Shown here one piece after another: positions 1 through 64,000 of a stretch of 64,000 nt of DNA. Position numbers and translations under genes: made by a program. The notes beneath the pieces were generated by a model. The model saw nothing but the letters and a program-made list of their open reading frames with translations. It searched no databases and had not been told where the DNA came from. Source of the DNA: Candidatus Poseidoniaceae archaeon (GTDB lineage Archaea > Thermoplasmatota > Poseidoniia > Poseidoniales > Poseidoniaceae); NCBI GenBank assembly GCA_045568475.1, contig JBJLAY010000028.1, forward strand, positions 121-64,120, in the 5' to 3' direction. The first letter of the stretch is position 1. Each line of letters begins with the position of its first letter.

Positions 1-2318
1 GAGGAGGATACTGCCATGGTTCCAACACCAACGCCGTAGTCTCAATGTCAGGGCAACCTGCAAGTTATACTCCTGGGCAAACTTACACACTTTCTATTTC
101 AGTAACAGGAGGCGCTAGTGCCACCCAAGGCGGCTTCAGCCTAGATGTAAGCACGGGAACCCTTTCAGCAGGAGGAATAGGGATAATGGCCGTTAAGGTA
201 AATTCTGGAGGAACTAGTGCTACGCACACAACTAACAGTTATCGTAGTTGGAGTGTAGATTGGATTGCCCCACCTTCAGGGTCAGGAGTAGCAATTTTTG
301 ATTTAGCAGGCAATGCAGCAGATGGAAATGGTGGTAATGGAGGTGACAACTGGGACGCAATTAGTATTCAAATTCCAGAAGTTGGAGCTCCTAGCAACAA
401 CCCTCCAACCGCTTCGAATCTACAATTGAGCCCTTCAAACCCTGTTACAACAGACACACTATCGCTGACATATTCTTACCAAGATCCCGATGGAGATACT
501 GAGAGTGGCACTACAATCCACTGGTACAAAGATGGAGTTTTAGAGAGTTCCAGAAACAATCTAACAACAGTTCCAAGTTCCTTGACCACCAAAGGCGAAT
601 CATGGAATGTGACAGTTATTCCTAGTGATGGAATGGATGATGGAAATGCAATTGACTCATACGCAATAGGTATCGACAATTCGATTCCAACAGTATTGAG
701 TGCCTCAATAACTCCCTATAATGCAACAGAAAGTGATGACCTCACACTTGGATGGAGTTCTGCAGATGCGGATAACGATGTACTTTCCAGTGCAATCGAA
801 TGGTATGTTGATGACTCCAAAGTCTCAGCCTTCGATAATGATGTAACTATTCCATCTGTTGCGATAAGAGATGGCGATGTTTGGTATGCAAAAATAAGAG
901 TTAACGATGGCGAAGCCGACAGCGCTTGGTTAACAACTCAAACGATCACAATTGGCAGCGATAATACTCCGCCAACAATGACCAGCGTTTCCCTTAGTGG
1001 GCCATATACTACTGTCGACGATTTGGTAGCGACTGCATTGGCAAACGATGATGACAATGATCAACTAACATATGAGTGGGAATGGACAGGTACTCTATTC
1101 ACATCCGATACTTTACCAGCCTCACAAACCAACAAAGGCGAGTCTTGGAGCGTGCGATGCCGAGTAACAGACGGCTCGGCTTATTCCGCATGGATGGAGA
1201 GTAACTCTGTGACTATTCAAAACACAGCACCGGTTTTGCTAAGCCTATCTATCGAACAGGAAACAATATTTTTCGAGAGTGAAGCAACCTATGTCTATGA
1301 AGCATCAGATGTAGACGGTGACTCTGTTTACGCCAATGAGATTTGGTCATTAGATGGAGATGTACTAACTCTAACGCTTTCAGTGAGCGATACAGATATG
1401 AGCCAATCAGCTTCCTTATCCGACTCAGTTATCATCGTAAATTCTCCTCCGACAGCATCCTATGATGGAGCCACAACACAAGACGCATTAACGAATCTAA
1501 ATCCAACGGTAACAACTTCGGATGCAAATTCAGATTTAGTTACAGTCTCGTGGCAATGGGCTAGAAATGGATTTACCACCGACTACAATCAAAGTTTCAT
1601 TCCATCATCTTCCCTGGGTGCAGGGGATGTTTGGATAGCTTTGGTAACTCCAAACGATGGTATCGATGACGGGCAGGTTTTGGTAATCGAAATCACGATT
1701 TCTAATACAGACCCGGTCGCTGTAATTACTTCTCCTGAATCTTTGGTTCAAGGTTCAATGGTTACATTTTCAGCCGATCAATCAACAGATGTTGACGGAG
1801 CAGTAGTTAATGCGATATGGAGTATCGATGACGTAGTTGTTCACAATGGGATGTCTTTCACGACTATGATGAGCGAACAAATAACAGTCCAGTTAAAGGC
1901 AATCGATGACATGGGTGCAATGGACTCAATATCTCAAACCTTTAATGGTGAATTACCACCTTATGCGACGGAAGTTGAAGTCAGTATAGACGGCACTGAA
2001 GTAGTAATTACATGGGAAGGAGCCGCCAATGAATGGGCTGTTTTACACAATGGAGAAGTCATTGGAATCACAGCCGGAAAATCATTCCGCCATTCACCAA
2101 CGATGGAGGGAACTCACACATACAATGTGATTCCAATCGTTGATGGGCAACAGATACAATGGGAAAGTGATGAATCAACAGATTCTGTAGAACTAGATTC
2201 TAACATTGTTCCAGAAAAGCCAGGGCCGAGTGAAACTGCTGGAATGATTTTCAGCATTATCCTACTTCTCGCTGGTATCACTGGTGTTGCATTATCATTT
2301 ATTCCTAGGAGGGATTGA
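1..2318 (+). CDS. Cell-surface protein, N-terminally truncated by the window edge. It has at least four tandem ~95-aa Ig-like repeats and a C-terminal TM anchor with a basic tail.
   Basis: The frame is open to the window start with no upstream stop. Repeated units share D-x-D-G-D...W-Y/W...KGESW...NDG-x-x-DS. The C-terminus reads PGPSETAGMIFSIILLLAGITGVALSFIPRRD, a hydrophobic helix followed by RRD, which resembles an archaeosortase-type sorting signal. Confidence 0.6.
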   Translation, partial: GGYCHGSNTNAVVSMSGQPASYTPGQTYTLSISVTGGASATQGGFSLDVSTGTLSAGGIGIMAVKVNSGGTSATHTTNSYRSWSVDWIAPPSGSGVAIFDLAGNAADGNGGNGGDNWDAISIQIPEVGAPSNNPPTASNLQLSPSNPVTTDTLSLTYSYQDPDGDTESGTTIHWYKDGVLESSRNNLTTVPSSLTTKGESWNVTVIPSDGMDDGNAIDSYAIGIDNSIPTVLSASITPYNATESDDLTLGWSSADADNDVLSSAIEWYVDDSKVSAFDNDVTIPSVAIRDGDVWYAKIRVNDGEADSAWLTTQTITIGSDNTPPTMTSVSLSGPYTTVDDLVATALANDDDNDQLTYEWEWTGTLFTSDTLPASQTNKGESWSVRCRVTDGSAYSAWMESNSVTIQNTAPVLLSLSIEQETIFFESEATYVYEASDVDGDSVYANEIWSLDGDVLTLTLSVSDTDMSQSASLSDSVIIVNSPPTASYDGATTQDALTNLNPTVTTSDANSDLVTVSWQWARNGFTTDYNQSFIPSSSLGAGDVWIALVTPNDGIDDGQVLVIEITISNTDPVAVITSPESLVQGSMVTFSADQSTDVDGAVVNAIWSIDDVVVHNGMSFTTMMSEQITVQLKAIDDMGAMDSISQTFNGELPPYATEVEVSIDGTEVVITWEGAANEWAVLHNGEVIGITAGKSFRHSPTMEGTHTYNVIPIVDGQQIQWESDESTDSVELDSNIVPEKPGPSETAGMIFSIILLLAGITGVALSFIPRRD

Positions 2319-3389
2319 ATGAGAGCAAAAGTCATCATTATGCTGTGTGTTTTACTGCTATCTACAACAGTTTCAACAGCTAATCCTGGTGGCAAAGGAG
2401 ACGATGTAAGATCTCGAGATTGCGCAGGTTCTTGCCATGCATCTTCCTCATCTAATGGCGTATCTACGGCAATTTTGGACATAACTTTCCCAAACGAGGT
2501 TTACGCAGGGCTTTTGATTGAAATTCAAACTTCGGTCGAGTCTGTTGATGTGAGTTCAAACAATATGGTTGGAATATCTCTTCTAATCAACTCCGATGGG
2601 GCAAAGGATTTGCCTGCTAATGACGGATGGGAAGTCATCACAGACCCTAACGGTGGAACGAATAATTATGTTGAGATTACAGATTCTTTTTCTTCTCAAA
2701 ATACTGTGAATCGAAGTTGGACACTACGTGCTCCATCTGAACCTGGAAATTATGAATTGTATCTAGCAGTTCAACACGGAACTCCGGAAGGCGGGGTTGC
2801 AATGAGTGGGATTTCAGATATCAAACCAGTATTGGTCGTAGAAGTTCCTGAAAATTTACCTAGACTTTCTCCAGATTGGGAGCCAATCAATACTAGGGGC
2901 TTAGGCGAAGAAACAACAATTACGCTTGATACATTGAATACAGATTCAGCCACGGTTGAACTAATGAACGGTGCCGAAGTGATCGTTATTCCAGTAGTCG
3001 ACGACCAGTTTACGATACCTGCTGCAGTGAACCCCGGCATAGTTCAATGGAGGGTAATTTTAGAGGGCGAAGGGCCAACTCAAACCTCTCCTTGGTTTAG
3101 AATTACAGCACAGGAGCCGGGCTGGGAAGTTGATGAAACAGCATTGTACCTTCAGAGCATAGCATTGTTCCTTTTGTGTGCAGGTTTGGTAATCATGCAG
3201 AGGCCCAGGAATGAAGAGGTTACGAAGGAATACGACAACACAGAATTCGTAGCTGCAACAATTGAAGCTAGCCAAGAAACTCAATCCCCACCAATTCCAG
3301 ATGGAGGAATACCGGCCGGCTGGACTATGGAGCAATGGGAGTACTACGGGCATGAACACCTAGAAAAGATGGAAAGAGGTGAAGTCTGA
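2319..3389 (+). CDS. Secreted, membrane-anchored protein with a signal peptide, a Cys-containing N-terminus and a TM near the C-terminus
   Basis: The ATG directly follows the upstream TGA. The N-terminal hydrophobic h-region MLCVLLLSTTVSTA is followed by the motif DCAGSCHA, and there is a TM segment ALYLQSIALFLLCAGLVIM. Confidence 0.5.
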   Translation: MRAKVIIMLCVLLLSTTVSTANPGGKGDDVRSRDCAGSCHASSSSNGVSTAILDITFPNEVYAGLLIEIQTSVESVDVSSNNMVGISLLINSDGAKDLPANDGWEVITDPNGGTNNYVEITDSFSSQNTVNRSWTLRAPSEPGNYELYLAVQHGTPEGGVAMSGISDIKPVLVVEVPENLPRLSPDWEPINTRGLGEETTITLDTLNTDSATVELMNGAEVIVIPVVDDQFTIPAAVNPGIVQWRVILEGEGPTQTSPWFRITAQEPGWEVDETALYLQSIALFLLCAGLVIMQRPRNEEVTKEYDNTEFVAATIEASQETQSPPIPDGGIPAGWTMEQWEYYGHEHLEKMERGEV

Positions 3390-3898
3390 TGATTTCTGCA
3401 GGAACGTTTCATGTCATTTCAACCGAATTGACAATCGGTATGTTCGCTCTTTCAGGCGTTGCTTTCTTTCTTTGCATGATAAAAAAAGGCCCAGAATCCC
3501 GTGAAGCAGTAGCCCACTGGGCCATGTGTGGGGGATTAATTGCAACTCCATTAGCAATAATTAGCGGCATCAATGCATCACCGGGCGATGGAATTGACAA
3601 TCCATTATTGGCTAACAAGATGCTACTTTCTATGATATCTGCTGGGTTAGCAGTAGGCGTTCTTGTAAGAAGGAAATTAGGCGCAGAAGTCGATTCGAGA
3701 CACGCAGGAATAGGTATGGCAGCAGTTGGTTTGATGCTAACTACTGCTGGAATGGGAGGGGAGTTTTCCAGAGGGGAAACGCTACTTCTGTTTGTACCAA
3801 AAGAGACAGTAATGATATTCCCATTATGGGCTAGTATCGTATTGATCTTACTAGGGATTGTAATCCTCAGCAAATCAGCCATAGAGCATCGAAGTTGA
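3389..3898 (+). CDS. Polytopic small membrane protein with about four TM segments
   Basis: The start overlaps the upstream stop as TGATG. The sequence is hydrophobic throughout. Confidence 0.5.
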   Translation: MISAGTFHVISTELTIGMFALSGVAFFLCMIKKGPESREAVAHWAMCGGLIATPLAIISGINASPGDGIDNPLLANKMLLSMISAGLAVGVLVRRKLGAEVDSRHAGIGMAAVGLMLTTAGMGGEFSRGETLLLFVPKETVMIFPLWASIVLILLGIVILSKSAIEHRS

Positions 3899-4673
3899 AG
3901 ATGGGCTCGGATCAGAATCTACTCCTTCTACCATGCCACGAATTTGCTCTTCTAATTGCTGAGCTTCTTCTAGAAGTGGGCCGTGATCTAAATCTACTAC
4001 TGGTAACATTTTGTTGAGATGCTCAATGATGACTGCTGCGGCTCTAGCATCAGGGAACCTCGGGTCTGCTTCCACCATTATGCTCATGATATTTCGCCCC
4101 CTACTTCCTCCTTCGCTAAGCATTGCACCAGTCATTCCTTTGATGACTCCTTGTTCGAGTAATGGAATTTCCATATCTTTCAAAATTTCAGCCATCATTG
4201 GTGTTGCTGCAACTCCGAGGACATCTACATCCGGAGTATCTTCATACTCAACCATTGGCTCATTTCCTTGCAACCCCCCCTTCATTCCTTTGCGGGCGAA
4301 AGCATCGATTAGGACCCCCATGGCTGCTTTTTCATTTTTTGACCAAGTAAATATTTCACTTACAATCTCATGCACTAATGGGTCTGGAACAATCAGTTCA
4401 CTCATCAATAATAGAACCTTATCGCAGCCTTCTATTTTGCAGATAGGCTTACCTAAATACGCCCTGATAGGAGGTAAAGGAACTCCATTTTGAACTAAGC
4501 AAATTGCGGGTAACTTAGGATGCGCAACCCCGCCAATGAATTCAAGCTCAAGGTGATCGATTAGAAAATGCGCAACCACACTAGATACCATTCCTACACT
4601 GGGAAAGCAACACACTACTAGTGCATCTTCGATATCAGCACTCTTGTCAAGCCAAACCTTTGCCCCTTCCATA
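3875..4673 (-). CDS. PAC2-family proteasome assembly chaperone (archaeal PbaA/PbaB-like)
   Basis: The motifs VVCCFPSVGMVSSVVAHFLIDHLEL and FPDARAAAVIIEHL are paralogous to those of ORF 16344-17087. The ORF track starts at GTG 4786. The internal ATG giving M-E-G-A-K matches the M-A-G-Q start of the paralogue, so I placed the start there. Confidence 0.65.
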
Positions 4674-4765
4674 ACCTTAGGACAACACACTCGTGTATAA
4701 TCTCGCCCCCTTTGATGCTCTAAAATAATCCCAAGCAATTTGAAGGGGAAGCGTATAGCCTGATT

Positions 4766-5911
4766 ATGGGCGAGGAAAGAGCACACACTCTTTCTCCTTC
4801 AGCGTGGAATCGTTTTGAGACCTGCCCCCGGATGTATTGGTTGAGTAGGCAAAAGTTGCCAAGAAAGGCAGGAATGGCTGCCAGCGTTGGAACTGCCGTA
4901 CATGCTTCGATTGAAGATTTGTTACAAATCGACTTGTCTCATCTAAAACCTAGTGACACAAGATGGCTTCCTAAATTGGCTGAAGACTACCTGAAAACAA
5001 GATGGGAAGAAGAGAAGGAAGTATTCTTTGCAACACCTAGACGCCCAATGTGGAAAGAGAAAGAGTGGGATAAGGCCAAAAGAATGCAAAGAGGTGCGAT
5101 TAAGATGCTTCTAGAATTCATAGGGGCAAAAGGTGTAACTCCACTAAAGACATCTGTAGCCCTTTGGAACAAATTGCTATCCAGGGTGATTGCAGTTGAA
5201 GGGGAATTACGGACTAAAGATAATCGCTTAATGGGGCGACTAGATATGCTGTTTGCCGATGTTGGAGAAGACGGTAATCTCAACGGATGGATAGTTGCTG
5301 ATTTGAAAACAGGTCGAGCGCCAGAGTCTGAATTGAAGCCTGAAGTACAGAGGCAATTGCTTCTGTACCGGGATATTTTACTGTCTAACAATCCGAATGC
5401 ACCTCCTGTCAAAACAGAAGGATGGTATACAGCCAATGCAACTCGGTATACCGCGAACGGCTCTTCTGTAATGGATTCCGCCTTAGCTGCATGGGAAGCG
5501 ACCAAACCTAGTGAGACACCTTTGGATGCAACTCCAGGCCAATCCTCTTGTGGTGGATTTTGTGATTGGAAAGCATGGTGCCCACATTGGTGGAATTGGA
5601 GATCTGAAAATGGTACTTTAGGTAGTGGTGATTTTTCAGATTCGGTTATTCTATTGCATCACTTCGATGAAAACAATGGCTCCGGTATTGCAGAGATTTG
5701 TGAACCAGCCAACGCCGAGGGAAGACCAATGCCTACTGGATTACAAGTTCCAATAACTTTTGATGGCCGTGGAAAAGAAGCCCTGCAAGAATTACTTTCT
5801 ACGGGCCACCAAGGACCAATTTTTATCGGCGGAGCAATGACAAATAGAGAAACATGGAGAGTTGGTCATTGGTGCGACGTACTCGCCTGGTCACCAATCC
5901 CTGATGCTTGA
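4766..5911 (+). CDS. RecB/Cas4-family PD-(D/E)xK nuclease with a 4-Cys (Fe-S type) cluster and a ~110-aa C-terminal extension
   Basis: It has an N-terminal Cys (FETCPRMYW), motif II GRLDMLFAD, motif III ADLKTGR, QLLLYRDIL (QxxxY) and a C-terminal CGGFCDWKAWC (C-x3-C-x5-C). Confidence 0.65.
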   Translation: MGEERAHTLSPSAWNRFETCPRMYWLSRQKLPRKAGMAASVGTAVHASIEDLLQIDLSHLKPSDTRWLPKLAEDYLKTRWEEEKEVFFATPRRPMWKEKEWDKAKRMQRGAIKMLLEFIGAKGVTPLKTSVALWNKLLSRVIAVEGELRTKDNRLMGRLDMLFADVGEDGNLNGWIVADLKTGRAPESELKPEVQRQLLLYRDILLSNNPNAPPVKTEGWYTANATRYTANGSSVMDSALAAWEATKPSETPLDATPGQSSCGGFCDWKAWCPHWWNWRSENGTLGSGDFSDSVILLHHFDENNGSGIAEICEPANAEGRPMPTGLQVPITFDGRGKEALQELLSTGHQGPIFIGGAMTNRETWRVGHWCDVLAWSPIPDA

Positions 5912-6718
5912 TACAAACTCACTGAGAGTGTTTCTTGCAGCCTCATCTTCTACACCATTGGGTGATAATAACCAGTCCAAATACCTCGGGTCTTCTTTCC
6001 CAATAGTGTGCAAATCTTTCCCGCGATGCCTTCCAAACCCAACGATGTATACGCCGTCGTCAATTTTTATCCTACCTTGTTTGTCAAGGGAATCCAAGTC
6101 TCCTAAAGAACGTCCCAACTCACTTTCATCTCTACGAACTTCGCCATTGATTAGCCATTGTTCAATTTCTACTAACGACCGCCTAAAACTCGACGGGTGA
6201 TCTCGCATCAATTTCCAAAGCAGGAGTAAACTTGCAGCAGCATCAGCCGCAGCATCGTGAGCATTCGACAAATCGATTCCATTTCTTGCACACTGCGCCC
6301 CTAGGTTGTGAGGCCGCGGGATCTTTAACCTACGGACCATCTCCAATGTGTCTAGAACTACCAGGGGTTCAGGAGGAACCATTCCACATCTGTAATACTC
6401 ATTTTGTAGTAGTGGCATATCGAATCTACGAGCATTATGCCCTACGATAACTGCACCATCCATCAAATCGAAAAGTTCCGCTGCATAATGTTTGAAAACA
6501 GGCTCATTGCGAACCTTTGAATCATATATTCCATGTACCCTTGATGCACCAGAAGGAATCGGCCTTTGAGGGTTGATTAGTACGTCATAGTGCACAGTTT
6601 CACCGTTTGATTCAGCACCGATTAGTGCTACCTGCACAATGCGATCATTATTAGTCGAAATACCTGTAGTTTCTAAGTCGAAAGCTAGGACTTTGTGCCC
6701 CTCGAGAATATCGACCAT
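5891..6718 (-). CDS. DEDDh 3'-5' exonuclease (DnaQ/ExoX-like) with a DUF3820-like C-terminal domain
   Basis: Exo I is FDLETTG, Exo II is VGHNARRFDMPLL and Exo III is HDAAADA. The C-terminus reads GFGRHRGKDLHTIGKEDPRYLDWLL. The ORF track starts at TTG 6760. The ATG at 6718 (MVDILEGHKVLAFDLETTG) is the more plausible start. Confidence 0.7.
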   Translation of the reverse strand: MVDILEGHKVLAFDLETTGISTNNDRIVQVALIGAESNGETVHYDVLINPQRPIPSGASRVHGIYDSKVRNEPVFKHYAAELFDLMDGAVIVGHNARRFDMPLLQNEYYRCGMVPPEPLVVLDTLEMVRRLKIPRPHNLGAQCARNGIDLSNAHDAAADAAASLLLLWKLMRDHPSSFRRSLVEIEQWLINGEVRRDESELGRSLGDLDSLDKQGRIKIDDGVYIVGFGRHRGKDLHTIGKEDPRYLDWLLSPNGVEDEAARNTLSEFVSSIRDW

Positions 6719-6791
6719 GGTATCGGGTAAAGTCCGACCCAAATGAACATCACTACACAATTTCTATTTCTTTGATAATAGAGGACAACAT

Positions 6792-7115
6792 ATGGGCATC
6801 AGAGATTGGTTTAAGAAAAAGTCGGAAAAGCCGGAAGTTGGAACCGAGTCACCAATACAATTACCCGAACTCGACAAAGATGCTCTTTTTGCGGAAACTC
6901 TCTCAGCCTTAGATTCAGAAGAAGTTGAATTGGCACCAGAATTAGTCGTTGAAACCACCCCTGAATATGATGTAGGGGATGTCGATGTTAGTGCATTATT
7001 AGATGAAGAAATGGAATCAAATTATGACCTGAATACCGTCGAGGGTTCCGAAATAGAAGATATGCTTGCAGATGCTAAGATAATCGGCGACCTACCTGAA
7101 GAAGTAGAAATCTAA
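6792..7115 (+). CDS. Small, highly acidic hypothetical protein
   Basis: The ORF is 107 aa and rich in D and E, with no recognisable motif. Confidence 0.4.
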   Translation: MGIRDWFKKKSEKPEVGTESPIQLPELDKDALFAETLSALDSEEVELAPELVVETTPEYDVGDVDVSALLDEEMESNYDLNTVEGSEIEDMLADAKIIGDLPEEVEI

Positions 7116-7175
7116 TCTTGTAAATCCTATCCATATAGGGGGCATTATTAGATATGAAGCGTTCTAGGGCATGTT

Positions 7176-8339
7176 ATGGACAGAAAGGGAGGCTTGTTTC
7201 TAACAGCCCTACTTTTGGTTCAATTGCTAGCGGGGTGTACTAGTGTTTTGGATGAAACTGTTGACCCAAGGGCGGTTCTGACAGCAACTCCTTCAGAGAT
7301 ACAACAAGGTGAAGAAGTAACCTTTGATGCCCGAGGATCCGATGCAATAGAAGGCGTCATCACAGAGTTCAATTGGGACTTTGGGGATGGGACTGAAATA
7401 ACAACACTAGCAGGTTTTACTTCCCATCAGTTCCAAAAATCCGGTCAATTCAATGTCCAATTAACAGTAGTTAACGATCAAGGAGGGTCCGATTCCACCA
7501 GCATTCTAGTTCGTGTTAACGGAGCACCTTTGCTAAACCTCTCAATTCCAGAAGTTGTCCGTAGTGGAGACATTGTGCTCCTTGATGCATCAAGAACAAC
7601 AGACCCAGAAGGCGCTCCAATGTATTTCACCTGGGATCTAAATTTCTTAGAAGATAGTGACAGCGATGGCGATGCTAGAAACGACATTGATTCTACAGAA
7701 GAGATGGTTTACTTGCCAACAGAATCGAGTGGGACGATTCTTGGCTCGGTAACCGTTGATGACAGACAGGGCGGAGTTGCCACTGAACAATTTACAATTG
7801 AAGTGCAACCTCGCCGATACAAGGTTTCATGGGTCCAGAATACCCTTGAATGGAATTATGACGAATATCTGGACCAAGGTGAAAGCTGGAGCGATAACAT
7901 GACCCCTGGTGATGGTGCAAGGATAATGGCTTACGACGCACTATTGGAGTTAGACCAAGACTTAATTTTACCACCTGATGATTTTACCCTATCAATAAAC
8001 ATCGTAGATGACGGACATCGAAAGAGTGCTGAAACAAGTCCCGGTAACATTACAAGAAACGAGACCACAACTGCAGAACTAAATGCCAGTAGTTTGAATC
8101 CTAGTGGTGAAGAGGGAGTGTTTGAAGCAGACAGTGAAGAACAACTATTGCAAGCGTTGCTAAATGAGCCAGGTGCACGCTTCGGCCAAGGTGAATGGAT
8201 TTGGACAATCGTTGCTCAAAATGCCAACCCCGACTCCCAATTCCCTGGCCAGCCCGACCCTGATACTGGAAACGATTGGACACTAACGATTGTAATCACA
8301 ATTCTAACTCCGGTACTTACCGAAGTTGCTTACGAGTAA
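7176..8339 (+). CDS. Secreted lipoprotein-like protein with PKD domains
   Basis: The N-terminal signal ends in a lipobox-like LLAGCTSV. The PKD hallmark FNWDFGDGTE is present, and a second PKD-like repeat follows. Confidence 0.6.
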   Translation: MDRKGGLFLTALLLVQLLAGCTSVLDETVDPRAVLTATPSEIQQGEEVTFDARGSDAIEGVITEFNWDFGDGTEITTLAGFTSHQFQKSGQFNVQLTVVNDQGGSDSTSILVRVNGAPLLNLSIPEVVRSGDIVLLDASRTTDPEGAPMYFTWDLNFLEDSDSDGDARNDIDSTEEMVYLPTESSGTILGSVTVDDRQGGVATEQFTIEVQPRRYKVSWVQNTLEWNYDEYLDQGESWSDNMTPGDGARIMAYDALLELDQDLILPPDDFTLSINIVDDGHRKSAETSPGNITRNETTTAELNASSLNPSGEEGVFEADSEEQLLQALLNEPGARFGQGEWIWTIVAQNANPDSQFPGQPDPDTGNDWTLTIVITILTPVLTEVAYE

Positions 8340-8702
8340 TCAACTGAATTGAATTGGTTGAACTGTTTTCCAGTTAGCATTAGCTAATTTCTTTGCCTTT
8401 CCGTCAGCGATGATTGGATGGATTTTATTCAATCTTCCATGCATCCCCTGCACACTGAACTTTACACGAAGCTCAACCATACGCTCCCTTTCAGCAGCCT
8501 CGATCTGCTCATCGTCTAAATCTACGCTAGCCATCTCTACTCCGGTTGTAGCAGATGAAATAGAGAACCTCTTTCCGTTGACGTGGGCGACAGGTCTGAA
8601 GTCCATATCGTCAGGATTATTCATCAATACTTCTAGGTCGATGGAAAGGTAATCGCGAACGTTGACACGCTTGATATTGATGGAATCTACCATGATGACC
8701 AA
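8340..8702 (-). CDS. Hypothetical protein (120 aa)
   Basis: The ORF is intact but I could not assign a motif confidently. Confidence 0.4.
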   Translation of the reverse strand: MVIMVDSINIKRVNVRDYLSIDLEVLMNNPDDMDFRPVAHVNGKRFSISSATTGVEMASVDLDDEQIEAAERERMVELRVKFSVQGMHGRLNKIHPIIADGKAKKLANANWKTVQPIQFS

Positions 8703-8792
8703 ACATGCCGAGAGGGCGGGTATTCAAAATCTCTCGCATTAAGCCGGGGCATTGGGTATTCACCCTAGTGTTTGATATGGGTTGACTGAAAT

Positions 8793-9083
8793 GTGCAAAT
8801 TATGTCCCCCCCTACTATCGGCCAAGGTACACAAAAGAAAGCCAGACTGCAGAGACTCAAAGACGAAGTCAAGAGATTTGTATTTGCTAATCCAGGTTGT
8901 AGTGCGCAAACGATTGTGGCACACTTAAGCCATGACAAAAAACTACGAAATCATGGATTAACTCCAAGAAAAATTGGGTTCTTCATACCACGTCATTTGA
9001 AAGCACACCTTGTATGGTGGCAAGACCATGTCGCAGGAAGGAGAGTTTACGGGCCTGACGATTATGATGAATCGACAGTCTGA
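8793..9083 (+). CDS. Small basic hypothetical protein, possibly HTH
   Basis: GTG start at 8793, or ATG at 8802. The protein is 96 aa and K/R-rich. VKRFVFANPGCSAQTIVAHL may be a helix-turn-helix. Confidence 0.35.
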   Translation: MQIMSPPTIGQGTQKKARLQRLKDEVKRFVFANPGCSAQTIVAHLSHDKKLRNHGLTPRKIGFFIPRHLKAHLVWWQDHVAGRRVYGPDDYDESTV

Positions 9084-9109
9084 AAGAGTTTCATCTCCGA
9101 CCTAGTAAC

Positions 9110-9772
9110 ATGGCTGGGGTTACTGCGTACTTTGATCTTGATGGCACCTTGCTAGATGCGTCAAGTGAAAAAAGCCTCACTGCACTCTTGTCAAAGAGGA
9201 GGCCGTGGCGAATTCCATTGGGTGCGACCATGTGGTCCCTAGGCTTTATTGGAAACTTATTACGAGCTCGCTCAGTATATGATGCTGCTAGAAACAGAGG
9301 CCATCTTGCATTATGCAATTGGGAAACCCTACGTCAATTATCTTCAGAACTAGTTGAATCTAAATTGTCTAGTAGAGTTACATTGGAGGCGCTTGAAAGA
9401 CTTGAATGGCATCGTGAACAGGGCCATAGATTAGTTCTAGTCACAGCCACAGTCATGCCAATGGCTCAGGCAATGGCCGATTATTTAGCAATGGATGCAG
9501 TCTATGGATGCGGACCTGAAAACATGACGGGGATTATGAGCGGTTCTGAAAGGGGATGGAGTGTCCCTAGGCGGAAAGGAAAAGTTCCAATCGTTCAAGC
9601 AGACGCAGAATCAGTCGGTCACAATTTAGCAGAGTGCTGGGGATATGGGAATACACACGCTGATTCATTTTTCATGTCTATTACAGGAAACCCTGTTGCA
9701 GTAAATGCAGAAGGTAGACTGAAATCACTTGCAAAAGAGAAACAGTGGACTCAATTTGAATGGCGCATATGA
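9110..9772 (+). CDS. HAD-superfamily hydrolase (HAD-IB/SerB-like)
   Basis: Motif I is FDLDGTLLD at the N-terminus, and the cap and core layout is typical of HAD phosphatases. Confidence 0.65.
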   Translation: MAGVTAYFDLDGTLLDASSEKSLTALLSKRRPWRIPLGATMWSLGFIGNLLRARSVYDAARNRGHLALCNWETLRQLSSELVESKLSSRVTLEALERLEWHREQGHRLVLVTATVMPMAQAMADYLAMDAVYGCGPENMTGIMSGSERGWSVPRRKGKVPIVQADAESVGHNLAECWGYGNTHADSFFMSITGNPVAVNAEGRLKSLAKEKQWTQFEWRI

Positions 9773-9784
9773 TGCGCCCGTCGC

Positions 9785-9792
9785 GCTTAAAT
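9785..9792 (+). promoter_or_regulatory. Candidate archaeal TATA box for the tRNA-Arg gene
   Basis: gcttaaat lies about 30 nt upstream of tRNA position 1, preceded by a GC-rich BRE-like cgcgc. Confidence 0.3.
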
Positions 9793-9820
9793 GGGGAAGG
9801 CAGGTCGCCGAGACTGCACT

Positions 9821-9894
9821 GGCCCCATAGTGTAGCCTGGATATCACAGTGGCTTGCGGAGCCACGAACCCGTGTTCGAATCGCGGTGGGGCCG
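9821..9894 (+). tRNA. tRNA-Arg (anticodon GCG)
   Basis: I folded it by hand. The acceptor stem GGCCCCA pairs with TGGGGCC over 7 bp. The anticodon stem GTGGC/GCCAC flanks the loop TTGCGGA (U33, anticodon GCG, G37). The T-stem CCGTG/CGCGG encloses the loop TTCGAAT. The discriminator is G and no CCA is encoded. Confidence 0.85.
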
Positions 9895-9897
9895 CTC

Positions 9898-10539
9898 TTA
9901 CTCTTCTTCGGTGACTAGAGTAATCTTTTGTTGCAGCGCCATCCTTGCTGATGAGTTTAGCAACGGTAGTAGTGCCATCGCCACACAAATAGACATACAA
10001 AGGCCACACATGTAAGACATCAATCTTGTAATTTCAGTAACACCTTCAGGTAGTATGTCCTCTGAAACTCCAACCATCATCCACGTGCCGCTAAAACCGC
10101 CAATCAGGCCAACGACAGATCCTAGGATGGATAATTTAACTCCAAGAATATTCAGACGGAATAGCATAAAACCGCCTGACAGGACTAGCAAACCTCCAAC
10201 AAGTAGCGAATAACCTCTAACAGAATATGCTCCAGAATCTCTCACTTCATCATGATACTCTTGGTAATCATCTGCAGTGATATTCAATTTTTGGTTTTCA
10301 TAATTCTCTAAAATCGGGTCTAAATCTGCTTCTGGAAAATCATCAGCCATCGAATTCTGAACGTCTCCCCATCCAATTAGAATCATCAGTATAGAACCTA
10401 GAATGAGCAAGATTGCAATGGTCTTTGGACCCTTCTTGTCTGGTTTAGGAGAGAACAAAGAAGCAGGAGGTGCAAGACCATCATCGCCACTCATTCGTAT
10501 TGAGAAATCATCACTCATTAGTACAGGCCTCCAATCCAT
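9898..10539 (-). CDS. Membrane protein, hypothetical
   Basis: There are several TM helices, and the N-terminal region is predicted cytoplasmic. Confidence 0.5.
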   Translation of the reverse strand: MDWRPVLMSDDFSIRMSGDDGLAPPASLFSPKPDKKGPKTIAILLILGSILMILIGWGDVQNSMADDFPEADLDPILENYENQKLNITADDYQEYHDEVRDSGAYSVRGYSLLVGGLLVLSGGFMLFRLNILGVKLSILGSVVGLIGGFSGTWMMVGVSEDILPEGVTEITRLMSYMCGLCMSICVAMALLPLLNSSARMALQQKITLVTEEE

Positions 10540-10945
10540 TACGTAGAGTGTCTGGAATGACTAGCGAGGTCATATCCTTCATACTCACACAAACCGTAAC
10601 CTGTTCACTGGACCAAAGAAGTTCTTCATTTTGGTTGTGAAATCTGTATTGCCAGGTGCAAGACTTATTGCCAACTTTGGAAATCCAGATAGTTGCAGTT
10701 ACACTGTCACCATATCTGAAAGGTGAGTGAAATTCTGATTTTATGTCAACTACGGGAAAGCCGATTTCCATTTTACCAATGATATGAGAATAATCAAAAC
10801 CACATATTTCATTCCAAGACTCCTCAAAGAAACGATGAGCAAGATCGTATATTCTTGGATAGAAAGCTATCCCGGCCATGTCTAGCATTGGGAAGTCTAC
10901 CCGTCTAGTCAAACGAACTGCCATGAGCCTTCCTAAGAGAACCAC
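10511..10945 (-). CDS. Hotdog-fold acyl-CoA thioesterase (4HBT/YbgC-like)
   Basis: AFYPRIYDLAHRFFEESWNEICGFDY...GDSVTATIW is typical of the 4HBT thioesterase fold. Confidence 0.65.
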   Translation of the reverse strand: MVLLGRLMAVRLTRRVDFPMLDMAGIAFYPRIYDLAHRFFEESWNEICGFDYSHIIGKMEIGFPVVDIKSEFHSPFRYGDSVTATIWISKVGNKSCTWQYRFHNQNEELLWSSEQVTVCVSMKDMTSLVIPDTLRNGLEACTNE

Positions 10946-10949
10946 TTAT

Positions 10950-11372
10950 TCAAGCATCCTCGGGCTTGGGCCATTTTTTGGCTAAAATTTTAGCAAGGTC
11001 GTCATCCAATTTGGCATTCCACCAATCACTTCCTTGCCATATCGCATACCTTCCGCGTATTCCTCGAATATCTGCTCCTTCGAATGAACAGTTTCTGAAG
11101 TTAGATAGGTTTAATCTTGCTTTCCTAAGGTCAGCACCACGAAAATCGCTGTTATCAAATGCCGATTTCATTAAGTCAACCTCTACCATCGAAGCTCTTC
11201 TAAAATCTGAATTTACGAAGTTTCCTTCTGTCAAATCAGCATTATCAAGGATGGACCTTCGGAAATTAGAACGCGGATGGTTACCTCTTCGCAACAATTC
11301 GTTTGCACGATTTTGGAAAGACCAATCCAGAGGAATTTCTTCCTTGTCGGTACTGCTGCCCGACATTACCAT
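10950..11372 (-). CDS. Pentapeptide-repeat protein
   Basis: It contains tandem A(D/N)LxxxNFxxxDFRxA pentapeptide repeats. Confidence 0.7.
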   Translation of the reverse strand: MVMSGSSTDKEEIPLDWSFQNRANELLRRGNHPRSNFRRSILDNADLTEGNFVNSDFRRASMVEVDLMKSAFDNSDFRGADLRKARLNLSNFRNCSFEGADIRGIRGRYAIWQGSDWWNAKLDDDLAKILAKKWPKPEDA

Positions 11373-11382
11373 ATAATCACCA

Positions 11383-11907
11383 TCAGAATCGACTACGTTT
11401 GTCGAGATGTGCGCGCCCTTCAGGAGTTAGAATTGCATACCTGTTCTTTTCCTTTGCAGAAGGCGGTGTCACCAAGAATCCCTTTTCTCGAAGCCTGTTG
11501 AGGTAAAGAGAAAGGTTGCCAGGGGGCTCCAAACCCGCATCGATGAATAGTTGATCAATGACGCGAGGAGGACTATCATTTACACCTTCAACATCTCGAA
11601 GATACTGAATTGCACCGAGAACTTGGTCAGGTTTTCGAATTAGGCTGCAGTTTTCGATAAGAGCCCTGAAAGCAGAACCACGTTCTGGTAAGCCGGCTTC
11701 ACGAGCAGCGCCAACGGCCGCTTCGATAGCGCGCTCTCTTGCATTTCGTATTCGCGAAAGCGCTATCGACCAAGTATCATCTTGCCTAACTCTTGTGAGA
11801 CGCTCATCAACACTTGTCTGAGCGCCAGTAAGGTCAATCTCAACATCTCCTGCGCGAATCAGCACTCTTGTATCGTCTTCCATCATAGTCACCTTTTTTC
11901 CATGCAC
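11383..11907 (-). CDS. Hypothetical protein, possibly with a winged-helix C-terminus
   Basis: It is the first gene of a four-gene minus-strand cluster. The C-terminal LNRLREKGFLVTP...YAILTPEGRAHL looks winged-helix-like. Confidence 0.45.
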   Translation of the reverse strand: MHGKKVTMMEDDTRVLIRAGDVEIDLTGAQTSVDERLTRVRQDDTWSIALSRIRNARERAIEAAVGAAREAGLPERGSAFRALIENCSLIRKPDQVLGAIQYLRDVEGVNDSPPRVIDQLFIDAGLEPPGNLSLYLNRLREKGFLVTPPSAKEKNRYAILTPEGRAHLDKRSRF

Positions 11908-11996
11908 ACCGTCTCGAAATTACAACAAGAATTCCGTTTCTGACTAATTCGACCTCGGACATATGGGTATTAAAGCCCTGTTTGTCTCAGTACACA

Positions 11997-12033
11997 ATGT
12001 TATTACGGCCGCCTATTAAATAACATTACGGCT
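11997..12033. promoter_or_regulatory. Inverted repeat plus short direct repeat in the divergent intergenic region
   Basis: aatgttatt is followed after 14 nt by its reverse complement aataacatt. attacggc occurs twice, 23 nt apart. The site lies between divergent genes at 11907 (-) and 12130 (+). Confidence 0.3.
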
Positions 12034-12129
12034 TAAAACAATATCATTCTAAATCACAATTTCTTGATTACAAGGGGGATAAGGCACTTGAAGGGGCGCC
12101 ATATTCAACAGATTACCCGGGTGCTAAAA

Positions 12130-15100
12130 ATGAAGCGTCTTTCTCCGATTTTACTTACGGCCCTACTACTGGTATCCTGTTTTCCGATAAGTTACGTGTC
12201 GGCATCAGGAGAGTCAACAAACATTTCTTCATTTTCAGGAGGGTTTGCCTCCGTTGAAATCAATTTACAAGGAGGGGCAACAAACAATTCAGCAACCATA
12301 GATGTTCCTCGTAATGTAACGTTTCAAACCTCATTTTTCAATCTGAATGTGGACCACAGTGATCAAACCCCAGGCCAGGTCTGGCTCGATTTAAATGAAG
12401 ATGGAGTATTCGAATGGGAGTTCACTGATACTGGCTATGGCGATATTGGGCACCAGAATCAATTCTATGACGGAAACACTTCTATTACTACAGCTCTAGG
12501 TAATGGAACCAGTTCAGCCCCTGATATCTTGGTGCCATCGGGTGCGACTATACAATCTTCAAATCTGAATATCAGTTTTGCTCCACAAGTAGGAGGAGGG
12601 TATTTCCAGATTGGAGAATACCAACAAGTCGTAGAATCCGATATTGACGGAGACGGGCTGCCGGAACCGGTATTTTTGTCAGCACAAGATCCGACTAATT
12701 ATTCTACCACAATTGTATGGGCCGATTGGAATTCCTCTGGAATTACGATTTCCACTCCGATTTCATCATGTGATAACGCAACATCTCTGTCAGTAGGGGA
12801 TTTGAATGGCGATGGCAGCCAGGACCTAATTTCCTTCTCGATATTTTCTAGCACAGCATGCGTACATATGGCGAACGGCACATCATTTGACCCAGTGCTA
12901 AACCTTTCACTTTCCAGCGGTTTAATTTCTGCCAAAATTGGAGACATGAATAAAGATGGATTAGATGACATCGTATCAATTCATCAAATGGGAGTACTAG
13001 AATTCAACACATGGTCAAATGCATCATGGAACTTAGCATCTAGTTCTTCAACAGTGATTAACCCAAACGGCTCTGAAGGTATTCCTGCGAACTTACTATC
13101 ATTACATTCTAATGATTTCTTTTCTAATGGTAACGAATCTGTTTTGGTGATGGACAATACTGGGCATTGGACTAACTGGGCTATTTTTAATGGGGCATGG
13201 GGCGGGCCACTAACTAGTTTTGATGGCATTAATAATAATGAAATTATTACCGATTTAGACGGGGATGGAGATGTTGATTTGATTGGAAGCAATGATCAAG
13301 GATACGCGTTTTTAATCAATAATGGAACGCAATGGAACACAACTATTGTTCAAACTCAAATCGATCTATTGGACTCAACAATTAGTGACTTTGACGGAGA
13401 CGGCGTCCTTGACTTGTTAACTCCAGCACCCGGCGTTGCTGATAACTCTAATTTGACTATTGAAGGTAATATCACTCACCGGACAATTAACTCATCGAGT
13501 CTTGGAAATGTGGCGAACTATGTCTTAGAGCCATGGTCTATGCCAACTTCGATAAGTACCATGGACATGGATAATGATGGAGTAATGGAACAAATTATCG
13601 GTGCTGGAGAGATTAGCAAAGGCGTTTTCATTGGAGGCTGGCACAACATCGAATTAGATGCTGACGGCGATGGAACAACCGAGATGGAGGCTACAGGATA
13701 TGCCGGTGACTCCGTCAATAATCTGAATCCATTGATGATGATGGATGAAACAAACGAAATCAAAGAAGATTTAATTCCGGTATTAGCTAATCTACCGTCC
13801 ACTTTGGATTCCTATGGGATTGCAATGAGTGTGTATTCAATAGAAGTAAACACCAGTGGAATGGGACAATTCACTTTTTCAGGCCTGGATGTTGGATATG
13901 ATTGTAGTTTCCTAGTAGATGTAAACCCTCATGCTACAACAAACCTTACCAATGTACTGAACCAAGGAATGACAGCAGGTACGGGTAATTACACAGTTAG
14001 TTTCCCAGTAAATTCATCCAAAGCAGGAGTAGTAACATTGAGTAATATTGGAGCAATATTCATCCAAGGTGCTCCAAATTTGGCATTACCGATTCAGCCT
14101 ACACTGGTTTTAGACTCAGTTACCAATGAAGAAGTAGTTCTATCCTGGAACGAAGTATTCGAATTCGGTGATGATTTTGTTGAATTTGAGATATTCAGGT
14201 TGGAATCAGCAAATGCAACCTTGTCTCTGGTAGATGTTTACAATACATCAGGGGCTCAAAACATGACCACAGATACCAATATTTCTGTCGGCTCAACCTA
14301 TTGGTATTCCGTTAGATCTGTTCACCTATACGGGGTCACATCGAATATGTCCAATACAATTGAGGTCACAATCCCATATCCAAACCCTCCTTCAGCGGTA
14401 GAGGGCGTTGTAATCATAGATGTTGCAAATGATACAGGCGGTGTGCTTTCAGTTTCGTGGAACAGCTCAACAGAAGTAATCGATCACTACGAAGTTTACC
14501 TTGAAAACAGTTCATTCAGTAGTATCTCCGGACTTACAAGTATTGCTAGCGTGCCTTCATCCATCAACTCAACAAATCTTACAGGTTTGATAGATTCTAA
14601 TGAATATTGGGTCGCAGTTGTTGCTGTTGACCAGTATGGTAATTCAACAAGTGCAGTCATTTCAGTTGGGCCAGCATATTCTAGAAACGACGTTCCAGTT
14701 GTTCTCGATTATGAAATTACAGTAACTTCTGAAATCATCTTGGGTTCGCCATTCGTATTGGAAATAATTCTTGAAGACGAAGTAGCCAATATCGAAAATG
14801 GCAACATGATGGTGTCAATGGAAACCACTTCCGGAATATATCCGATTTCAACTAATTGGGATGGAATTAATCTTACAGATTTTGCAGATTTGGGAGTTTT
14901 CACTACTGACATATATGGCGACGTTACCTTTTGGGCTAACTTCAGTGGGTATGCAGGAGATGCTCAGAATCGAGAGATATCCTCTAAGTCAGTTTCAGCA
15001 ACCTCAACGGTAAATATTGGGGCAACACTCTCTTCATCCGAAGACACATATGAGTTAGATTGGGATAATGAAACCGATGTACGCATCAATATAGATGCTG

Positions 15101-16302
15101 CCAATCCACAACAGTATGCACTGTTAGATGGAGCTATGATAACCTGGTCAATTCATAACAACACTACCAACCAATCTCTTACAGGAACAGAACAAATCAG
15201 TGATAATTTCACCCAATTCCTAATTAATTTCCCAGGAGGAGGAATATTGTTCGTAAATTTAACTGAACCCGGATGGATAAGTACGGGGCAGGGTCCACTA
15301 GAAATCAGTCTGGTACCTTACGGGACGAGTGTTGAAGAAAACGAGACCGATGACAACGACACAAACCCAACTCCTTGGAATCCAGATGTCATGAACGATG
15401 TTAATCTTGATTGTGGAGAAGTAATAATTGATCCATCCGTGGTTCAAAAAATTGATTGTACTTTCACTAATACCAATAATTACAGCATCGAGATCTCACT
15501 CGAACCGGATGGTTGGTCTGATTGGTCCGATTTCATCATATTTGAACCATCAGCTGGACAAGGCGAATTCGTACTAAACGATAGTGCAAGTTCAGTGATT
15601 GAAATCAGAGTTGAAGTATTACAGAACCTTTCTGAGAATGCATTGGTTAATGGCTTAATTCAAATCGACATTAGACAAGGTCCTAAGGATTACATATATC
15701 CTGGAGACAAACCGCTAACTTTCGAAATTCAGTGGACACTTATTGGAGAAGAACCAGTTGTAACTCCTGATCCTGTTGACGAGGAAGATACTGGCAATAA
15801 TTCAGGTACCTCGGACACAAGCTCTAGTAGCAATAACATGTTGATATTTGGAGGAATTGGTGCTGTTGCATTAGGAGGGCTAGTGATATTCATAGTTCTA
15901 AGAATAAGAAATAGCGACCTGGACGAGTGGGGAGAAGAGGACCTTGACATGGATCCTGAAGTACAAACAGATAGAATTTCAAAACCTCTTCCAGTAGGAG
16001 TTGCACTTGATGAATTTGAAGATAAAACAATCATTGATGATACTCCTGACAAACCTGATTTCATATCAGATTTCGATGATGGTGATGACTATGCCGATAC
16101 TCTTGAATCGGATGAAGGCGAATACGAAAGTGAAGATGCAGTGGACTCAGAGGAAGAATATCAAGAGGATTATACTGAAGAATCAGAAGATGACTCTGGA
16201 ATAACAGTTGATGAAAACGGAACAGAGTGGTATGAAGATGAAGTTGGTGTTTGGTGGTTTAGAGACCCTGGCGAAGAAGATTGGTCAGAATTCGTCGAGT
16301 GA
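12130..16302 (+). CDS. Giant cell-surface protein with an FG-GAP (integrin-alpha-like) beta-propeller, FN3-like domains, a TM anchor and an acidic cytoplasmic tail
   Basis: The signal peptide MKRLSPILLTALLLVSC begins at the ATG at 12130, whereas the ORF track begins at TTG 12064. FG-GAP-like Ca-binding motifs include DIDGDGLPEP, LNGDGSQDLISF, MNKDGLDDIVS, DLDGDGDVDLIG and DFDGDGVLDLL. The TM is FGGIGAVALGGLVIFIVL and it is followed by a D/E-rich tail of about 130 aa. Confidence 0.7.
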   Translation: MKRLSPILLTALLLVSCFPISYVSASGESTNISSFSGGFASVEINLQGGATNNSATIDVPRNVTFQTSFFNLNVDHSDQTPGQVWLDLNEDGVFEWEFTDTGYGDIGHQNQFYDGNTSITTALGNGTSSAPDILVPSGATIQSSNLNISFAPQVGGGYFQIGEYQQVVESDIDGDGLPEPVFLSAQDPTNYSTTIVWADWNSSGITISTPISSCDNATSLSVGDLNGDGSQDLISFSIFSSTACVHMANGTSFDPVLNLSLSSGLISAKIGDMNKDGLDDIVSIHQMGVLEFNTWSNASWNLASSSSTVINPNGSEGIPANLLSLHSNDFFSNGNESVLVMDNTGHWTNWAIFNGAWGGPLTSFDGINNNEIITDLDGDGDVDLIGSNDQGYAFLINNGTQWNTTIVQTQIDLLDSTISDFDGDGVLDLLTPAPGVADNSNLTIEGNITHRTINSSSLGNVANYVLEPWSMPTSISTMDMDNDGVMEQIIGAGEISKGVFIGGWHNIELDADGDGTTEMEATGYAGDSVNNLNPLMMMDETNEIKEDLIPVLANLPSTLDSYGIAMSVYSIEVNTSGMGQFTFSGLDVGYDCSFLVDVNPHATTNLTNVLNQGMTAGTGNYTVSFPVNSSKAGVVTLSNIGAIFIQGAPNLALPIQPTLVLDSVTNEEVVLSWNEVFEFGDDFVEFEIFRLESANATLSLVDVYNTSGAQNMTTDTNISVGSTYWYSVRSVHLYGVTSNMSNTIEVTIPYPNPPSAVEGVVIIDVANDTGGVLSVSWNSSTEVIDHYEVYLENSSFSSISGLTSIASVPSSINSTNLTGLIDSNEYWVAVVAVDQYGNSTSAVISVGPAYSRNDVPVVLDYEITVTSEIILGSPFVLEIILEDEVANIENGNMMVSMETTSGIYPISTNWDGINLTDFADLGVFTTDIYGDVTFWANFSGYAGDAQNREISSKSVSATSTVNIGATLSSSEDTYELDWDNETDVRINIDAANPQQYALLDGAMITWSIHNNTTNQSLTGTEQISDNFTQFLINFPGGGILFVNLTEPGWISTGQGPLEISLVPYGTSVEENETDDNDTNPTPWNPDVMNDVNLDCGEVIIDPSVVQKIDCTFTNTNNYSIEISLEPDGWSDWSDFIIFEPSAGQGEFVLNDSASSVIEIRVEVLQNLSENALVNGLIQIDIRQGPKDYIYPGDKPLTFEIQWTLIGEEPVVTPDPVDEEDTGNNSGTSDTSSSSNNMLIFGGIGAVALGGLVIFIVLRIRNSDLDEWGEEDLDMDPEVQTDRISKPLPVGVALDEFEDKTIIDDTPDKPDFISDFDDGDDYADTLESDEGEYESEDAVDSEEEYQEDYTEESEDDSGITVDENGTEWYEDEVGVWWFRDPGEEDWSEFVE

Positions 16303-16343
16303 AATTCGTAATACCTTTGAATGAGTCGGGAGCAGGAGAATAC

Positions 16344-17087
16344 ATGGCGGGCCAAGCATCGTATGACCTAGTTCTAAACAAAGATGCAGACCCTCGTACC
16401 GGCGGTATTGCAATTTGTGGCTTTTCTACAGTTGGTATGGTTGGAGTTATTGCGGCCTCACATGTCATTAGCCAATTAGATTTGACTCAACAAGGAACTG
16501 TTCTGAATTCAGAGTTCCCAGCAATGGCACTAGTCCACCATGAAGTCCCAAAACACCCAGTTAGAGTCTATCAAGGTAACAATGTTGGTGTATTCACAGC
16601 AGAGGTAAGGTTTGGCCCTGAGCGTGATGTACTATTCGCAAATACTGTACTCGAATGGTTCACTAAAGGCGGATTTGACCAATTGATTGTTATTGATGGA
16701 GTCGCCAGAGAAAACCTCGATGACCGAGATGGTTCTTTGTACGGAGTTAGCGCTTCGAAAGCCGGACGCGACCGGCTTAAGAAGGCAGGAATCGAACCTG
16801 TAAGGCAAGGCGTTGTAGCAGGAATTGCAGGTTATCTAATCGCGGAAGGGGACCGCCTAGGTCTTGACATTACAGCAATTTTGGCAGATTGTAATCCGAT
16901 GTTCCCAGACGCTAGAGCTGCAGCGATGGCAATCGAAGCAGTTAGTGAATTGACGGAATTTGATATTCCTCTATCATCTCTCTTAGAAGATGCTAGGAAG
17001 ATAGAAGATAGTGTAAGAGAAGTGTTTGAGAACTCTCAAACAATGTTGCCTGCACCTGGTGATGAAATAGATCCGTCATTCAGCTGA
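16344..17087 (+). CDS. PAC2-family proteasome assembly chaperone (second paralogue)
   Basis: IAICGFSTVGMVGVIAASHVISQLDL and FPDARAAAMAIEAV support the call. The ATG at 16344 is preferred over the TTG at 16281 used by the ORF track. Confidence 0.7.
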   Translation: MAGQASYDLVLNKDADPRTGGIAICGFSTVGMVGVIAASHVISQLDLTQQGTVLNSEFPAMALVHHEVPKHPVRVYQGNNVGVFTAEVRFGPERDVLFANTVLEWFTKGGFDQLIVIDGVARENLDDRDGSLYGVSASKAGRDRLKKAGIEPVRQGVVAGIAGYLIAEGDRLGLDITAILADCNPMFPDARAAAMAIEAVSELTEFDIPLSSLLEDARKIEDSVREVFENSQTMLPAPGDEIDPSFS

Positions 17088-18362
17088 ACGGGTGACTTCG
17101 AGGATGGTTTGCCAGTCGGCGTTTGTTGCAAACATCGCTTCTGGCATATGGCAACGTGCCATCTTGAACCCTGCTTCTTCAAGTCCGGATTTAATTTTCT
17201 TCATCGAAGGTATTTGTCCAACTCCTGCAGCAATTCCTAAGTCATCTACAGCAATTAGCAAATGGTTTTGTGATAGCAATTCAGCAGATTCAGCAATATG
17301 CCTAACGGTTCTTTCAATCTCCCTTTGAGAATGTTCAATATCGATATCATCCCAATCATCAGGCAAATCTTCATCATTTCCAGAGCACAAAGCAATCGCC
17401 TTTTCCGCAGTCATTCTGCCTGCAATGGTAGCATCAAAGAGGGGCCCGGTCCACATTGGTCCTGAGAATTCACCTTCTGCTTGTGTTGAGAAATGATACG
17501 GATTGGAGCGAATACGATATCCGATATTATCCTTCCAATCCGAAGCCTCTTCTTTCGACCTTTTCAACAGAACACTAACACGAACATGGTGTCCATCAAA
17601 TAGCGATAAAATCGGATGGATTGATCTATCGTGCATCGCTGCTATACGAGCAATAGTCCCTAACAGAATTCGTGTTGCATCATCATGCATGTAGGAATCT
17701 GTTATTCCAACAGCGCCATATCTTCTGGCCGCGCTGGTTTTAGCAGAACCGCATAGCGCAGCAGTATCGGTAGCGGTAACTTCCAGAACTCCAACTCTAG
17801 AAATTGCTTGTATTGCAGCATCAAGGAACCCTACTGGTGAGCCAAAAGGGTCCAAATCAATCCACTGGAATGGAGCTTCAATCATCAATTTGTTAGCATC
17901 ACCTTCAACCCAATGAATACCATCTTCGACAACCCCTTTCTGTTCTCTTGCAAAGCGACTCGGTTCAGGAACCCATTCCAAATCATCACCTACTGGGTTG
18001 GCTTTATGCGATTTTCTCGCCCATGCTAAGGCGTCAGAATCTAAATCATTAGCAGTAATTCTCAATAGATCCTGTGATGGAATTTCCTTTCTCCATCTTC
18101 GCGGCCTAACACCCGTTGCACAAAGAGCATCTAATGCCCTGATGGTTTTCCCTTCAGGTACCAACCAACCATTTTCAATCGCATCCGCTAACAGCATTAC
18201 AGAACGAGTTCTAGCAGGAGCCATTGCCGGATTCAGAAACCCTTCACCGGTCTTTGCCGCAGGCCCTCTTGGCATATGCGAAGGTTTAGGCTGGTGATTT
18301 TGAAGATGGACAGTTGTCCTTCCTTCTAGCCAGATATGCCCCGGCCAACCTTCAGGTTCCAT
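17076..18362 (-). CDS. trm1: tRNA (guanine26-N2)-dimethyltransferase Trm1
   Basis: The hallmark IDLDPFGSPVGFLDAAI is present, with a Rossmann-fold MTase core and a length consistent with Trm1. Confidence 0.8.
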   Translation of the reverse strand: MEPEGWPGHIWLEGRTTVHLQNHQPKPSHMPRGPAAKTGEGFLNPAMAPARTRSVMLLADAIENGWLVPEGKTIRALDALCATGVRPRRWRKEIPSQDLLRITANDLDSDALAWARKSHKANPVGDDLEWVPEPSRFAREQKGVVEDGIHWVEGDANKLMIEAPFQWIDLDPFGSPVGFLDAAIQAISRVGVLEVTATDTAALCGSAKTSAARRYGAVGITDSYMHDDATRILLGTIARIAAMHDRSIHPILSLFDGHHVRVSVLLKRSKEEASDWKDNIGYRIRSNPYHFSTQAEGEFSGPMWTGPLFDATIAGRMTAEKAIALCSGNDEDLPDDWDDIDIEHSQREIERTVRHIAESAELLSQNHLLIAVDDLGIAAGVGQIPSMKKIKSGLEEAGFKMARCHMPEAMFATNADWQTILEVTRSAE

Positions 18363-18371
18363 ATTTAGTCC

Positions 18372-19478
18372 TCAATAGTGCTCGAACACAATATCTGGAT
18401 TAGCGTGTGTAACTTTGTGTCCATTATCCACAACTTCGCCGATAATTGCACACCCTGGCATTCTTTCTTCTAACCACTTGTAGACAGAATCTGCAACACT
18501 TGCCTCAACAGCAATTATCATCCCACATCCCATATTGAATGTACGATGCATTTCCCTATCTGTAACATTCCCATGCTTCTGAATCCAGTTGAATTCAGGA
18601 AGTATCGGTAAGGGATTAGATATTTCCCATCCAAGGGAGTCATGGAGCCTCAGTAGATTGGAAAGGCCACCTCCAGTAACGTGGCAAATCCCATGAATTT
18701 CGCTTGTCGCACATGGGCCATCTTGAATCATATCGACGATAGGATCGCAATAAATCCTAGTTGGGTTAAGAAATACTTCACCAAGTGTGACAGGGCCTTC
18801 ATTGAATCTTTCAATACGCCCTTCATCTATCTCAAAAGGAGCAGTATCTTCCCACGATGCACCACAGTGGGAAACAACGTTCCTGACCAAAGAATACCCA
18901 TTAGAGTGTACTCCTGAAGATGGCATACCGATTAGCACATCTCCTTCTTTCAAATTCGCACCCGTGATTTCGCTGCCTTTCGCTAACCATCCTAGAGCTG
19001 TTCCAGATAGGTCTAGTTCGGTCACAATACCAGGTAGACTCGCAGTCTCACCGCCAGCAAGAGTGACCCTTGCTCTACGGCATGCTTCTGCTAAACTAGC
19101 ACCTAGTGCTGCATGCACCACAGGGTCTGGCTTTGGAACCGCGATGTAATCGACGAATGCAATTGGTTCTGCACCAACGCACAATAAATCATTGACATTC
19201 ATTGCCATACAATCAATACCAACTCCAGCCCATTGATTCAATTTTGTAGCGATTGATAATTTTGAGCCAACACCGTCTGTTGCTAATGCTAGGTAATTGT
19301 CTCCAAATTCAACTAAGCCGCCAAAGCCACCAGGTAGGTCAACAGGCGCACCAGGGCTGCCGGGCTTCCTAACCGAACGAGATAACGCGCCTACTAAAGC
19401 GCCCACAGCATTGCCTTCGAGATCAATGTCGACACCACTGCCAGCGTAGTCGAGGCCCTCTGCCATGTCACTTCCCAA
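18372..19478 (-). CDS. purM: Phosphoribosylformylglycinamidine cyclo-ligase (AIR synthase)
   Basis: The N-terminus DYAGSGVDIDLEGNAV and the PurM-like fold support the call. Confidence 0.8.
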   Translation of the reverse strand: MGSDMAEGLDYAGSGVDIDLEGNAVGALVGALSRSVRKPGSPGAPVDLPGGFGGLVEFGDNYLALATDGVGSKLSIATKLNQWAGVGIDCMAMNVNDLLCVGAEPIAFVDYIAVPKPDPVVHAALGASLAEACRRARVTLAGGETASLPGIVTELDLSGTALGWLAKGSEITGANLKEGDVLIGMPSSGVHSNGYSLVRNVVSHCGASWEDTAPFEIDEGRIERFNEGPVTLGEVFLNPTRIYCDPIVDMIQDGPCATSEIHGICHVTGGGLSNLLRLHDSLGWEISNPLPILPEFNWIQKHGNVTDREMHRTFNMGCGMIIAVEASVADSVYKWLEERMPGCAIIGEVVDNGHKVTHANPDIVFEHY

Positions 19479-19492
19479 TCATAGGCCTCTCA

Positions 19493-20500
19493 TCATGATA
19501 CCGATTGAATTCGATTTGCTATCCAAGGCAAGGAGAGGTCTAGTCTGTGATCAATCCCACTATGAGTTCCGGGGAACTCTTCCCATTCGTGAGCGATTTG
19601 TAATTCGTTCATACGGGCATGTAGTTGTCGTAATCCAAATTGTATATTGTACTGGTCAGAATCGCCGACATCTATCCAGCATGGAGGCAATGTCCTGTGG
19701 TCCTCAATCATGTTTAGTGGGTCCCACGACCTCCATTCAGCCCATTTTTCATCATCAAAGATACAATTTTCATCAACGGGTAAAGTTCCATCACTGTATG
19801 TTGCAGCCATTGCAGCAATCATCAAAGTATGAAAATCATCGGGTTTGAGGGATTTTGAATTCTTAACGTAATTCAAGAACCCAGCCATTCCTCCGTGGTT
19901 TTTGATTTGAGTTAGAGTACTGCCCATTTCTATCCCAAATAATAATTCAAAACCACAATCTCCAGAATGGCAAGCTACAGCACTCCAGCAATCATCTAAC
20001 ATTCCGCGTACAAGTGCGCCATAACCTCCACTTGATTTTCCAACTAAACCAAATCCACTGACATCATATCGCGAATTAATTTCATTTCGAAGATCGTCCT
20101 TCAACCAACTACCCCAATCGCCAACAATTTCAGAATCAATGAATTGGTTACCGCCCAGTGAAGTAAATGTGTCAGGCATTACAAGAATCGAAGGTGGCAT
20201 TATCCCACTCTTGACCAAACGCTCGTGACGCTGTGGCAGTGTTTCACTAAACGCCCTCCAATTCGCTCTGGCAAAGCCAGTTCCAGTAAATGGGGCGAGA
20301 TAGATAATACAAGGGAGAGGGCCAACACCTCCGGGTGAAATATGCACCATAACTTCCCTTTCGATAGGGTCTCCAATTTGATTTTCCAAATTAGCAGAAG
20401 AAAAAGAAAATCTTTCGATAGTTCCTCTGATGGGTTCAAAAGAGTGGGCGGGCATGAACCTGCGATGGGCTTCAAGGAAATGTGCTTGGCGGTATTCCAA
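19493..20500 (-). CDS. Alpha/beta-hydrolase esterase (esterase D/FghA-like family)
   Basis: The nucleophile elbow is GLVGKSSGGYGAL (GxSxG). Confidence 0.65.
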   Translation of the reverse strand: MEYRQAHFLEAHRRFMPAHSFEPIRGTIERFSFSSANLENQIGDPIEREVMVHISPGGVGPLPCIIYLAPFTGTGFARANWRAFSETLPQRHERLVKSGIMPPSILVMPDTFTSLGGNQFIDSEIVGDWGSWLKDDLRNEINSRYDVSGFGLVGKSSGGYGALVRGMLDDCWSAVACHSGDCGFELLFGIEMGSTLTQIKNHGGMAGFLNYVKNSKSLKPDDFHTLMIAAMAATYSDGTLPVDENCIFDDEKWAEWRSWDPLNMIEDHRTLPPCWIDVGDSDQYNIQFGLRQLHARMNELQIAHEWEEFPGTHSGIDHRLDLSLPWIANRIQSVS

Positions 20501-20574
20501 TGGAAGCCATTGGAGGTTGAATGATGCGATTAAATTCCAGTGGAAATGAAGGGGAAGAGTTGTTCAAACTCAAT

Positions 20575-20583
20575 GATTATATG
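20575..20583 (+). promoter_or_regulatory. Candidate TATA box upstream of mcm
   Basis: gattatatg lies about 45 nt upstream of the mcm ATG. Confidence 0.25.
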
Positions 20584-20624
20584 CGGCCGACAACGGCTCA
20601 AGATGTCCGGTTGGGGGATTTACA

Positions 20625-22739
20625 ATGACTATCCAAGAATTTGATTTGCCAGCCAGGTGGCGTTCACTCCTACTGGACAATTACAGTGAAGCAATCCACA
20701 ACCTCGAAGTTTCTTGGCCCGACGTGCAGTCATTAGAGGTCTCATACAGGGACATAGAATCCTTTGATCCCGATTTCGCATTATCAATTGTCGAGGAGCC
20801 CGAAAATAACACTCAGGCTGCTAATCAAGCATTGGGGCTTCTTTTAGCAGAATTAGGCTCTCCAAGAATCGTTGCATTCGTTCGTATCATCGAGTTACCG
20901 TCGGATACCCATCGTACAGTTAGGCAACTTCGTAGCGAAGATTTAGGATCGATGATTTCAGTCGATGCAATTGCAACAAAGATTGGTAGAGTTTTACCTA
21001 GAACATACGAGGGTTCGTTTGTTTGTGTAGCATGCGGTCATTCAACAAGAGTAAGTCAACCGAATGAACAAGAATTGATTGAGCCCATAGAGTGTTTCGA
21101 AATAGATGGCGGGTGCGGGAGGCGCAAAGGTCAGACACGCTTCGTCCAAAGAGTGGAAGAATCGATTTTGATCGACACCCAATTCATCGAGTTACAAGAG
21201 CCCCCTGAAAACCTTCGAGGAGGAGTACAACCGGAGAGGATCCTTTGTATCGCAGAGCATGATATCGCAGGCCAACTAAATCCCGGTGACCGCGTTACTG
21301 CAAACGGCATGCTATTCGTTCGTTCGCAAAGGAAATCCGGGAAAGACACCCCGATTTTTGATATATTTATGCGAATCCACAGTATTCAAAGAGAAAGTAT
21401 TCCGTTAGAAGAAATTCAAATTTCAGAAGACGAGGAGAGGGAAATAAAGGAATTAGCCCGCCGTGATGACATCCACCAATTGCTAAGAGATTCGATTGCC
21501 CCTTCCATTTTCGGCATGTCTATGCAGAAAGAGACTCTAATGCTACAATTATTCGGCGGAGTTGCATCTAAGGCAAGTGATGGTACCAGGTTGAGAGGAG
21601 ACATTCACATCTTGCTAATGGGAGACCCCGGTGTTGCAAAGTCCCAACTTCTTTCTTACATGTCACAGATTTCACCACGTGGAAGATTTACTTCAGGTAT
21701 GTCTGCTTCTGCAGCGGGATTAACTGCAGCAGCAGTTCAAGATTCAGCTGCCGATGGACGTTGGACTTTAGAGGCAGGAGCATTAGCACTTGCAGATTTA
21801 GGCCTAGCAGCAATTGACGAATTCGACAAGATGAATGAGAACGACCGCTCATCGATGCACGAAGCAATGGAGCAACAAAGAATTTCAATTTCTAAAGCCG
21901 GAATTAACGCAACACTTTCCACAAGATGTGCAATTCTCGCTGCGGCAAACCCGAAAGCAGGCCGATTCCAATCAGTCTCTGAAGTGCCATTCACCCAGCA
22001 AATCAACCTCAAGCCGGCTCTAATATCTAGGTTTGATGTAATATGGTTGCTAACCGATCAACCCGAAGCCGACTTCGACACCAGAATCGCAAATCACATC
22101 ATGAACAATCGTGCAAACTCAACCCCTGAGATTCTTATTGATCAAGGCAGTGCTGTTGACCCCTCCAAAACTTCAGCACACGATGGACTTGACGAAAATA
22201 AAGGAATTGTTAATCGGGACATGATTAGGAAATACGTTGCATTTGCAAAGAGAACAATCCACCCCACACTATCTCCGGAAGCTCAAAACCTGTTGCGAGA
22301 ATATTATGTTGAAACAAGAAGAAAAGGTGGAGAATCACACGATTCAATCGCAATCTCAGCAAGGGCAATAGAAGGCCTTTATCGTTTAGCACAAGCATCA
22401 GCAAGAGTGCGATTGTCTGAAGAAGCGACCACAGAAGATGCAGAACGCTCAATTCGCCTAACTAAAACATGGCGACATGAATTAATGGGCGATAATTTCG
22501 ATGAGACCACACTTCAGTCCGGGAAGAAAGCGACAGCCAGAAATCGAGAAAGAACCATCCTTGAAATCGTTCGAAGAATATATGTCGAAACAGGACAGTT
22601 CGTTTCTCTCAATGATGTTCTGACCGAAGCAGGGCGCAGCGACATTTCCCGCGATGTTGCCGAAGATCTGATTGATGCATTATGCCGAGACGGTAGACTG
22701 ATGCGTCCTGGTGGATACGAGACACTACAGCCGGTATGA
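20625..22739 (+). CDS. mcm: MCM replicative helicase
   Basis: It has a C4 zinc finger (CVACGH...CGRRKG), Walker A GDPGVAKSQLL, Walker B IDEFDKM and the arginine-finger region SRFDVIW. It is 704 aa with no intein. Confidence 0.9.
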   Translation: MTIQEFDLPARWRSLLLDNYSEAIHNLEVSWPDVQSLEVSYRDIESFDPDFALSIVEEPENNTQAANQALGLLLAELGSPRIVAFVRIIELPSDTHRTVRQLRSEDLGSMISVDAIATKIGRVLPRTYEGSFVCVACGHSTRVSQPNEQELIEPIECFEIDGGCGRRKGQTRFVQRVEESILIDTQFIELQEPPENLRGGVQPERILCIAEHDIAGQLNPGDRVTANGMLFVRSQRKSGKDTPIFDIFMRIHSIQRESIPLEEIQISEDEEREIKELARRDDIHQLLRDSIAPSIFGMSMQKETLMLQLFGGVASKASDGTRLRGDIHILLMGDPGVAKSQLLSYMSQISPRGRFTSGMSASAAGLTAAAVQDSAADGRWTLEAGALALADLGLAAIDEFDKMNENDRSSMHEAMEQQRISISKAGINATLSTRCAILAAANPKAGRFQSVSEVPFTQQINLKPALISRFDVIWLLTDQPEADFDTRIANHIMNNRANSTPEILIDQGSAVDPSKTSAHDGLDENKGIVNRDMIRKYVAFAKRTIHPTLSPEAQNLLREYYVETRRKGGESHDSIAISARAIEGLYRLAQASARVRLSEEATTEDAERSIRLTKTWRHELMGDNFDETTLQSGKKATARNRERTILEIVRRIYVETGQFVSLNDVLTEAGRSDISRDVAEDLIDALCRDGRLMRPGGYETLQPV

Positions 22740-22779
22740 TACGATGCGCTCATATCGATGAGGCTCTACAGGTGGTAAC

Positions 22780-24771
22780 ATGGAACCGGAAGGCGATGTG
22801 GCAACTCCCGCACTGCTAGACCCAGAAGGTCTAGGTTTCATGTGTGGAATTGAGGTACATCAGCAGTTGGCTACCGGTAAGTTACACTCCCGTCAACCTG
22901 GAGTTCTACACGATATCACTATCGAGACACTCCCGGAAGATTGGCCTAAATTTCCTCGTCGCCTACGCTCTGCAAGAGGCGAAGGCGGAACAGTAGATGT
23001 TGCTGCAAGATTCGAATCTCGTCGTAATCGATCATTCGTTTACTGCCAATCGCCCAACTCAGGTTTGATTGAACTCGACGAGCAACCTCCATTGCCTCAT
23101 GACAATGATGCTCTAGATATTTCATTGACCGTATCTGGAATGATAAATGCACATCCTGTACCTCTACTTCAGACAATGCGCAAGACAGTTGTCGACGGTT
23201 CGAATACCAGTGGTTTTCAGCGAACTACATTAGTCGCTACAAACGGAGTTTTGGAAACCGAAGGCGGACCTGTGGGAATTGATGTGCTATGTTTGGAAGA
23301 AGACAGCGCTCGAAAACTAGACAGTGAGTTAACACCAGACGGTGAAATTGTAACATGGAATTTAGACAGACTCGGTATTCCATTAATCGAAATCGCGACA
23401 GCACCTGATGTCAAAACTCCAGATCATGCAAAGCAAACTTCGATAGCTTTGGGAAGAACTCTCAGAGATACAAGAAGAGTGAGAAGGGGCCTGGGAAGTA
23501 TTCGCCAGGATCTCAATGTGTCTATAATGTGCGGAGACAGGGTTGAAATCAAGGGTTGTCAGGATCTAGAATGGATTCCAAAAATAATCCGTTGTGAAAT
23601 GGCAAGGCAGTTACATTTCTACAGGCTAGCAAATCAATTACGTTCTGCACACGGCTTACCTCCATTATCCAATGACAGAAGGGTAGAGTCACCTTCAGTC
23701 CAAGAAGAAGTTTCTCAAATTCTCCAACTCAATCTAGTAGACGTAAGTTCTGCCTTCCAGTCGTGTGAATCCAAGAGAGTCAAATCCGGATTAGAATCCA
23801 ATTCGGTAATGTTGGCATTACCGCTTCCTGGGTTTGCAGGATTGATTGGCGTCAAGGAGTTCGATGCAGACGGTGCTCAAATGCCAAGACTTGGTCGAGA
23901 ACTTGCAGGTGCAGCAAAGTTAGCTGGCGTGGCAGGAGTTTACCATTCTGATGAATTACCGGCTTACGGAATAGAACAAGATTACGTTGATGCAACTAGG
24001 GAATTACTAGACGGCGTAGATGCTTTCGTATTGTGCTTAGCCCCACAATGGCAAGCAGAATTAGCCCTTGAGAGCGTTCTAAACCGTGCAAGAATGGCAT
24101 TCGAAAGAATCTCTCAAGAGGTTCGAAATGTTGCAATTAAGAAAGGTTCACCAGAGGATGGCACCACTACTCCAATGAGGCCTCTGCCAGGTGGTGCTAG
24201 GATGTATCCTGAAACTGACATCCCTCCTTTGGCAATTAGTTCTCAACACTGGCAAAAAATCCTAGAAAATTTACCAATGACTCAGGCAGAACGATTGGAA
24301 AGGCTTCGTGATTTCAAAATTAGTGAAGATCAAGTAAAGCAATTATGCTCTAGAGAGTTAGATGACCATTTCGTTGCACATAACAAGGACTTACCTCCTA
24401 AAGCATGGGCAACAATGCTCCTGGAGAATGACGGAGAAACAGGCTTGATGGCATTAGTATTAGCGGCCAAGGAAGAAGGACATGTTACAAGAGAAGGAAT
24501 GTCAATTTTAATCAAAGAGTTCGCTGGAAAAAACCCAAGCATGGAACAACTTGCGAATAAAGCCGAGCAATTAGGGATAAAGCCTGCAGATGCTGGAGAT
24601 CTAATGTCAATTGTTGAGAAAGTTGTAGCAAGCAGAATTGATTTCGTCAAAGAAAGAGGAATGGGCGCACTTGGTCCATTGATGGGCGTTGTTATGAAAG
24701 AATGTGGCGGGGCAGCTGACGGAAAACAGGTCAGTGCACTGTTACGAGAAGTAATTATGAGGCATTCTTAA
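22780..24771 (+). CDS. gatE: Glutamyl-tRNA(Gln) amidotransferase subunit E (archaeal GatE)
   Basis: The GatB/E hallmark is GFMCGIEVHQQLATGKL near the N-terminus, and the 663-aa length fits. Confidence 0.85.
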   Translation: MEPEGDVATPALLDPEGLGFMCGIEVHQQLATGKLHSRQPGVLHDITIETLPEDWPKFPRRLRSARGEGGTVDVAARFESRRNRSFVYCQSPNSGLIELDEQPPLPHDNDALDISLTVSGMINAHPVPLLQTMRKTVVDGSNTSGFQRTTLVATNGVLETEGGPVGIDVLCLEEDSARKLDSELTPDGEIVTWNLDRLGIPLIEIATAPDVKTPDHAKQTSIALGRTLRDTRRVRRGLGSIRQDLNVSIMCGDRVEIKGCQDLEWIPKIIRCEMARQLHFYRLANQLRSAHGLPPLSNDRRVESPSVQEEVSQILQLNLVDVSSAFQSCESKRVKSGLESNSVMLALPLPGFAGLIGVKEFDADGAQMPRLGRELAGAAKLAGVAGVYHSDELPAYGIEQDYVDATRELLDGVDAFVLCLAPQWQAELALESVLNRARMAFERISQEVRNVAIKKGSPEDGTTTPMRPLPGGARMYPETDIPPLAISSQHWQKILENLPMTQAERLERLRDFKISEDQVKQLCSRELDDHFVAHNKDLPPKAWATMLLENDGETGLMALVLAAKEEGHVTREGMSILIKEFAGKNPSMEQLANKAEQLGIKPADAGDLMSIVEKVVASRIDFVKERGMGALGPLMGVVMKECGGAADGKQVSALLREVIMRHS

Positions 24772-26411
24772 TGAAGCGAAGTCTGGTTTTATCATTCCTT
24801 CTTCTATGCTTACTTGTGCCTCTTTCTACAGGTGCTGAGCAAGAACGAAGTTCATGGGAAATAGACCTGGATAATGGTTATATTTCTACAAAACCAATTA
24901 TTGTTGATGAACAAGTAATCGTTAGAACATCTGGGTTCTGGACAGGAGAAGATCGGCCTCATGTTTATGCGTTCGATATAGATTCAGGACAAGAGAATTG
25001 GAGATTTAGAAGTGACGAATCAACGAATCACGACATGAGCCCTTTGCTACATGTTGATGCTGGAAATGGCCCCTGTGGTTCTTGGAGTGAGATGGTATTA
25101 GTTGGGTGGACAGATGGTAAGGTCACAGCTCTCGATATATCGACGGGTTCACCAATCTGGGAGATACAGACTGAGGTTGTTTCATGGGGAATAACCGGTT
25201 CTATGGCAGTTGATTCCGATAGTGTCATTGTTCCTACTAGGCAAGGATTGTCAAGACTATGCTTGAGCGATGGGGCAGAATCACTGAGAGTTAATTTGGA
25301 TGAATTGGGTTGGAGAAATGGAGTTACTGTTACTGAAGAAAATTACCTTATTGGAAACGAAGAAGGAGTTTTGAATATAATTTCCAAGCAAGGAATAGTC
25401 AGCAAAATGTCAATCGGTGAAGGTAAGATTAGACACGCCCCAATCGTTACAGAGGCAGGAGTCATAATCCATCTACAGACCAACTCCGGCTCTCAAATTT
25501 ACTTAGGCCAACAATTGTTATCCAATGAAGGACATTCGCCTGCAATACCGTTACTTGTAGGCCACGATGTGTATCTGGCAACTAGTTCTAACGTAATATG
25601 GTTGGAATGTTCAATCAACTGTAGCATTCAAGGAAAATCAGCTTATCACACGAATGGAGAAATTACTCATAACATCTTCAATGATACAATTTGGTTCCCT
25701 CACAATACACCTGAAGGTGGGTGGGGGGCCGGGGTGCCAGGTTCAGAAATCACGTCTTTGAATACGGAACATGACACATACACAACAGCAGGAATAGCGT
25801 TCGGTGAAAATGGAGAAATGGCCTTTGGAAACGATAACGGTATACTGATGTTTTTGCATTCTGAAAGTTCTTACTTAGCAATAGAAGAGAATGAACAAAC
25901 CTCTTCCGGAAAAGATTCTTATTTCCAGGAATTTCTGATTTTGTTTTTGTGTGGGGCCATGTTTTTCTTCCAACTAAAGAAGAACGACAAGATGGCAACA
26001 AAAATCGGTTTACTACTTCTACTGGTAATTATGATCTTGATATTACCAGATGTCTCAAACATTTGGTCTAAAGAAATTGACTCTTTAGAAGACTCTCCGG
26101 GCGACTGGGATGAATCATGGCCCGATGAATGGAAAGGAACCCAAGTAATTGTATTCGAATTACCTGAGGGGGACCTAGCCCTAGGTGGATTCGATGGGTA
26201 TCAAACAGTAGAGGAATTTACAGATGCAGCCGCAGCAGATTTGAACATTACAGTGGTCAAAGAATCGTATGATTTTGGAGTATGGATTACTTCCTTCAAC
26301 GAGGAGTCTGGTGAAGGATGGGAATTCACTATTGATGGGAAGAGGTCAACTGTTGGAATCTCCGTTGCAGACATCGAAGAAGACAGTGTTGTACGCTGGT
26401 CTCCAGCGTGA
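24771..26411 (+). CDS. Secreted PQQ-like beta-propeller repeat protein with TM segments and a C-terminal domain
   Basis: Its ATG overlaps the gatE stop as TAATG. It has a signal peptide and repeated blades of the form VYAFDIDSGQENWRF and VTALDISTGSPIWEI. Confidence 0.55.
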   Translation: MKRSLVLSFLLLCLLVPLSTGAEQERSSWEIDLDNGYISTKPIIVDEQVIVRTSGFWTGEDRPHVYAFDIDSGQENWRFRSDESTNHDMSPLLHVDAGNGPCGSWSEMVLVGWTDGKVTALDISTGSPIWEIQTEVVSWGITGSMAVDSDSVIVPTRQGLSRLCLSDGAESLRVNLDELGWRNGVTVTEENYLIGNEEGVLNIISKQGIVSKMSIGEGKIRHAPIVTEAGVIIHLQTNSGSQIYLGQQLLSNEGHSPAIPLLVGHDVYLATSSNVIWLECSINCSIQGKSAYHTNGEITHNIFNDTIWFPHNTPEGGWGAGVPGSEITSLNTEHDTYTTAGIAFGENGEMAFGNDNGILMFLHSESSYLAIEENEQTSSGKDSYFQEFLILFLCGAMFFFQLKKNDKMATKIGLLLLLVIMILILPDVSNIWSKEIDSLEDSPGDWDESWPDEWKGTQVIVFELPEGDLALGGFDGYQTVEEFTDAAAADLNITVVKESYDFGVWITSFNEESGEGWEFTIDGKRSTVGISVADIEEDSVVRWSPA

Positions 26412-26442
26412 AGTTCAAGTCTTGGACACTCTACCGCTGTCC

Positions 26443-27102
26443 ATGGTACTAACCGGCGGGGTCCACGGCCCAACCCTCGCTCCCGTCGAATTATTGGCAC
26501 TTAACGCTGTATTAGTGACCATTTCTTTCTTCCTTCTTTGCAAGCCAACGCAATCTGCCAAAAGAGAAATTCTTGTTCTGTCAAGTATTACCTTGGCAGC
26601 AGCGGCGAGCCGTATTTTGCTAGAGCCATTGCCAAATGTTCAGCCCCTTACAGTGATGTGTCTGGTAATGGGTGCAACCTTGGGTGCTCGTAGAGGAATG
26701 GCATTTGCAGTAATTGCAACCATGCTCTCGAACCTAGTTCTGTCACACGGGTGGTGGACATTGTTCCAAGCAAGTGGGTGGGCCGCAGTAGCCTTTGCAG
26801 GCTCACGCTTAGGTCTAGTCATAGATAACGTAGTCCAAATGAAGCGCCTAGCAATAACTGCAGTCGTGGCTTCAGTTCTATTCGACTGGTGGGTCTCTCT
26901 ATCCATCTTTACGAGCGGAATGACCATCTCAGAGTTTGGAATCTATCTCTTGAATGGCTTACCATTCGATGCATTACACGCAGTTGGCAGTTTAGTAACA
27001 GTGGTGTGGGTTGCTCCATGGCTTGCAAACTTAGTCTTCGAAGAGACTACGCAAATCGAGCAACCACAGGTAAGCGGTGAGGCAGATGTCATCTCCGCTT
27101 AA
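26443..27102 (+). CDS. Polytopic membrane protein, possibly ECF-transporter S-component-like
   Basis: There are five to six TM helices. The ORF track starts at 26269 inside the upstream gene. The ATG at 26443 is the first that clears the stop at 26411. Confidence 0.45.
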   Translation: MVLTGGVHGPTLAPVELLALNAVLVTISFFLLCKPTQSAKREILVLSSITLAAAASRILLEPLPNVQPLTVMCLVMGATLGARRGMAFAVIATMLSNLVLSHGWWTLFQASGWAAVAFAGSRLGLVIDNVVQMKRLAITAVVASVLFDWWVSLSIFTSGMTISEFGIYLLNGLPFDALHAVGSLVTVVWVAPWLANLVFEETTQIEQPQVSGEADVISA

Positions 27103-27454
27103 TGAAGTGACAATGGTCTTGGTGACCCGTGACGATCTCAAACTTTCCAAAGGTAAGTTAGCAGCTCAATGCGCTCATGCAGCAGTTGATTGTGCCATGA
27201 AAGCGAAGAAGAAGGCAATTCGATTATACGAACGCTGGAACAATGTTGGCGCTCGAAAGATTGTTCTTCGAGCAGAGGACGAATCACAACTCCGTCTACT
27301 GTATGCAAAGGCCTTGGAGGGAGGTTTAGTATGTTCATTAATCAAAGATGCAGGCCATACAGAAATTCCCCCTGGAACAGTCACTGTTCTAGGTATAGGG
27401 CCTTCACCGCGTTCCGCAGTTGATGCCATCACTGGCGACCTGAAACTGCTTTGA
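27077..27454 (+). CDS. pth2: Peptidyl-tRNA hydrolase, archaeal/eukaryotic type Pth2
   Basis: VLVTRDDLKLSKGKLAAQCAHAA...VTVLGIGP supports the call. The start may be the ATG at 27113. Confidence 0.8.
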   Translation: MRQMSSPLNEVTMVLVTRDDLKLSKGKLAAQCAHAAVDCAMKAKKKAIRLYERWNNVGARKIVLRAEDESQLRLLYAKALEGGLVCSLIKDAGHTEIPPGTVTVLGIGPSPRSAVDAITGDLKLL

Positions 27455-27476
27455 GTGAAGGCGGGGTGGACAGGTC

Positions 27477-28517
27477 ATGCGCGAGTACCCATCAGACCGT
27501 GTAGATGTCCGAAGCGACACCGTAACAAAGCCTACTGCGGCTATGCGCGTAGTTATGGAAAAGGCAGAAGTTGGTGATGACGTACTAGGTGACGATCCAA
27601 CAGTGAACGAGCTTCAGAACAGACTTGCAAAGATGTTCGGGAAAGAAGCAGCATTGTTTGTAGCAAGTGGAACTATGTCCAACGCAATTGCTTTGAGGAC
27701 CCATACAGTCCCTGGAGATGAAATTGTGTGCGACAAAACTGCTCATATCTACAAGTATGAAGGAGGCGGATATGCTGCACTTTGCGGGGTTTCAATTTCT
27801 CTTGTTGAAGGCGAAGGTGGCCTAATGACTGCCGCTCAGGTGAAATCAGCAATTCGTAAGGCTGAGGGGTCAGGCTCGCACTATCCAGATGGCAAGTTGG
27901 TTTGTGTTGAAAACACATCAAACCTTGGCGGAGGAGCATGTTACACCCAAGATGTACTGGATGAGATTGCTGCAGTAGCCAAAGAGAATGGCTGTGCAAC
28001 TCACATCGATGGTGCTAGAATTTTCAATGCTTCAATCACAACCGGAGTAGATGTTGCAAGAATGTGTAGAGACTATGATTCGGTCTCAATTTGTCTTTCA
28101 AAGGGGCTGGGCGCTCCAGTAGGGTCTGTTTTAGTTGGCTCTCAAGAGTTCATCAATAAAGCACATCGCTGGAGGAAAATGTTTGGCGGAGGTTGGAGAC
28201 AAGCAGGTGTACTTGCAGCAGCAGGCCTGTATGCCTTAGACAATCATATCGAAAGATTATCAGAAGATCATACACGCGCTTTGCGTGTGGCTACAGCAAT
28301 CAATGCAATGGATAATTTCAGCGTTGATATGAAAGCAGTCCAGTCTAATTTGGTGTATGTGAATTGTAATATTCCTGCCGCAGATGTCGTAAAATCATTG
28401 GCCGAATATGGCATCGATATGTTTGACCTCCCGTACAATCGAGTCAGGGTAGCGATTCATCTTCACATAACAGACGAAGATGTTGAACGCATCATTGCTG
28501 CTTTCGCTGCACAGTGA
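27477..28517 (+). CDS. Low-specificity L-threonine aldolase (PLP-dependent)
   Basis: The N-terminal hallmark is VDVRSDTVTKPT, and the fold is that of a type I PLP aminotransferase. Confidence 0.8.
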   Translation: MREYPSDRVDVRSDTVTKPTAAMRVVMEKAEVGDDVLGDDPTVNELQNRLAKMFGKEAALFVASGTMSNAIALRTHTVPGDEIVCDKTAHIYKYEGGGYAALCGVSISLVEGEGGLMTAAQVKSAIRKAEGSGSHYPDGKLVCVENTSNLGGGACYTQDVLDEIAAVAKENGCATHIDGARIFNASITTGVDVARMCRDYDSVSICLSKGLGAPVGSVLVGSQEFINKAHRWRKMFGGGWRQAGVLAAAGLYALDNHIERLSEDHTRALRVATAINAMDNFSVDMKAVQSNLVYVNCNIPAADVVKSLAEYGIDMFDLPYNRVRVAIHLHITDEDVERIIAAFAAQ

Positions 28518-29406
28518 TAGCGGCAATCATTGCAACCGTTAAGACAGCAATAAGGCTCAGACCTGGCAGTCCACTATCATCACTAGAATCATCGTCATCT
28601 TCCTCGACATCCTTCGGAGTATCTTCTGGCACTTCTGGAAGAACAACTTCGTGGATAAGGTGAATTTCTAGATCGTCCCCATCATATGCTGCGGGCAAAG
28701 AAATCTCTTTGCTGCCAGATAGGTCTTCACCTAATTCAACAATGGCCCTTACACTTTCATGGTAGTACTCTTCACCGTTGCCTCCCTCAGAGAAGTACGC
28801 TAAATCTTCAACAACCCATATTGATGATTTTATTGTACTGTTGTCTGGGAAATTGGACATATCTATGATTAGGTTCCATGTTACTGTTGAAGCAGAACCA
28901 TTACTCCCTGGGGCCCAACCTAGACTGGAGGTTCCAATTCCCAGGTGTAAAGAATTTTGTAGATTTGCATTGTAATCGTCTTGTAGACTGTCGCCATTAG
29001 GAACACTTCCGGTTTGCCTTAATGTTCCATTGAAAATAGCGATTGGGGGTAACCTTTGAACATATCTTTCAATCCACCTGTCATCTCCTTCTTGTGAACC
29101 CAGAGGGTCCTCATTCTCTCCGATGAACCTGTGGAAGTGATATTGTTGCATGTGGTTGGTTTCTTCGACATCATCCAGTGCATGTTCAACATCTACACAA
29201 TTGACACACCAAGTTGCAGTGTAGTCTTCAACAATAGCTGGCATTTCAGAGAAATCTAGGGACAAGTTACCTGATGAACTTGCGTTGATATGAACGCCGC
29301 CAAAGACAGCACCAACCTCATCCATTTGTTCCGGGCTTCCACTCTGAGCAGTAGGAATTGTTGACATTGCTAGAATCAACGCTACTAGAATAATGCGGGT
29401 TCGCAT
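28492..29406 (-). CDS. Secreted thioredoxin-fold protein with a C-terminal TM anchor
   Basis: It has a signal peptide and a WCxxC-type active site YTATWCVNC. The C-terminal LPGLSLIAVLTVAMIAAITVQRKQQ is preceded by an acidic linker. Confidence 0.5.
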   Translation of the reverse strand: MRTRIILVALILAMSTIPTAQSGSPEQMDEVGAVFGGVHINASSSGNLSLDFSEMPAIVEDYTATWCVNCVDVEHALDDVEETNHMQQYHFHRFIGENEDPLGSQEGDDRWIERYVQRLPPIAIFNGTLRQTGSVPNGDSLQDDYNANLQNSLHLGIGTSSLGWAPGSNGSASTVTWNLIIDMSNFPDNSTIKSSIWVVEDLAYFSEGGNGEEYYHESVRAIVELGEDLSGSKEISLPAAYDGDDLEIHLIHEVVLPEVPEDTPKDVEEDDDDSSDDSGLPGLSLIAVLTVAMIAAITVQRKQQ

Positions 29407-29508
29407 AAGTCTGCGAGTCTTTACTCGTTTTCAATAGTTCTGTCCGTAGAATCAGGCGTGGGTTCAAGAACCACCGTCACCGAGTTGGGCCGTTAGGCGG
29501 ACAACCCG

Positions 29509-32500
29509 ATGATGACTGAGACTCGACAATACGCAACGGGACTGTCCATGGAGGCAGTACCTGCTGGCCAATCTATGCCCGATTGGCTTGTTGACGCATT
29601 GTTACACGGCCGGAAACTGATGATAATACATCCTAGCGAAGCATCCCGGAAGCAGAGCATAGAACTTCTCCATGCCCACGGGGGTGGTAAGTCAATAGAC
29701 ACTACTCATCACCTCACAATAAAACGATTGATTGGTATTTTACATCTCGATTTACGACTTCCTGTTCTGATGGAAGACGACGGGGTGTTATTCGAAAAAA
29801 CACACAAAGCATTAGCACAGGCGGCTAAGAATTACGGGTTCCCCTTATTGCAAGCAAATCCCCAAAACCGCTGGTCTAGATCAAGAAGCCGCCGCCTTCT
29901 GTCTTTACACAAGGAGTTAATCAAACTCAAGAGGCCTTGGGATTGGGAAGAAGACCCAGGGGCAAAATCTTGTGACAAGGTCCTAAAGGGCCTAGAGAAA
30001 GAAATGCAAGCAACCCACCCCTCATGTTTGGATCGAGCAGTTTGGAATGGTTTGAAAGAAAGCCAAGAAGCACCATTCACTATTTCTGATGTTGAAGGCA
30101 TAATAATGCTCGACCATCCTCCAGGTCTGAGCGAAGTTGTGATTGCAATACTGCAGGAGCTGTCTCGATTCACAGGATTCCACCAGTTGGTGAACCCGGG
30201 CTCTCACCGGCTTGGGTTTCATGGCGAATATGTTGAGGACATATCTCCAGTGCGAAATAACAAATCATTACCCAACTGGGTTCCTGAGCATGATGTATGG
30301 GCTGCAGAAGCATCCCCTGGGTGGTTAACCAGCATTGGGATAAATCGAAAATCAAACATTCATCATCTAATGTGTGAATTACAAAGCCATACTCCTCTAG
30401 CATTGGCAAATATGCTAACTCATCTCGAAGGAGATGTTCTAGTTGTTAGTGGCGATGCCGAGTCCTTGAAGCAATCTTTGAAGCCCCATTTAGATATGAT
30501 GGGGCACAAATTGTCAACGCCTTCCATCAAAGTTAGCGATAGCAGTGCTGTTGCAAGAATCATGTCTATTGTTGATATTTCTCGAGGAGAAGAGGCATGG
30601 TCATTATCTCGTTTGAACGATATTTGGTCACAGATTGAGTTGCCGATGTCTTGGCCAATATTGGACATCCAGCACCCATCGGAACAGGAGTGGAAACCAA
30701 AATTACATTCTAGTATTCTTACTGAGATAGCCAGAGGATTCCATCTATTAGGCGGCAGAGGGGCTCTGAGAAGATGGATATCCGTACTCTCTCAAGCAAC
30801 CCCTAGAGCGGGTGTTGACCCAATTAGGAGAAGTAGAGAGTTAGAAGAATGCCAATGGTGGCTCGCCTGCATCGCAAATTGGATGCACCCAATTTTGTCA
30901 TCGGCAGATCAAGAATCAATTCCACAGTCTATCGTTGGCTGTTCTTCAGGAGAAATACTTCCCATTCCTCAGCAGCCGAGTGACGCGATATCTTGGATGA
31001 ATTCATGTATGGAGCAAATCGATTGGGACATGTTAGCATCCAGAGATCAGGTTTCTGCAAACACCATTCCTGGGCTGCAACACCTAGTAACTTCAATATC
31101 TAAATTGCAAGAAGAAGATATACAAATTAATTCCGAAAACTTTAGCGAAATTTTAGAGAGCATTGCTTCGCAGGCCGAAATTCCTAGCATGAGAGCAGGA
31201 GATAAAGGCATCAAAATACTGGAGCCATCACAAGCATTTGGCCTCCAAGCGGAAAACCTAATTCTGTGCGGATTAGATTCTGAAACTTGGTCAATGAAAC
31301 CCTCTCAAATACCCTGGTTGGACGAAGCAAGCCGTATGAAAATAGGGTTGCACAGGCCGGATGAATCTCTAAGGCAAGGAAGGCACATTCTTCGACATTT
31401 ATTGAATAGTGCAAAAGAAATCGTAATCATAGATTCAAGTCTTGAAGAGGGAATAGAACTAGCAGGCCCTCTAGATGAATGGTTTAGTGATATTAACAGG
31501 GAGGGCGACCTTGCAAAGATGCATCAAGCACCACCCTTCATCGATAATTCTTCTTGGCACCCCGAGACTCCTAATCGCTCATGGGAATGGAAAACAATTC
31601 GTGGAGAAACGGTTCTAGTTTTCAGAGTAAATTCAATGGAAACAATAGAAGGAAGAGTTCGTACCCACAGAAGTGGGAATCTTAACAGAGACTACGTGCA
31701 ACGTGCCGGATTGTCCACTCTCGAATCCCGCAGACCTACATTGTTGCCTCTAAATCTTGATTCACTCCTTTCTGCTGCAGAAGTAGAAATCCTTGCAGAC
31801 CAGTATTCTCGAAGAAGAACGGGAGAGGGCCTTGAGCTTGGCGAAATATTCGAGTTCAGCGAGGCTCCAAATCGAATACAATCTATTGATATCAACCTCA
31901 TTCCCACAAAGAGTAAACCAGCAAATGCTCGACAATCTGATGCATGGCCTCACTTAGGTATAATGGGCAAAAAAAGCCTAGGCCTCCCAATAGATCCTCG
32001 GCCAATTCAACCACCTTCAACTATGATCGAATCACTAGATGGTATAACTGGCAGAAGCGAAAACCAACTTAGATTACCAGTAGTTTGGTCACAAGGCCGC
32101 CTTCAATCATGGCTTGAATGTCCCAGAAAAGCATGGTTTCAACGCCATATGTACCTTGGTAAAGATGACAATATGAGAGAGGATTTAGCAGCCACTGCAA
32201 GAGGAGACATAGTCCACCAGGTAGAAGAAGCGATATTACGAGCCCATGGCCTTGAAGAAGGCACAATTCCTGATGCCCCGGTTACATTACAATCAGGACC
32301 AGTAGATTTGGATTCAGCATGGTTAATCGCATTACAGACTTTGGAAGACAAAGCACCTTGGATGCGTAGGGAAGACGGCATTTCAGCCCATAGGTGTAGA
32401 GATCTGATTGGGGTTTCCCCCGGGCGTTGGAAAGAATGGATTGAATCTAGAACCCCAATAGAATTAGGTGGAAGAATCGGTAGAATGTTAGAATCAGATT

Positions 32501-33180
32501 TCGCACTTACTGATGCAGCCCCCATAGCCTCGGAATGGGAACTAGAAAGCAATGGGAACAAAAGAGTTGAACTCGGGTTACCCGATTGTGAAACTACTTT
32601 CAATCTACGCGGCAGGGTTGACAGAGTCGACCAATTGTTGTCATACCGGCATGAGAATTCGGGAGTTACAGATGTCATACCCTTAGATTTTGAATTTGAC
32701 AACCCTCCAAAATCTAACAGATTAGTGATTATCAGGGATCTAAAATCTGTAGATGGTACAAAAGATAATGGCGGTGATGAACGCCATCTTAAGGCAATAT
32801 TCAACGAATTACAATTGGCCCTATATGCACGTGCTTGGGAAATAGCAAACCCCGGCGACAGGGTAATTGGAGTAGGTGCAACTCAAGTGGGGATAGATAC
32901 TCATCCTTATCTCGAAGTAGATCCCGAGTTCATTGAAGAGTGTGACAATCTAGAAGTTGGTTCAGTACAAGGGCAAACTCATGACCATTACAGATTACCA
33001 GGGGATTCCAAGGATGAAACATCTAATCCGTTTAGAGCATGGATGAGAGAAAGAATCACAACAGCAATCAGAGTAATAGAAAATGCAACTGCTGGCAATA
33101 TACATCCTGAACCATCAGAATCCTGCAAGTATTGTCCGATAACAGAATCTTGTCCAAGTGCTTTACGAGGTGGTTGGTGA
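29509..33180 (+). CDS. AddB-like subunit with a degenerate N-terminal helicase-like region and a C-terminal RecB-family nuclease carrying a 4-Cys cluster
   Basis: The Cys cluster is CPRK...(nuclease)...CKYCPITESC, giving C-x(n)-C-x2-C-x5-C. The nuclease motifs are GRVDRVDQL, IIRDLKSVDG and QLALYARAW. There is no intact Walker A (IIHPSEASRKQ). The stop overlaps the start of the next gene. Confidence 0.65.
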   Translation: MMTETRQYATGLSMEAVPAGQSMPDWLVDALLHGRKLMIIHPSEASRKQSIELLHAHGGGKSIDTTHHLTIKRLIGILHLDLRLPVLMEDDGVLFEKTHKALAQAAKNYGFPLLQANPQNRWSRSRSRRLLSLHKELIKLKRPWDWEEDPGAKSCDKVLKGLEKEMQATHPSCLDRAVWNGLKESQEAPFTISDVEGIIMLDHPPGLSEVVIAILQELSRFTGFHQLVNPGSHRLGFHGEYVEDISPVRNNKSLPNWVPEHDVWAAEASPGWLTSIGINRKSNIHHLMCELQSHTPLALANMLTHLEGDVLVVSGDAESLKQSLKPHLDMMGHKLSTPSIKVSDSSAVARIMSIVDISRGEEAWSLSRLNDIWSQIELPMSWPILDIQHPSEQEWKPKLHSSILTEIARGFHLLGGRGALRRWISVLSQATPRAGVDPIRRSRELEECQWWLACIANWMHPILSSADQESIPQSIVGCSSGEILPIPQQPSDAISWMNSCMEQIDWDMLASRDQVSANTIPGLQHLVTSISKLQEEDIQINSENFSEILESIASQAEIPSMRAGDKGIKILEPSQAFGLQAENLILCGLDSETWSMKPSQIPWLDEASRMKIGLHRPDESLRQGRHILRHLLNSAKEIVIIDSSLEEGIELAGPLDEWFSDINREGDLAKMHQAPPFIDNSSWHPETPNRSWEWKTIRGETVLVFRVNSMETIEGRVRTHRSGNLNRDYVQRAGLSTLESRRPTLLPLNLDSLLSAAEVEILADQYSRRRTGEGLELGEIFEFSEAPNRIQSIDINLIPTKSKPANARQSDAWPHLGIMGKKSLGLPIDPRPIQPPSTMIESLDGITGRSENQLRLPVVWSQGRLQSWLECPRKAWFQRHMYLGKDDNMREDLAATARGDIVHQVEEAILRAHGLEEGTIPDAPVTLQSGPVDLDSAWLIALQTLEDKAPWMRREDGISAHRCRDLIGVSPGRWKEWIESRTPIELGGRIGRMLESDFALTDAAPIASEWELESNGNKRVELGLPDCETTFNLRGRVDRVDQLLSYRHENSGVTDVIPLDFEFDNPPKSNRLVIIRDLKSVDGTKDNGGDERHLKAIFNELQLALYARAWEIANPGDRVIGVGATQVGIDTHPYLEVDPEFIEECDNLEVGSVQGQTHDHYRLPGDSKDETSNPFRAWMRERITTAIRVIENATAGNIHPEPSESCKYCPITESCPSALRGGW

Positions 33181-36100
33181 TGATTAATTTCAACCGTTCT
33201 CAAAGATTAGGCCTTGATATTGATAGGCACATTGCTCTTGATGCGGGGGCAGGTACTGGTAAAACCACAGTAATGGCAAGCAGATATCTCCAACACCTAC
33301 TATCGGGTGACCAAAGAGCCACTAGACTGTTACCTTCTGCACCCAGAATTCCATTACAAGGAATGGGTGCGATTAGATGCCCTTCAAGAGAGAGAACGAC
33401 CCTTACAGACTGGCCGGGGCTACTACCTACTGAAACTGTAGCCATCACTTTCACTCGTAAAGCAGCCGCAGAATTAAAAGGACGAATTAGGAGACTCATC
33501 GCCTCTTTGCGTGCCCAACCTACCAGTGAAGGAGACGCCGATGGAGTTCATGACACTAGGTTGCGTAATCAGGGCGATGTGGCAATGTTACTTTCGTTAG
33601 TCGATGATGCACCAATCTCTACTATTGACTCGTTTTTATCATCAATTGTTTCTCCTTGGTTGGGACTTGTATGCGATGATCCAACCAGTGAACAAGTCGA
33701 TGAAGATGGAGCTATTTTTCTTAGAGAAGAAGCGATTAGAACAGCATGGAGATTACAACGCGGTATCGAGGGTATCGAGGCGGGGATGTCGGGAGATATT
33801 GAATCATTCTTGACAGCAAGAGACAGACTTTCAGTACTACTGGGGGGCCAATCATCATCTTCAACTGTAGTTAGAGGTATGCTGAAGCGTTCACTATTCG
33901 TCGAAGAAGCAGCAAGAAGGTTGAACGCAGGCGATTTAGAAAACATTAACGCTTCAACACTCGATGATTTATTCATCAATCCAATAATGGAATTTATTGA
34001 TGATTGGTATGCCGAATTCAGAGCGTACGTTACTCTATGGGTTGACGCATGGTTAGATGGCAGTGCTCTATTTGTTACAGAGGCGGATGAAGCGCAAGGA
34101 ATGACTCGCTATCGCTATGTCCAACATCTTTGTACCGTAGATGCTAACACTCAATTAGAGAGACTGCAATGGATTTGGCTTGTGTCACATGCAGTAACTA
34201 CTTTCAGAAATCTCAAAGAAATCAATTGTAAATCATTACATCATTCTCGCCCACCCAAAGGTAACGGTTGGCCGAGCGGTATTGCGACCAAAGGAGAATG
34301 CACATTGCAGAATGCAGTCAAGGACATGATAACAGCGAATGCTAGTGAACATGCTAACTCAATCAAAGCAATGCTACACACTTCCAGAGGTCTACTAATA
34401 CGTATACTTGGGCAATCATCACACCTACTCAATCCCTTATTTGCCGACCCAAATCCAGTTCCAGGGCAGATTGCTTATCCTCCAAGATTGGATGTAGACT
34501 TACCACAATTACCTCCGTGTGAATCAATGAGGCTGACTACCGAATTAGAAATTCAAGTGATTCAAGATTTATTCACTGTTCATCACGGAGTTCAAGAAAT
34601 CCTATCTCGTTTGAAAGTACAAGAGGGGGTTAGAGATCACGACGATATGCACCGTCTAGCTGAGGATTTACTATTGACTAAATGTCCAGCAGTATGTCGA
34701 AGTTGGTATCCAACATCAGTTATAGATGCTCTAGACTCCATTGGCGAGAGACCTTGGTCGGATGACCATTTACACCTTGCAATTCATGCCAGCCAAGGCA
34801 ATGAAGAAGTGCACGTTGATTTGATGCGCCGAATCGACATTTTACGAGAATTAAGAAGACAGTACAGGGCCTTCATTATCGATGAGTACCAAGATACAAA
34901 CCCACAACATTTCAGATTATTAGCAAGACTTTGGGGCCGCAGAAAGATATCGGAATCAGAACCTCCTCCCCCTGCCTCGCAATGGGATCCAACAATATGC
35001 ATTGTAGGTGACATGAAGCAGTCTATCTACCGATTTAGGCAAGCAGAAGTAACAGTAATGAGAACTGCAGTGGCTGCAATTAGGGAAATGAACCGTGACG
35101 AGGCAATTATGGAATCTCGAACCGAAAGCCTTCGCAGGCCCGATGCAGCGAGAGACCCTAGGCCAATACCTGGGGCCACTGGAGAATCGACAACCTTCGT
35201 TCGTTCAAGTGAATTATTGAGTGAGGATGCTGATAGAAACGAATGGATTTCTTTCCACTTAGATGATGACGAAGAAACGATCGATAATGAACTGCTTAAT
35301 CGAAGAAGAGAAGGGCATATCGAGATGTCGACAAACCATCGAACGCTTCCAAGATTGATGAATACGATGAATTCAATTTTCCAAGATTCGTTCTCAGACA
35401 GGCACCATATTTTACCCGGGCCGTGGCACGCCGAAGCCCAAGATTTGTCACCTGCCAGAAGTTCAGAAACCAATGCAAAATTGGAATGGATTCTTCCGGC
35501 TAGAACTGGAAATGGTATGAGGCCAACAGATCCAGAGGTTGCCATTGACCCATTCCTCTACGAAGGTTCCAAAGATCGAGAACTTGCAGCCAACCTACTA
35601 GCTAAGAGAATATCTGCACTGATTAACGGAGGGCCTGCTCGAATATATTCGGTATCTTCAGATTCATGGCTTGACGTTGCTGAAGAATCTGGAGCCTATC
35701 GGGCCGAGGATATCATGATCCTTGTGGCTTCACACAGTAGAGTTCCACAGTTGATAGATGCCCTAGATCGCCACGGAGTTCCAGCGATGGCAGGCAAGCA
35801 AGGAGTACTATTACACCGTCCAGTAATTCAACCATTGATGTCATTACTATGGCTTCTGACATCGCCAAATGACAAGAGCGCAGCATTAGCAGTGGCAAGG
35901 TCGACTTTGATAGGAATGAATGATTCTGATTTAATCGAACATCTTTCTAATCATGATGGGAATCAGTTACGGGGTCTGATAGATTCCGCTCCAACAGAAG
36001 AGGTTGGCTCTCTAATTTCTAGGTTCGAGGACCTTGCATCCAAAGGAAAAATCAGGGATGCGATAGAAACAGCAATCGATTATTCCGATTTACTCTATTC

Positions 36101-38009
36101 TTATCCACGCGAAGGAGACAGACAAGATGTTGAGAACTGGTTGTCGCTTTATGATCGAATTGCAGATAGAGTTGGAGGCGATGCTGCATTAGTTTACAGG
36201 CGATTGACAGAACTTTCCAATCTTGACGATAAGGATGCACCAAAGAGCAGTTCCCCTGGTTCTTCAGGGGCCGTTCAAATTCTTTCTATACACGGTTCAA
36301 AGGGACTAGAGGCGCCGGTTGTGGTAGCGTACGATGTATTCGCTACTGGTACTCGCGACACCTCTTTTTCATCTTCAGACAACGTTCTAGTTACCCCGGA
36401 CATAGTTGCTGGAAGAATACATCCATGGCGAGGCTCAGATAAGCCCCTAAGTGGTTTATGGACGCTTGCTAATTTGTTTGATGACGGCCAGCAAAGAGCT
36501 GAGCGTAGACGCCAATTTTACGTCGCTCTGACAAGAGCGAGGGACCGAGTAATCATCGCAGGAACATCATCGAGCGGTGCTACAATAGACGCCAACGGAT
36601 TAATCAAAATGAAACGAGGAAAGGGCCGACAGAATATGGGTCAAATGTTCTTGGATGGATTAGCCCATGCATCAATAGAAGCAGGAAACGAAGGTTGCAG
36701 TTGGTCAGTAGGCGGAATTGACCAAACGGCTTCAACACTTCATTTGGACCCAGGGCAATTATACCTCAACGCCTACCTCGGCGATAATTGCGTTCAAGGA
36801 ATTTCGATTTTCCATCACCCCGATTGCTTTGAGAGTAATGCCCAAGCATCAACTCTAAACATTTGGAGACAAAGATTAGACTTGTCCCAAACCGTAGAAT
36901 CAAATCCTGTGGATAGCATTCCAAAAGCCATCACTTTCAATGTGCCAATGACCTCTCATGGGCTTGATGTAACACACGCTTGTAACAGGAGGCATTGGCT
37001 GTCAAGTAAATTAAATTGGAATTCAGAACGGTTCGAATTCATCACTCATAATAAAGAAGATATGTATTGGCCTGCAGCAACGGAGTTCGGGTCACTATTC
37101 CATAGATTATTGGAAATTGGTTTAGCAAACCCTGGCTCAAATGCCGGTGACCTAGATGCAACTTGGACTCAGAAACAGTTAGACAATCTGACTAATGAAA
37201 AGACACTGGATGAAGTCATGGCACAATCAAGTATTACAGATGAAGAAATCACCGGTAGAACCCGACTTAGATTGTTACACTTAGGTAAATTAGCTAGAAA
37301 TGGAGCACTTGGCAAATTAGTTTCAGGCGAGGAATACGACGGATTCAAAGTTGAAGGATTGCGTACTGAGTTACCATTCTATCTCTCATTGAACCATCGT
37401 CCAGATTCGCTACACAGATCAATTTGGACACCTCACGGGCGCCAAATTAAGTCTGTAATCGAGTCAATAAACGCAATTTTTGATGGAAGAGCAGACCTAG
37501 TTCTAGCACTCAGGGACCGAGAATCTCAAGGATGGTTACAGGTAGTTGACGCTAAGACAAAACAATGTCTTGGGGGATTCAATCCCTCAAACCCTTTGGA
37601 AGGTAATGAATTACAGATGTCTCTAAGCGAGACCTCGCCCCATGCATCATCTCCTTCCGAAGAAGCCATAATTGCCGAACATCGGCTTCAATTGACACTT
37701 TACAGCCTGGCTTTAGAAATCGGCGAAGCAATCAAGCCTGAATCCGAGAGGCGAAAAATTCTGCCGCCAGCGATTCAAATTTCAGCCTCAGGCAGAATGG
37801 TTCGTATGACTGACGAAGATTACAAGGAGGCAAGATTGGATTTGGATGAATTGATTAGGTGGATTGGAGAAACCGAAGCATTAGAAGAAGAAGCAACCCC
37901 TCCTAGAAGGTTACCAGTGGAGCAATCTTCAACATGTGAGTCGTGCCCTTACTACAGTGGTTCAATCAAACTTTGTGGCCCTGAAGGTGAGAGGCTTGGC
38001 CCAGCATAA
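33180..38009 (+). CDS. AddA/RecB-like SF1 (UvrD-family) helicase fused to a C-terminal RecB-family nuclease
   Basis: Motif I is DAGAGTGKTT, Ia is VAITFTRKAAAELKGRIRR, II is FIIDEYQDTNPQHF, III is GDMKQSIYRFRQA, V is ILSIHGSKGLEAPVV and VI is YVALTRARDRVII. The nuclease motifs are ADLVLALRD...VVDAKTKQ and QLTLYSLAL, with CESCPYYSGSIKLC at the C-terminus. The ATG at 33180 overlaps the upstream TGA as TGATG. The ORF track starts 48 nt earlier. Confidence 0.8.
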   Translation: MINFNRSQRLGLDIDRHIALDAGAGTGKTTVMASRYLQHLLSGDQRATRLLPSAPRIPLQGMGAIRCPSRERTTLTDWPGLLPTETVAITFTRKAAAELKGRIRRLIASLRAQPTSEGDADGVHDTRLRNQGDVAMLLSLVDDAPISTIDSFLSSIVSPWLGLVCDDPTSEQVDEDGAIFLREEAIRTAWRLQRGIEGIEAGMSGDIESFLTARDRLSVLLGGQSSSSTVVRGMLKRSLFVEEAARRLNAGDLENINASTLDDLFINPIMEFIDDWYAEFRAYVTLWVDAWLDGSALFVTEADEAQGMTRYRYVQHLCTVDANTQLERLQWIWLVSHAVTTFRNLKEINCKSLHHSRPPKGNGWPSGIATKGECTLQNAVKDMITANASEHANSIKAMLHTSRGLLIRILGQSSHLLNPLFADPNPVPGQIAYPPRLDVDLPQLPPCESMRLTTELEIQVIQDLFTVHHGVQEILSRLKVQEGVRDHDDMHRLAEDLLLTKCPAVCRSWYPTSVIDALDSIGERPWSDDHLHLAIHASQGNEEVHVDLMRRIDILRELRRQYRAFIIDEYQDTNPQHFRLLARLWGRRKISESEPPPPASQWDPTICIVGDMKQSIYRFRQAEVTVMRTAVAAIREMNRDEAIMESRTESLRRPDAARDPRPIPGATGESTTFVRSSELLSEDADRNEWISFHLDDDEETIDNELLNRRREGHIEMSTNHRTLPRLMNTMNSIFQDSFSDRHHILPGPWHAEAQDLSPARSSETNAKLEWILPARTGNGMRPTDPEVAIDPFLYEGSKDRELAANLLAKRISALINGGPARIYSVSSDSWLDVAEESGAYRAEDIMILVASHSRVPQLIDALDRHGVPAMAGKQGVLLHRPVIQPLMSLLWLLTSPNDKSAALAVARSTLIGMNDSDLIEHLSNHDGNQLRGLIDSAPTEEVGSLISRFEDLASKGKIRDAIETAIDYSDLLYSYPREGDRQDVENWLSLYDRIADRVGGDAALVYRRLTELSNLDDKDAPKSSSPGSSGAVQILSIHGSKGLEAPVVVAYDVFATGTRDTSFSSSDNVLVTPDIVAGRIHPWRGSDKPLSGLWTLANLFDDGQQRAERRRQFYVALTRARDRVIIAGTSSSGATIDANGLIKMKRGKGRQNMGQMFLDGLAHASIEAGNEGCSWSVGGIDQTASTLHLDPGQLYLNAYLGDNCVQGISIFHHPDCFESNAQASTLNIWRQRLDLSQTVESNPVDSIPKAITFNVPMTSHGLDVTHACNRRHWLSSKLNWNSERFEFITHNKEDMYWPAATEFGSLFHRLLEIGLANPGSNAGDLDATWTQKQLDNLTNEKTLDEVMAQSSITDEEITGRTRLRLLHLGKLARNGALGKLVSGEEYDGFKVEGLRTELPFYLSLNHRPDSLHRSIWTPHGRQIKSVIESINAIFDGRADLVLALRDRESQGWLQVVDAKTKQCLGGFNPSNPLEGNELQMSLSETSPHASSPSEEAIIAEHRLQLTLYSLALEIGEAIKPESERRKILPPAIQISASGRMVRMTDEDYKEARLDLDELIRWIGETEALEEEATPPRRLPVEQSSTCESCPYYSGSIKLCGPEGERLGPA

Positions 38010-38622
38010 CCAATGTTCCTGGAAAATCATCTTTTGAAGCGACTTGATGGATTTCTACATTAGTAAAACCAGCCGAAACCATTGCGTCTTTCCATTGTGC
38101 AATACTTAGGGTAGTCATGTGAACTCCAACGTGCTCAGGCCATGTTAGGGACTCTTCATGCTCCTTGTAATGGTCTACTCCTGCAACTAAGATACCCCCA
38201 TCATTCAGCCAATTGTCGTGAATAATGGAAATCATTTCTGCGGGGTCATGTAAGTAGTAGAGGAATTCCATAGAATGTACCAAATCAAAGGTTTGCTCAG
38301 GCTGCCATTCTGGAAGATATCCATGTGAATATTTGTGAACAGAATCGATTTCTTTTGCCTTGTTAATCATTGCTTCAGCGCCATCGACACCCTCGCTGTG
38401 TGCTGCACCTAATTCAGTTAGCATTCGCGTAACCCATCCATTACCACAACCTAGATCAATCGATGTGAAATCATTTCCAACCTTTGGTAAAGCAAGTTCT
38501 AACATCTTTTTGACAGAGGGGGCGTGTCCTCTTTCCATGCCCTCATCCTTACCGATTAATGCCCATTGAGAAAATACTTCAGTCGCAGACTTGGGTTGCA
38601 TTATATGGCGCAATCGAATCAC
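37966..38622 (-). CDS. Class I SAM-dependent methyltransferase
   Basis: Motif I is IDLGCGNGWVTRML. Confidence 0.65.
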   Translation of the reverse strand: MIRLRHIMQPKSATEVFSQWALIGKDEGMERGHAPSVKKMLELALPKVGNDFTSIDLGCGNGWVTRMLTELGAAHSEGVDGAEAMINKAKEIDSVHKYSHGYLPEWQPEQTFDLVHSMEFLYYLHDPAEMISIIHDNWLNDGGILVAGVDHYKEHEESLTWPEHVGVHMTTLSIAQWKDAMVSAGFTNVEIHQVASKDDFPGTLVMLGQASHLQGHKV

Positions 38623-38633
38623 CTCGATAAACC

Positions 38634-39641
38634 GTGTGGATTAATCGAAAGGAACATGTTCTAGGTTCTATTGCAGAAATTATGAACCTATCTTCGCAGA
38701 GTATTGACGATGTACTTTATCCGCAAATCGAAGCTCATACAAAAGGGGCATTGCAGGTATCGGAATTACACACGATCGCATGGGAGAGAAGCGGGAACCC
38801 TGAAGGAATTCCAGTCATAGTTATCCATGGCGGGCCGGGTGGCGGTAGTCAGCCATCTTATCGCCGTTATTTCAATCAACAAAAGTTCGATATCATTCAA
38901 TTCGATCAACGCGGTTGTGGACAGTCTACTCCTTATGCAGAACTAGAAGACAATAATACCCAAGCATCGGTTTCGGATTTAGAGAGTCTTCGGGGACATT
39001 TGGGTATCGAAAAATGGCATGTTTTCGGAGGTTCATGGGGCTCAACCTTGTCTTTGATTTATGCACAAACGCATCCAGAAAGAGCACTTAGCCTGGTCTT
39101 AAGAGGAATATTCATGTGTAGGAAAAGCGAGTTACAATGGTTTTACCAAGATGGAGCAAGTCACATTTTCCCTGATGCTTTTGATTCTTACAGAGACCAC
39201 ATCCCAGAGTCTGAACAGAATAACTTGATTGAAGCCTATTACTCAAGATTGACTAGCGGCGATGCCGAGATAAGAAGAGCAGCAGCCCGGGAATGGACTC
39301 GTTGGGAAATGGCAACTAGCAGACTTTTCCCCGACCCAGAATATCTGGATAAAGCAGAAGATTTGGATTTCGCGGTTGCCTTTGCTAGAATTGAATGCCA
39401 CTATTTCATCAATGCAATATTTGTCGAAGAAGCATATATTCTGAATAATGTATCCAAGATAGAATCAATTCCTACTACTATCGTACAGGGTAGATATGAC
39501 GTAGTGTGCCCTACAAAGAGCGCTTGGGAGCTGCATAAAGCATTACCAAATAGCAATCTAATCATCGTTCCAGATGCAGGACATTCTATGGGAGAAGTCA
39601 GTATCGCAAGAGAATTGGTTGCTGCAACCGACTCAATCTAA
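38634..39641 (+). CDS. pip: Proline iminopeptidase (prolyl aminopeptidase, alpha/beta hydrolase)
   Basis: VIHGGPGGGS and the nucleophile elbow GGSWGSTL support the call. Confidence 0.8.
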   Translation: MWINRKEHVLGSIAEIMNLSSQSIDDVLYPQIEAHTKGALQVSELHTIAWERSGNPEGIPVIVIHGGPGGGSQPSYRRYFNQQKFDIIQFDQRGCGQSTPYAELEDNNTQASVSDLESLRGHLGIEKWHVFGGSWGSTLSLIYAQTHPERALSLVLRGIFMCRKSELQWFYQDGASHIFPDAFDSYRDHIPESEQNNLIEAYYSRLTSGDAEIRRAAAREWTRWEMATSRLFPDPEYLDKAEDLDFAVAFARIECHYFINAIFVEEAYILNNVSKIESIPTTIVQGRYDVVCPTKSAWELHKALPNSNLIIVPDAGHSMGEVSIARELVAATDSI

Positions 39642-39738
39642 CCACCAAGAGATTCAACAAATCTGGTATCGTTCAGGCGTCGGCTTGATATGTATGGCCA
39701 ATCTCGGTAGATAGGAAGGCATAGCCTTAGGTGAGAAA

Positions 39739-40701
39739 ATGTCCGAAAACGGAACCATCACTCCAGAAACCCAAAACAAGGAACTCACAGAGAAACTTGC
39801 TGAAGAAACAGAGCGTCTTCTTATTCTAATGGGCGCTTACGAGAAGCAAGAAAAAGAACTCGTTAGTACCAAGGCAGAAATCGAAGTTCTCGAGAAAGAA
39901 ATCGTAGAACGTGAAATTGAAAAAGAGAGTCTTGAGGCTCTGCTGACAGAGAAGGATGCACGAATTCGTGATCTGGAAATGAAGGCTAGTAAGTCTGGCA
40001 AGCAAGTGGAACACCTTGAACCAGAATTGCAAAAGATGGAAGAAAAGTTTGCAAGAGAAAAAGACCGCCTTGGAAAGGTATTCTCCATTGCTGAAGAATT
40101 AGACAATGATCTACGTCTTGCAGTTGTCGAACTCCAAACTCGTGATGAATGGTATATGGCTCACATGTCACTATTCGAAGATCTCAACAAAGCAATCAAG
40201 CGCCGCTATGAGATGATTGAAGCAGCAGCAGAAGCAGAACGCCAATCCCAGCATATGGGTAGAGCGATTACAGAAAGAATGGACGAAATGGTCGAGGCAA
40301 GAGCCGCCGAGATGACACTTTCAGAAGCTTCTGACATAGATGGAGCTGCATCAGAAGAAACTTCAACCACTGCTGAAGAGTCTAGCAATGACTCCGAAGA
40401 TTCCGAAGATGAATGGAACTGGTCAGAATCAGTTCTAGTTGGAGTCATGGAAAAGAACGGAATTACTGACCGTGACGCATTCATCGAGTTCGCTAAATCC
40501 TACGATATGGATGGAAACCAATATCTGAAAGGCTCCGAGTTAGGAGCAGCAGCAGTCGACTATGTAGCAAAAGATACTCCTGCTGAAGCCCCTGCTGAAA
40601 CCCCTTCTGAACCAGTAGCAGAAACAGTTGTAGAATCTACACCAGGCTCTGAACCTGAAGTAACCTGGAGAACATCCGGTGATACTTCGGAAAACCAGTG
40701 A
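39739..40701 (+). CDS. Acidic coiled-coil protein with one canonical EF-hand loop
   Basis: The N-terminal ~200 aa have heptad-like E/K-rich sequence. The loop DMDGNQYLKGSE fits D-x-D-x-N...E. The tail is acidic and Ser-rich. Confidence 0.5.
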   Translation: MSENGTITPETQNKELTEKLAEETERLLILMGAYEKQEKELVSTKAEIEVLEKEIVEREIEKESLEALLTEKDARIRDLEMKASKSGKQVEHLEPELQKMEEKFAREKDRLGKVFSIAEELDNDLRLAVVELQTRDEWYMAHMSLFEDLNKAIKRRYEMIEAAAEAERQSQHMGRAITERMDEMVEARAAEMTLSEASDIDGAASEETSTTAEESSNDSEDSEDEWNWSESVLVGVMEKNGITDRDAFIEFAKSYDMDGNQYLKGSELGAAAVDYVAKDTPAEAPAETPSEPVAETVVESTPGSEPEVTWRTSGDTSENQ

Positions 40702-40712
40702 GGTGAGTAAAA

Positions 40713-41552
40713 TTGGCTCTTCTAGCCAAAGGCGGATTTCTGCCAGTAATCACTCCTGCATTAATGGGAACAGGTTTCATTCTAGTCGGTTGGTTTGTAG
40801 ATCCATTATTCGGAGTAGCTCCTGGTTTGGGAATATTCATGCTAATGCTTTCAGCATTTTTCGCTAATTTCTGGAGAGATCCCGACCGGCCAATACCTCG
40901 CGATGAAGGAATAATTGTCTCTCCGGCAGATGGACATGTTATGTTCGCACGAAGAGAAAGAGCGACTGGCCGCAGACCATCTAGTGAAGAAATGGAAGCT
41001 GCAGAAGTAGACGAACTTACAGGAACATGGCATCCTGAGCCGTGCGAAGAAGTTCTATCATTCTCGACCGAGCAAAGATTCGAAGCAGTTCCAAAAGGCG
41101 AAGAATCAGACAATGATGTATGGAGAGTTGCAGTATTCATGTCTCCCCTTGATGTTCATGTAAATCGCTCTCCAATCGCTGGTAAGATTATCAGAATGGA
41201 ACATAGAACTGGAAAAGGGATGCGCAGAGGACCTTTCTTACCGGCATTCAAGAAAGAAAGCGAGTACAATGAACGAGTCAGAACCCTGTTTGAAAGGGAG
41301 GATGGTTTGATTGTTGAAGTAATGCAAATATCGGGAGCTCTTGCCCGTACAATTATTCCTTGGACTGGAGAAGGCGACACCTTACGCCGTGGCGAGAGGT
41401 TTGGAATGATTAGACTTGGTAGCCGAGTCGACGTTAGAGTTCCAGCAAATCGATTCAAGCCTTGCGTAATCAGTGCAGAGGATGGTGACAAAGCACATCC
41501 GAAAGGCGAGTTTGTCAAAGCGGGCTCGACAATTCTCTACAAGGAGTTGTAA
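40713..41552 (+). CDS. psd: Phosphatidylserine/archaetidylserine decarboxylase proenzyme
   Basis: VFMSPLDVHVNRSPIAGKI matches the FxSPxDYHRxHxP-type motif. The LGSRVDV self-cleavage region contains a Gly-Ser. There are N-terminal TM helices. Confidence 0.75.
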   Translation: MALLAKGGFLPVITPALMGTGFILVGWFVDPLFGVAPGLGIFMLMLSAFFANFWRDPDRPIPRDEGIIVSPADGHVMFARRERATGRRPSSEEMEAAEVDELTGTWHPEPCEEVLSFSTEQRFEAVPKGEESDNDVWRVAVFMSPLDVHVNRSPIAGKIIRMEHRTGKGMRRGPFLPAFKKESEYNERVRTLFEREDGLIVEVMQISGALARTIIPWTGEGDTLRRGERFGMIRLGSRVDVRVPANRFKPCVISAEDGDKAHPKGEFVKAGSTILYKEL

Positions 41553-41554
41553 TC

Positions 41555-42610
41555 ATGGGTTTCAAGAAAGAAATAATGCCAGTAATCCTGATGCTTATTG
41601 TTTTCATGCCCACTGGATATTATCTAGCAGGCAAGCAAGTGTACGATGTTGTAGCGCACACAAATACAGATTGCTGGGGTAATTTCGACCAAAACAATCC
41701 TGAACAATTCGCACCATTGCGTAACGAAGTCCCGCTCAACGAGTCAACCAATTCCGAGAACATAACATCGAATATCATGGAAGGACTCTCTGAATACTGG
41801 TGGCCTGGATACGAAAACGCGACTATTGAAGTTGAAGATGAAGACTTATTCTTGTCTGCTTGGTATCTCAGACAAAACGATTCAATGCCATGGGTAATAT
41901 TTGTCCATGGAATTAGAGGTTGCAAGTCTGGTGGGGAATTGATGATTTCATCTGGAATGCTAGCAAATGCAGGATTCAATGTCATTTCCTTTGACCTGAG
42001 AGATCATGGTGAATCATCAATTGATGATAACCGTGTTTCAGGAGGCCAAGATGAGTGGAAAGACGTAGTTGCTGTATTCGATTGGTTGGTCGAAGAACAG
42101 GGTGCTGAGCCAGAAGACATCGGGATGTTTGGCACTTCAATGGGTGCCGGAACAGTAGCAATTGCCTTCTCTTTAGATGATAGAATGCAATCGGTTTGGC
42201 TCGATTCGGGATATTCGGATATGGGTAAGATTGTAGTCGAAGAATTAGAATTCCAAGGCCTTCCAACATTCTTAGGACCTGCTGGAATATTCGCTGGTAA
42301 AATATCTGCAGGCCAAAACTTAGTGGAATATTATCCACTTGAAGCAGCATCAGAAATTGGCGACCGTCACATGTATGTAGTTCATGGAAAGCAAGACAAA
42401 AGAGTTCAATTTCATCACGGCGAAGAAATGTGTGAAATAGCCATGGAAAATGGATTGGAAGGCAATGTAGAATGTTGGTTTGAAGACTCTGTTATCAGAT
42501 ATGATGTTGGAGAAGGAATGGCTAATGATGAGCACGTTACTTTGATGTTGACTCATACCGATGATTATGAAACTCGCTTGGTTGATTTCTTTACACGGTC
42601 CTTGATGTGA
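41555..42610 (+). CDS. Alpha/beta hydrolase (secreted or anchored)
   Basis: It has an N-terminal TM or signal, a GTSMGAG nucleophile elbow and VIFVHGIRG. Confidence 0.65.
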   Translation: MGFKKEIMPVILMLIVFMPTGYYLAGKQVYDVVAHTNTDCWGNFDQNNPEQFAPLRNEVPLNESTNSENITSNIMEGLSEYWWPGYENATIEVEDEDLFLSAWYLRQNDSMPWVIFVHGIRGCKSGGELMISSGMLANAGFNVISFDLRDHGESSIDDNRVSGGQDEWKDVVAVFDWLVEEQGAEPEDIGMFGTSMGAGTVAIAFSLDDRMQSVWLDSGYSDMGKIVVEELEFQGLPTFLGPAGIFAGKISAGQNLVEYYPLEAASEIGDRHMYVVHGKQDKRVQFHHGEEMCEIAMENGLEGNVECWFEDSVIRYDVGEGMANDEHVTLMLTHTDDYETRLVDFFTRSLM

Positions 42611-42646
42611 GCGAGGATTCAAACACGCGAAGCGGGACGGATTACT

Positions 42647-43813
42647 ATGGCGAATGGTAAATTGACCATGGTGGGCAACTCCGATAAGAGAGCAGCCCGC
42701 ATTCATGATTTGGTCAAAGCGCCAGCAAATGCACCATGGGCCCAGGAGAGAAAGAACTCTTGGGATGCTAAAGACCCAGCAACTGTTTACTACACACCCG
42801 AAACTCTTGCAGATGGAACTCCAACCACTGCACTTACTGTTATTCTAAGAACCAAGGGCTGCCATTGGTGGTGGTCTAGTGGATGTACATTCTGTGGTTA
42901 TTTCAATGACACACGTGATGATGTTACAAGCGAAGATCTTCATTCACAATGGGAAAAGTCCCTCGCAAGATTTGATGATTTCGAATCCATGGGCATGGTA
43001 AAGGTTTACACATCCGGAAGTCTGCTAGAAGACAGAGAAATACCAGTCGACTTCCAAGAAAGAGTTCTTCGAGATTGTCATGAGATGGGCAAGGAGTTAG
43101 TCGTCGAGAGTCGAACTGAACAACTATCGAAAGAAAAGTTGCAATGGGCCACCAGCATTAATCCTAAATTCTCAGTAGCGATTGGATTGGAAGCGTATGA
43201 TGATGAAGTCTTACGTTTCCATGTGAACAAAGGATTCAGTATCAAAAGTTGGGATAAGGCAGTTGAGAATTTGCAACACTTTGGTCTTAGAGTCAAAACG
43301 TATCTGATGTTTAAGCCGCCTTTCATGAGCGAAGGAGACGCTCTAACTCATGGAGCTAAGTGGATTAGAGATGTGGCTAGTCGGAGCGACGAAATCAGTG
43401 TCAACCCAATGAATATTCAGAGAGGGACAGTAATTGACCGCTTATTCAGAACTAACGAATACCGCCCACCGTGGCTTTGGTCTCTCATTCAGTTGATTCA
43501 TGATGTCCACTATGATATTCACCCCACAAATTCAGGCAATGGTTCTGAAGATCAAGTAAGCCGTCTGATTATCCATCCTACCGCTGGCGGTAAAGTTAGA
43601 GGTTCTCATAATTGCGGAACTTGTGACGGAGATGTAGTAGCTGCCATAGAACGATATTCTGTGAGTGGAGACATCCATGATTTGGATGGCTTAGATTGCG
43701 ACTGCAAGGCTGTTTGGAGGCGTGAAGTAGACCTCGACAATTCCATGCCAATCCCTCTTGGTTCAGGTAAGAATCGAAGAGGAAACGCACTGTCTCATCT
43801 ACGCTCGCCCTGA
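42647..43813 (+). CDS. Radical-SAM-like Fe-S protein with atypical Cys spacing (archaeal COG1244/RaSEA-like?)
   Basis: GCHWWWSSGCTFCGY gives C-x7-C-x2-C, followed by TIM-barrel-like features. Additional C-terminal Cys residues are CGTCDG...CDC. The family assignment is tentative. Confidence 0.5.
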   Translation: MANGKLTMVGNSDKRAARIHDLVKAPANAPWAQERKNSWDAKDPATVYYTPETLADGTPTTALTVILRTKGCHWWWSSGCTFCGYFNDTRDDVTSEDLHSQWEKSLARFDDFESMGMVKVYTSGSLLEDREIPVDFQERVLRDCHEMGKELVVESRTEQLSKEKLQWATSINPKFSVAIGLEAYDDEVLRFHVNKGFSIKSWDKAVENLQHFGLRVKTYLMFKPPFMSEGDALTHGAKWIRDVASRSDEISVNPMNIQRGTVIDRLFRTNEYRPPWLWSLIQLIHDVHYDIHPTNSGNGSEDQVSRLIIHPTAGGKVRGSHNCGTCDGDVVAAIERYSVSGDIHDLDGLDCDCKAVWRREVDLDNSMPIPLGSGKNRRGNALSHLRSP

Positions 43814-43885
43814 TATCTCGCTGGTCAATGTTTATGACCGAACCACAGGTGGCGTAAATGACCCCTACGGGGTCAAGGTGATATC

Positions 43886-44158
43886 ATGACCAACAATACC
43901 ATCCTACCAGATGTATCTGAAGGAGTTGCAGAACCGTCCGCATCGCGAATAATTATTGTCTTAATGAGCGTGGGTTTAGTCGGCCTTATTGCAATGTTTA
44001 GCAACATCTTTGGATGGGACAATCTTCCAGTAATCGGCGACATTATTCCATTCATGGATAACCTTGGAGGTTCTGCGATTTGGTACTATTTAATCGGAAT
44101 CATTGTTGGTTGTGGGATGATAATTTCCAATCTAATCGGAGGCGTCCTTTCGGACTAG
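43886..44158 (+). CDS. Small membrane protein (90 aa, two TM)
   Basis: The ORF is hydrophobic and sits directly upstream of the large membrane protein. Confidence 0.35.
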   Translation: MTNNTILPDVSEGVAEPSASRIIIVLMSVGLVGLIAMFSNIFGWDNLPVIGDIIPFMDNLGGSAIWYYLIGIIVGCGMIISNLIGGVLSD

Positions 44159-44170
44159 GAGGTGTGATGT

Positions 44171-46342
44171 ATGTCAGAGGCATTTACAACAGCGATTATT
44201 CTACTTGGCACACTTTTGCTATTCACGCACTATATCCAGAAAGGATTTGGCGGAATGAGTAATCCTCTTCGTCAATTTGGAATGTTCCTTCTAACTAAAG
44301 CAGCAGGACCTGCGGCAGACATGTTCCAAGAGAGAGAAGGATCAGGTGCAAAGACCTGGATGCAAACCGGTGTATTCTGGCTAATATTGGCTGGTGCAGG
44401 CGGTTTCCTTTCAGCTTGGCATAATTACGATCCAGCGGCTTTGGACTCTCTTTCTAACGTCGGATGGTCGTATGATGACGGCAGTGCTCTTGCCTACTTC
44501 AGCGAGGTTGCAATGACCACTGCATTGTTCGCAATACTTCTCGGTGGAGCACTTGTTGCCCACACTAGGACAACCGGCTCCGGGCTTGCAAGTGAGGCAA
44601 ATGCATCTATGATAGCATTGGCTTGGACTGTTCAAGCACTAGTCGGACTAGTTCTATGCGTTCTAGACCACTGGGATTTCATTACCTATGGTGCGACTCA
44701 GATGGCATTGTATGGTCTAGTTTCAGCACTTCTGGTAATGAGCCTATTAGTTAACTCACTAATCACATTAGGAAACCGCGGCGAATCCCCAGTATCAGTT
44801 CCTTCATGGTTCATGATACTCGCACTAGTAGTCCTTCTCTTCAGTAGAGTAAGCCATGCTCTTGGAGAAACACTAGGATGGACAGGAACAGTTTGGATTG
44901 CCGACATTATCGCATCAGGCTGGGTTCCTTTGGCTCTAATGTTTGCAGTTGGATACCATGTCCTTTCCCATGTATCTGAACAACCGATTTGGTCTGGAAG
45001 CCTAACAAAAGCCTCCATGTTCCTACTATTCGTAACAGTACCTCCGTTCTTCTTGGCGGAATCAACCCATGCTGATTCATTCACGCAATCTATTGGCGCT
45101 ATTCTAGTGACAGTTGGATTGATGCCAATCTTTGCCGCATCTGCTAACATGATTGCAACTATGCGTGGTAATGCTAGCGCTGTAGTGAATAGCCCTGGAG
45201 CAACAGCAGCGGCAGGTGGAGCAATACTATTGCCAATCTTTGCATTACTAGGTTACTTCACTGGTCTGAATGTAATGGTGGGCGATGGCAGTATGGCAAA
45301 TGTTGCAGAGACTGTTAACTCGTCTTACCTGTATGTCATTGGAGGATTATTCGCACTAGCTGCACTATTCCACTCTTATCCTTTAGCAGCAGGTAAAGAA
45401 TTGACTGGCTCAGCAGGGGCAGCATCATGGCTTGTTATCGCTGGTGGACTTCTATCGACTATCCTTTTCCTAATGGGCGAGTGGACTGAAAATGCACTAA
45501 TCGAATCTGAAGTAGAAGATCCAACAGTTGGTCTTTCTGGATTCGCAATCACAGGTGCATTCGCATTCTACGGTGTCGTAATCGGATACATTCTGGCAGG
45601 TAACAGCGTTGTCAAAACACTACTCGGTGGAAATGCAATGGCAACACCTTCGGGTACAACAAGCGACATATCTTCTTACAACCTAGTCGAAGGAACTACC
45701 TCGATTAGGGCATTGTTCGGCAGGGGTGTAGGAATTGATACAACCTTGGTAATTGGTGAATCAGAAGAAGAAGGACCAAGCGGTTCTACAGTGATCGAAG
45801 TATCTGCGGACCTTCACAACGATAAAGTTGACGAGTTCCCAGTTAGTTTCGATGAGGATCTTGTTACACTCACAAAGTGGCTATGTGGCCGTGGGACTAC
45901 CACAGCACAGTTCTTCGCGTGGGCAGATGTCGATAACTCTGGAGAGATTGATATGTTTGAATTCTCGAACGCATTAAGAGTTGGAGAAATCGCAAACCTG
46001 CCTCCATGGGATGTCGAGAAGTTAGTGAAAGTAATGGACATAAACTCGGACGGAAGAATTAACCTTCCAGAGCTAGACATTACTCTAATGAATATCAGAA
46101 ACACCCTTGGAATCGAATTCATTCCTTACGAGGAAGATTCTGATGATGAGGCCGAAAATGAAGCAGAGGAAGCCACAACTTCAGAGGATGAATCTGAAGA
46201 AGAGACAGAGGATTCTAGCGCTCCTTCTGAGGCTGAACTAAAGAAGATGAAGAAAGCGGAATTAGTCGATGTTGCAAAGTCAATGGGATTGTCCCATACT
46301 GGAACAAAAGCAGACATAATTGAGCGTATTACTCAGGCGTGA
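44171..46342 (+). CDS. Polytopic membrane protein with more than 10 TM segments, a C-terminal pair of EF-hands and a terminal SAP-like motif
   Basis: The EF loops are DVDNSGEIDMFE and DINSDGRINLPE. An acidic linker follows. The terminus reads LKKMKKAELVDVAKSMGLSHTGTKADIIERI, which looks SAP or Rho-N-like. Confidence 0.6.
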   Translation: MSEAFTTAIILLGTLLLFTHYIQKGFGGMSNPLRQFGMFLLTKAAGPAADMFQEREGSGAKTWMQTGVFWLILAGAGGFLSAWHNYDPAALDSLSNVGWSYDDGSALAYFSEVAMTTALFAILLGGALVAHTRTTGSGLASEANASMIALAWTVQALVGLVLCVLDHWDFITYGATQMALYGLVSALLVMSLLVNSLITLGNRGESPVSVPSWFMILALVVLLFSRVSHALGETLGWTGTVWIADIIASGWVPLALMFAVGYHVLSHVSEQPIWSGSLTKASMFLLFVTVPPFFLAESTHADSFTQSIGAILVTVGLMPIFAASANMIATMRGNASAVVNSPGATAAAGGAILLPIFALLGYFTGLNVMVGDGSMANVAETVNSSYLYVIGGLFALAALFHSYPLAAGKELTGSAGAASWLVIAGGLLSTILFLMGEWTENALIESEVEDPTVGLSGFAITGAFAFYGVVIGYILAGNSVVKTLLGGNAMATPSGTTSDISSYNLVEGTTSIRALFGRGVGIDTTLVIGESEEEGPSGSTVIEVSADLHNDKVDEFPVSFDEDLVTLTKWLCGRGTTTAQFFAWADVDNSGEIDMFEFSNALRVGEIANLPPWDVEKLVKVMDINSDGRINLPELDITLMNIRNTLGIEFIPYEEDSDDEAENEAEEATTSEDESEEETEDSSAPSEAELKKMKKAELVDVAKSMGLSHTGTKADIIERITQA

Positions 46343-47622
46343 ATGGAATGCGCATAGGTTTGGTTGGAAAGCCAAATGTAGGCAAATCAACATACTTTAG
46401 CGCAGCTACCTTAGCCAAAGTTGACATTGCAAATTATCCGTTTTGTACAATAGATCCCAATGTAGGTGTAGCGTTTTTAGCAGCACCTCAGCCATGCCCC
46501 TGCAAGGATTTGCGCGAGCGTCTAGAAGCAGACGGAAGAATGGATGCAGTTTCAGATGACGACCCACGAAAAGGAAGTATTTGCGAACCAAGAACGGGTA
46601 CTTGCATCGGGCATGTTCGACTAGTTCCTACTTTCTTGGTAGATGTGGCTGGTTTAGTTCCAGGTGCATCAGAAGGAAGAGGCAGAGGAAATGCCTTCCT
46701 AGCAGACTTAGCAAACTGTGACGCTTTGATCCAAGTTGTAGATGCAGCAGGACTTACAGACATTGAAGGAAACCCCATCGCAGCAGTAGAGGATGTAGAA
46801 TCTTCACTAAAGGAAGAGACATCTTTCCTAACTGCAGAATTAGATTCATGGATACATGGAATACTCGATGACGGCTGGTCCAGAGGTTCACGAAGGGTAC
46901 AGGCAGAAGGCGAAAAAGGATTGAGCACATTCTTGCATGAGAGATTTACAGGCCTAGGTGCAAATCTTTCTCACGTTTTACAAGCTCTTGATGGATTTAG
47001 AAACCAATGGGGCGATCTAGACACACCTTGGATGTGGTCAGAAGAGAAGGTACATTCACTTGCTTACCATCTAAGAAAGCAACTCTTCCCTATTCATATC
47101 GCTGCCAATAAGGCTGATTCATCCAAGGGTACACCATGGGATGCAATCGAATCAAACGGTATTATTCAACCAACCATGGCTGACATGGAGTTAGCATTAC
47201 GAAGAGCGGATTCGGGAGGAATGATTTCCTACAACCCGGGAAGTCTGACGTTTTCAATTACAGACGAGTCTAAACTAAATCCTGCACAGATTAATGCACT
47301 TTCTTCGATGAAAGAAAAATTGTCTAGTGCTGGAGGAACCGGTGTTTCATTGCTACTCTCGAGAGTGCTATTCGATGCATTAACACATGTAGTCGTATAT
47401 CCGGTAGCAGATGAAAATGCCTGGAAAGACGGAGATGGCAGGATATTGCCCGATGCTTTCGTAGTTCCTGATGGAATAGAAACCAAGGCTCTTGCTTACA
47501 AGGTTCACAGTGACTTAGGAGACGGTTTCATCAAAGCAGTAGATGGCCGAACTCGTAGAGTCGTAGGTGCTGACCATGAATGTAGTGACAACGATGTGAT
47601 TAAGATTCACGCAAAGTCGTGA
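46339..47622 (+). CDS. ychF: Obg-family P-loop GTPase/ATPase of the YchF/OLA1 type with a C-terminal TGS domain
   Basis: IGLVGKPNVGKSTYF and ANYPFCTIDPNVG support the call. The start is GTG 46339 or ATG 46348, overlapping the upstream stop. Confidence 0.8.
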   Translation: MNGMRIGLVGKPNVGKSTYFSAATLAKVDIANYPFCTIDPNVGVAFLAAPQPCPCKDLRERLEADGRMDAVSDDDPRKGSICEPRTGTCIGHVRLVPTFLVDVAGLVPGASEGRGRGNAFLADLANCDALIQVVDAAGLTDIEGNPIAAVEDVESSLKEETSFLTAELDSWIHGILDDGWSRGSRRVQAEGEKGLSTFLHERFTGLGANLSHVLQALDGFRNQWGDLDTPWMWSEEKVHSLAYHLRKQLFPIHIAANKADSSKGTPWDAIESNGIIQPTMADMELALRRADSGGMISYNPGSLTFSITDESKLNPAQINALSSMKEKLSSAGGTGVSLLLSRVLFDALTHVVVYPVADENAWKDGDGRILPDAFVVPDGIETKALAYKVHSDLGDGFIKAVDGRTRRVVGADHECSDNDVIKIHAKS

Positions 47623-49341
47623 TTATTCTTCATCAATCTCTTCTCTAGCCACTTCTAATTGTAGAGCTATTGTCATTTTATCTGGCTCTTCAGTAGTAGA
47701 GGGAGCAACAGGTGACATCATTTCACCTACTTCCACATACAGACTAGGTCCATTTGCCATGAAGTAAACAGATCCTCTACCGTCTCTAGAATCTGCAGCA
47801 GTAGCGTTTTCATTTGTCGCACATTCACCAGTACAACCATCAGCGAAAGCAACATAGACACGCCCTTCTCTATTGATATGCAAATCATTGAAGTCCAGCA
47901 GGTTACGATTAGAACCACCAATGTCTCTACAATCTCCTGAATTCAGACAAATAGAACCCATCTGAACAGGGTCATCTGTAACTCTCTTTGTATGGAAGGT
48001 AGGGTTTTCGTCTAGAGCATTTAGGCTGTATGTGATGTAAAGATGGTAAGTGATGTTGTTTACTGCATAGTGAGCATTTCCATCCCAAGGGTTCCCATCG
48101 ATATCAGGTTGTCCAATCATGGCAGAGTCTTCACTTCCTAGGTAAGTGATAGCAATTCTTCCAGGATCTCCCGCATCGGTTTGTGGAAATACAGATGAAA
48201 TAATTCCTTTAGGTGAAATTCGAATACTTTCTTGTTCCCAAGTCTCGCCAGAATCAATCGAGCGAGACATGTATACTCCTTCATCTGCCCCAGTCCAAAT
48301 GTGATAAGCATTAGATTCGGTATCGGCAGAAACTTCAGAATTTTTTCGTGGGTTCGGAGTTCCTACATCTTCTCCCATCGACCTTTCAAACCATGAGAAT
48401 CCATTGTCCTTTGATACGATTACTGTAGGGGTTGCAACTCGCGGAGTGACGTATACAGTTCCATCTGGTGCAGTAGAAATAGCTCCATGTAATCCACCGT
48501 TAGTAGTTGCTAATCCAATAATTTGTCCACCCGCTTCAAATGTGGCTCCTCCATCAAAACTAGTGAAACAGAATATTCCTACTAACTTGTTGTAGCAGTA
48601 GTAAACAGCGGTTTCGTATAAGTTGGTAGTCAAAGATCCAATGGCTGCATATGGGCCAGTATTTGTCCATGGCCCACTCGCTAGTTTGATGTGGTCATTG
48701 ATCGGAGTTGTTCCGGAGTCGTGCGGGTTTCCTAACCAACTTTCACCATCATCGTCGCTCCAGCAAATCCATGAAGTTTCTAGACCAATCATTTGGACAT
48801 TGAAAATTCGGTCAGTGATAGGGTCTACCCATCCGTAAGGGTCACTGGTTGTAGGGGAGCACTGTACAGGGTCCTGGGTTTCTTGCCATGCTTCGCCATG
48901 GTCACAGGATCTCATCACCTTCTCCATGGCTATGAAGAAGATACATCCACTAGATGTTATTCCAATACTAGGTTCCTTTCCGGTTTCACCAACGTCGCTG
49001 AATATGAAATCCATATCTAATGGGGCTTCATCAACAGGCATTCCTGAACTATCTGTAACGAAGACAGTAGGATCATCTACGGTGATAATTTCTGAATCAG
49101 CTTCTAATCCTCCTTTATCTGAAGACATTATAGTGTAAAGAATAGTTGAAGATAATAGTAGTATTACTAGGCCTATTGCCACGGCAGCATTAGTAGATAG
49201 AGTACCGAAAATTGGTAGATTCGACTTTTGCTCCCCCAAAGGTTCGTCAATAATTTCCGCATCCAAAATAGCATCATCAGCGTCGACTACAGCACCGTCA
49301 ATTGTAGCTGATTTATCGAACTCTTCATCCATCCAAATCAC
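47623..49341 (-). CDS. BNR/Asp-box repeat (sialidase-like) beta-propeller protein with an N-terminal TM anchor
   Basis: Asp-boxes are SIDSGETW, SDDDGESW, SKDNGFSW and SFDGGATF. The N-terminal TM is AIGLVILLLSSTILYTIM. Confidence 0.6.
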   Translation of the reverse strand: MIWMDEEFDKSATIDGAVVDADDAILDAEIIDEPLGEQKSNLPIFGTLSTNAAVAIGLVILLLSSTILYTIMSSDKGGLEADSEIITVDDPTVFVTDSSGMPVDEAPLDMDFIFSDVGETGKEPSIGITSSGCIFFIAMEKVMRSCDHGEAWQETQDPVQCSPTTSDPYGWVDPITDRIFNVQMIGLETSWICWSDDDGESWLGNPHDSGTTPINDHIKLASGPWTNTGPYAAIGSLTTNLYETAVYYCYNKLVGIFCFTSFDGGATFEAGGQIIGLATTNGGLHGAISTAPDGTVYVTPRVATPTVIVSKDNGFSWFERSMGEDVGTPNPRKNSEVSADTESNAYHIWTGADEGVYMSRSIDSGETWEQESIRISPKGIISSVFPQTDAGDPGRIAITYLGSEDSAMIGQPDIDGNPWDGNAHYAVNNITYHLYITYSLNALDENPTFHTKRVTDDPVQMGSICLNSGDCRDIGGSNRNLLDFNDLHINREGRVYVAFADGCTGECATNENATAADSRDGRGSVYFMANGPSLYVEVGEMMSPVAPSTTEEPDKMTIALQLEVAREEIDEE

Positions 49342-49466
49342 CTTACTATTTTTTCACCGATTTTAGAATATACATTAATTCGGCTTCTGTGCAAACGAGT
49401 CTGTATTGCTTGGGTATTTAGTAAAATTGCCGAATTGGGTTTAAGAGAAAATTCAGTAGAATTCAA

Positions 49467-49886
49467 TCAATGTCCCTCGGGGCGCTCATATTCAGGAGTC
49501 AATCTTGCCATAACTGCCATGTGCTTTGAAGAAAAGAAGAACATGTAAATTGGAACTAATAGGGTGCAAATAGCAAGAAGAATTAGTGTATAAATTCCCC
49601 ACGGCTCAACACTTCTGATAAACAAAGTCCATGCAATCCAGAGAACAGAAAGCCACATCAAAGGCGACCAGCGTCTAGCCATTGCAGAGAATCTTGCATT
49701 GGCAGTAGAACTATCGTATAGTGAAGCAGCCTCTTCTTGGGTCACTAATCCTTTCTCAACTCCACATCGAACACAGACCTGACTTTTAGGTCCATTTCCA
49801 TGTATGAATTGCTCACGGGCATAGGTGCCGTAGCAGTGACGACAGGTCGGCATGTTATCCGCCACTAACCGCCTCCACTTCAACAA
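49467..49886 (-). CDS. Small membrane protein with an N-terminal zinc-ribbon-like CxxC...CxxC
   Basis: CRHCYG...CVRCG is followed by two TM helices. Confidence 0.45.
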   Translation of the reverse strand: MLKWRRLVADNMPTCRHCYGTYAREQFIHGNGPKSQVCVRCGVEKGLVTQEEAASLYDSSTANARFSAMARRWSPLMWLSVLWIAWTLFIRSVEPWGIYTLILLAICTLLVPIYMFFFSSKHMAVMARLTPEYERPEGH

Positions 49887-51838
49887 TGCGCTACTCGGTT
49901 AAGAAATTCTTCTAAGACTGCCATACCATTTTGCGAGCCAATAGACTCTGGATGGAACTGGACACCGTATGTATTTCCATCCCGGATTTCCATAGGCAGT
50001 GTACCGGTTTCATCTGTTGCGGTAACAGTTAATTCTCCATCTCCACTCAACACCAAGGAGTTGTATCTAGTCATTACATGTTCTCCTTCTTTCAGAAGTC
50101 CAGAACCATCTGCTAATACGGGTGATGGAACCCCATGAACAGGCCCCAACGGGCTTTCAATTAGGTTCATCCCTCTAGTAACTCCAATAGCCTGATGCCC
50201 CAAACATATCCCTAGAACAGGAATAGCCAATTTTGCGGCATGCAGAGACAACGGAGAGATTTCTGGTCGTCCCGGGCCAGGGCCAATAACAACGGCATCG
50301 TGGTTAAAATCAGTGATCTCTCCTCTCCCGTCATATATGTCAACCGTACACCCAAGAGATTGGAAAGCGTGAATTATATTGTGTGAAAAAGAATCTAAAT
50401 TATCGATAAATGCAATATTTAGTTCAAACTTATTCTTTGTGACATATTCCTCTTGTTCAACATATAGTGGGTAAATTCCTAACTCGCCTTTGGGGATTGT
50501 TTTGACCTCAGGGTTTAGCCATCCACATGCACGCCTTAGAGCAGCTGCTTTCCATACTGCTTCCGCGACTTCAGCATCCGGATTACTTTCGATAGTAATT
50601 CCTCCACCGGCAACAACAGTACCGTGCCAGCCATCTGGAGTAAATCGTGCTTCCAAAGTACGTATCATGATGTTCCATGTAGAATCTCCTGTATGGACAT
50701 CAATCCAACCCATAGACCCTGTCCAAAACGATCTTGGTTTCTTCTCTAATTCATCTATTGATGCACATACAACGGTTTTGGGGCAGCCTGTGATACTTCC
50801 TCCTGGGAAAAGAGCCTGCAATGCATCGATCCCATCGTTTTCATCTGCGAGTTTACCTGTTACGTGCGAGACTAGGTGTTGTACATTTGAATAGGCTTCG
50901 ACATTAAATCTAGATTGAAAAACACTACCAGGTTCTGCCACAATTCCCAAGTCATTTCGCTCCAAATCAACTAGCATTCTGTGTTCTGCTCGTTCCTTTC
51001 TGTCATGCACTAAATCTCTTCTAAGCAGCGACTCTTGGTCGGCATCAGAACCTCTAGGCCTAGTGCCTTTTATGGGGGCAGTCATTACTGTTCTACCTTG
51101 CGTTTCTACTAATATTTCAGGCGATGATGATGCTAATGCAAGGCCTAAATCCACTGCTTCGATATATCCACTAAACGGCGCAGGGTTGTTGGTTGCTAAA
51201 CGGTGGAAAATTGCTGCAGGCTCCTCCTCTAGCATTCCCCCCCAGGTTCTTCCAAAATTTAGTTGGTATATCTCACCCGATGTAATTGAATCTTTAATTC
51301 GGTGAACAATTTCTGCGTGTTCCTCATCTGTATGAGATGAAATTTCATTGCCACCCCTTACCGGTTCAGGCAGTTTTGGGAAGTTGACATCGCCTTCTTC
51401 CCATTCATCTACTAGCCAAAGGATTGCAAGTATTTCACCGGGGGATGGAGGGTGTTGCAAACGTAAAGGCTGCGTCCATTGAACCAAGTCATATGCTAGA
51501 GAACCAGCCCAAACCGAACCGACCGGTGTGTGTGGTTTGAGAGATCTTAGCATTGAATCAATAGTCATAGAGTTGAGAATATTTGTAGCCTTCCAACCGG
51601 CAGTTGTTAGTGACTGTAATGTTCCTTCCATGGGAGTATTTTGCATTGAAACAATGGTCTCACCATTTAGTGGGGAATGAGGGACTTGAGGCTCGATTTT
51701 AGGTTGAGTAATTACCAATCTTTTCTTCATGCCCTTTGCGAACATACTTCTCTTTGCTAGGTGTGACTTTGGACCGCCAGATAATAGTAAAATCCTGTCT
51801 TCGCCTTGAGCAGAAAGTAGGCGATCAATCATCGCCAA
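49880..51838 (-). CDS. pabAB: Fused aminodeoxychorismate (or anthranilate) synthase with an N-terminal chorismate-binding component I and a C-terminal class-I glutamine amidotransferase
   Basis: Component I has FPGGSITGCPK and GGGITIESNP. The GATase has GICLGHQAIG (catalytic Cys) and VQFHPES. The adjacent class-IV aminotransferase-fold gene favours Pab over Trp. Confidence 0.7.
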   Translation of the reverse strand: MAMIDRLLSAQGEDRILLLSGGPKSHLAKRSMFAKGMKKRLVITQPKIEPQVPHSPLNGETIVSMQNTPMEGTLQSLTTAGWKATNILNSMTIDSMLRSLKPHTPVGSVWAGSLAYDLVQWTQPLRLQHPPSPGEILAILWLVDEWEEGDVNFPKLPEPVRGGNEISSHTDEEHAEIVHRIKDSITSGEIYQLNFGRTWGGMLEEEPAAIFHRLATNNPAPFSGYIEAVDLGLALASSSPEILVETQGRTVMTAPIKGTRPRGSDADQESLLRRDLVHDRKERAEHRMLVDLERNDLGIVAEPGSVFQSRFNVEAYSNVQHLVSHVTGKLADENDGIDALQALFPGGSITGCPKTVVCASIDELEKKPRSFWTGSMGWIDVHTGDSTWNIMIRTLEARFTPDGWHGTVVAGGGITIESNPDAEVAEAVWKAAALRRACGWLNPEVKTIPKGELGIYPLYVEQEEYVTKNKFELNIAFIDNLDSFSHNIIHAFQSLGCTVDIYDGRGEITDFNHDAVVIGPGPGRPEISPLSLHAAKLAIPVLGICLGHQAIGVTRGMNLIESPLGPVHGVPSPVLADGSGLLKEGEHVMTRYNSLVLSGDGELTVTATDETGTLPMEIRDGNTYGVQFHPESIGSQNGMAVLEEFLNRVAHC

Positions 51839-52533
51839 TCCTCTCCCAGAGCTTCAATACATACCTTCTGTAGATTATCAGTGCCATCCCCGATATCAAC
51901 ATCGTCAAGCACTGTTAATCTAGCCGCACCCATCCCAGTTCCTAGCAATACGACTTCCTTTGCCCTTGCCACAATCCTCTCGTTTAGTCTGCCTTCACTA
52001 ATTATGAAACCAGAATCTTCGATTGCACTTTTGCAGACATCAAAAGTAACCGAGTCTACGCCGCCTAATTTAGCATCACTAATCCATACGACTCCATCAT
52101 CATCTAGTATTAGTGGCATAACTCGATCGCCATCAATTATGCAATAATCATGTACTAAGATTGCAACATCAGCACCTTTGTTCAAGACTTCAGAAGTAAT
52201 TTGGCGATAAGCATCCCAATCTCCGTGCTTAGTACCCATTATTTTGCGACTCCACCTAGGGGCAGGGACAGTAATTCCTTCAGCATCCATGTGAATCTCT
52301 TGATAGAAATTTTTAGAATTGAAGGTAACTCCTTCACTATCAACTTGAATTCGTATCAATCCTTCAAGCCCATCTGGAATTTTGATATCAGGTACTTCAA
52401 TTCCTAAAACAGCAGCATGCCTTACAAGACGCTGTAAGTGTAAATCGAGATGGAATAACTTTCCATTTCTCGCTCTTACCGTAGTAAATACAGCGCTTTT
52501 GGGTCCGATTACCATACAATCACAACAGGTCAT
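51829..52533 (-). CDS. pabC: Class IV aminotransferase-fold protein, putative aminodeoxychorismate lyase
   Basis: It overlaps the pabAB start by 10 nt. It has the fold-type IV pattern with a Lys in MGTKHGDW. At 234 aa it is short for the family. Confidence 0.5.
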   Translation of the reverse strand: MTCCDCMVIGPKSAVFTTVRARNGKLFHLDLHLQRLVRHAAVLGIEVPDIKIPDGLEGLIRIQVDSEGVTFNSKNFYQEIHMDAEGITVPAPRWSRKIMGTKHGDWDAYRQITSEVLNKGADVAILVHDYCIIDGDRVMPLILDDDGVVWISDAKLGGVDSVTFDVCKSAIEDSGFIISEGRLNERIVARAKEVVLLGTGMGAARLTVLDDVDIGDGTDNLQKVCIEALGEDWR

Positions 52534-55500
52534 CCAAGAATGAGGTGTCTATTCCTCCTTGAGCAGGCTGCTGTGGAGCAGGCTGATTCCAGCGTTGTGG
52601 TTGAACTTGGCTTTGAGGTTGAACAGGTTGACTCGGCTGCTGAATCCTTTGTGCAGCAGCATAAATATCACTCTGTTGTGAAGGTTGAATTGCTGGAGGT
52701 TGAGCTACTGGAGGCGCTACTTGTCCTCCAAAGGAACCCACATCGTCCCATCCATCTCTTGCTTGAATGCCCCATGTTGCTTCTTGTAATTCCCAGTCCT
52801 TACTACGGGCCGATTTACTGCCTTTGCCTCGTAGAACCAATACAAGCAATAGCATTGTAATGAGAGCCATTCCTGCTAAAATCATGTTTCCAGTAGACAG
52901 TAACTCTCCTAAGTCGGTAGAAGAATCATCTCCCTCCGACTCATCTCCTTCTCCACCGCCACCACTAGCGCCGATAGAGTCGATCTGTTGCGATTGAATT
53001 ATCTGGCGACTGTTGATATTGTCTTTAGCAGCAACTCCAATCCACCATGCAGATTCATTCGTTAAGTCAGGGTAATTAGCAGTAGTAATTATGAATGATG
53101 ATGCTACACTAGACATTCCTACTTCAGTTGCATCTGATACTGCACTAAACTCTTCATCTGAAATATACACAAGGTAAGACCGTACGCTAGGGTCGTTTGT
53201 ATGTTCCCAAGTAACCAATATCGAATCATCTACCCACTCTAATTCAATACCGTCAATATCTGGCAAGTATGCTCCAACGTCATCTACTCCATCGTCAATA
53301 GCGATTGCAGTCGACGTGATTAAATTGTCACGATATGCATTTCCAGACCAATCTACCGGCACTACTGCAACTGTAACGGGTGTGTTTGGAACCACTAGAA
53401 CATCAAACACTAGAATATCGATAGTTAGTGGAATTTCAGGGTCTCTATCCAATGTTGCGATTGGCGTCTTGACAGTTCCACTCGAACCTACAGAAGTAAA
53501 AGTGAATGCAGCCGCATACACTTCGTAGTAAGCAATATCACTCTCTTCAGATAGAGCAAATTCAAGTTGTACGGCGGTACCATCATCGCCCGCTCTGTCG
53601 TATAGGTTCAGATCTACCAACCTATCTGGTGCTGTTGTGTCCGCTTGATTATCAATAGGGGTGACCATCGCGATATTCAAATTATCAAGGTGAACATTGC
53701 CTTTGATGTCATGAACTGTTACAGCGACATATAATTCTACATCAGGCACAATTTGACTTGGAAGAGACGAGGAGATGCCACTTCCTCCGTACAGGGCCGT
53801 ATTCAATGTCAATTCAATTGGACTCTTTGCTGTATCAATCCACTGCTTATCCAATACAATGCAGCCACACTTGCCAGGTTCAGTTCCGGCTTCAGCCCAG
53901 AAATCTGTCAAATCATCTAATGGATATTCTGCAGCCCAAATCACATAGTAATCAAAGTCGTCAACTTGAGAAGGAACCCATGAAACATCAATCGCAGTAC
54001 CGTCGTCATCTGGATGGTCCCATGCATTTAATTCATCGATTCTATCTGGTTCTGATGCTCCATCGATATTGTTTACGTACGGTGTAACTTCAAGAATTGT
54101 AACATCTCCTGTGTCACCATTTAGCCATTTGTCAAACGCTACAGCACCAATCCAATATGGCTGACCATCAATAAGGAGGTCTTCCCCAATTGAATCTATG
54201 ATAGTCATGTTTGTTTCACAATCTGGAACGATTGTAGCGACCTCCATGTCATCTACATTAGAAGGTAAGATAGTATCTCCCCCTGTGGTTACTGGTGCCA
54301 TGTAAACAGTGACATATGCGCAGTCCGATGCAACAGATTCGTCCCACCCCATCTGGACTCTACCGCCGTCATCTGCAGGTACATCTTCAGCCCAAACTCC
54401 AGTGAGTTTCGGTGGAGGGACGCCATCATTGATTCCACCAGTTGGAACTATCGGGCCAATAACTGTAGCATTTACCAGATCCTCTTGTCCGGATTCATCG
54501 ACACAAGTGAAAGCTAGCCAGTGAGGTTTACCCGCTTCAAGTGTTAGAGTGCTAACATTGCCGACTTGAGGCATTATCTCTGTGTGCACGCCCAATCCAA
54601 GAGCATCAGTTATTGCAGTAGTTGAAGCATAAACACGAGTACTTGCTAGATCAAGTGCGCCACAACGAGCCCATTCAGCAAATACTTCACCATCGACTGC
54701 TACAAACTGATCTCCTGAAACGGCAGTAGCCCAAATCGGAGGAGTTGGGACTTCATCCGTAGGAGTTGCTGGTCCGAATGGGGTAGAAACAACTCCGAAC
54801 CTGCCGTCATTATATTCGACAACAACAACTGCCGAGTATTCGACTCCGTCCTGTAATGGCTGTCCTCCAATTGTAGAAACCTCGGTTTGCAGTCTAGAAT
54901 GTAGGCTGACAGATGCATCAGGCGTTCTGGATTGTAAGTCTGGTACTGTTGGCTGTGTTGCCCAAGGCCCTTCATTTAGATAAACCAAATATCTCGAGAA
55001 ATCTTCGTCATGAACTAGAGTCCAATTAGCCATCAAAGTAGAGCCCCCATCATCTGGTCTGTCCCACAGAGATAACCCCTGAATCGGAGTTTCAGTTCTA
55101 TACCAGTCATAGGTCACTTTGACCCACATACTTCCGTTGGTAGGCGAGGTAACTTGGAAATTTACAAATCTAGTTCCATTGAGTAATACGCCGTTATCTA
55201 CAGCGTATTGCATACTAGGAAGGAAAGTAGGATCGTTTGAGAGATTGACAGTTGCATTCCACTTTAGATCAACTAGTTTTGCCCAAGTTGCAGCACCTCC
55301 TACCGGTGAAGAGAATGTTAGCGGTACTGTTTGCATAGGTATTCCATGCGCTCCCGATACACCATTTTCGTCCAAGGTTACTGTGCTACTAGAGTTTACC
55401 AAAACAACTTGCATTCCCGGATGCGTATAATCTGTCACATCTTGGAATTGCAATTCAAATCCAAGTGATAATGGATCGGCTCTGCGCAGTGTAGTAGAAT

Positions 55501-58500
55501 CAAGTTCTTCGCCAGAGTTGAGAGTCCATATTTTCAATCCCGATTCGGTAGTTACAGCAACATAAGAATTCGAAACAACACTGCCACCAGTAGAGTCTGC
55601 TGCATAGAACCTGTCAACAATGGAGTTCCCATTTAGTCCGGCTTGTACAACAGTAGCGCCATTTTCTCCAACCGCTATTAGGTATGAGCCATCAGAGCGC
55701 ATACTGTATACTGGCCAATCTTCCATTGAGAATATGTTCACTCCGGTATTGAAATCTCCAGTGCTCCTTACCCAATGTACTAGAGGGCCCGTTGTTGTTG
55801 CAACATGCACTCCCCAAGTATCAGCGGTTACCGCTGTAACAGAATTAGATGGCAATTGGTCGAATTGATGCAATGCTGAAATCGAATTATCCGCAGTATT
55901 CATTTGAGTTATTCCTGGCCTGTCTGTGCCTTTTCCATCATGGGAAATGAACAAACTCTGCTGAGTCTGAGTAATTCCTCCGGCAGAAGTTGTAGTTGTA
56001 GTGGTTCCAGTCAATCCCCAAGTCGATGTCCCCATCAGACCATCCGCTGGAGTAAATGTTGTGAAGTTGCCCGTAGATTCATTGTACATCGCCAAACCAC
56101 TAGGGGTGGCCATCCAAACATTCCCATCAAATTCAACCAAGTCTTCAACGTAAGAAATTGGCAGCCCATCTACGGCAGTCAAGGCAGTTTCCCAGTTGTC
56201 ACCAGTTGCGTTCCATCTTGCAACACCATTATTTGTAGCAACATAAACAGTCTCAGAAAGAATTTGACCAAAGTTCCCAGTGGTAGTAACTGTTTCTATT
56301 GCATTGATATTGTTTGAAGGAAGACCAGCGATTAATCGCCCGGCAGTGTAGGCCATAGTAGTTGTATTGAATACCTGTATTCCTGGAGACGAAGATCCAG
56401 ATCCTTGAAGGCCAATATACAATTCATCGCCAACTAATTTTATTTCATCTTGGAAGTTGTGAATTCCAGTTGGCAGTGTTACCAATGTTCCAGTAAGAGT
56501 GTCAAGCATTCTTAGTCCGCGATTGTTACTTGCTAAGTACAAATCAGTACCAACCAATTCGATATCAGTTACTGCAGCATTAGCAGGTATTGTCCATCCC
56601 CTTTGCCATTCTACTGAACCATTTGCCAATTTGACTCCTTGTAGAACTCCAGAGCCTGTGTTTTGCCAGGATGAAGATGCCACCCATAAGTGGGTAGAGT
56701 TTCCAGCCATCGAAGTTACTTGTCCACTGACTAGGTTAGGCAGTGCATGTATCGTGTTCTGCCCGCCTTGGCCTAAGGTGTCAACATGGGAATAACCAGA
56801 CGTCCCTCCTGCTTGACCAATCAACCATTGTGTTCCCAACCAATCGATTGATGAAACAGCCGAGCCTGTAGAGAGTATACTTGCAGTACCTACGGTGGCT
56901 CCGCTTGCAGATAGTAGTGCATAACCTCCTCCGATTACATTGTCTCCTTGATCTCCAATATCATATCCGATGGCTAGTCTGCCGCCAGCGAATTCCATAG
57001 CTCCCCACCAAACAGGGTCACTTGGTATGTTATGCGTAGAAGAAGTAAGGTCGGACAACCATTGGTCGTTGATGTAATCATATCTTGAAATTGGTTCTGA
57101 ATCATCATTGTATCCAATGTATAGGATATCGCTTGATTCGTCACATGCAACTGCAGCGGCATCGCCATCAGCTAATCTAGTGGATGTAGTCCAGGATGAC
57201 AGAGCAGTTCCATTTGCTAAATCTAATCTTGCAACACCGCCATTATTTGCAGTTATTGAAACGTGGAAAATCCCTGCACACATAGCCATGCCAATCGGGT
57301 ACCCGTTAGGAATTCCATTGGAGCCAGTGTCCCATGTGGTCCATGTTCCACTATTGTCTAGATGTAGAATTTCGCCGTCGAAACCACCAAATCCGCCGTT
57401 CCTTGCAGTACCTGCTACTAGGTCTGTGCCATTTGTCCACAACTCATACACAGTATCGTCTGCAGAAGAAGGTAGACCGTTTCCGGGAGTCCAAGTTGAC
57501 AGCCATTGATTTGTAGATTCATCATAGCGTGTTATTCCGTCTTCTGTTGCGAATAGTATCTCTCCATCGAACTCAACAATTTCTCTAATCGGGAATTCTA
57601 GGTCGTCCCATTCGCCAACCTTGCTGCCATTAGCAGCAAATGCTTCGAGCTTCGACTCTCCCCAAGAAATCCAGTTTGTTCCAGTCGATGAGATAAAGGA
57701 AGTTACACGATCAACAGAACCTTCTGGCATTAATTCAGCCTGCCAAGAATCAGTTGTCAAGTTGTAAAGGGCGACACCTCCACTACCTTCAGTATTCCAC
57801 CATTGTCCACTGGCTACAGAGACATGTAGCACGTCTCCAATAATTTTCATACCGTAAACATCGCCACCATTTTCATCGACTTGTGCTCCTGCATCAAGTG
57901 TAGATTTTGATGTAAAGTTTGCAATATCAATTCGAAAGACGCTATCTGAAGAGTACTGCTGGTGAAAGTATAGGGTGTCGCCGTAGATCGCTAAATCGTA
58001 AGGGTCACCATTTCCGAAATCCCAGAGGCTACTAGTTTTCTCAATATCATAAACTTCTGAACCAGTTGTAACATTGAGTAGCTGGAAACCATCACTTCCT
58101 CCAACCCAGATGTGTCCTGGTCTGAAATCTGCAACCAACCCTGTAACTTCTTCATTTCCTTGGTCGAGGTAATTGTCTTCGGTCCAAGTGGTTAACCAAA
58201 TATTGTTTGGAATATCATATCTTGCAACTCCAATTCCGAAAAGACCAACATAAGCCACATCTCCAATGACTTCGATTAAAGCGTTGGATGGCGAAGTATC
58301 GGCCTGCCAGTTTTCAGTCCAAGAGAAAGATGACTTGTCAATTAGACCAACTCCGTTAGTAGTTCCTCCAAAAACAGTGGTACTGTTGAATCCTACAGCA
58401 TTTACTCCCCAGTTTGGCATCCCGTCTTGTGCGTTAACACAGTCATTGAGGCCAAGGGTTGCAACATTATATTTGCAAACGCCTATGTTTGTTCCAGCGT

Positions 58501-60874
58501 AAATGTAGCCCCCGGAAATTCCAGATTCTATTGCAAAATCAAAGAATTGGGATGGCTGTAGATTCCAACTGCTACCCTTTGGAAGATCAGTTGCAGTATT
58601 TCCGTTCCATCTGATCGCTCCGTTTGAAGTTCCGATGAGCATTATTGAATTGCCAGAATCGGATTCTAAGGCATATACTTGGTTGGAAGGAAGTACTTCG
58701 GTTGGGCCTGCATTACCTCTGTTTGGTATAACTGTAAGAGGGGCTAAAATTTCGCCAGTTGATAGGTCCTTTCGTGCAACTCCGTAACCCGGTAGTCCCA
58801 TGTGAAGAACTTGAGGATTGGTTCCAAGAATTGCCACAGGTGCGAAATCAACATCGTTGATTCCAGTTGATACCCATGAGCCTAGGAATGTGTTGTTTGC
58901 GATAATATATCGATTCAATCCGTCTTCTGCAGTGCCAATGTATGCTACTCCATTATGTATTGCAACTCCGGTAGGAGAGTCACTATCTAGGTCACTATTT
59001 CCTTCATTTAGGGCAATTGCTGAACCAGATGAAGATTGATTGAATATCGATGCGCCGTTTTGTGGATGAATGGCGACTATCCAATCTCCCTCAGCATCTA
59101 CGCCGCTTATATCGTCTGATTGTAGGCCAGATACTGCATTCCATGTATCTAGGACATTACCTTGAGTGTCAATAATATGTATGCCACTACCCATTGTTCC
59201 AACAATGACATTGACTCCATCATTTACAATTTGAGTAACAGTACTTCCAGTATTGATAGGAGAAAGCCATCTTGCCTGACTAATCGAATACCTGTCAAGA
59301 TAATCTTCACTACCTACGTAGATTACTCCGTCAAATTGCATAGCATCGCTCAAGTCACCAGAATATGGGCCGCTTCCAATCGACAAGTCACCGGTGTAAA
59401 CAGGCGTACTTCCCGGTTCGAGCATAGCAAGAACTGCACTACCATCTGTAACAAGAACGGTGTCATTTACGGGGCTCCTAGAGCCCGAAGAGGGCCAGTA
59501 AAGTATGTTCTTTCCATCATTTGCTTGGCCTAATGATGCAAGGGATGTGGTGGCTGAGAATGTGCCTGAGGCAGTGTTGTACATATGTACTGAATCAGTG
59601 GTCAGAATCTGAATTTGGTTATTGACAAATGTCATGCCCATTACTTCATCAGACGACAACCAGTTCCCGCTATTCCAAGTTGCTAACCAGAAATTGCTTG
59701 AAAGATCCCAGCGCGCTATTCCAGCGTCATATGATGCAACCAACAATTGATTTCCAGCTACAATGAAATCGCTGATGTAATCTGAGTGAAGGTTGTTTGC
59801 AGTATTCCACGGTGACAGTGGAGACATTGAATTTACATCCCACCTTCCTACGCCTCCGCCAAGTAGAGATGAATAGATTACTCCGTTATATTCTAAGTTC
59901 GTTTCAGGAACACCTGTTGGCCAGTTAGTAGTGCCACTCGCCTGTTCCAAAGTCCAACCAGTTCCAGCCGAATTCAGAGTAAATATTCCGGATTCGCTGA
60001 ATGCAAAAAGATCGCCGTTACTACCAACGAGTACTTGCGCCCATGAGCCGCCAGATGGTTCAGCCGGTAAGTCTGCATTCCAACTTGTGTCGGATAGATT
60101 AACAGAACGAACTTCACCGCCAGAAGTAGCAATTAGCATTCGATTATTGGCTATATCAATTTCAAGGTCCCACACATCTTCACTTTCGCCATTCGAATTC
60201 ATGATTTCAAATAAATCAATTATATTCGGTGTTGACATTGCATCGAGAATAACGATGTATGATCCAATAGCGAGATACATTCGCCCATCAACAGGGTGGA
60301 TTTGATAATCCTCGATATACAATTCAACCGGTTCTAGAGAAGTGAATGGATCTGCGGGAGCGAGAACTTCGAGAATGAAATCAGTGATTTCAGAACCAGA
60401 TGGGACGGTTACAGTCGCACCAACATCTGCGTTTGTTGAAAGTCTACCCTGGTGCGGGTTAGAGCCATCGAATCCGTATGTTTGACCTAGCCAGCCATTG
60501 CCTCTCCAATCAAACAAAACTTGTCCAGTATCGGGAGAAAGTAGGAGTGGCTGCTGTACCGAAACACCTTCAGTTCCGTCGACCATTATTTCCATTGTTG
60601 CGTTTCCAAGAATCGCCCCTGGGGCGAATTCCATTGTCCAGCCAGCGGTAGCCTGCGAGCCATTAATTGGATTAGCACCGGTGGCATTTAGCAACATCCA
60701 ACCGGTGTCTTCGGACCCTTCTTTAGGCCATATTGTACTGCTGCCGCCTTCATGTGCACTGGCCAGTGGTGCGGATAGGATTGGGCCTAAAGAAGACAAC
60801 AACATCACGGTCACGAGTAGTACGGCTCGAGCGCCAGTATTCGCAGGGCCTACGGCCCTGTTGAGTTTGTTCAT
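52520..60874 (-). CDS. Giant (2784 aa) cell-surface protein with many Reg_prop/Y_Y_Y-like beta-propeller repeats, FN3/Ig-like domains, a TM anchor and a Pro/Gln-rich cytoplasmic tail
   Basis: The signal peptide is AVLLVTVMLLSSLGPILSAPLASA. Repeated blades include VYVATNNGVARWN, AYIGTAEDGLNRY, IMLIGTSNGAIRWN and VWMATPSGLAMYN. Repeated L-x-L-x-D-x-x-D-D-G-T-A...W modules are present. The TM is MILAGMALITMLLLVLVL, and the tail reads QPPAIQPSQQ... Confidence 0.75.
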   Translation of the reverse strand: MNKLNRAVGPANTGARAVLLVTVMLLSSLGPILSAPLASAHEGGSSTIWPKEGSEDTGWMLLNATGANPINGSQATAGWTMEFAPGAILGNATMEIMVDGTEGVSVQQPLLLSPDTGQVLFDWRGNGWLGQTYGFDGSNPHQGRLSTNADVGATVTVPSGSEITDFILEVLAPADPFTSLEPVELYIEDYQIHPVDGRMYLAIGSYIVILDAMSTPNIIDLFEIMNSNGESEDVWDLEIDIANNRMLIATSGGEVRSVNLSDTSWNADLPAEPSGGSWAQVLVGSNGDLFAFSESGIFTLNSAGTGWTLEQASGTTNWPTGVPETNLEYNGVIYSSLLGGGVGRWDVNSMSPLSPWNTANNLHSDYISDFIVAGNQLLVASYDAGIARWDLSSNFWLATWNSGNWLSSDEVMGMTFVNNQIQILTTDSVHMYNTASGTFSATTSLASLGQANDGKNILYWPSSGSRSPVNDTVLVTDGSAVLAMLEPGSTPVYTGDLSIGSGPYSGDLSDAMQFDGVIYVGSEDYLDRYSISQARWLSPINTGSTVTQIVNDGVNVIVGTMGSGIHIIDTQGNVLDTWNAVSGLQSDDISGVDAEGDWIVAIHPQNGASIFNQSSSGSAIALNEGNSDLDSDSPTGVAIHNGVAYIGTAEDGLNRYIIANNTFLGSWVSTGINDVDFAPVAILGTNPQVLHMGLPGYGVARKDLSTGEILAPLTVIPNRGNAGPTEVLPSNQVYALESDSGNSIMLIGTSNGAIRWNGNTATDLPKGSSWNLQPSQFFDFAIESGISGGYIYAGTNIGVCKYNVATLGLNDCVNAQDGMPNWGVNAVGFNSTTVFGGTTNGVGLIDKSSFSWTENWQADTSPSNALIEVIGDVAYVGLFGIGVARYDIPNNIWLTTWTEDNYLDQGNEEVTGLVADFRPGHIWVGGSDGFQLLNVTTGSEVYDIEKTSSLWDFGNGDPYDLAIYGDTLYFHQQYSSDSVFRIDIANFTSKSTLDAGAQVDENGGDVYGMKIIGDVLHVSVASGQWWNTEGSGGVALYNLTTDSWQAELMPEGSVDRVTSFISSTGTNWISWGESKLEAFAANGSKVGEWDDLEFPIREIVEFDGEILFATEDGITRYDESTNQWLSTWTPGNGLPSSADDTVYELWTNGTDLVAGTARNGGFGGFDGEILHLDNSGTWTTWDTGSNGIPNGYPIGMAMCAGIFHVSITANNGGVARLDLANGTALSSWTTSTRLADGDAAAVACDESSDILYIGYNDDSEPISRYDYINDQWLSDLTSSTHNIPSDPVWWGAMEFAGGRLAIGYDIGDQGDNVIGGGYALLSASGATVGTASILSTGSAVSSIDWLGTQWLIGQAGGTSGYSHVDTLGQGGQNTIHALPNLVSGQVTSMAGNSTHLWVASSSWQNTGSGVLQGVKLANGSVEWQRGWTIPANAAVTDIELVGTDLYLASNNRGLRMLDTLTGTLVTLPTGIHNFQDEIKLVGDELYIGLQGSGSSSPGIQVFNTTTMAYTAGRLIAGLPSNNINAIETVTTTGNFGQILSETVYVATNNGVARWNATGDNWETALTAVDGLPISYVEDLVEFDGNVWMATPSGLAMYNESTGNFTTFTPADGLMGTSTWGLTGTTTTTTSAGGITQTQQSLFISHDGKGTDRPGITQMNTADNSISALHQFDQLPSNSVTAVTADTWGVHVATTTGPLVHWVRSTGDFNTGVNIFSMEDWPVYSMRSDGSYLIAVGENGATVVQAGLNGNSIVDRFYAADSTGGSVVSNSYVAVTTESGLKIWTLNSGEELDSTTLRRADPLSLGFELQFQDVTDYTHPGMQVVLVNSSSTVTLDENGVSGAHGIPMQTVPLTFSSPVGGAATWAKLVDLKWNATVNLSNDPTFLPSMQYAVDNGVLLNGTRFVNFQVTSPTNGSMWVKVTYDWYRTETPIQGLSLWDRPDDGGSTLMANWTLVHDEDFSRYLVYLNEGPWATQPTVPDLQSRTPDASVSLHSRLQTEVSTIGGQPLQDGVEYSAVVVVEYNDGRFGVVSTPFGPATPTDEVPTPPIWATAVSGDQFVAVDGEVFAEWARCGALDLASTRVYASTTAITDALGLGVHTEIMPQVGNVSTLTLEAGKPHWLAFTCVDESGQEDLVNATVIGPIVPTGGINDGVPPPKLTGVWAEDVPADDGGRVQMGWDESVASDCAYVTVYMAPVTTGGDTILPSNVDDMEVATIVPDCETNMTIIDSIGEDLLIDGQPYWIGAVAFDKWLNGDTGDVTILEVTPYVNNIDGASEPDRIDELNAWDHPDDDGTAIDVSWVPSQVDDFDYYVIWAAEYPLDDLTDFWAEAGTEPGKCGCIVLDKQWIDTAKSPIELTLNTALYGGSGISSSLPSQIVPDVELYVAVTVHDIKGNVHLDNLNIAMVTPIDNQADTTAPDRLVDLNLYDRAGDDGTAVQLEFALSEESDIAYYEVYAAAFTFTSVGSSGTVKTPIATLDRDPEIPLTIDILVFDVLVVPNTPVTVAVVPVDWSGNAYRDNLITSTAIAIDDGVDDVGAYLPDIDGIELEWVDDSILVTWEHTNDPSVRSYLVYISDEEFSAVSDATEVGMSSVASSFIITTANYPDLTNESAWWIGVAAKDNINSRQIIQSQQIDSIGASGGGGEGDESEGDDSSTDLGELLSTGNMILAGMALITMLLLVLVLRGKGSKSARSKDWELQEATWGIQARDGWDDVGSFGGQVAPPVAQPPAIQPSQQSDIYAAAQRIQQPSQPVQPQSQVQPQRWNQPAPQQPAQGGIDTSFLDDLL

Positions 60875-61052
60875 GGAACCTATCGGACTTCAATGGTATA
60901 TCAAGCGAATGCACTCTTGTTAATCGCCTGAATCACCGATTTTGAGTATATTTTCGTGATTTTGAAACTATTCAACTTTCGCTGTTAAGTTGAATTTATT
61001 CACAAAAAGGTCAAACACGGTACAGTATGAGAAGCATCTCGGAGAGATTGAA

Positions 61053-63362
61053 ATGGATGAGGACTGGCGGGAGCAAGCAATCAAAAAAGAAGCTCTTGAT
61101 TATCACGAAGCTACGCCTCGTGGCAAGATAAAAGTCATGCCTACAAAACCACATTCAACGGCCCATGAATTATCCCTTGCTTACTCTCCAGGAGTTGCTT
61201 ATCCTTGCTTAGAGATTGCAGAGAATCCCGATGATGCATATCGCTACACATCCAAGGGCAATTTGGTCGCTGTAATATCGAATGGCACAGCGGTTTTGGG
61301 CTTGGGAAATATCGGTGCTTTAGCATCTAAACCAGTTATGGAAGGCAAAGGTTTGCTTCTGAAAACATTTGCTGATATCGATGTATTCGACATTCAAATC
61401 GATACTGAAGATCCGGAAGAATTCATCAAAACCGTTTGCAATATTGCGCCCACCTTTGGAGGCATTAATTTAGAAGATATCAAAGCCCCTGAATGTTTTG
61501 AAATCGAGAGGAGAATTGCAGAAGCAACCAACATCCCAGTAATGCATGACGATCAGCACGGCACAGCGATTATTTCGGGAGCAGCATTACTCAATGCTGT
61601 AGAATTACAAGGCAAAAAATTGTCTGAGATAAAAGTTGTAGTTGCTGGAGCAGGAGCATCAGCAATTGCGTGTGCTTCCCACTATGTAGCATTAGGTGTA
61701 AATCGCAAAAACATACTGATGTGTGATTCTCAAGGAATTATGACTAAGAAGAGATTGGACGCTGGTGAATTGAATGAATTCAAGGCGCCATTTGCAGTTG
61801 ATTCTGAAGAAGGCAGTTTAGCAGATGCTCTTGTTGGAGCAGACGTGATGCTCGGGCTTTCAAAAGGCGGCCTTGTTAATGGAGAAATGGTGTCCAAAAT
61901 GGCAAGCAAACCAATCATTTTTGCTCTGGCGAACCCAACGCCCGAAATAATGCCACACGAAGTTTTGGCTGTCAGAGATGATGCAATTATAGCAACAGGG
62001 CGCTCCGACTTTTCTAATCAAGTGAACAACGTACTTGGATTCCCATACATTTTCAGAGGCGCCCTAGATGTTAGAGCGAGAGATATTACTCCTGGCATGA
62101 AGATGGCTGCAACCAAAGCATTGGCAGCATTAGCAAAAGAACCAGTTCCAGACTATATCTCACATGCCTATTCTGGAGAATCAATGCAATATGGTCCAGA
62201 TTATATCATTCCTAAACCGTTTGATAGAAGGGTACTGATTTGGGAAGCAGCAGACGTGGCCGAAGCCGCAGTCAATGAAGGAATTGCTGCAATTAAGCCA
62301 GAAGATTTCGACAAACAAGCATACAAAGAATCGCTGGAAGCTAGACTTGGAATGTCATATTCTGTAATGAGAGGAGTTTTCAATCAGGTAAAAGGTCGCA
62401 AAAAGAGAATCGTTTTCCCAGAAGGGGACAATGAAAAGGTCATCAGAGCAGCAGCACAGTGCGTTGAACAGGAGATCTGTGTTCCAATTCTATTAGGAAA
62501 CAAGGAAAATATTCACCAAACGATGTCAGAGTTGAATATTGAATTTGATTGTGAAATCACTAATCCAAGATATGACGAACGGAGAATTGGCAACTATGAT
62601 ATCCACTTACTACAAAACCGCAGTCGAAAAGGGATGACAGCATTAGATGCTCAAAGACTACTCAAAAGCAGACCATATTTCGCTGCCCAGATGGTTGAAA
62701 TTGGAGATGCAGATGGTTTCTTAGGAGGGGTGAGTAGAAATTATGCAGATGTTCTGAGGCCTTGTTTAGAAGTTATTGGAAGTGATGAGGATAGTCACTG
62801 TGCGATTGGTTGCTACATGATGGTTGTAAAGGGCCGGCTAATCTTCTTAGGAGATGCTACAGTAAACGTATATCCTGATAGCAAAACACTTGCAGATATT
62901 GCAGTTCAAACTGCAAAAGTGGCCCGGAGATTCGGAGTAGAACCCAAGGTTGCTATGTTGTCATTCTCAAATTTTGGTAGTAGCCGAGCGCAACGTTCTG
63001 AAAGAATAGAAGAGGCAATTGATATGGCAAGAGAGATGGACACTTCTCTAAGCATCGATGGTCCAATGCAGGCAGACACTGCTCTAGATGTCGACGTTCA
63101 ATCTGAATATCCATTCATGGCATTTGACGGGCCAGCTAACATTCTGATATGCCCGAATCTAGCATCAGCAAATATTGCTTACAAATTACTTGAACAGTTG
63201 GGGGATGCTGAGATGACAGGGCCTATTTTAGATGGGTTAGACAAACCTGTGCAGTTACTTGCACGAGCCGACGGAGTAAGGCACATTGTCAATATGGCTG
63301 CAATTTGCGCTCTTGATGCAATACGGAAAGAATCGTACTGGACTAGTCTTTCAAATGAATGA
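61053..63362 (+). CDS. maeB: NADP-dependent malic enzyme with a malic-enzyme domain and a phosphotransacetylase-like C-terminal domain
   Basis: [29 protein letters not shown] (NAD(P)-binding) and a PTA-like C-terminal half support the call. The ORF track TTG at 60990 gives an atypical 21-aa extension. The ATG at 61053 is preferred. Confidence 0.85.
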
Positions 63363-63984
63363 TTTCACCTTCGGAGTCCAATGCCCAAGTCGGTCTTCTC
63401 GGCCTCCAGAATGCCCCGGTAACGAAACCAGCGCATAAGCCTCCGAACAGTAGATTTGCCCAACCATCGATGGCATAGGATCCAAATCCTCTGAGTATGG
63501 GAATCGTGAAACTAGGAATTATTCCCAGTATGGTAGTCCAAAACAACTCACTGCGGATATTCGTGGCTAGATTAGCATTATTTGGAACCCTCTTCACTTC
63601 ACTATCTCGTTTTGGAGATACTACCAATCTGAATCCAACTTTGGGTAATGGCCTATCTCCTGGCGTTATTACGCGTGCGTACACACCTGAGCGCGTAGGG
63701 TGCGCTGACTGAGATACACGATGTCCAGACAGCGGTCCATCGACTTCGTCTAACCGCGGCCTTCCGTCCAATGGAGCGCCCCGATGGTTGCCAGTTGCTT
63801 CATCAGCCAGCAACTCAGTCCATCCACAAGGTAGAGAAAGCATGTCCCTCGCAGCTTCCCATTCAGATTGAGAAGGTCTGCGTATATCATCATCAAAATG
63901 TTCTGAAAGCCTCGAACAGAGTTCAGCAACATCATCATGAGTAATCATATCTTTGAGATCTTCAGAACTATCTTCTTCTCCCAT
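63343..63984 (-). CDS. Hypothetical protein with C-terminal TM helices
   Basis: The ORF is 213 aa with an acidic N-terminus and a hydrophobic C-terminus. It overlaps the maeB 3' end convergently. Confidence 0.4.
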   Translation of the reverse strand: MGEEDSSEDLKDMITHDDVAELCSRLSEHFDDDIRRPSQSEWEAARDMLSLPCGWTELLADEATGNHRGAPLDGRPRLDEVDGPLSGHRVSQSAHPTRSGVYARVITPGDRPLPKVGFRLVVSPKRDSEVKRVPNNANLATNIRSELFWTTILGIIPSFTIPILRGFGSYAIDGWANLLFGGLCAGFVTGAFWRPRRPTWALDSEGEIIHLKD

Positions 63985-64000
63985 TATCTTTCCATATTGA

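What the first reader, a model, noticed from the sequence alone, without database searches (positions are those of the whole stretch)
29509..38009. Bacterial-type AddAB-like two-subunit helicase-nuclease operon in an archaeal chromosome
Two translationally coupled giant ORFs (TGATG overlap at 33178-33182) have the architecture of AddAB/AdnAB. The second has a complete SF1A UvrD/Rep motif set (GAGTGKTT, TFTRKAAAEL, DEYQDT, GDMKQSIYRFR, HGSKGLE, YVALTRAR) fused to a RecB-type PD-(D/E)xK nuclease (VVDAKT, QLTLY). The first lacks a functional P-loop but ends in a RecB-family nuclease (IIRDLKS, QLALYARAW) bracketed by the AddB-type iron-staple Cys pattern C...CxxCx5C. Archaeal DNA-end resection is classically Mre11-Rad50-HerA-NurA, while AddAB/RecBCD are bacterial recombination and anti-phage machines. 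An intact AddAB-like pair here sits between unrelated housekeeping genes, with a thioredoxin-like gene upstream and a methyltransferase downstream. That suggests horizontal acquisition and possibly a role in DSB repair or foreign-DNA degradation in this lineage.
Basis: partly seen in the sequence, partly recalled or inferred. Interest (0 to 1): 0.72.

Follow-up and report, generated by a model that had tools for sequence, protein, structure and literature searches.

The report
AddAB-type helicase-nuclease in marine archaea
Two overlapping giant genes encode a bacterial-style AddAB DNA-end-processing enzyme that is a fixed, vertically inherited core gene pair of the abundant Marine Group II archaea (Poseidoniales), not a recent import.

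Summary
ORF1 (29509-33180, 1223 aa) and ORF2 (33180-38009, 1609 aa) overlap in TGATG, and every quoted motif is present.

- ORF2 is a complete SF1A UvrD-type helicase fused to a RecB-type nuclease. Its best solved relative is B. subtilis AddA.
- ORF1 has no P-loop and matches only PD-(D/E)XK by sequence. Its AlphaFold model matches B. subtilis AddB over the full length (Foldseek E 2.7e-21), ahead of AdnA and RecC.

The pair is therefore an AddAB-type single-motor, dual-nuclease complex.

The host is a Poseidoniales (Marine Group II) archaeon. The recent-transfer reading is not supported:
- GC and codon usage equal the flanks.
- 294 GTDB species genomes encode the ORF1 relative.
- All 80 loci inspected have ORF1, and where the contig extends far enough they share the block MCM-GatE-...-AddB-AddA-methyltransferase-...-PSD.
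- Three loci from two deeper-branching relatives share the core of this block.

Any bacterial origin predates the order.

Differences from canonical AddAB:
- Both subunits carry a conserved four-cysteine iron-staple pattern.
- AddB lacks Walker A.
- Both proteins score far below the curated AddA/AddB thresholds.

Archaeal addAB has been suggested in the literature before. I rate this a new member of a known kind, of moderate interest.

The parts
29509..33180 (+). addB-like gene (1223 aa): an inactivated UvrD-like helicase fold without a P-loop, followed by a C-terminal RecB/Cas4-type nuclease with a four-cysteine staple.
   Evidence: ORF and translation. Pfam PDDEXK_1 only. The AF2 model has pLDDT 81. 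Foldseek top hits are B. subtilis AddB 4cei_B/4ceh_B/3u44_B, E 2.7e-21 to 3e-19, TMq about 0.5. There is a weak addB_alphas hit in 9 of 19 family members.
29509..31758 (+). AddB-like N-terminal region (about residues 1-750), a degenerate helicase-like domain. Walker A is replaced by IIHPSEASRKQ. Family-invariant motifs include DHPP, NPGSHRLGxHG, GGRGALRRW, QWW and RH. I infer this is the strand-scanning or Chi-scanning domain.
   Evidence: Invariant columns. No Walker A. Structural matches to AddB, RecC, AdnA and UvrD cores. The role is inferred from the B. subtilis AddB structure paper PMC3321194.
32086..33177 (+). AddB-like nuclease domain (about residues 860-1223). Features: C871 (32119-32121), H903, D1038 (32620-32622), D1077-x-K1079 (32737-32745), Q1102..Y1106 (32812-32826), and C1206-x2-C1209-x5-C1215 (33124-33153).
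   Evidence: Pfam PDDEXK_1. All listed residues are invariant or at least 90% conserved in 19-40 homologues. They are kept in the deep lineages L081 and L082.
33178..33182 (+). TGATG stop/start overlap that couples addB-like and addA-like translation.
   Evidence: Sequence. Most of the 78 related loci show the same kind of overlap, TGATG, TAATG or ATGA.
33180..38009 (+). addA-like gene (1609 aa): an SF1A UvrD/Rep-type helicase with all motifs, fused to a C-terminal RecB-type nuclease.
   Evidence: Pfam UvrD-helicase, UvrD_C and PDDEXK_1. NCBIfam recB 128 bits and addA_Gpos 114 bits, both below the cutoffs. The best PDB sequence hit is B. subtilis AddA 3u44_A, E 4.7e-11. Motifs are invariant in 69 orthologs.
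33243..36542 (+). Helicase core of the AddA-like protein: Walker A AGAGTGKTT (33243-33269), motif II DEYQD (34881-34895), motif III GDMKQSIYRFR (35007-35039), motif VI YVALTRAR (36519-36542).
   Evidence: Translation. Per-column conservation is 68-69 of 69.
36957..38006 (+). AddA-like nuclease domain (about residues 1260-1609). Features: H1308, D1439, D1457-x-K1459 (37548-37556), Q1504..Y1508. It also has a second four-cysteine pattern: C1268 (36981-36983) and C1586-x2-C1589-x9-C1599 (37935-37976).
   Evidence: Pfam PDDEXK_1. Cysteines are conserved in 66, 67, 68 and 55 of 69 orthologs and in deep lineages. The AF2 model has pLDDT 84 and matches the AdnA, AddA, Cas4-family ACE1 and AddB nuclease domains.
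28492..29406 (-). Divergently transcribed upstream neighbour, a secreted or membrane-anchored CxxC protein that is weakly thioredoxin-like. It is not part of the system and its syntenic link is loose.
   Evidence: Translation. TrxC at E 0.0075 only. In Poseidoniaceae loci it lies about 1.5 kb further upstream, and it is not detected in L082/L083.
37966..38622 (-). Convergent downstream class I SAM methyltransferase whose 3' end overlaps addA-like by 44 bp. It is a conserved neighbour, with no evidence that it is a DNA methyltransferase or part of the system.
   Evidence: Pfam Methyltransf_23/25/11. The best NCBIfam hits are small-molecule methyltransferases, all below cutoff. Synteny.

Best explanation
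The two genes encode a heterodimeric AddAB-type helicase-nuclease that is a core, vertically inherited component of Poseidoniales (Marine Group II) archaea.

Inferred mechanism, by homology with B. subtilis AddAB:
- The complex binds a double-stranded DNA end.
- The AddA-like subunit (ORF2) is the only ATP-driven motor. It moves 3'->5' on one strand and unwinds the duplex, and its C-terminal RecB nuclease cuts that 3' strand.
- The AddB-like subunit (ORF1) supplies an inactivated helicase-like domain that the 3' strand passes through. In bacteria this is the Chi-scanning site.
- The AddB-like subunit also supplies a second, iron-sulfur-stapled RecB nuclease that cuts the 5' strand.
- The product is a 3' single-stranded tail for the archaeal recombinase RadA. 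As in bacteria, a by-product would be degradation of unprotected linear DNA.

Shown here: gene structure and coupling, domain composition, conservation of every catalytic motif, the AddB fold of ORF1, distribution across the order, and synteny.

Inferred: heterodimer formation, strand polarity, Fe-S binding, any Chi-like regulation, and hand-off to RadA.

The pair is not a recent transfer. If it came from Bacteria, this happened before the Poseidoniales families diverged.
For: 1. Architecture. The overlapping addB-like then addA-like genes are confirmed, and the coupling is conserved in most of 78 loci.

2. ORF2. It has UvrD-helicase, UvrD_C and PDDEXK_1 domains. Its best solved relative is AddA 3u44_A, E 4.7e-11. 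All helicase and nuclease motifs are invariant in 69 orthologs.

3. ORF1.
- It has no Walker A.
- Its full-length AF2 model (pLDDT 81) matches B. subtilis AddB chains best, at E 2.7e-21 and TMq 0.51. AdnA (2.8e-15) and RecC (1.2e-10) follow.
- The nuclease motifs and four cysteines are invariant or nearly so.
- Nine of 19 family members weakly match addB_alphas, and none match another AddB model.

4. Vertical inheritance.
- 294 GTDB species genomes encode it. The 80 loci shown are Poseidoniales of both families or generically labelled archaeal MAGs, plus one labelled Flavobacteriales.
- The same gene order, MCM-GatE-...-lyase-AddB-AddA-MTase-hydrolase-...-PSD-rSAM, holds in the loci with enough flank.
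- The core of this order holds in deeper relatives whose GatE is only 47-50% identical.
- GC, GC3 and codon usage lie within the range of the flanking genes.

5. No relatives were found on IMG/VR viral contigs.
Against: - Both proteins score far below the curated NCBIfam thresholds. For ORF2, recB scores 128 against 696, addA_Gpos 114 against 708, and addA_alphas 96 against 861. For ORF1, addB_alphas scores 28 against 487.
- The ORF1 profile finds no solved AddB by sequence.
- An exhaustive profile search of 1.84 billion representatives found only 443 hits, with no visible continuum to bacterial AddB among the 150 listed. The AddB assignment of ORF1 therefore rests on predicted structure, domain order and gene context.
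- No biochemical evidence exists.
- No Chi sequence is known for this lineage.
- How a bacterial-type resection machine would hand DNA to RadA is unknown.
- I could not build a phylogeny with bacterial sequences, so the direction and timing of any inter-domain transfer are not shown.
Confidence: 0.8

Rival explanations
1. The pair is a recently acquired bacterial AddAB operon or genomic island in this particular archaeal chromosome.
For: AddAB and RecBCD are classically bacterial. The flanking genes are functionally unrelated. The literature notes a suggestion that addAB genes were transferred 'even into the archaea' (PMC2887965, citing Cromie 2009).
Against: - GC is 0.447-0.448 and GC3 0.36-0.37. 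The codon-usage distance is 0.043-0.055, within the flank range.
- The same position and neighbours are seen in about 80 species of both families and in deeper relatives.
- Identity among orthologs falls to 23-35% while synteny is kept. This indicates long vertical descent.
- No mobile-element genes are adjacent.
Confidence: 0.03
2. The pair is a dedicated anti-virus or anti-plasmid defence system, a helicase-nuclease that degrades foreign DNA, and not a repair enzyme.
For: RecBCD and AddAB degrade linear foreign DNA in bacteria (established knowledge). ORF2 shows domain-level similarity to the Gabija GajB UvrD helicases, and ORF1 and ORF2 to Cas4-family nucleases.
Against: - The PADLOC hits are generic domain matches. 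The best is GajB at 65 bits over part of the helicase, and there is no GajA or other partner.
- Defence systems are typically patchy and sit in variable islands. This pair was found in 294 species genomes and is fixed in a conserved core block next to MCM and GatE.
- No neighbouring defence genes were found.
Confidence: 0.07
3. The pair is an AdnAB-like dual-motor enzyme or a RecBC-like enzyme, not AddAB.
For: AdnA and RecC are the second and third best structural matches of ORF1. The best NCBIfam score of ORF2 is the recB model.
Against: - AdnA retains Walker A and B motifs and binds nucleotide (PMC3321194, PMC8789073). ORF1 has no Walker A in the window, in 76 of 78 orthologs or in the deep lineages.
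- RecC has no active nuclease, whereas ORF1 keeps every RecB-nuclease motif and the Fe-S cysteines.
- No RecD-like SF1B helicase lies in the window's surveyed ORFs.
Confidence: 0.05
4. ORF2 acts alone, like the stand-alone UvrD-Cas4-like fusion helicase-nucleases described in bacteria and mesophilic archaea. ORF1 is then an unrelated PD-(D/E)XK nuclease that merely lies next to it.
For: Hudaiberdiev et al. 2017 (PMC5704561) describe a large branch of UvrD-Cas4-like fusions in bacteria and mesophilic archaea. ORF2 has a Cas4/AddB-like four-cysteine nuclease domain.
Against: - Those fusions are reported as stand-alone or in non-conserved contexts.
- Here the two genes are translationally coupled in most loci examined and co-inherited throughout.
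- ORF1 has the complete AddB fold, including the helicase-like scaffold that partners AddA.
Confidence: 0.05

Closest known systems
AddAB helicase-nuclease of Bacillus subtilis (PDB 3U44, 3U4Q, 4CEH-4CEJ)
   Same: - Gene order is addB then addA (the B. subtilis order is from my own knowledge).
- One SF1A motor-nuclease subunit.
- One subunit with an inactivated helicase fold plus a RecB nuclease stapled by C...CxxCx5C.
- It is the best structural match of ORF1 and the best solved sequence match of ORF2.
   Different: - B. subtilis AddB keeps a Walker A site that binds nucleotide (PMC3321194). ORF1 has none.
- B. subtilis AddA has no Fe-S cluster (PMC3378879). ORF2 has a conserved four-cysteine pattern.
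- ORF2 is about 380 residues longer.
- Structure-based alignment identity is only about 11-13%, and curated AddA/AddB thresholds are not reached.
- The host is archaeal, so the recombinase is RadA and not RecA.
Proteobacterial-type AddAB (NCBIfam TIGR02786 addB_alphas / TIGR02784 addA_alphas)
   Same: It is the only AddB sequence model that the family touches. Nine of 19 members match it, with best E 2.4e-08, over residues about 522-643. ORF2 scores 96 bits on addA_alphas.
   Different: Scores are about 5-10% of the trusted cutoffs (28 against 487 and 96 against 861), so the pair is not an equivalog. I did not obtain sequences of this bacterial class for direct comparison.
Mycobacterial AdnAB (PDB 6PPJ, 7SJR, 9NP6)
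   Same: It is a heterodimer of two UvrD-like plus RecB-nuclease subunits. Its Fe-S cluster is in the AddB-position subunit AdnA (PMC8789073). It is the second-best structural match for ORF1 and the best for the ORF2 nuclease domain.
   Different: AdnA retains Walker A and B motifs and binds AMPPNP, and ORF1 does not. No Fe-S cluster is reported in the motor subunit AdnB in the papers I read.
RecBCD (E. coli)
   Same: The overall logic of end resection is shared. RecC is an inactivated helicase scaffold that matches ORF1 structurally. The recB model gives the highest NCBIfam score for ORF2.
   Different: RecC has no active nuclease and no Fe-S cluster. RecBCD needs the second motor RecD, and none is encoded nearby.
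Stand-alone UvrD-Cas4-like fusions and Cas4-family nucleases (Hudaiberdiev et al. 2017)
   Same: They combine an SF1 helicase with a PF12705 nuclease, and they are reported in mesophilic archaea. The Fe-S cysteine pattern as in Cas4 is my extrapolation for the fusions, not a statement in the paper.
   Different: Those are single genes in non-conserved contexts. Here there is an obligatory-looking, translationally coupled AddB-fold partner and a fixed genomic position.
Archaeal Mre11-Rad50-HerA-NurA resection machinery
   Same: The presumed biological task is the same: making 3' tails at DNA double-strand breaks for RadA.
   Different: The protein folds and mechanism are unrelated. I could not test its presence or absence in Poseidoniales. 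No such genes lie in this 64-kb window.

Membership tests
AddAB helicase-nuclease | Two adjacent, co-oriented genes (addB then addA) expressed as an operon. | tested here: met
   The TGATG overlap is at 33178-33182. The same type of stop/start overlap occurs in most of 78 orthologous loci.
AddAB helicase-nuclease | AddA is an SF1A UvrD/PcrA-type helicase with intact motifs I-VI, fused to a C-terminal RecB-family nuclease. | tested here: met
   Pfam UvrD-helicase, UvrD_C and PDDEXK_1. Motifs are invariant in 69 orthologs. AddA 3u44_A is the best PDB sequence hit. The nuclease-domain model matches AdnA, AddA and AddB nucleases.
AddAB helicase-nuclease | AddB has a helicase-like N-terminal fold that has lost the motor motifs, followed by a RecB-family nuclease. 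| tested here: met
   The AF2 model (pLDDT 81) matches AddB chains 4cei_B, 4ceh_B and 3u44_B best, E about 1e-20 and TMq 0.5 over the full length. No Walker A. PDDEXK_1 at the C-terminus.
AddAB helicase-nuclease | A four-cysteine iron staple (one Cys before and three after the nuclease core) in AddB that binds a 4Fe-4S cluster. | tested here: inconclusive
   The cysteine pattern is present. C871 is invariant, and C1206, C1209 and C1215 are at least 90% conserved. Cluster binding cannot be shown by computation.
AddAB helicase-nuclease | Sequence membership in the curated AddA/AddB equivalog models (TIGR02785, TIGR02784, TIGR02786). | tested here: not met
   addA_Gpos scores 114 against 708, addA_alphas 96 against 861, and addB_alphas 28 against 487. 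The pair is not an equivalog of any curated bacterial subfamily.
AddAB helicase-nuclease | Heterodimer with ATP-dependent dsDNA-end helicase and dual-nuclease activity, regulated by a Chi sequence. | not testable with these tools
   This needs biochemistry and whole genomes to search for a skewed, over-represented oligomer.
AdnAB | Both subunits retain nucleotide-binding Walker A and B motifs. | tested here: not met
   ORF1 and 76 of 78 orthologs have no [AG]x4GK[ST]. The equivalent site reads IIHPSEASRKQ.
RecBCD | RecC scaffold without an active nuclease, plus a RecD SF1B motor subunit. | tested here: not met
   ORF1 keeps H...D...DxK...QxxxY and the Fe-S cysteines. No RecD-like gene is among the window's ORFs.
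Known anti-phage defence systems (PADLOC, e.g. Gabija) | Match to a system-specific protein model together with its partner genes, in a variable genomic location. | tested here: not met
   Only generic GajB (UvrD) and Cas4 domain-level hits were found, with no partner. The location is a fixed core position found in 294 species genomes.
Stand-alone UvrD-Cas4-like fusion (PF12705 branch, Hudaiberdiev 2017) | A single helicase-nuclease gene, stand-alone or in non-conserved contexts. | tested here: not met
   ORF2 is always preceded by, and usually overlaps, the AddB-fold gene, and the context is conserved. I did not test phylogenetic placement of ORF2 relative to that branch.

The most novel reading that the evidence does not exclude
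In Marine Group II archaea and their deeper relatives, a highly diverged AddAB has become the housekeeping DNA-end resection machine and works with the archaeal recombinase RadA, possibly replacing HerA-NurA. It would also be a distinct AddAB variant in which both the motor subunit and the scaffold subunit carry an iron-sulfur-stapled nuclease and the scaffold has lost nucleotide binding. It may recognise a lineage-specific Chi-like sequence.
Probability: 0.3. Interest if true: 0.65.

Novelty: new member of a known kind. Interest (0 to 1): 0.42.

Why it matters
[quoted passage not shown] Textbook accounts give archaea a Mre11-Rad50-HerA-NurA resection pathway and treat AddAB and RecBCD as bacterial.

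The result shows that a whole, ecologically dominant archaeal order carries a fixed AddAB-type enzyme in a conserved core gene block that also holds MCM. This raises three testable questions:
- How does a bacterial-type resection motor hand DNA to RadA?
- Has it displaced HerA-NurA?
- Does this lineage have a Chi-like regulatory sequence?

It also bears on how these archaea deal with UV-induced breaks and with linear viral DNA. Public records name the two proteins only generically, as 'PD-(D/E)XK nuclease family protein', 'UvrD-helicase domain-containing protein' or 'hypothetical', so better annotation would be a practical gain.

Tried and rejected
1. My first exhaustive profile search with alignment A2 failed because the profile exceeded 1200 positions. 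I rebuilt it from shorter members.

2. The homologue search with ORF2 returned 839 hits, but the 120 listed were all family members. No bacterial outgroup was obtained and no inter-domain phylogeny could be built.

3. The profile of ORF1 against PDB sequences found nothing significant, with Cas4 at E 0.31. The AddB assignment therefore had to come from structure.

4. The AlphaFold-database library (afdb50) was not available. I could not find the nearest structural neighbours with organism names.

5. Cluster look-ups gave no organism names for the deep-branching relatives L081-L083. Their taxonomy is inferred only from core-gene divergence.

6. Cromie 2009, the source for addAB in archaea, is not held. 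Only a secondary citation could be read.

7. Literature searches for AddAB, RecB or Mre11 together with Marine Group II or Poseidoniales found nothing relevant. The Rinke et al. survey has no occurrence of 'helicase' or 'nuclease', and its mentions of repair concern photolyase.

8. The viral-contig scan found no relatives.

9. I considered a k-mer search for a Chi-like motif and rejected it. The sequence held is one 64-kb window plus homologous copies of the same syntenic block, so counts would be non-independent and confounded with gene orientation.

10. I considered testing for HerA and NurA in Poseidoniales genomes.
Full report
**1. Observation**

The window holds two long forward-strand frames, 29509..33180 (1223 aa) and 33132..38009. 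The DNA at the junction reads ...ggtggttggTGATGatt.... ORF1 therefore stops at TGA 33178-33180, and the ATG at 33180-33182 starts a 1609-aa ORF2.

- ORF2 has GAGTGKTT, TFTRKAAAEL, DEYQDT, GDMKQSIYRFR, HGSKGLE, YVALTRAR, VVDAKT and QLTLY.
- ORF1 has IIRDLKS, QLALYARAW, C871 in WLECPRKAW, and C1206-x2-C1209-x5-C1215.

Pfam gives UvrD-helicase, UvrD_C and PDDEXK_1 for ORF2, and PDDEXK_1 alone for ORF1.

**2. The host**

The neighbourhood is archaeal. It includes MCM (20625-22739), GatE (22780-24771), Trm1 (17076-18362, minus strand), archaeal-type Pth2 (27077-27454), PAC2 proteins and very large PKD/FG-GAP surface proteins.

Named homologues of both ORFs come from Candidatus Poseidoniales, Poseidoniaceae or 'Euryarchaeota' marine MAGs. 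The window is a Marine Group II (Poseidoniales) chromosome segment.

**3. What the two proteins are**

*ORF2.* It scores on the curated recB (128 bits), addA_Gpos (114) and addA_alphas (96) models, always far below the trusted cutoffs of about 700-860. Among solved structures, B. subtilis AddA is the best sequence match at E 4.7e-11, ahead of E. coli RecB and UvrD1. In 69 orthologs extracted from related loci, the helicase motifs and the nuclease residues H, D, DxK and QxxxY are invariant or nearly so.

*ORF1.* It cannot be assigned to AddB by sequence.
- Its family profile finds no solved AddB.
- Only a weak local match to the proteobacterial addB model appears. That is 28 bits for the window protein, with 9 of 19 family members matching at best E 2.4e-08, and no other AddB model is matched.

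I therefore predicted its structure for residues 24-1223 with a 40-sequence alignment. The model has mean pLDDT 81. Foldseek against the PDB puts the five B. subtilis AddB chains first (E 2.7e-21 to 3.4e-19, TMq about 0.5, full-length alignment). AdnA, RecC and UvrD-type helicases follow.

ORF1 has no Walker A motif, and neither do 76 of 78 orthologs or the deep lineages. The corresponding site reads IIHPSEASRKQ. Its C-terminal nuclease keeps all catalytic residues. C871 is invariant and the three C-terminal cysteines are at least 90% conserved.

ORF1 is thus an AddB-fold protein: an inactivated helicase scaffold plus an iron-staple nuclease. Together with the coupled gene order, this makes the pair an AddAB-type single-motor, dual-nuclease enzyme.
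- It is not AdnAB, because the second subunit has no nucleotide site.
- It is not RecBC(D), because the second subunit has an intact nuclease and no RecD is nearby.

**4.

ORF2 also has a four-cysteine pattern around its nuclease domain. C1268 lies in a C-x-R-x-x-W context, like AddB's first cysteine, and is followed much later by C1586-x2-C1589-x9-C1599. The cysteines are conserved in 66, 67, 68 and 55 of 69 orthologs and in the most divergent lineages.

The papers I read place the Fe-S cluster in AddB only, or in AdnA, the AddB-position subunit. AddA is described as a second nuclease without a cluster (PMC3378879, PMC3321194, PMC8789073).

A model of the ORF2 nuclease domain (pLDDT 84) matches the AdnA, AddA, Cas4-family (ACE1) and AddB nuclease domains about equally, at E about 1e-5. 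Structure search therefore does not settle the question. Dual Fe-S staples are an inference from cysteine conservation only. I cannot say that no bacterial AddA has such a pattern.

**5. Distribution and inheritance**

- ORF1 has 93 clusters at 90% identity in the 5.8-billion-protein collection. Nearly all cover the full length at 28-89% identity.
- A scan of one genome per GTDB species found relatives in 294 genomes. The 80 loci shown are Poseidoniales of both families (Poseidoniaceae and Thalassarchaeaceae) or generically labelled archaeal MAGs. One MAG is labelled Flavobacteriales, and because it shares the full archaeal synteny I take this to be a binning or labelling error.
- tblastn of 15 window proteins against the 80 loci shows the same block wherever the contig extends far enough: MCM-GatE-PQQ protein-DUF6580-Pth2-beta-eliminating lyase-(CxxC protein)-AddB-AddA-methyltransferase-hydrolase-coiled-coil protein-PSD-...-radical SAM.
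- The stop/start overlap between the two genes is conserved as TGATG, TAATG or ATGA in most loci.
- AddB and AddA evolve faster than their neighbours. Between the two families they are 33-35% and 40-42% identical, against 57-78% for several neighbouring genes.
- An exhaustive HMM search of 1.84 billion cluster representatives with the ORF1 profile found only 443 hits. About 35 are full length and the rest are fragments.
- The most divergent full-length members sit in the same MCM-GatE...AddB-AddA...PSD context. One lies on a 3.0-Mb, 71% GC contig. Their GatE is only 47-50% identical to the window's, more divergent than the two MGII families are from each other.
- GC (0.447 and 0.448), GC3 and codon usage of the two genes are inside the range of the flanking genes.
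- No relatives occur on IMG/VR viral contigs.

The pair is a vertically inherited core feature of the Poseidoniales and of at least some deeper relatives. Recent horizontal acquisition is rejected. An ancient transfer from Bacteria is plausible, because the kind is otherwise bacterial and the family is confined to this lineage. I could not show it, because the searches returned no bacterial outgroup sequences.

**6. How it most likely works**

By homology with the B. subtilis enzyme (PMC3321194), the heterodimer binds a DNA end.
- The AddA-like motor translocates 3'->5' and unwinds the duplex.
- The AddA-like nuclease cuts the 3' strand.
- The AddB-like nuclease cuts the 5' strand.

That domain contains many family-invariant residues, including DHPP, NPGSHRLGxHG, GGRGALRRW, QWW and RH. 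This fits a conserved DNA-contacting or subunit-interface role. Whether a Chi-like signal exists is untested.

Unlike B. subtilis AddB, there is no nucleotide site that could stabilise a Chi complex. In this respect ORF1 resembles RecC.

The product would be a 3' tail for RadA, and how loading would occur is unknown. As with bacterial AddAB and RecBCD, degradation of unprotected linear DNA would be an expected side activity. Nothing here marks the pair as a dedicated defence system. PADLOC gives only generic UvrD (GajB) and Cas4 domain hits, and the locus is a fixed core position.

**7. Comparison with what is known, and novelty**

[quoted passage not shown] The cited paper is not held. From my own memory, its abstract mentions an unexpected identification of archaeal addAB genes, but I could not verify this.

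Hudaiberdiev et al. 2017 describe stand-alone UvrD-Cas4-like fusions in bacteria and mesophilic archaea.

I found no paper that mentions this enzyme in Marine Group II. Public records name the proteins only generically.

The pair is a new member of a known kind. It has some variant traits: a very divergent AddB without Walker A, probable Fe-S staples in both subunits, and a long AddA. By the curated sequence thresholds it is not an equivalog of any bacterial AddA or AddB model. This lowers the claim 'it is an ortholog of AddAB subfamily X', not the claim 'it works like AddAB'.

**8. Verdict**

The AddAB-like assignment is supported and strengthened by the structure match. The suggestion of horizontal acquisition based on context is not supported, except as an ancient event.

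Interest is moderate. The pair was found in 294 species genomes of a globally dominant archaeal order, and it opens testable questions about AddAB-RadA cooperation, possible displacement of HerA-NurA, and an archaeal Chi. The kind of machine is well known, and archaeal addAB has been suggested before.

Noticed in passing
window 4766-5911 (+) and 5891-6760 (-): A stand-alone 381-aa PD-(D/E)XK nuclease (PF12705, E 5e-20, full-length match) lies tail-to-tail with, and overlaps, a DnaQ/RNase T-type 3'-5' exonuclease (PF00929). It looks like a solo Cas4-like nuclease. It could be a second DNA-end-processing activity in the same genome.
   Followed up: no
window 52520-60874 (-): A 2784-aa open reading frame with no Pfam match at E <= 0.001. 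It lies directly downstream of, and overlaps, an aminotransferase class IV gene (51829-52533), beyond which is a chorismate-binding/GATase fusion gene (49880-51838). Its function is unknown.
   Followed up: no
L081 (ENA ERZ26167216, contig of 3,002,195 bp), locus coordinates 10001-18168: A deep-branching relative with 71% GC on a 3.0-Mb contig keeps the MCM-GatE...AddB-AddA...PSD block, and its core genes are only about 50% identical to the window's. It may represent a non-marine or otherwise unusual lineage related to Poseidoniales.
   Followed up: partly
L002 (PAZG01000017.1): The contig is deposited as 'Flavobacteriales bacterium isolate SP80', yet it carries the complete archaeal syntenic block (MCM, GatE, AddB, AddA and the rest) at 68-95% identity to the window. 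This is almost certainly a mis-binned or mislabelled MAG contig.
   Followed up: partly
window 28492-29406 (-): The upstream neighbour is not a cytoplasmic thioredoxin. It has a signal peptide, one WCVNC motif, an acidic linker and a C-terminal transmembrane helix, which suggests an extracytoplasmic thiol-disulfide protein. Pfam finds nothing and TrxC scores only E 0.0075.
   Followed up: partly
window 3875-4786 (-) and 16281-17087 (+): Two PAC2-family genes (proteasome assembly chaperone-like) lie within 12 kb of each other.
   Followed up: no
window about 46000-48000: Cumulative GC skew peaks here and then falls. The turn coincides with the switch from mostly plus-strand to minus-strand genes at about 47.6 kb. 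The data here cannot show whether it marks a replication landmark or only gene orientation.
   Followed up: no
window 44171-46342 (+): A 723-aa protein combines EF-hand calcium-binding motifs with a C-terminal SAP DNA-binding domain. This is an unusual pairing for an archaeon.
   Followed up: no
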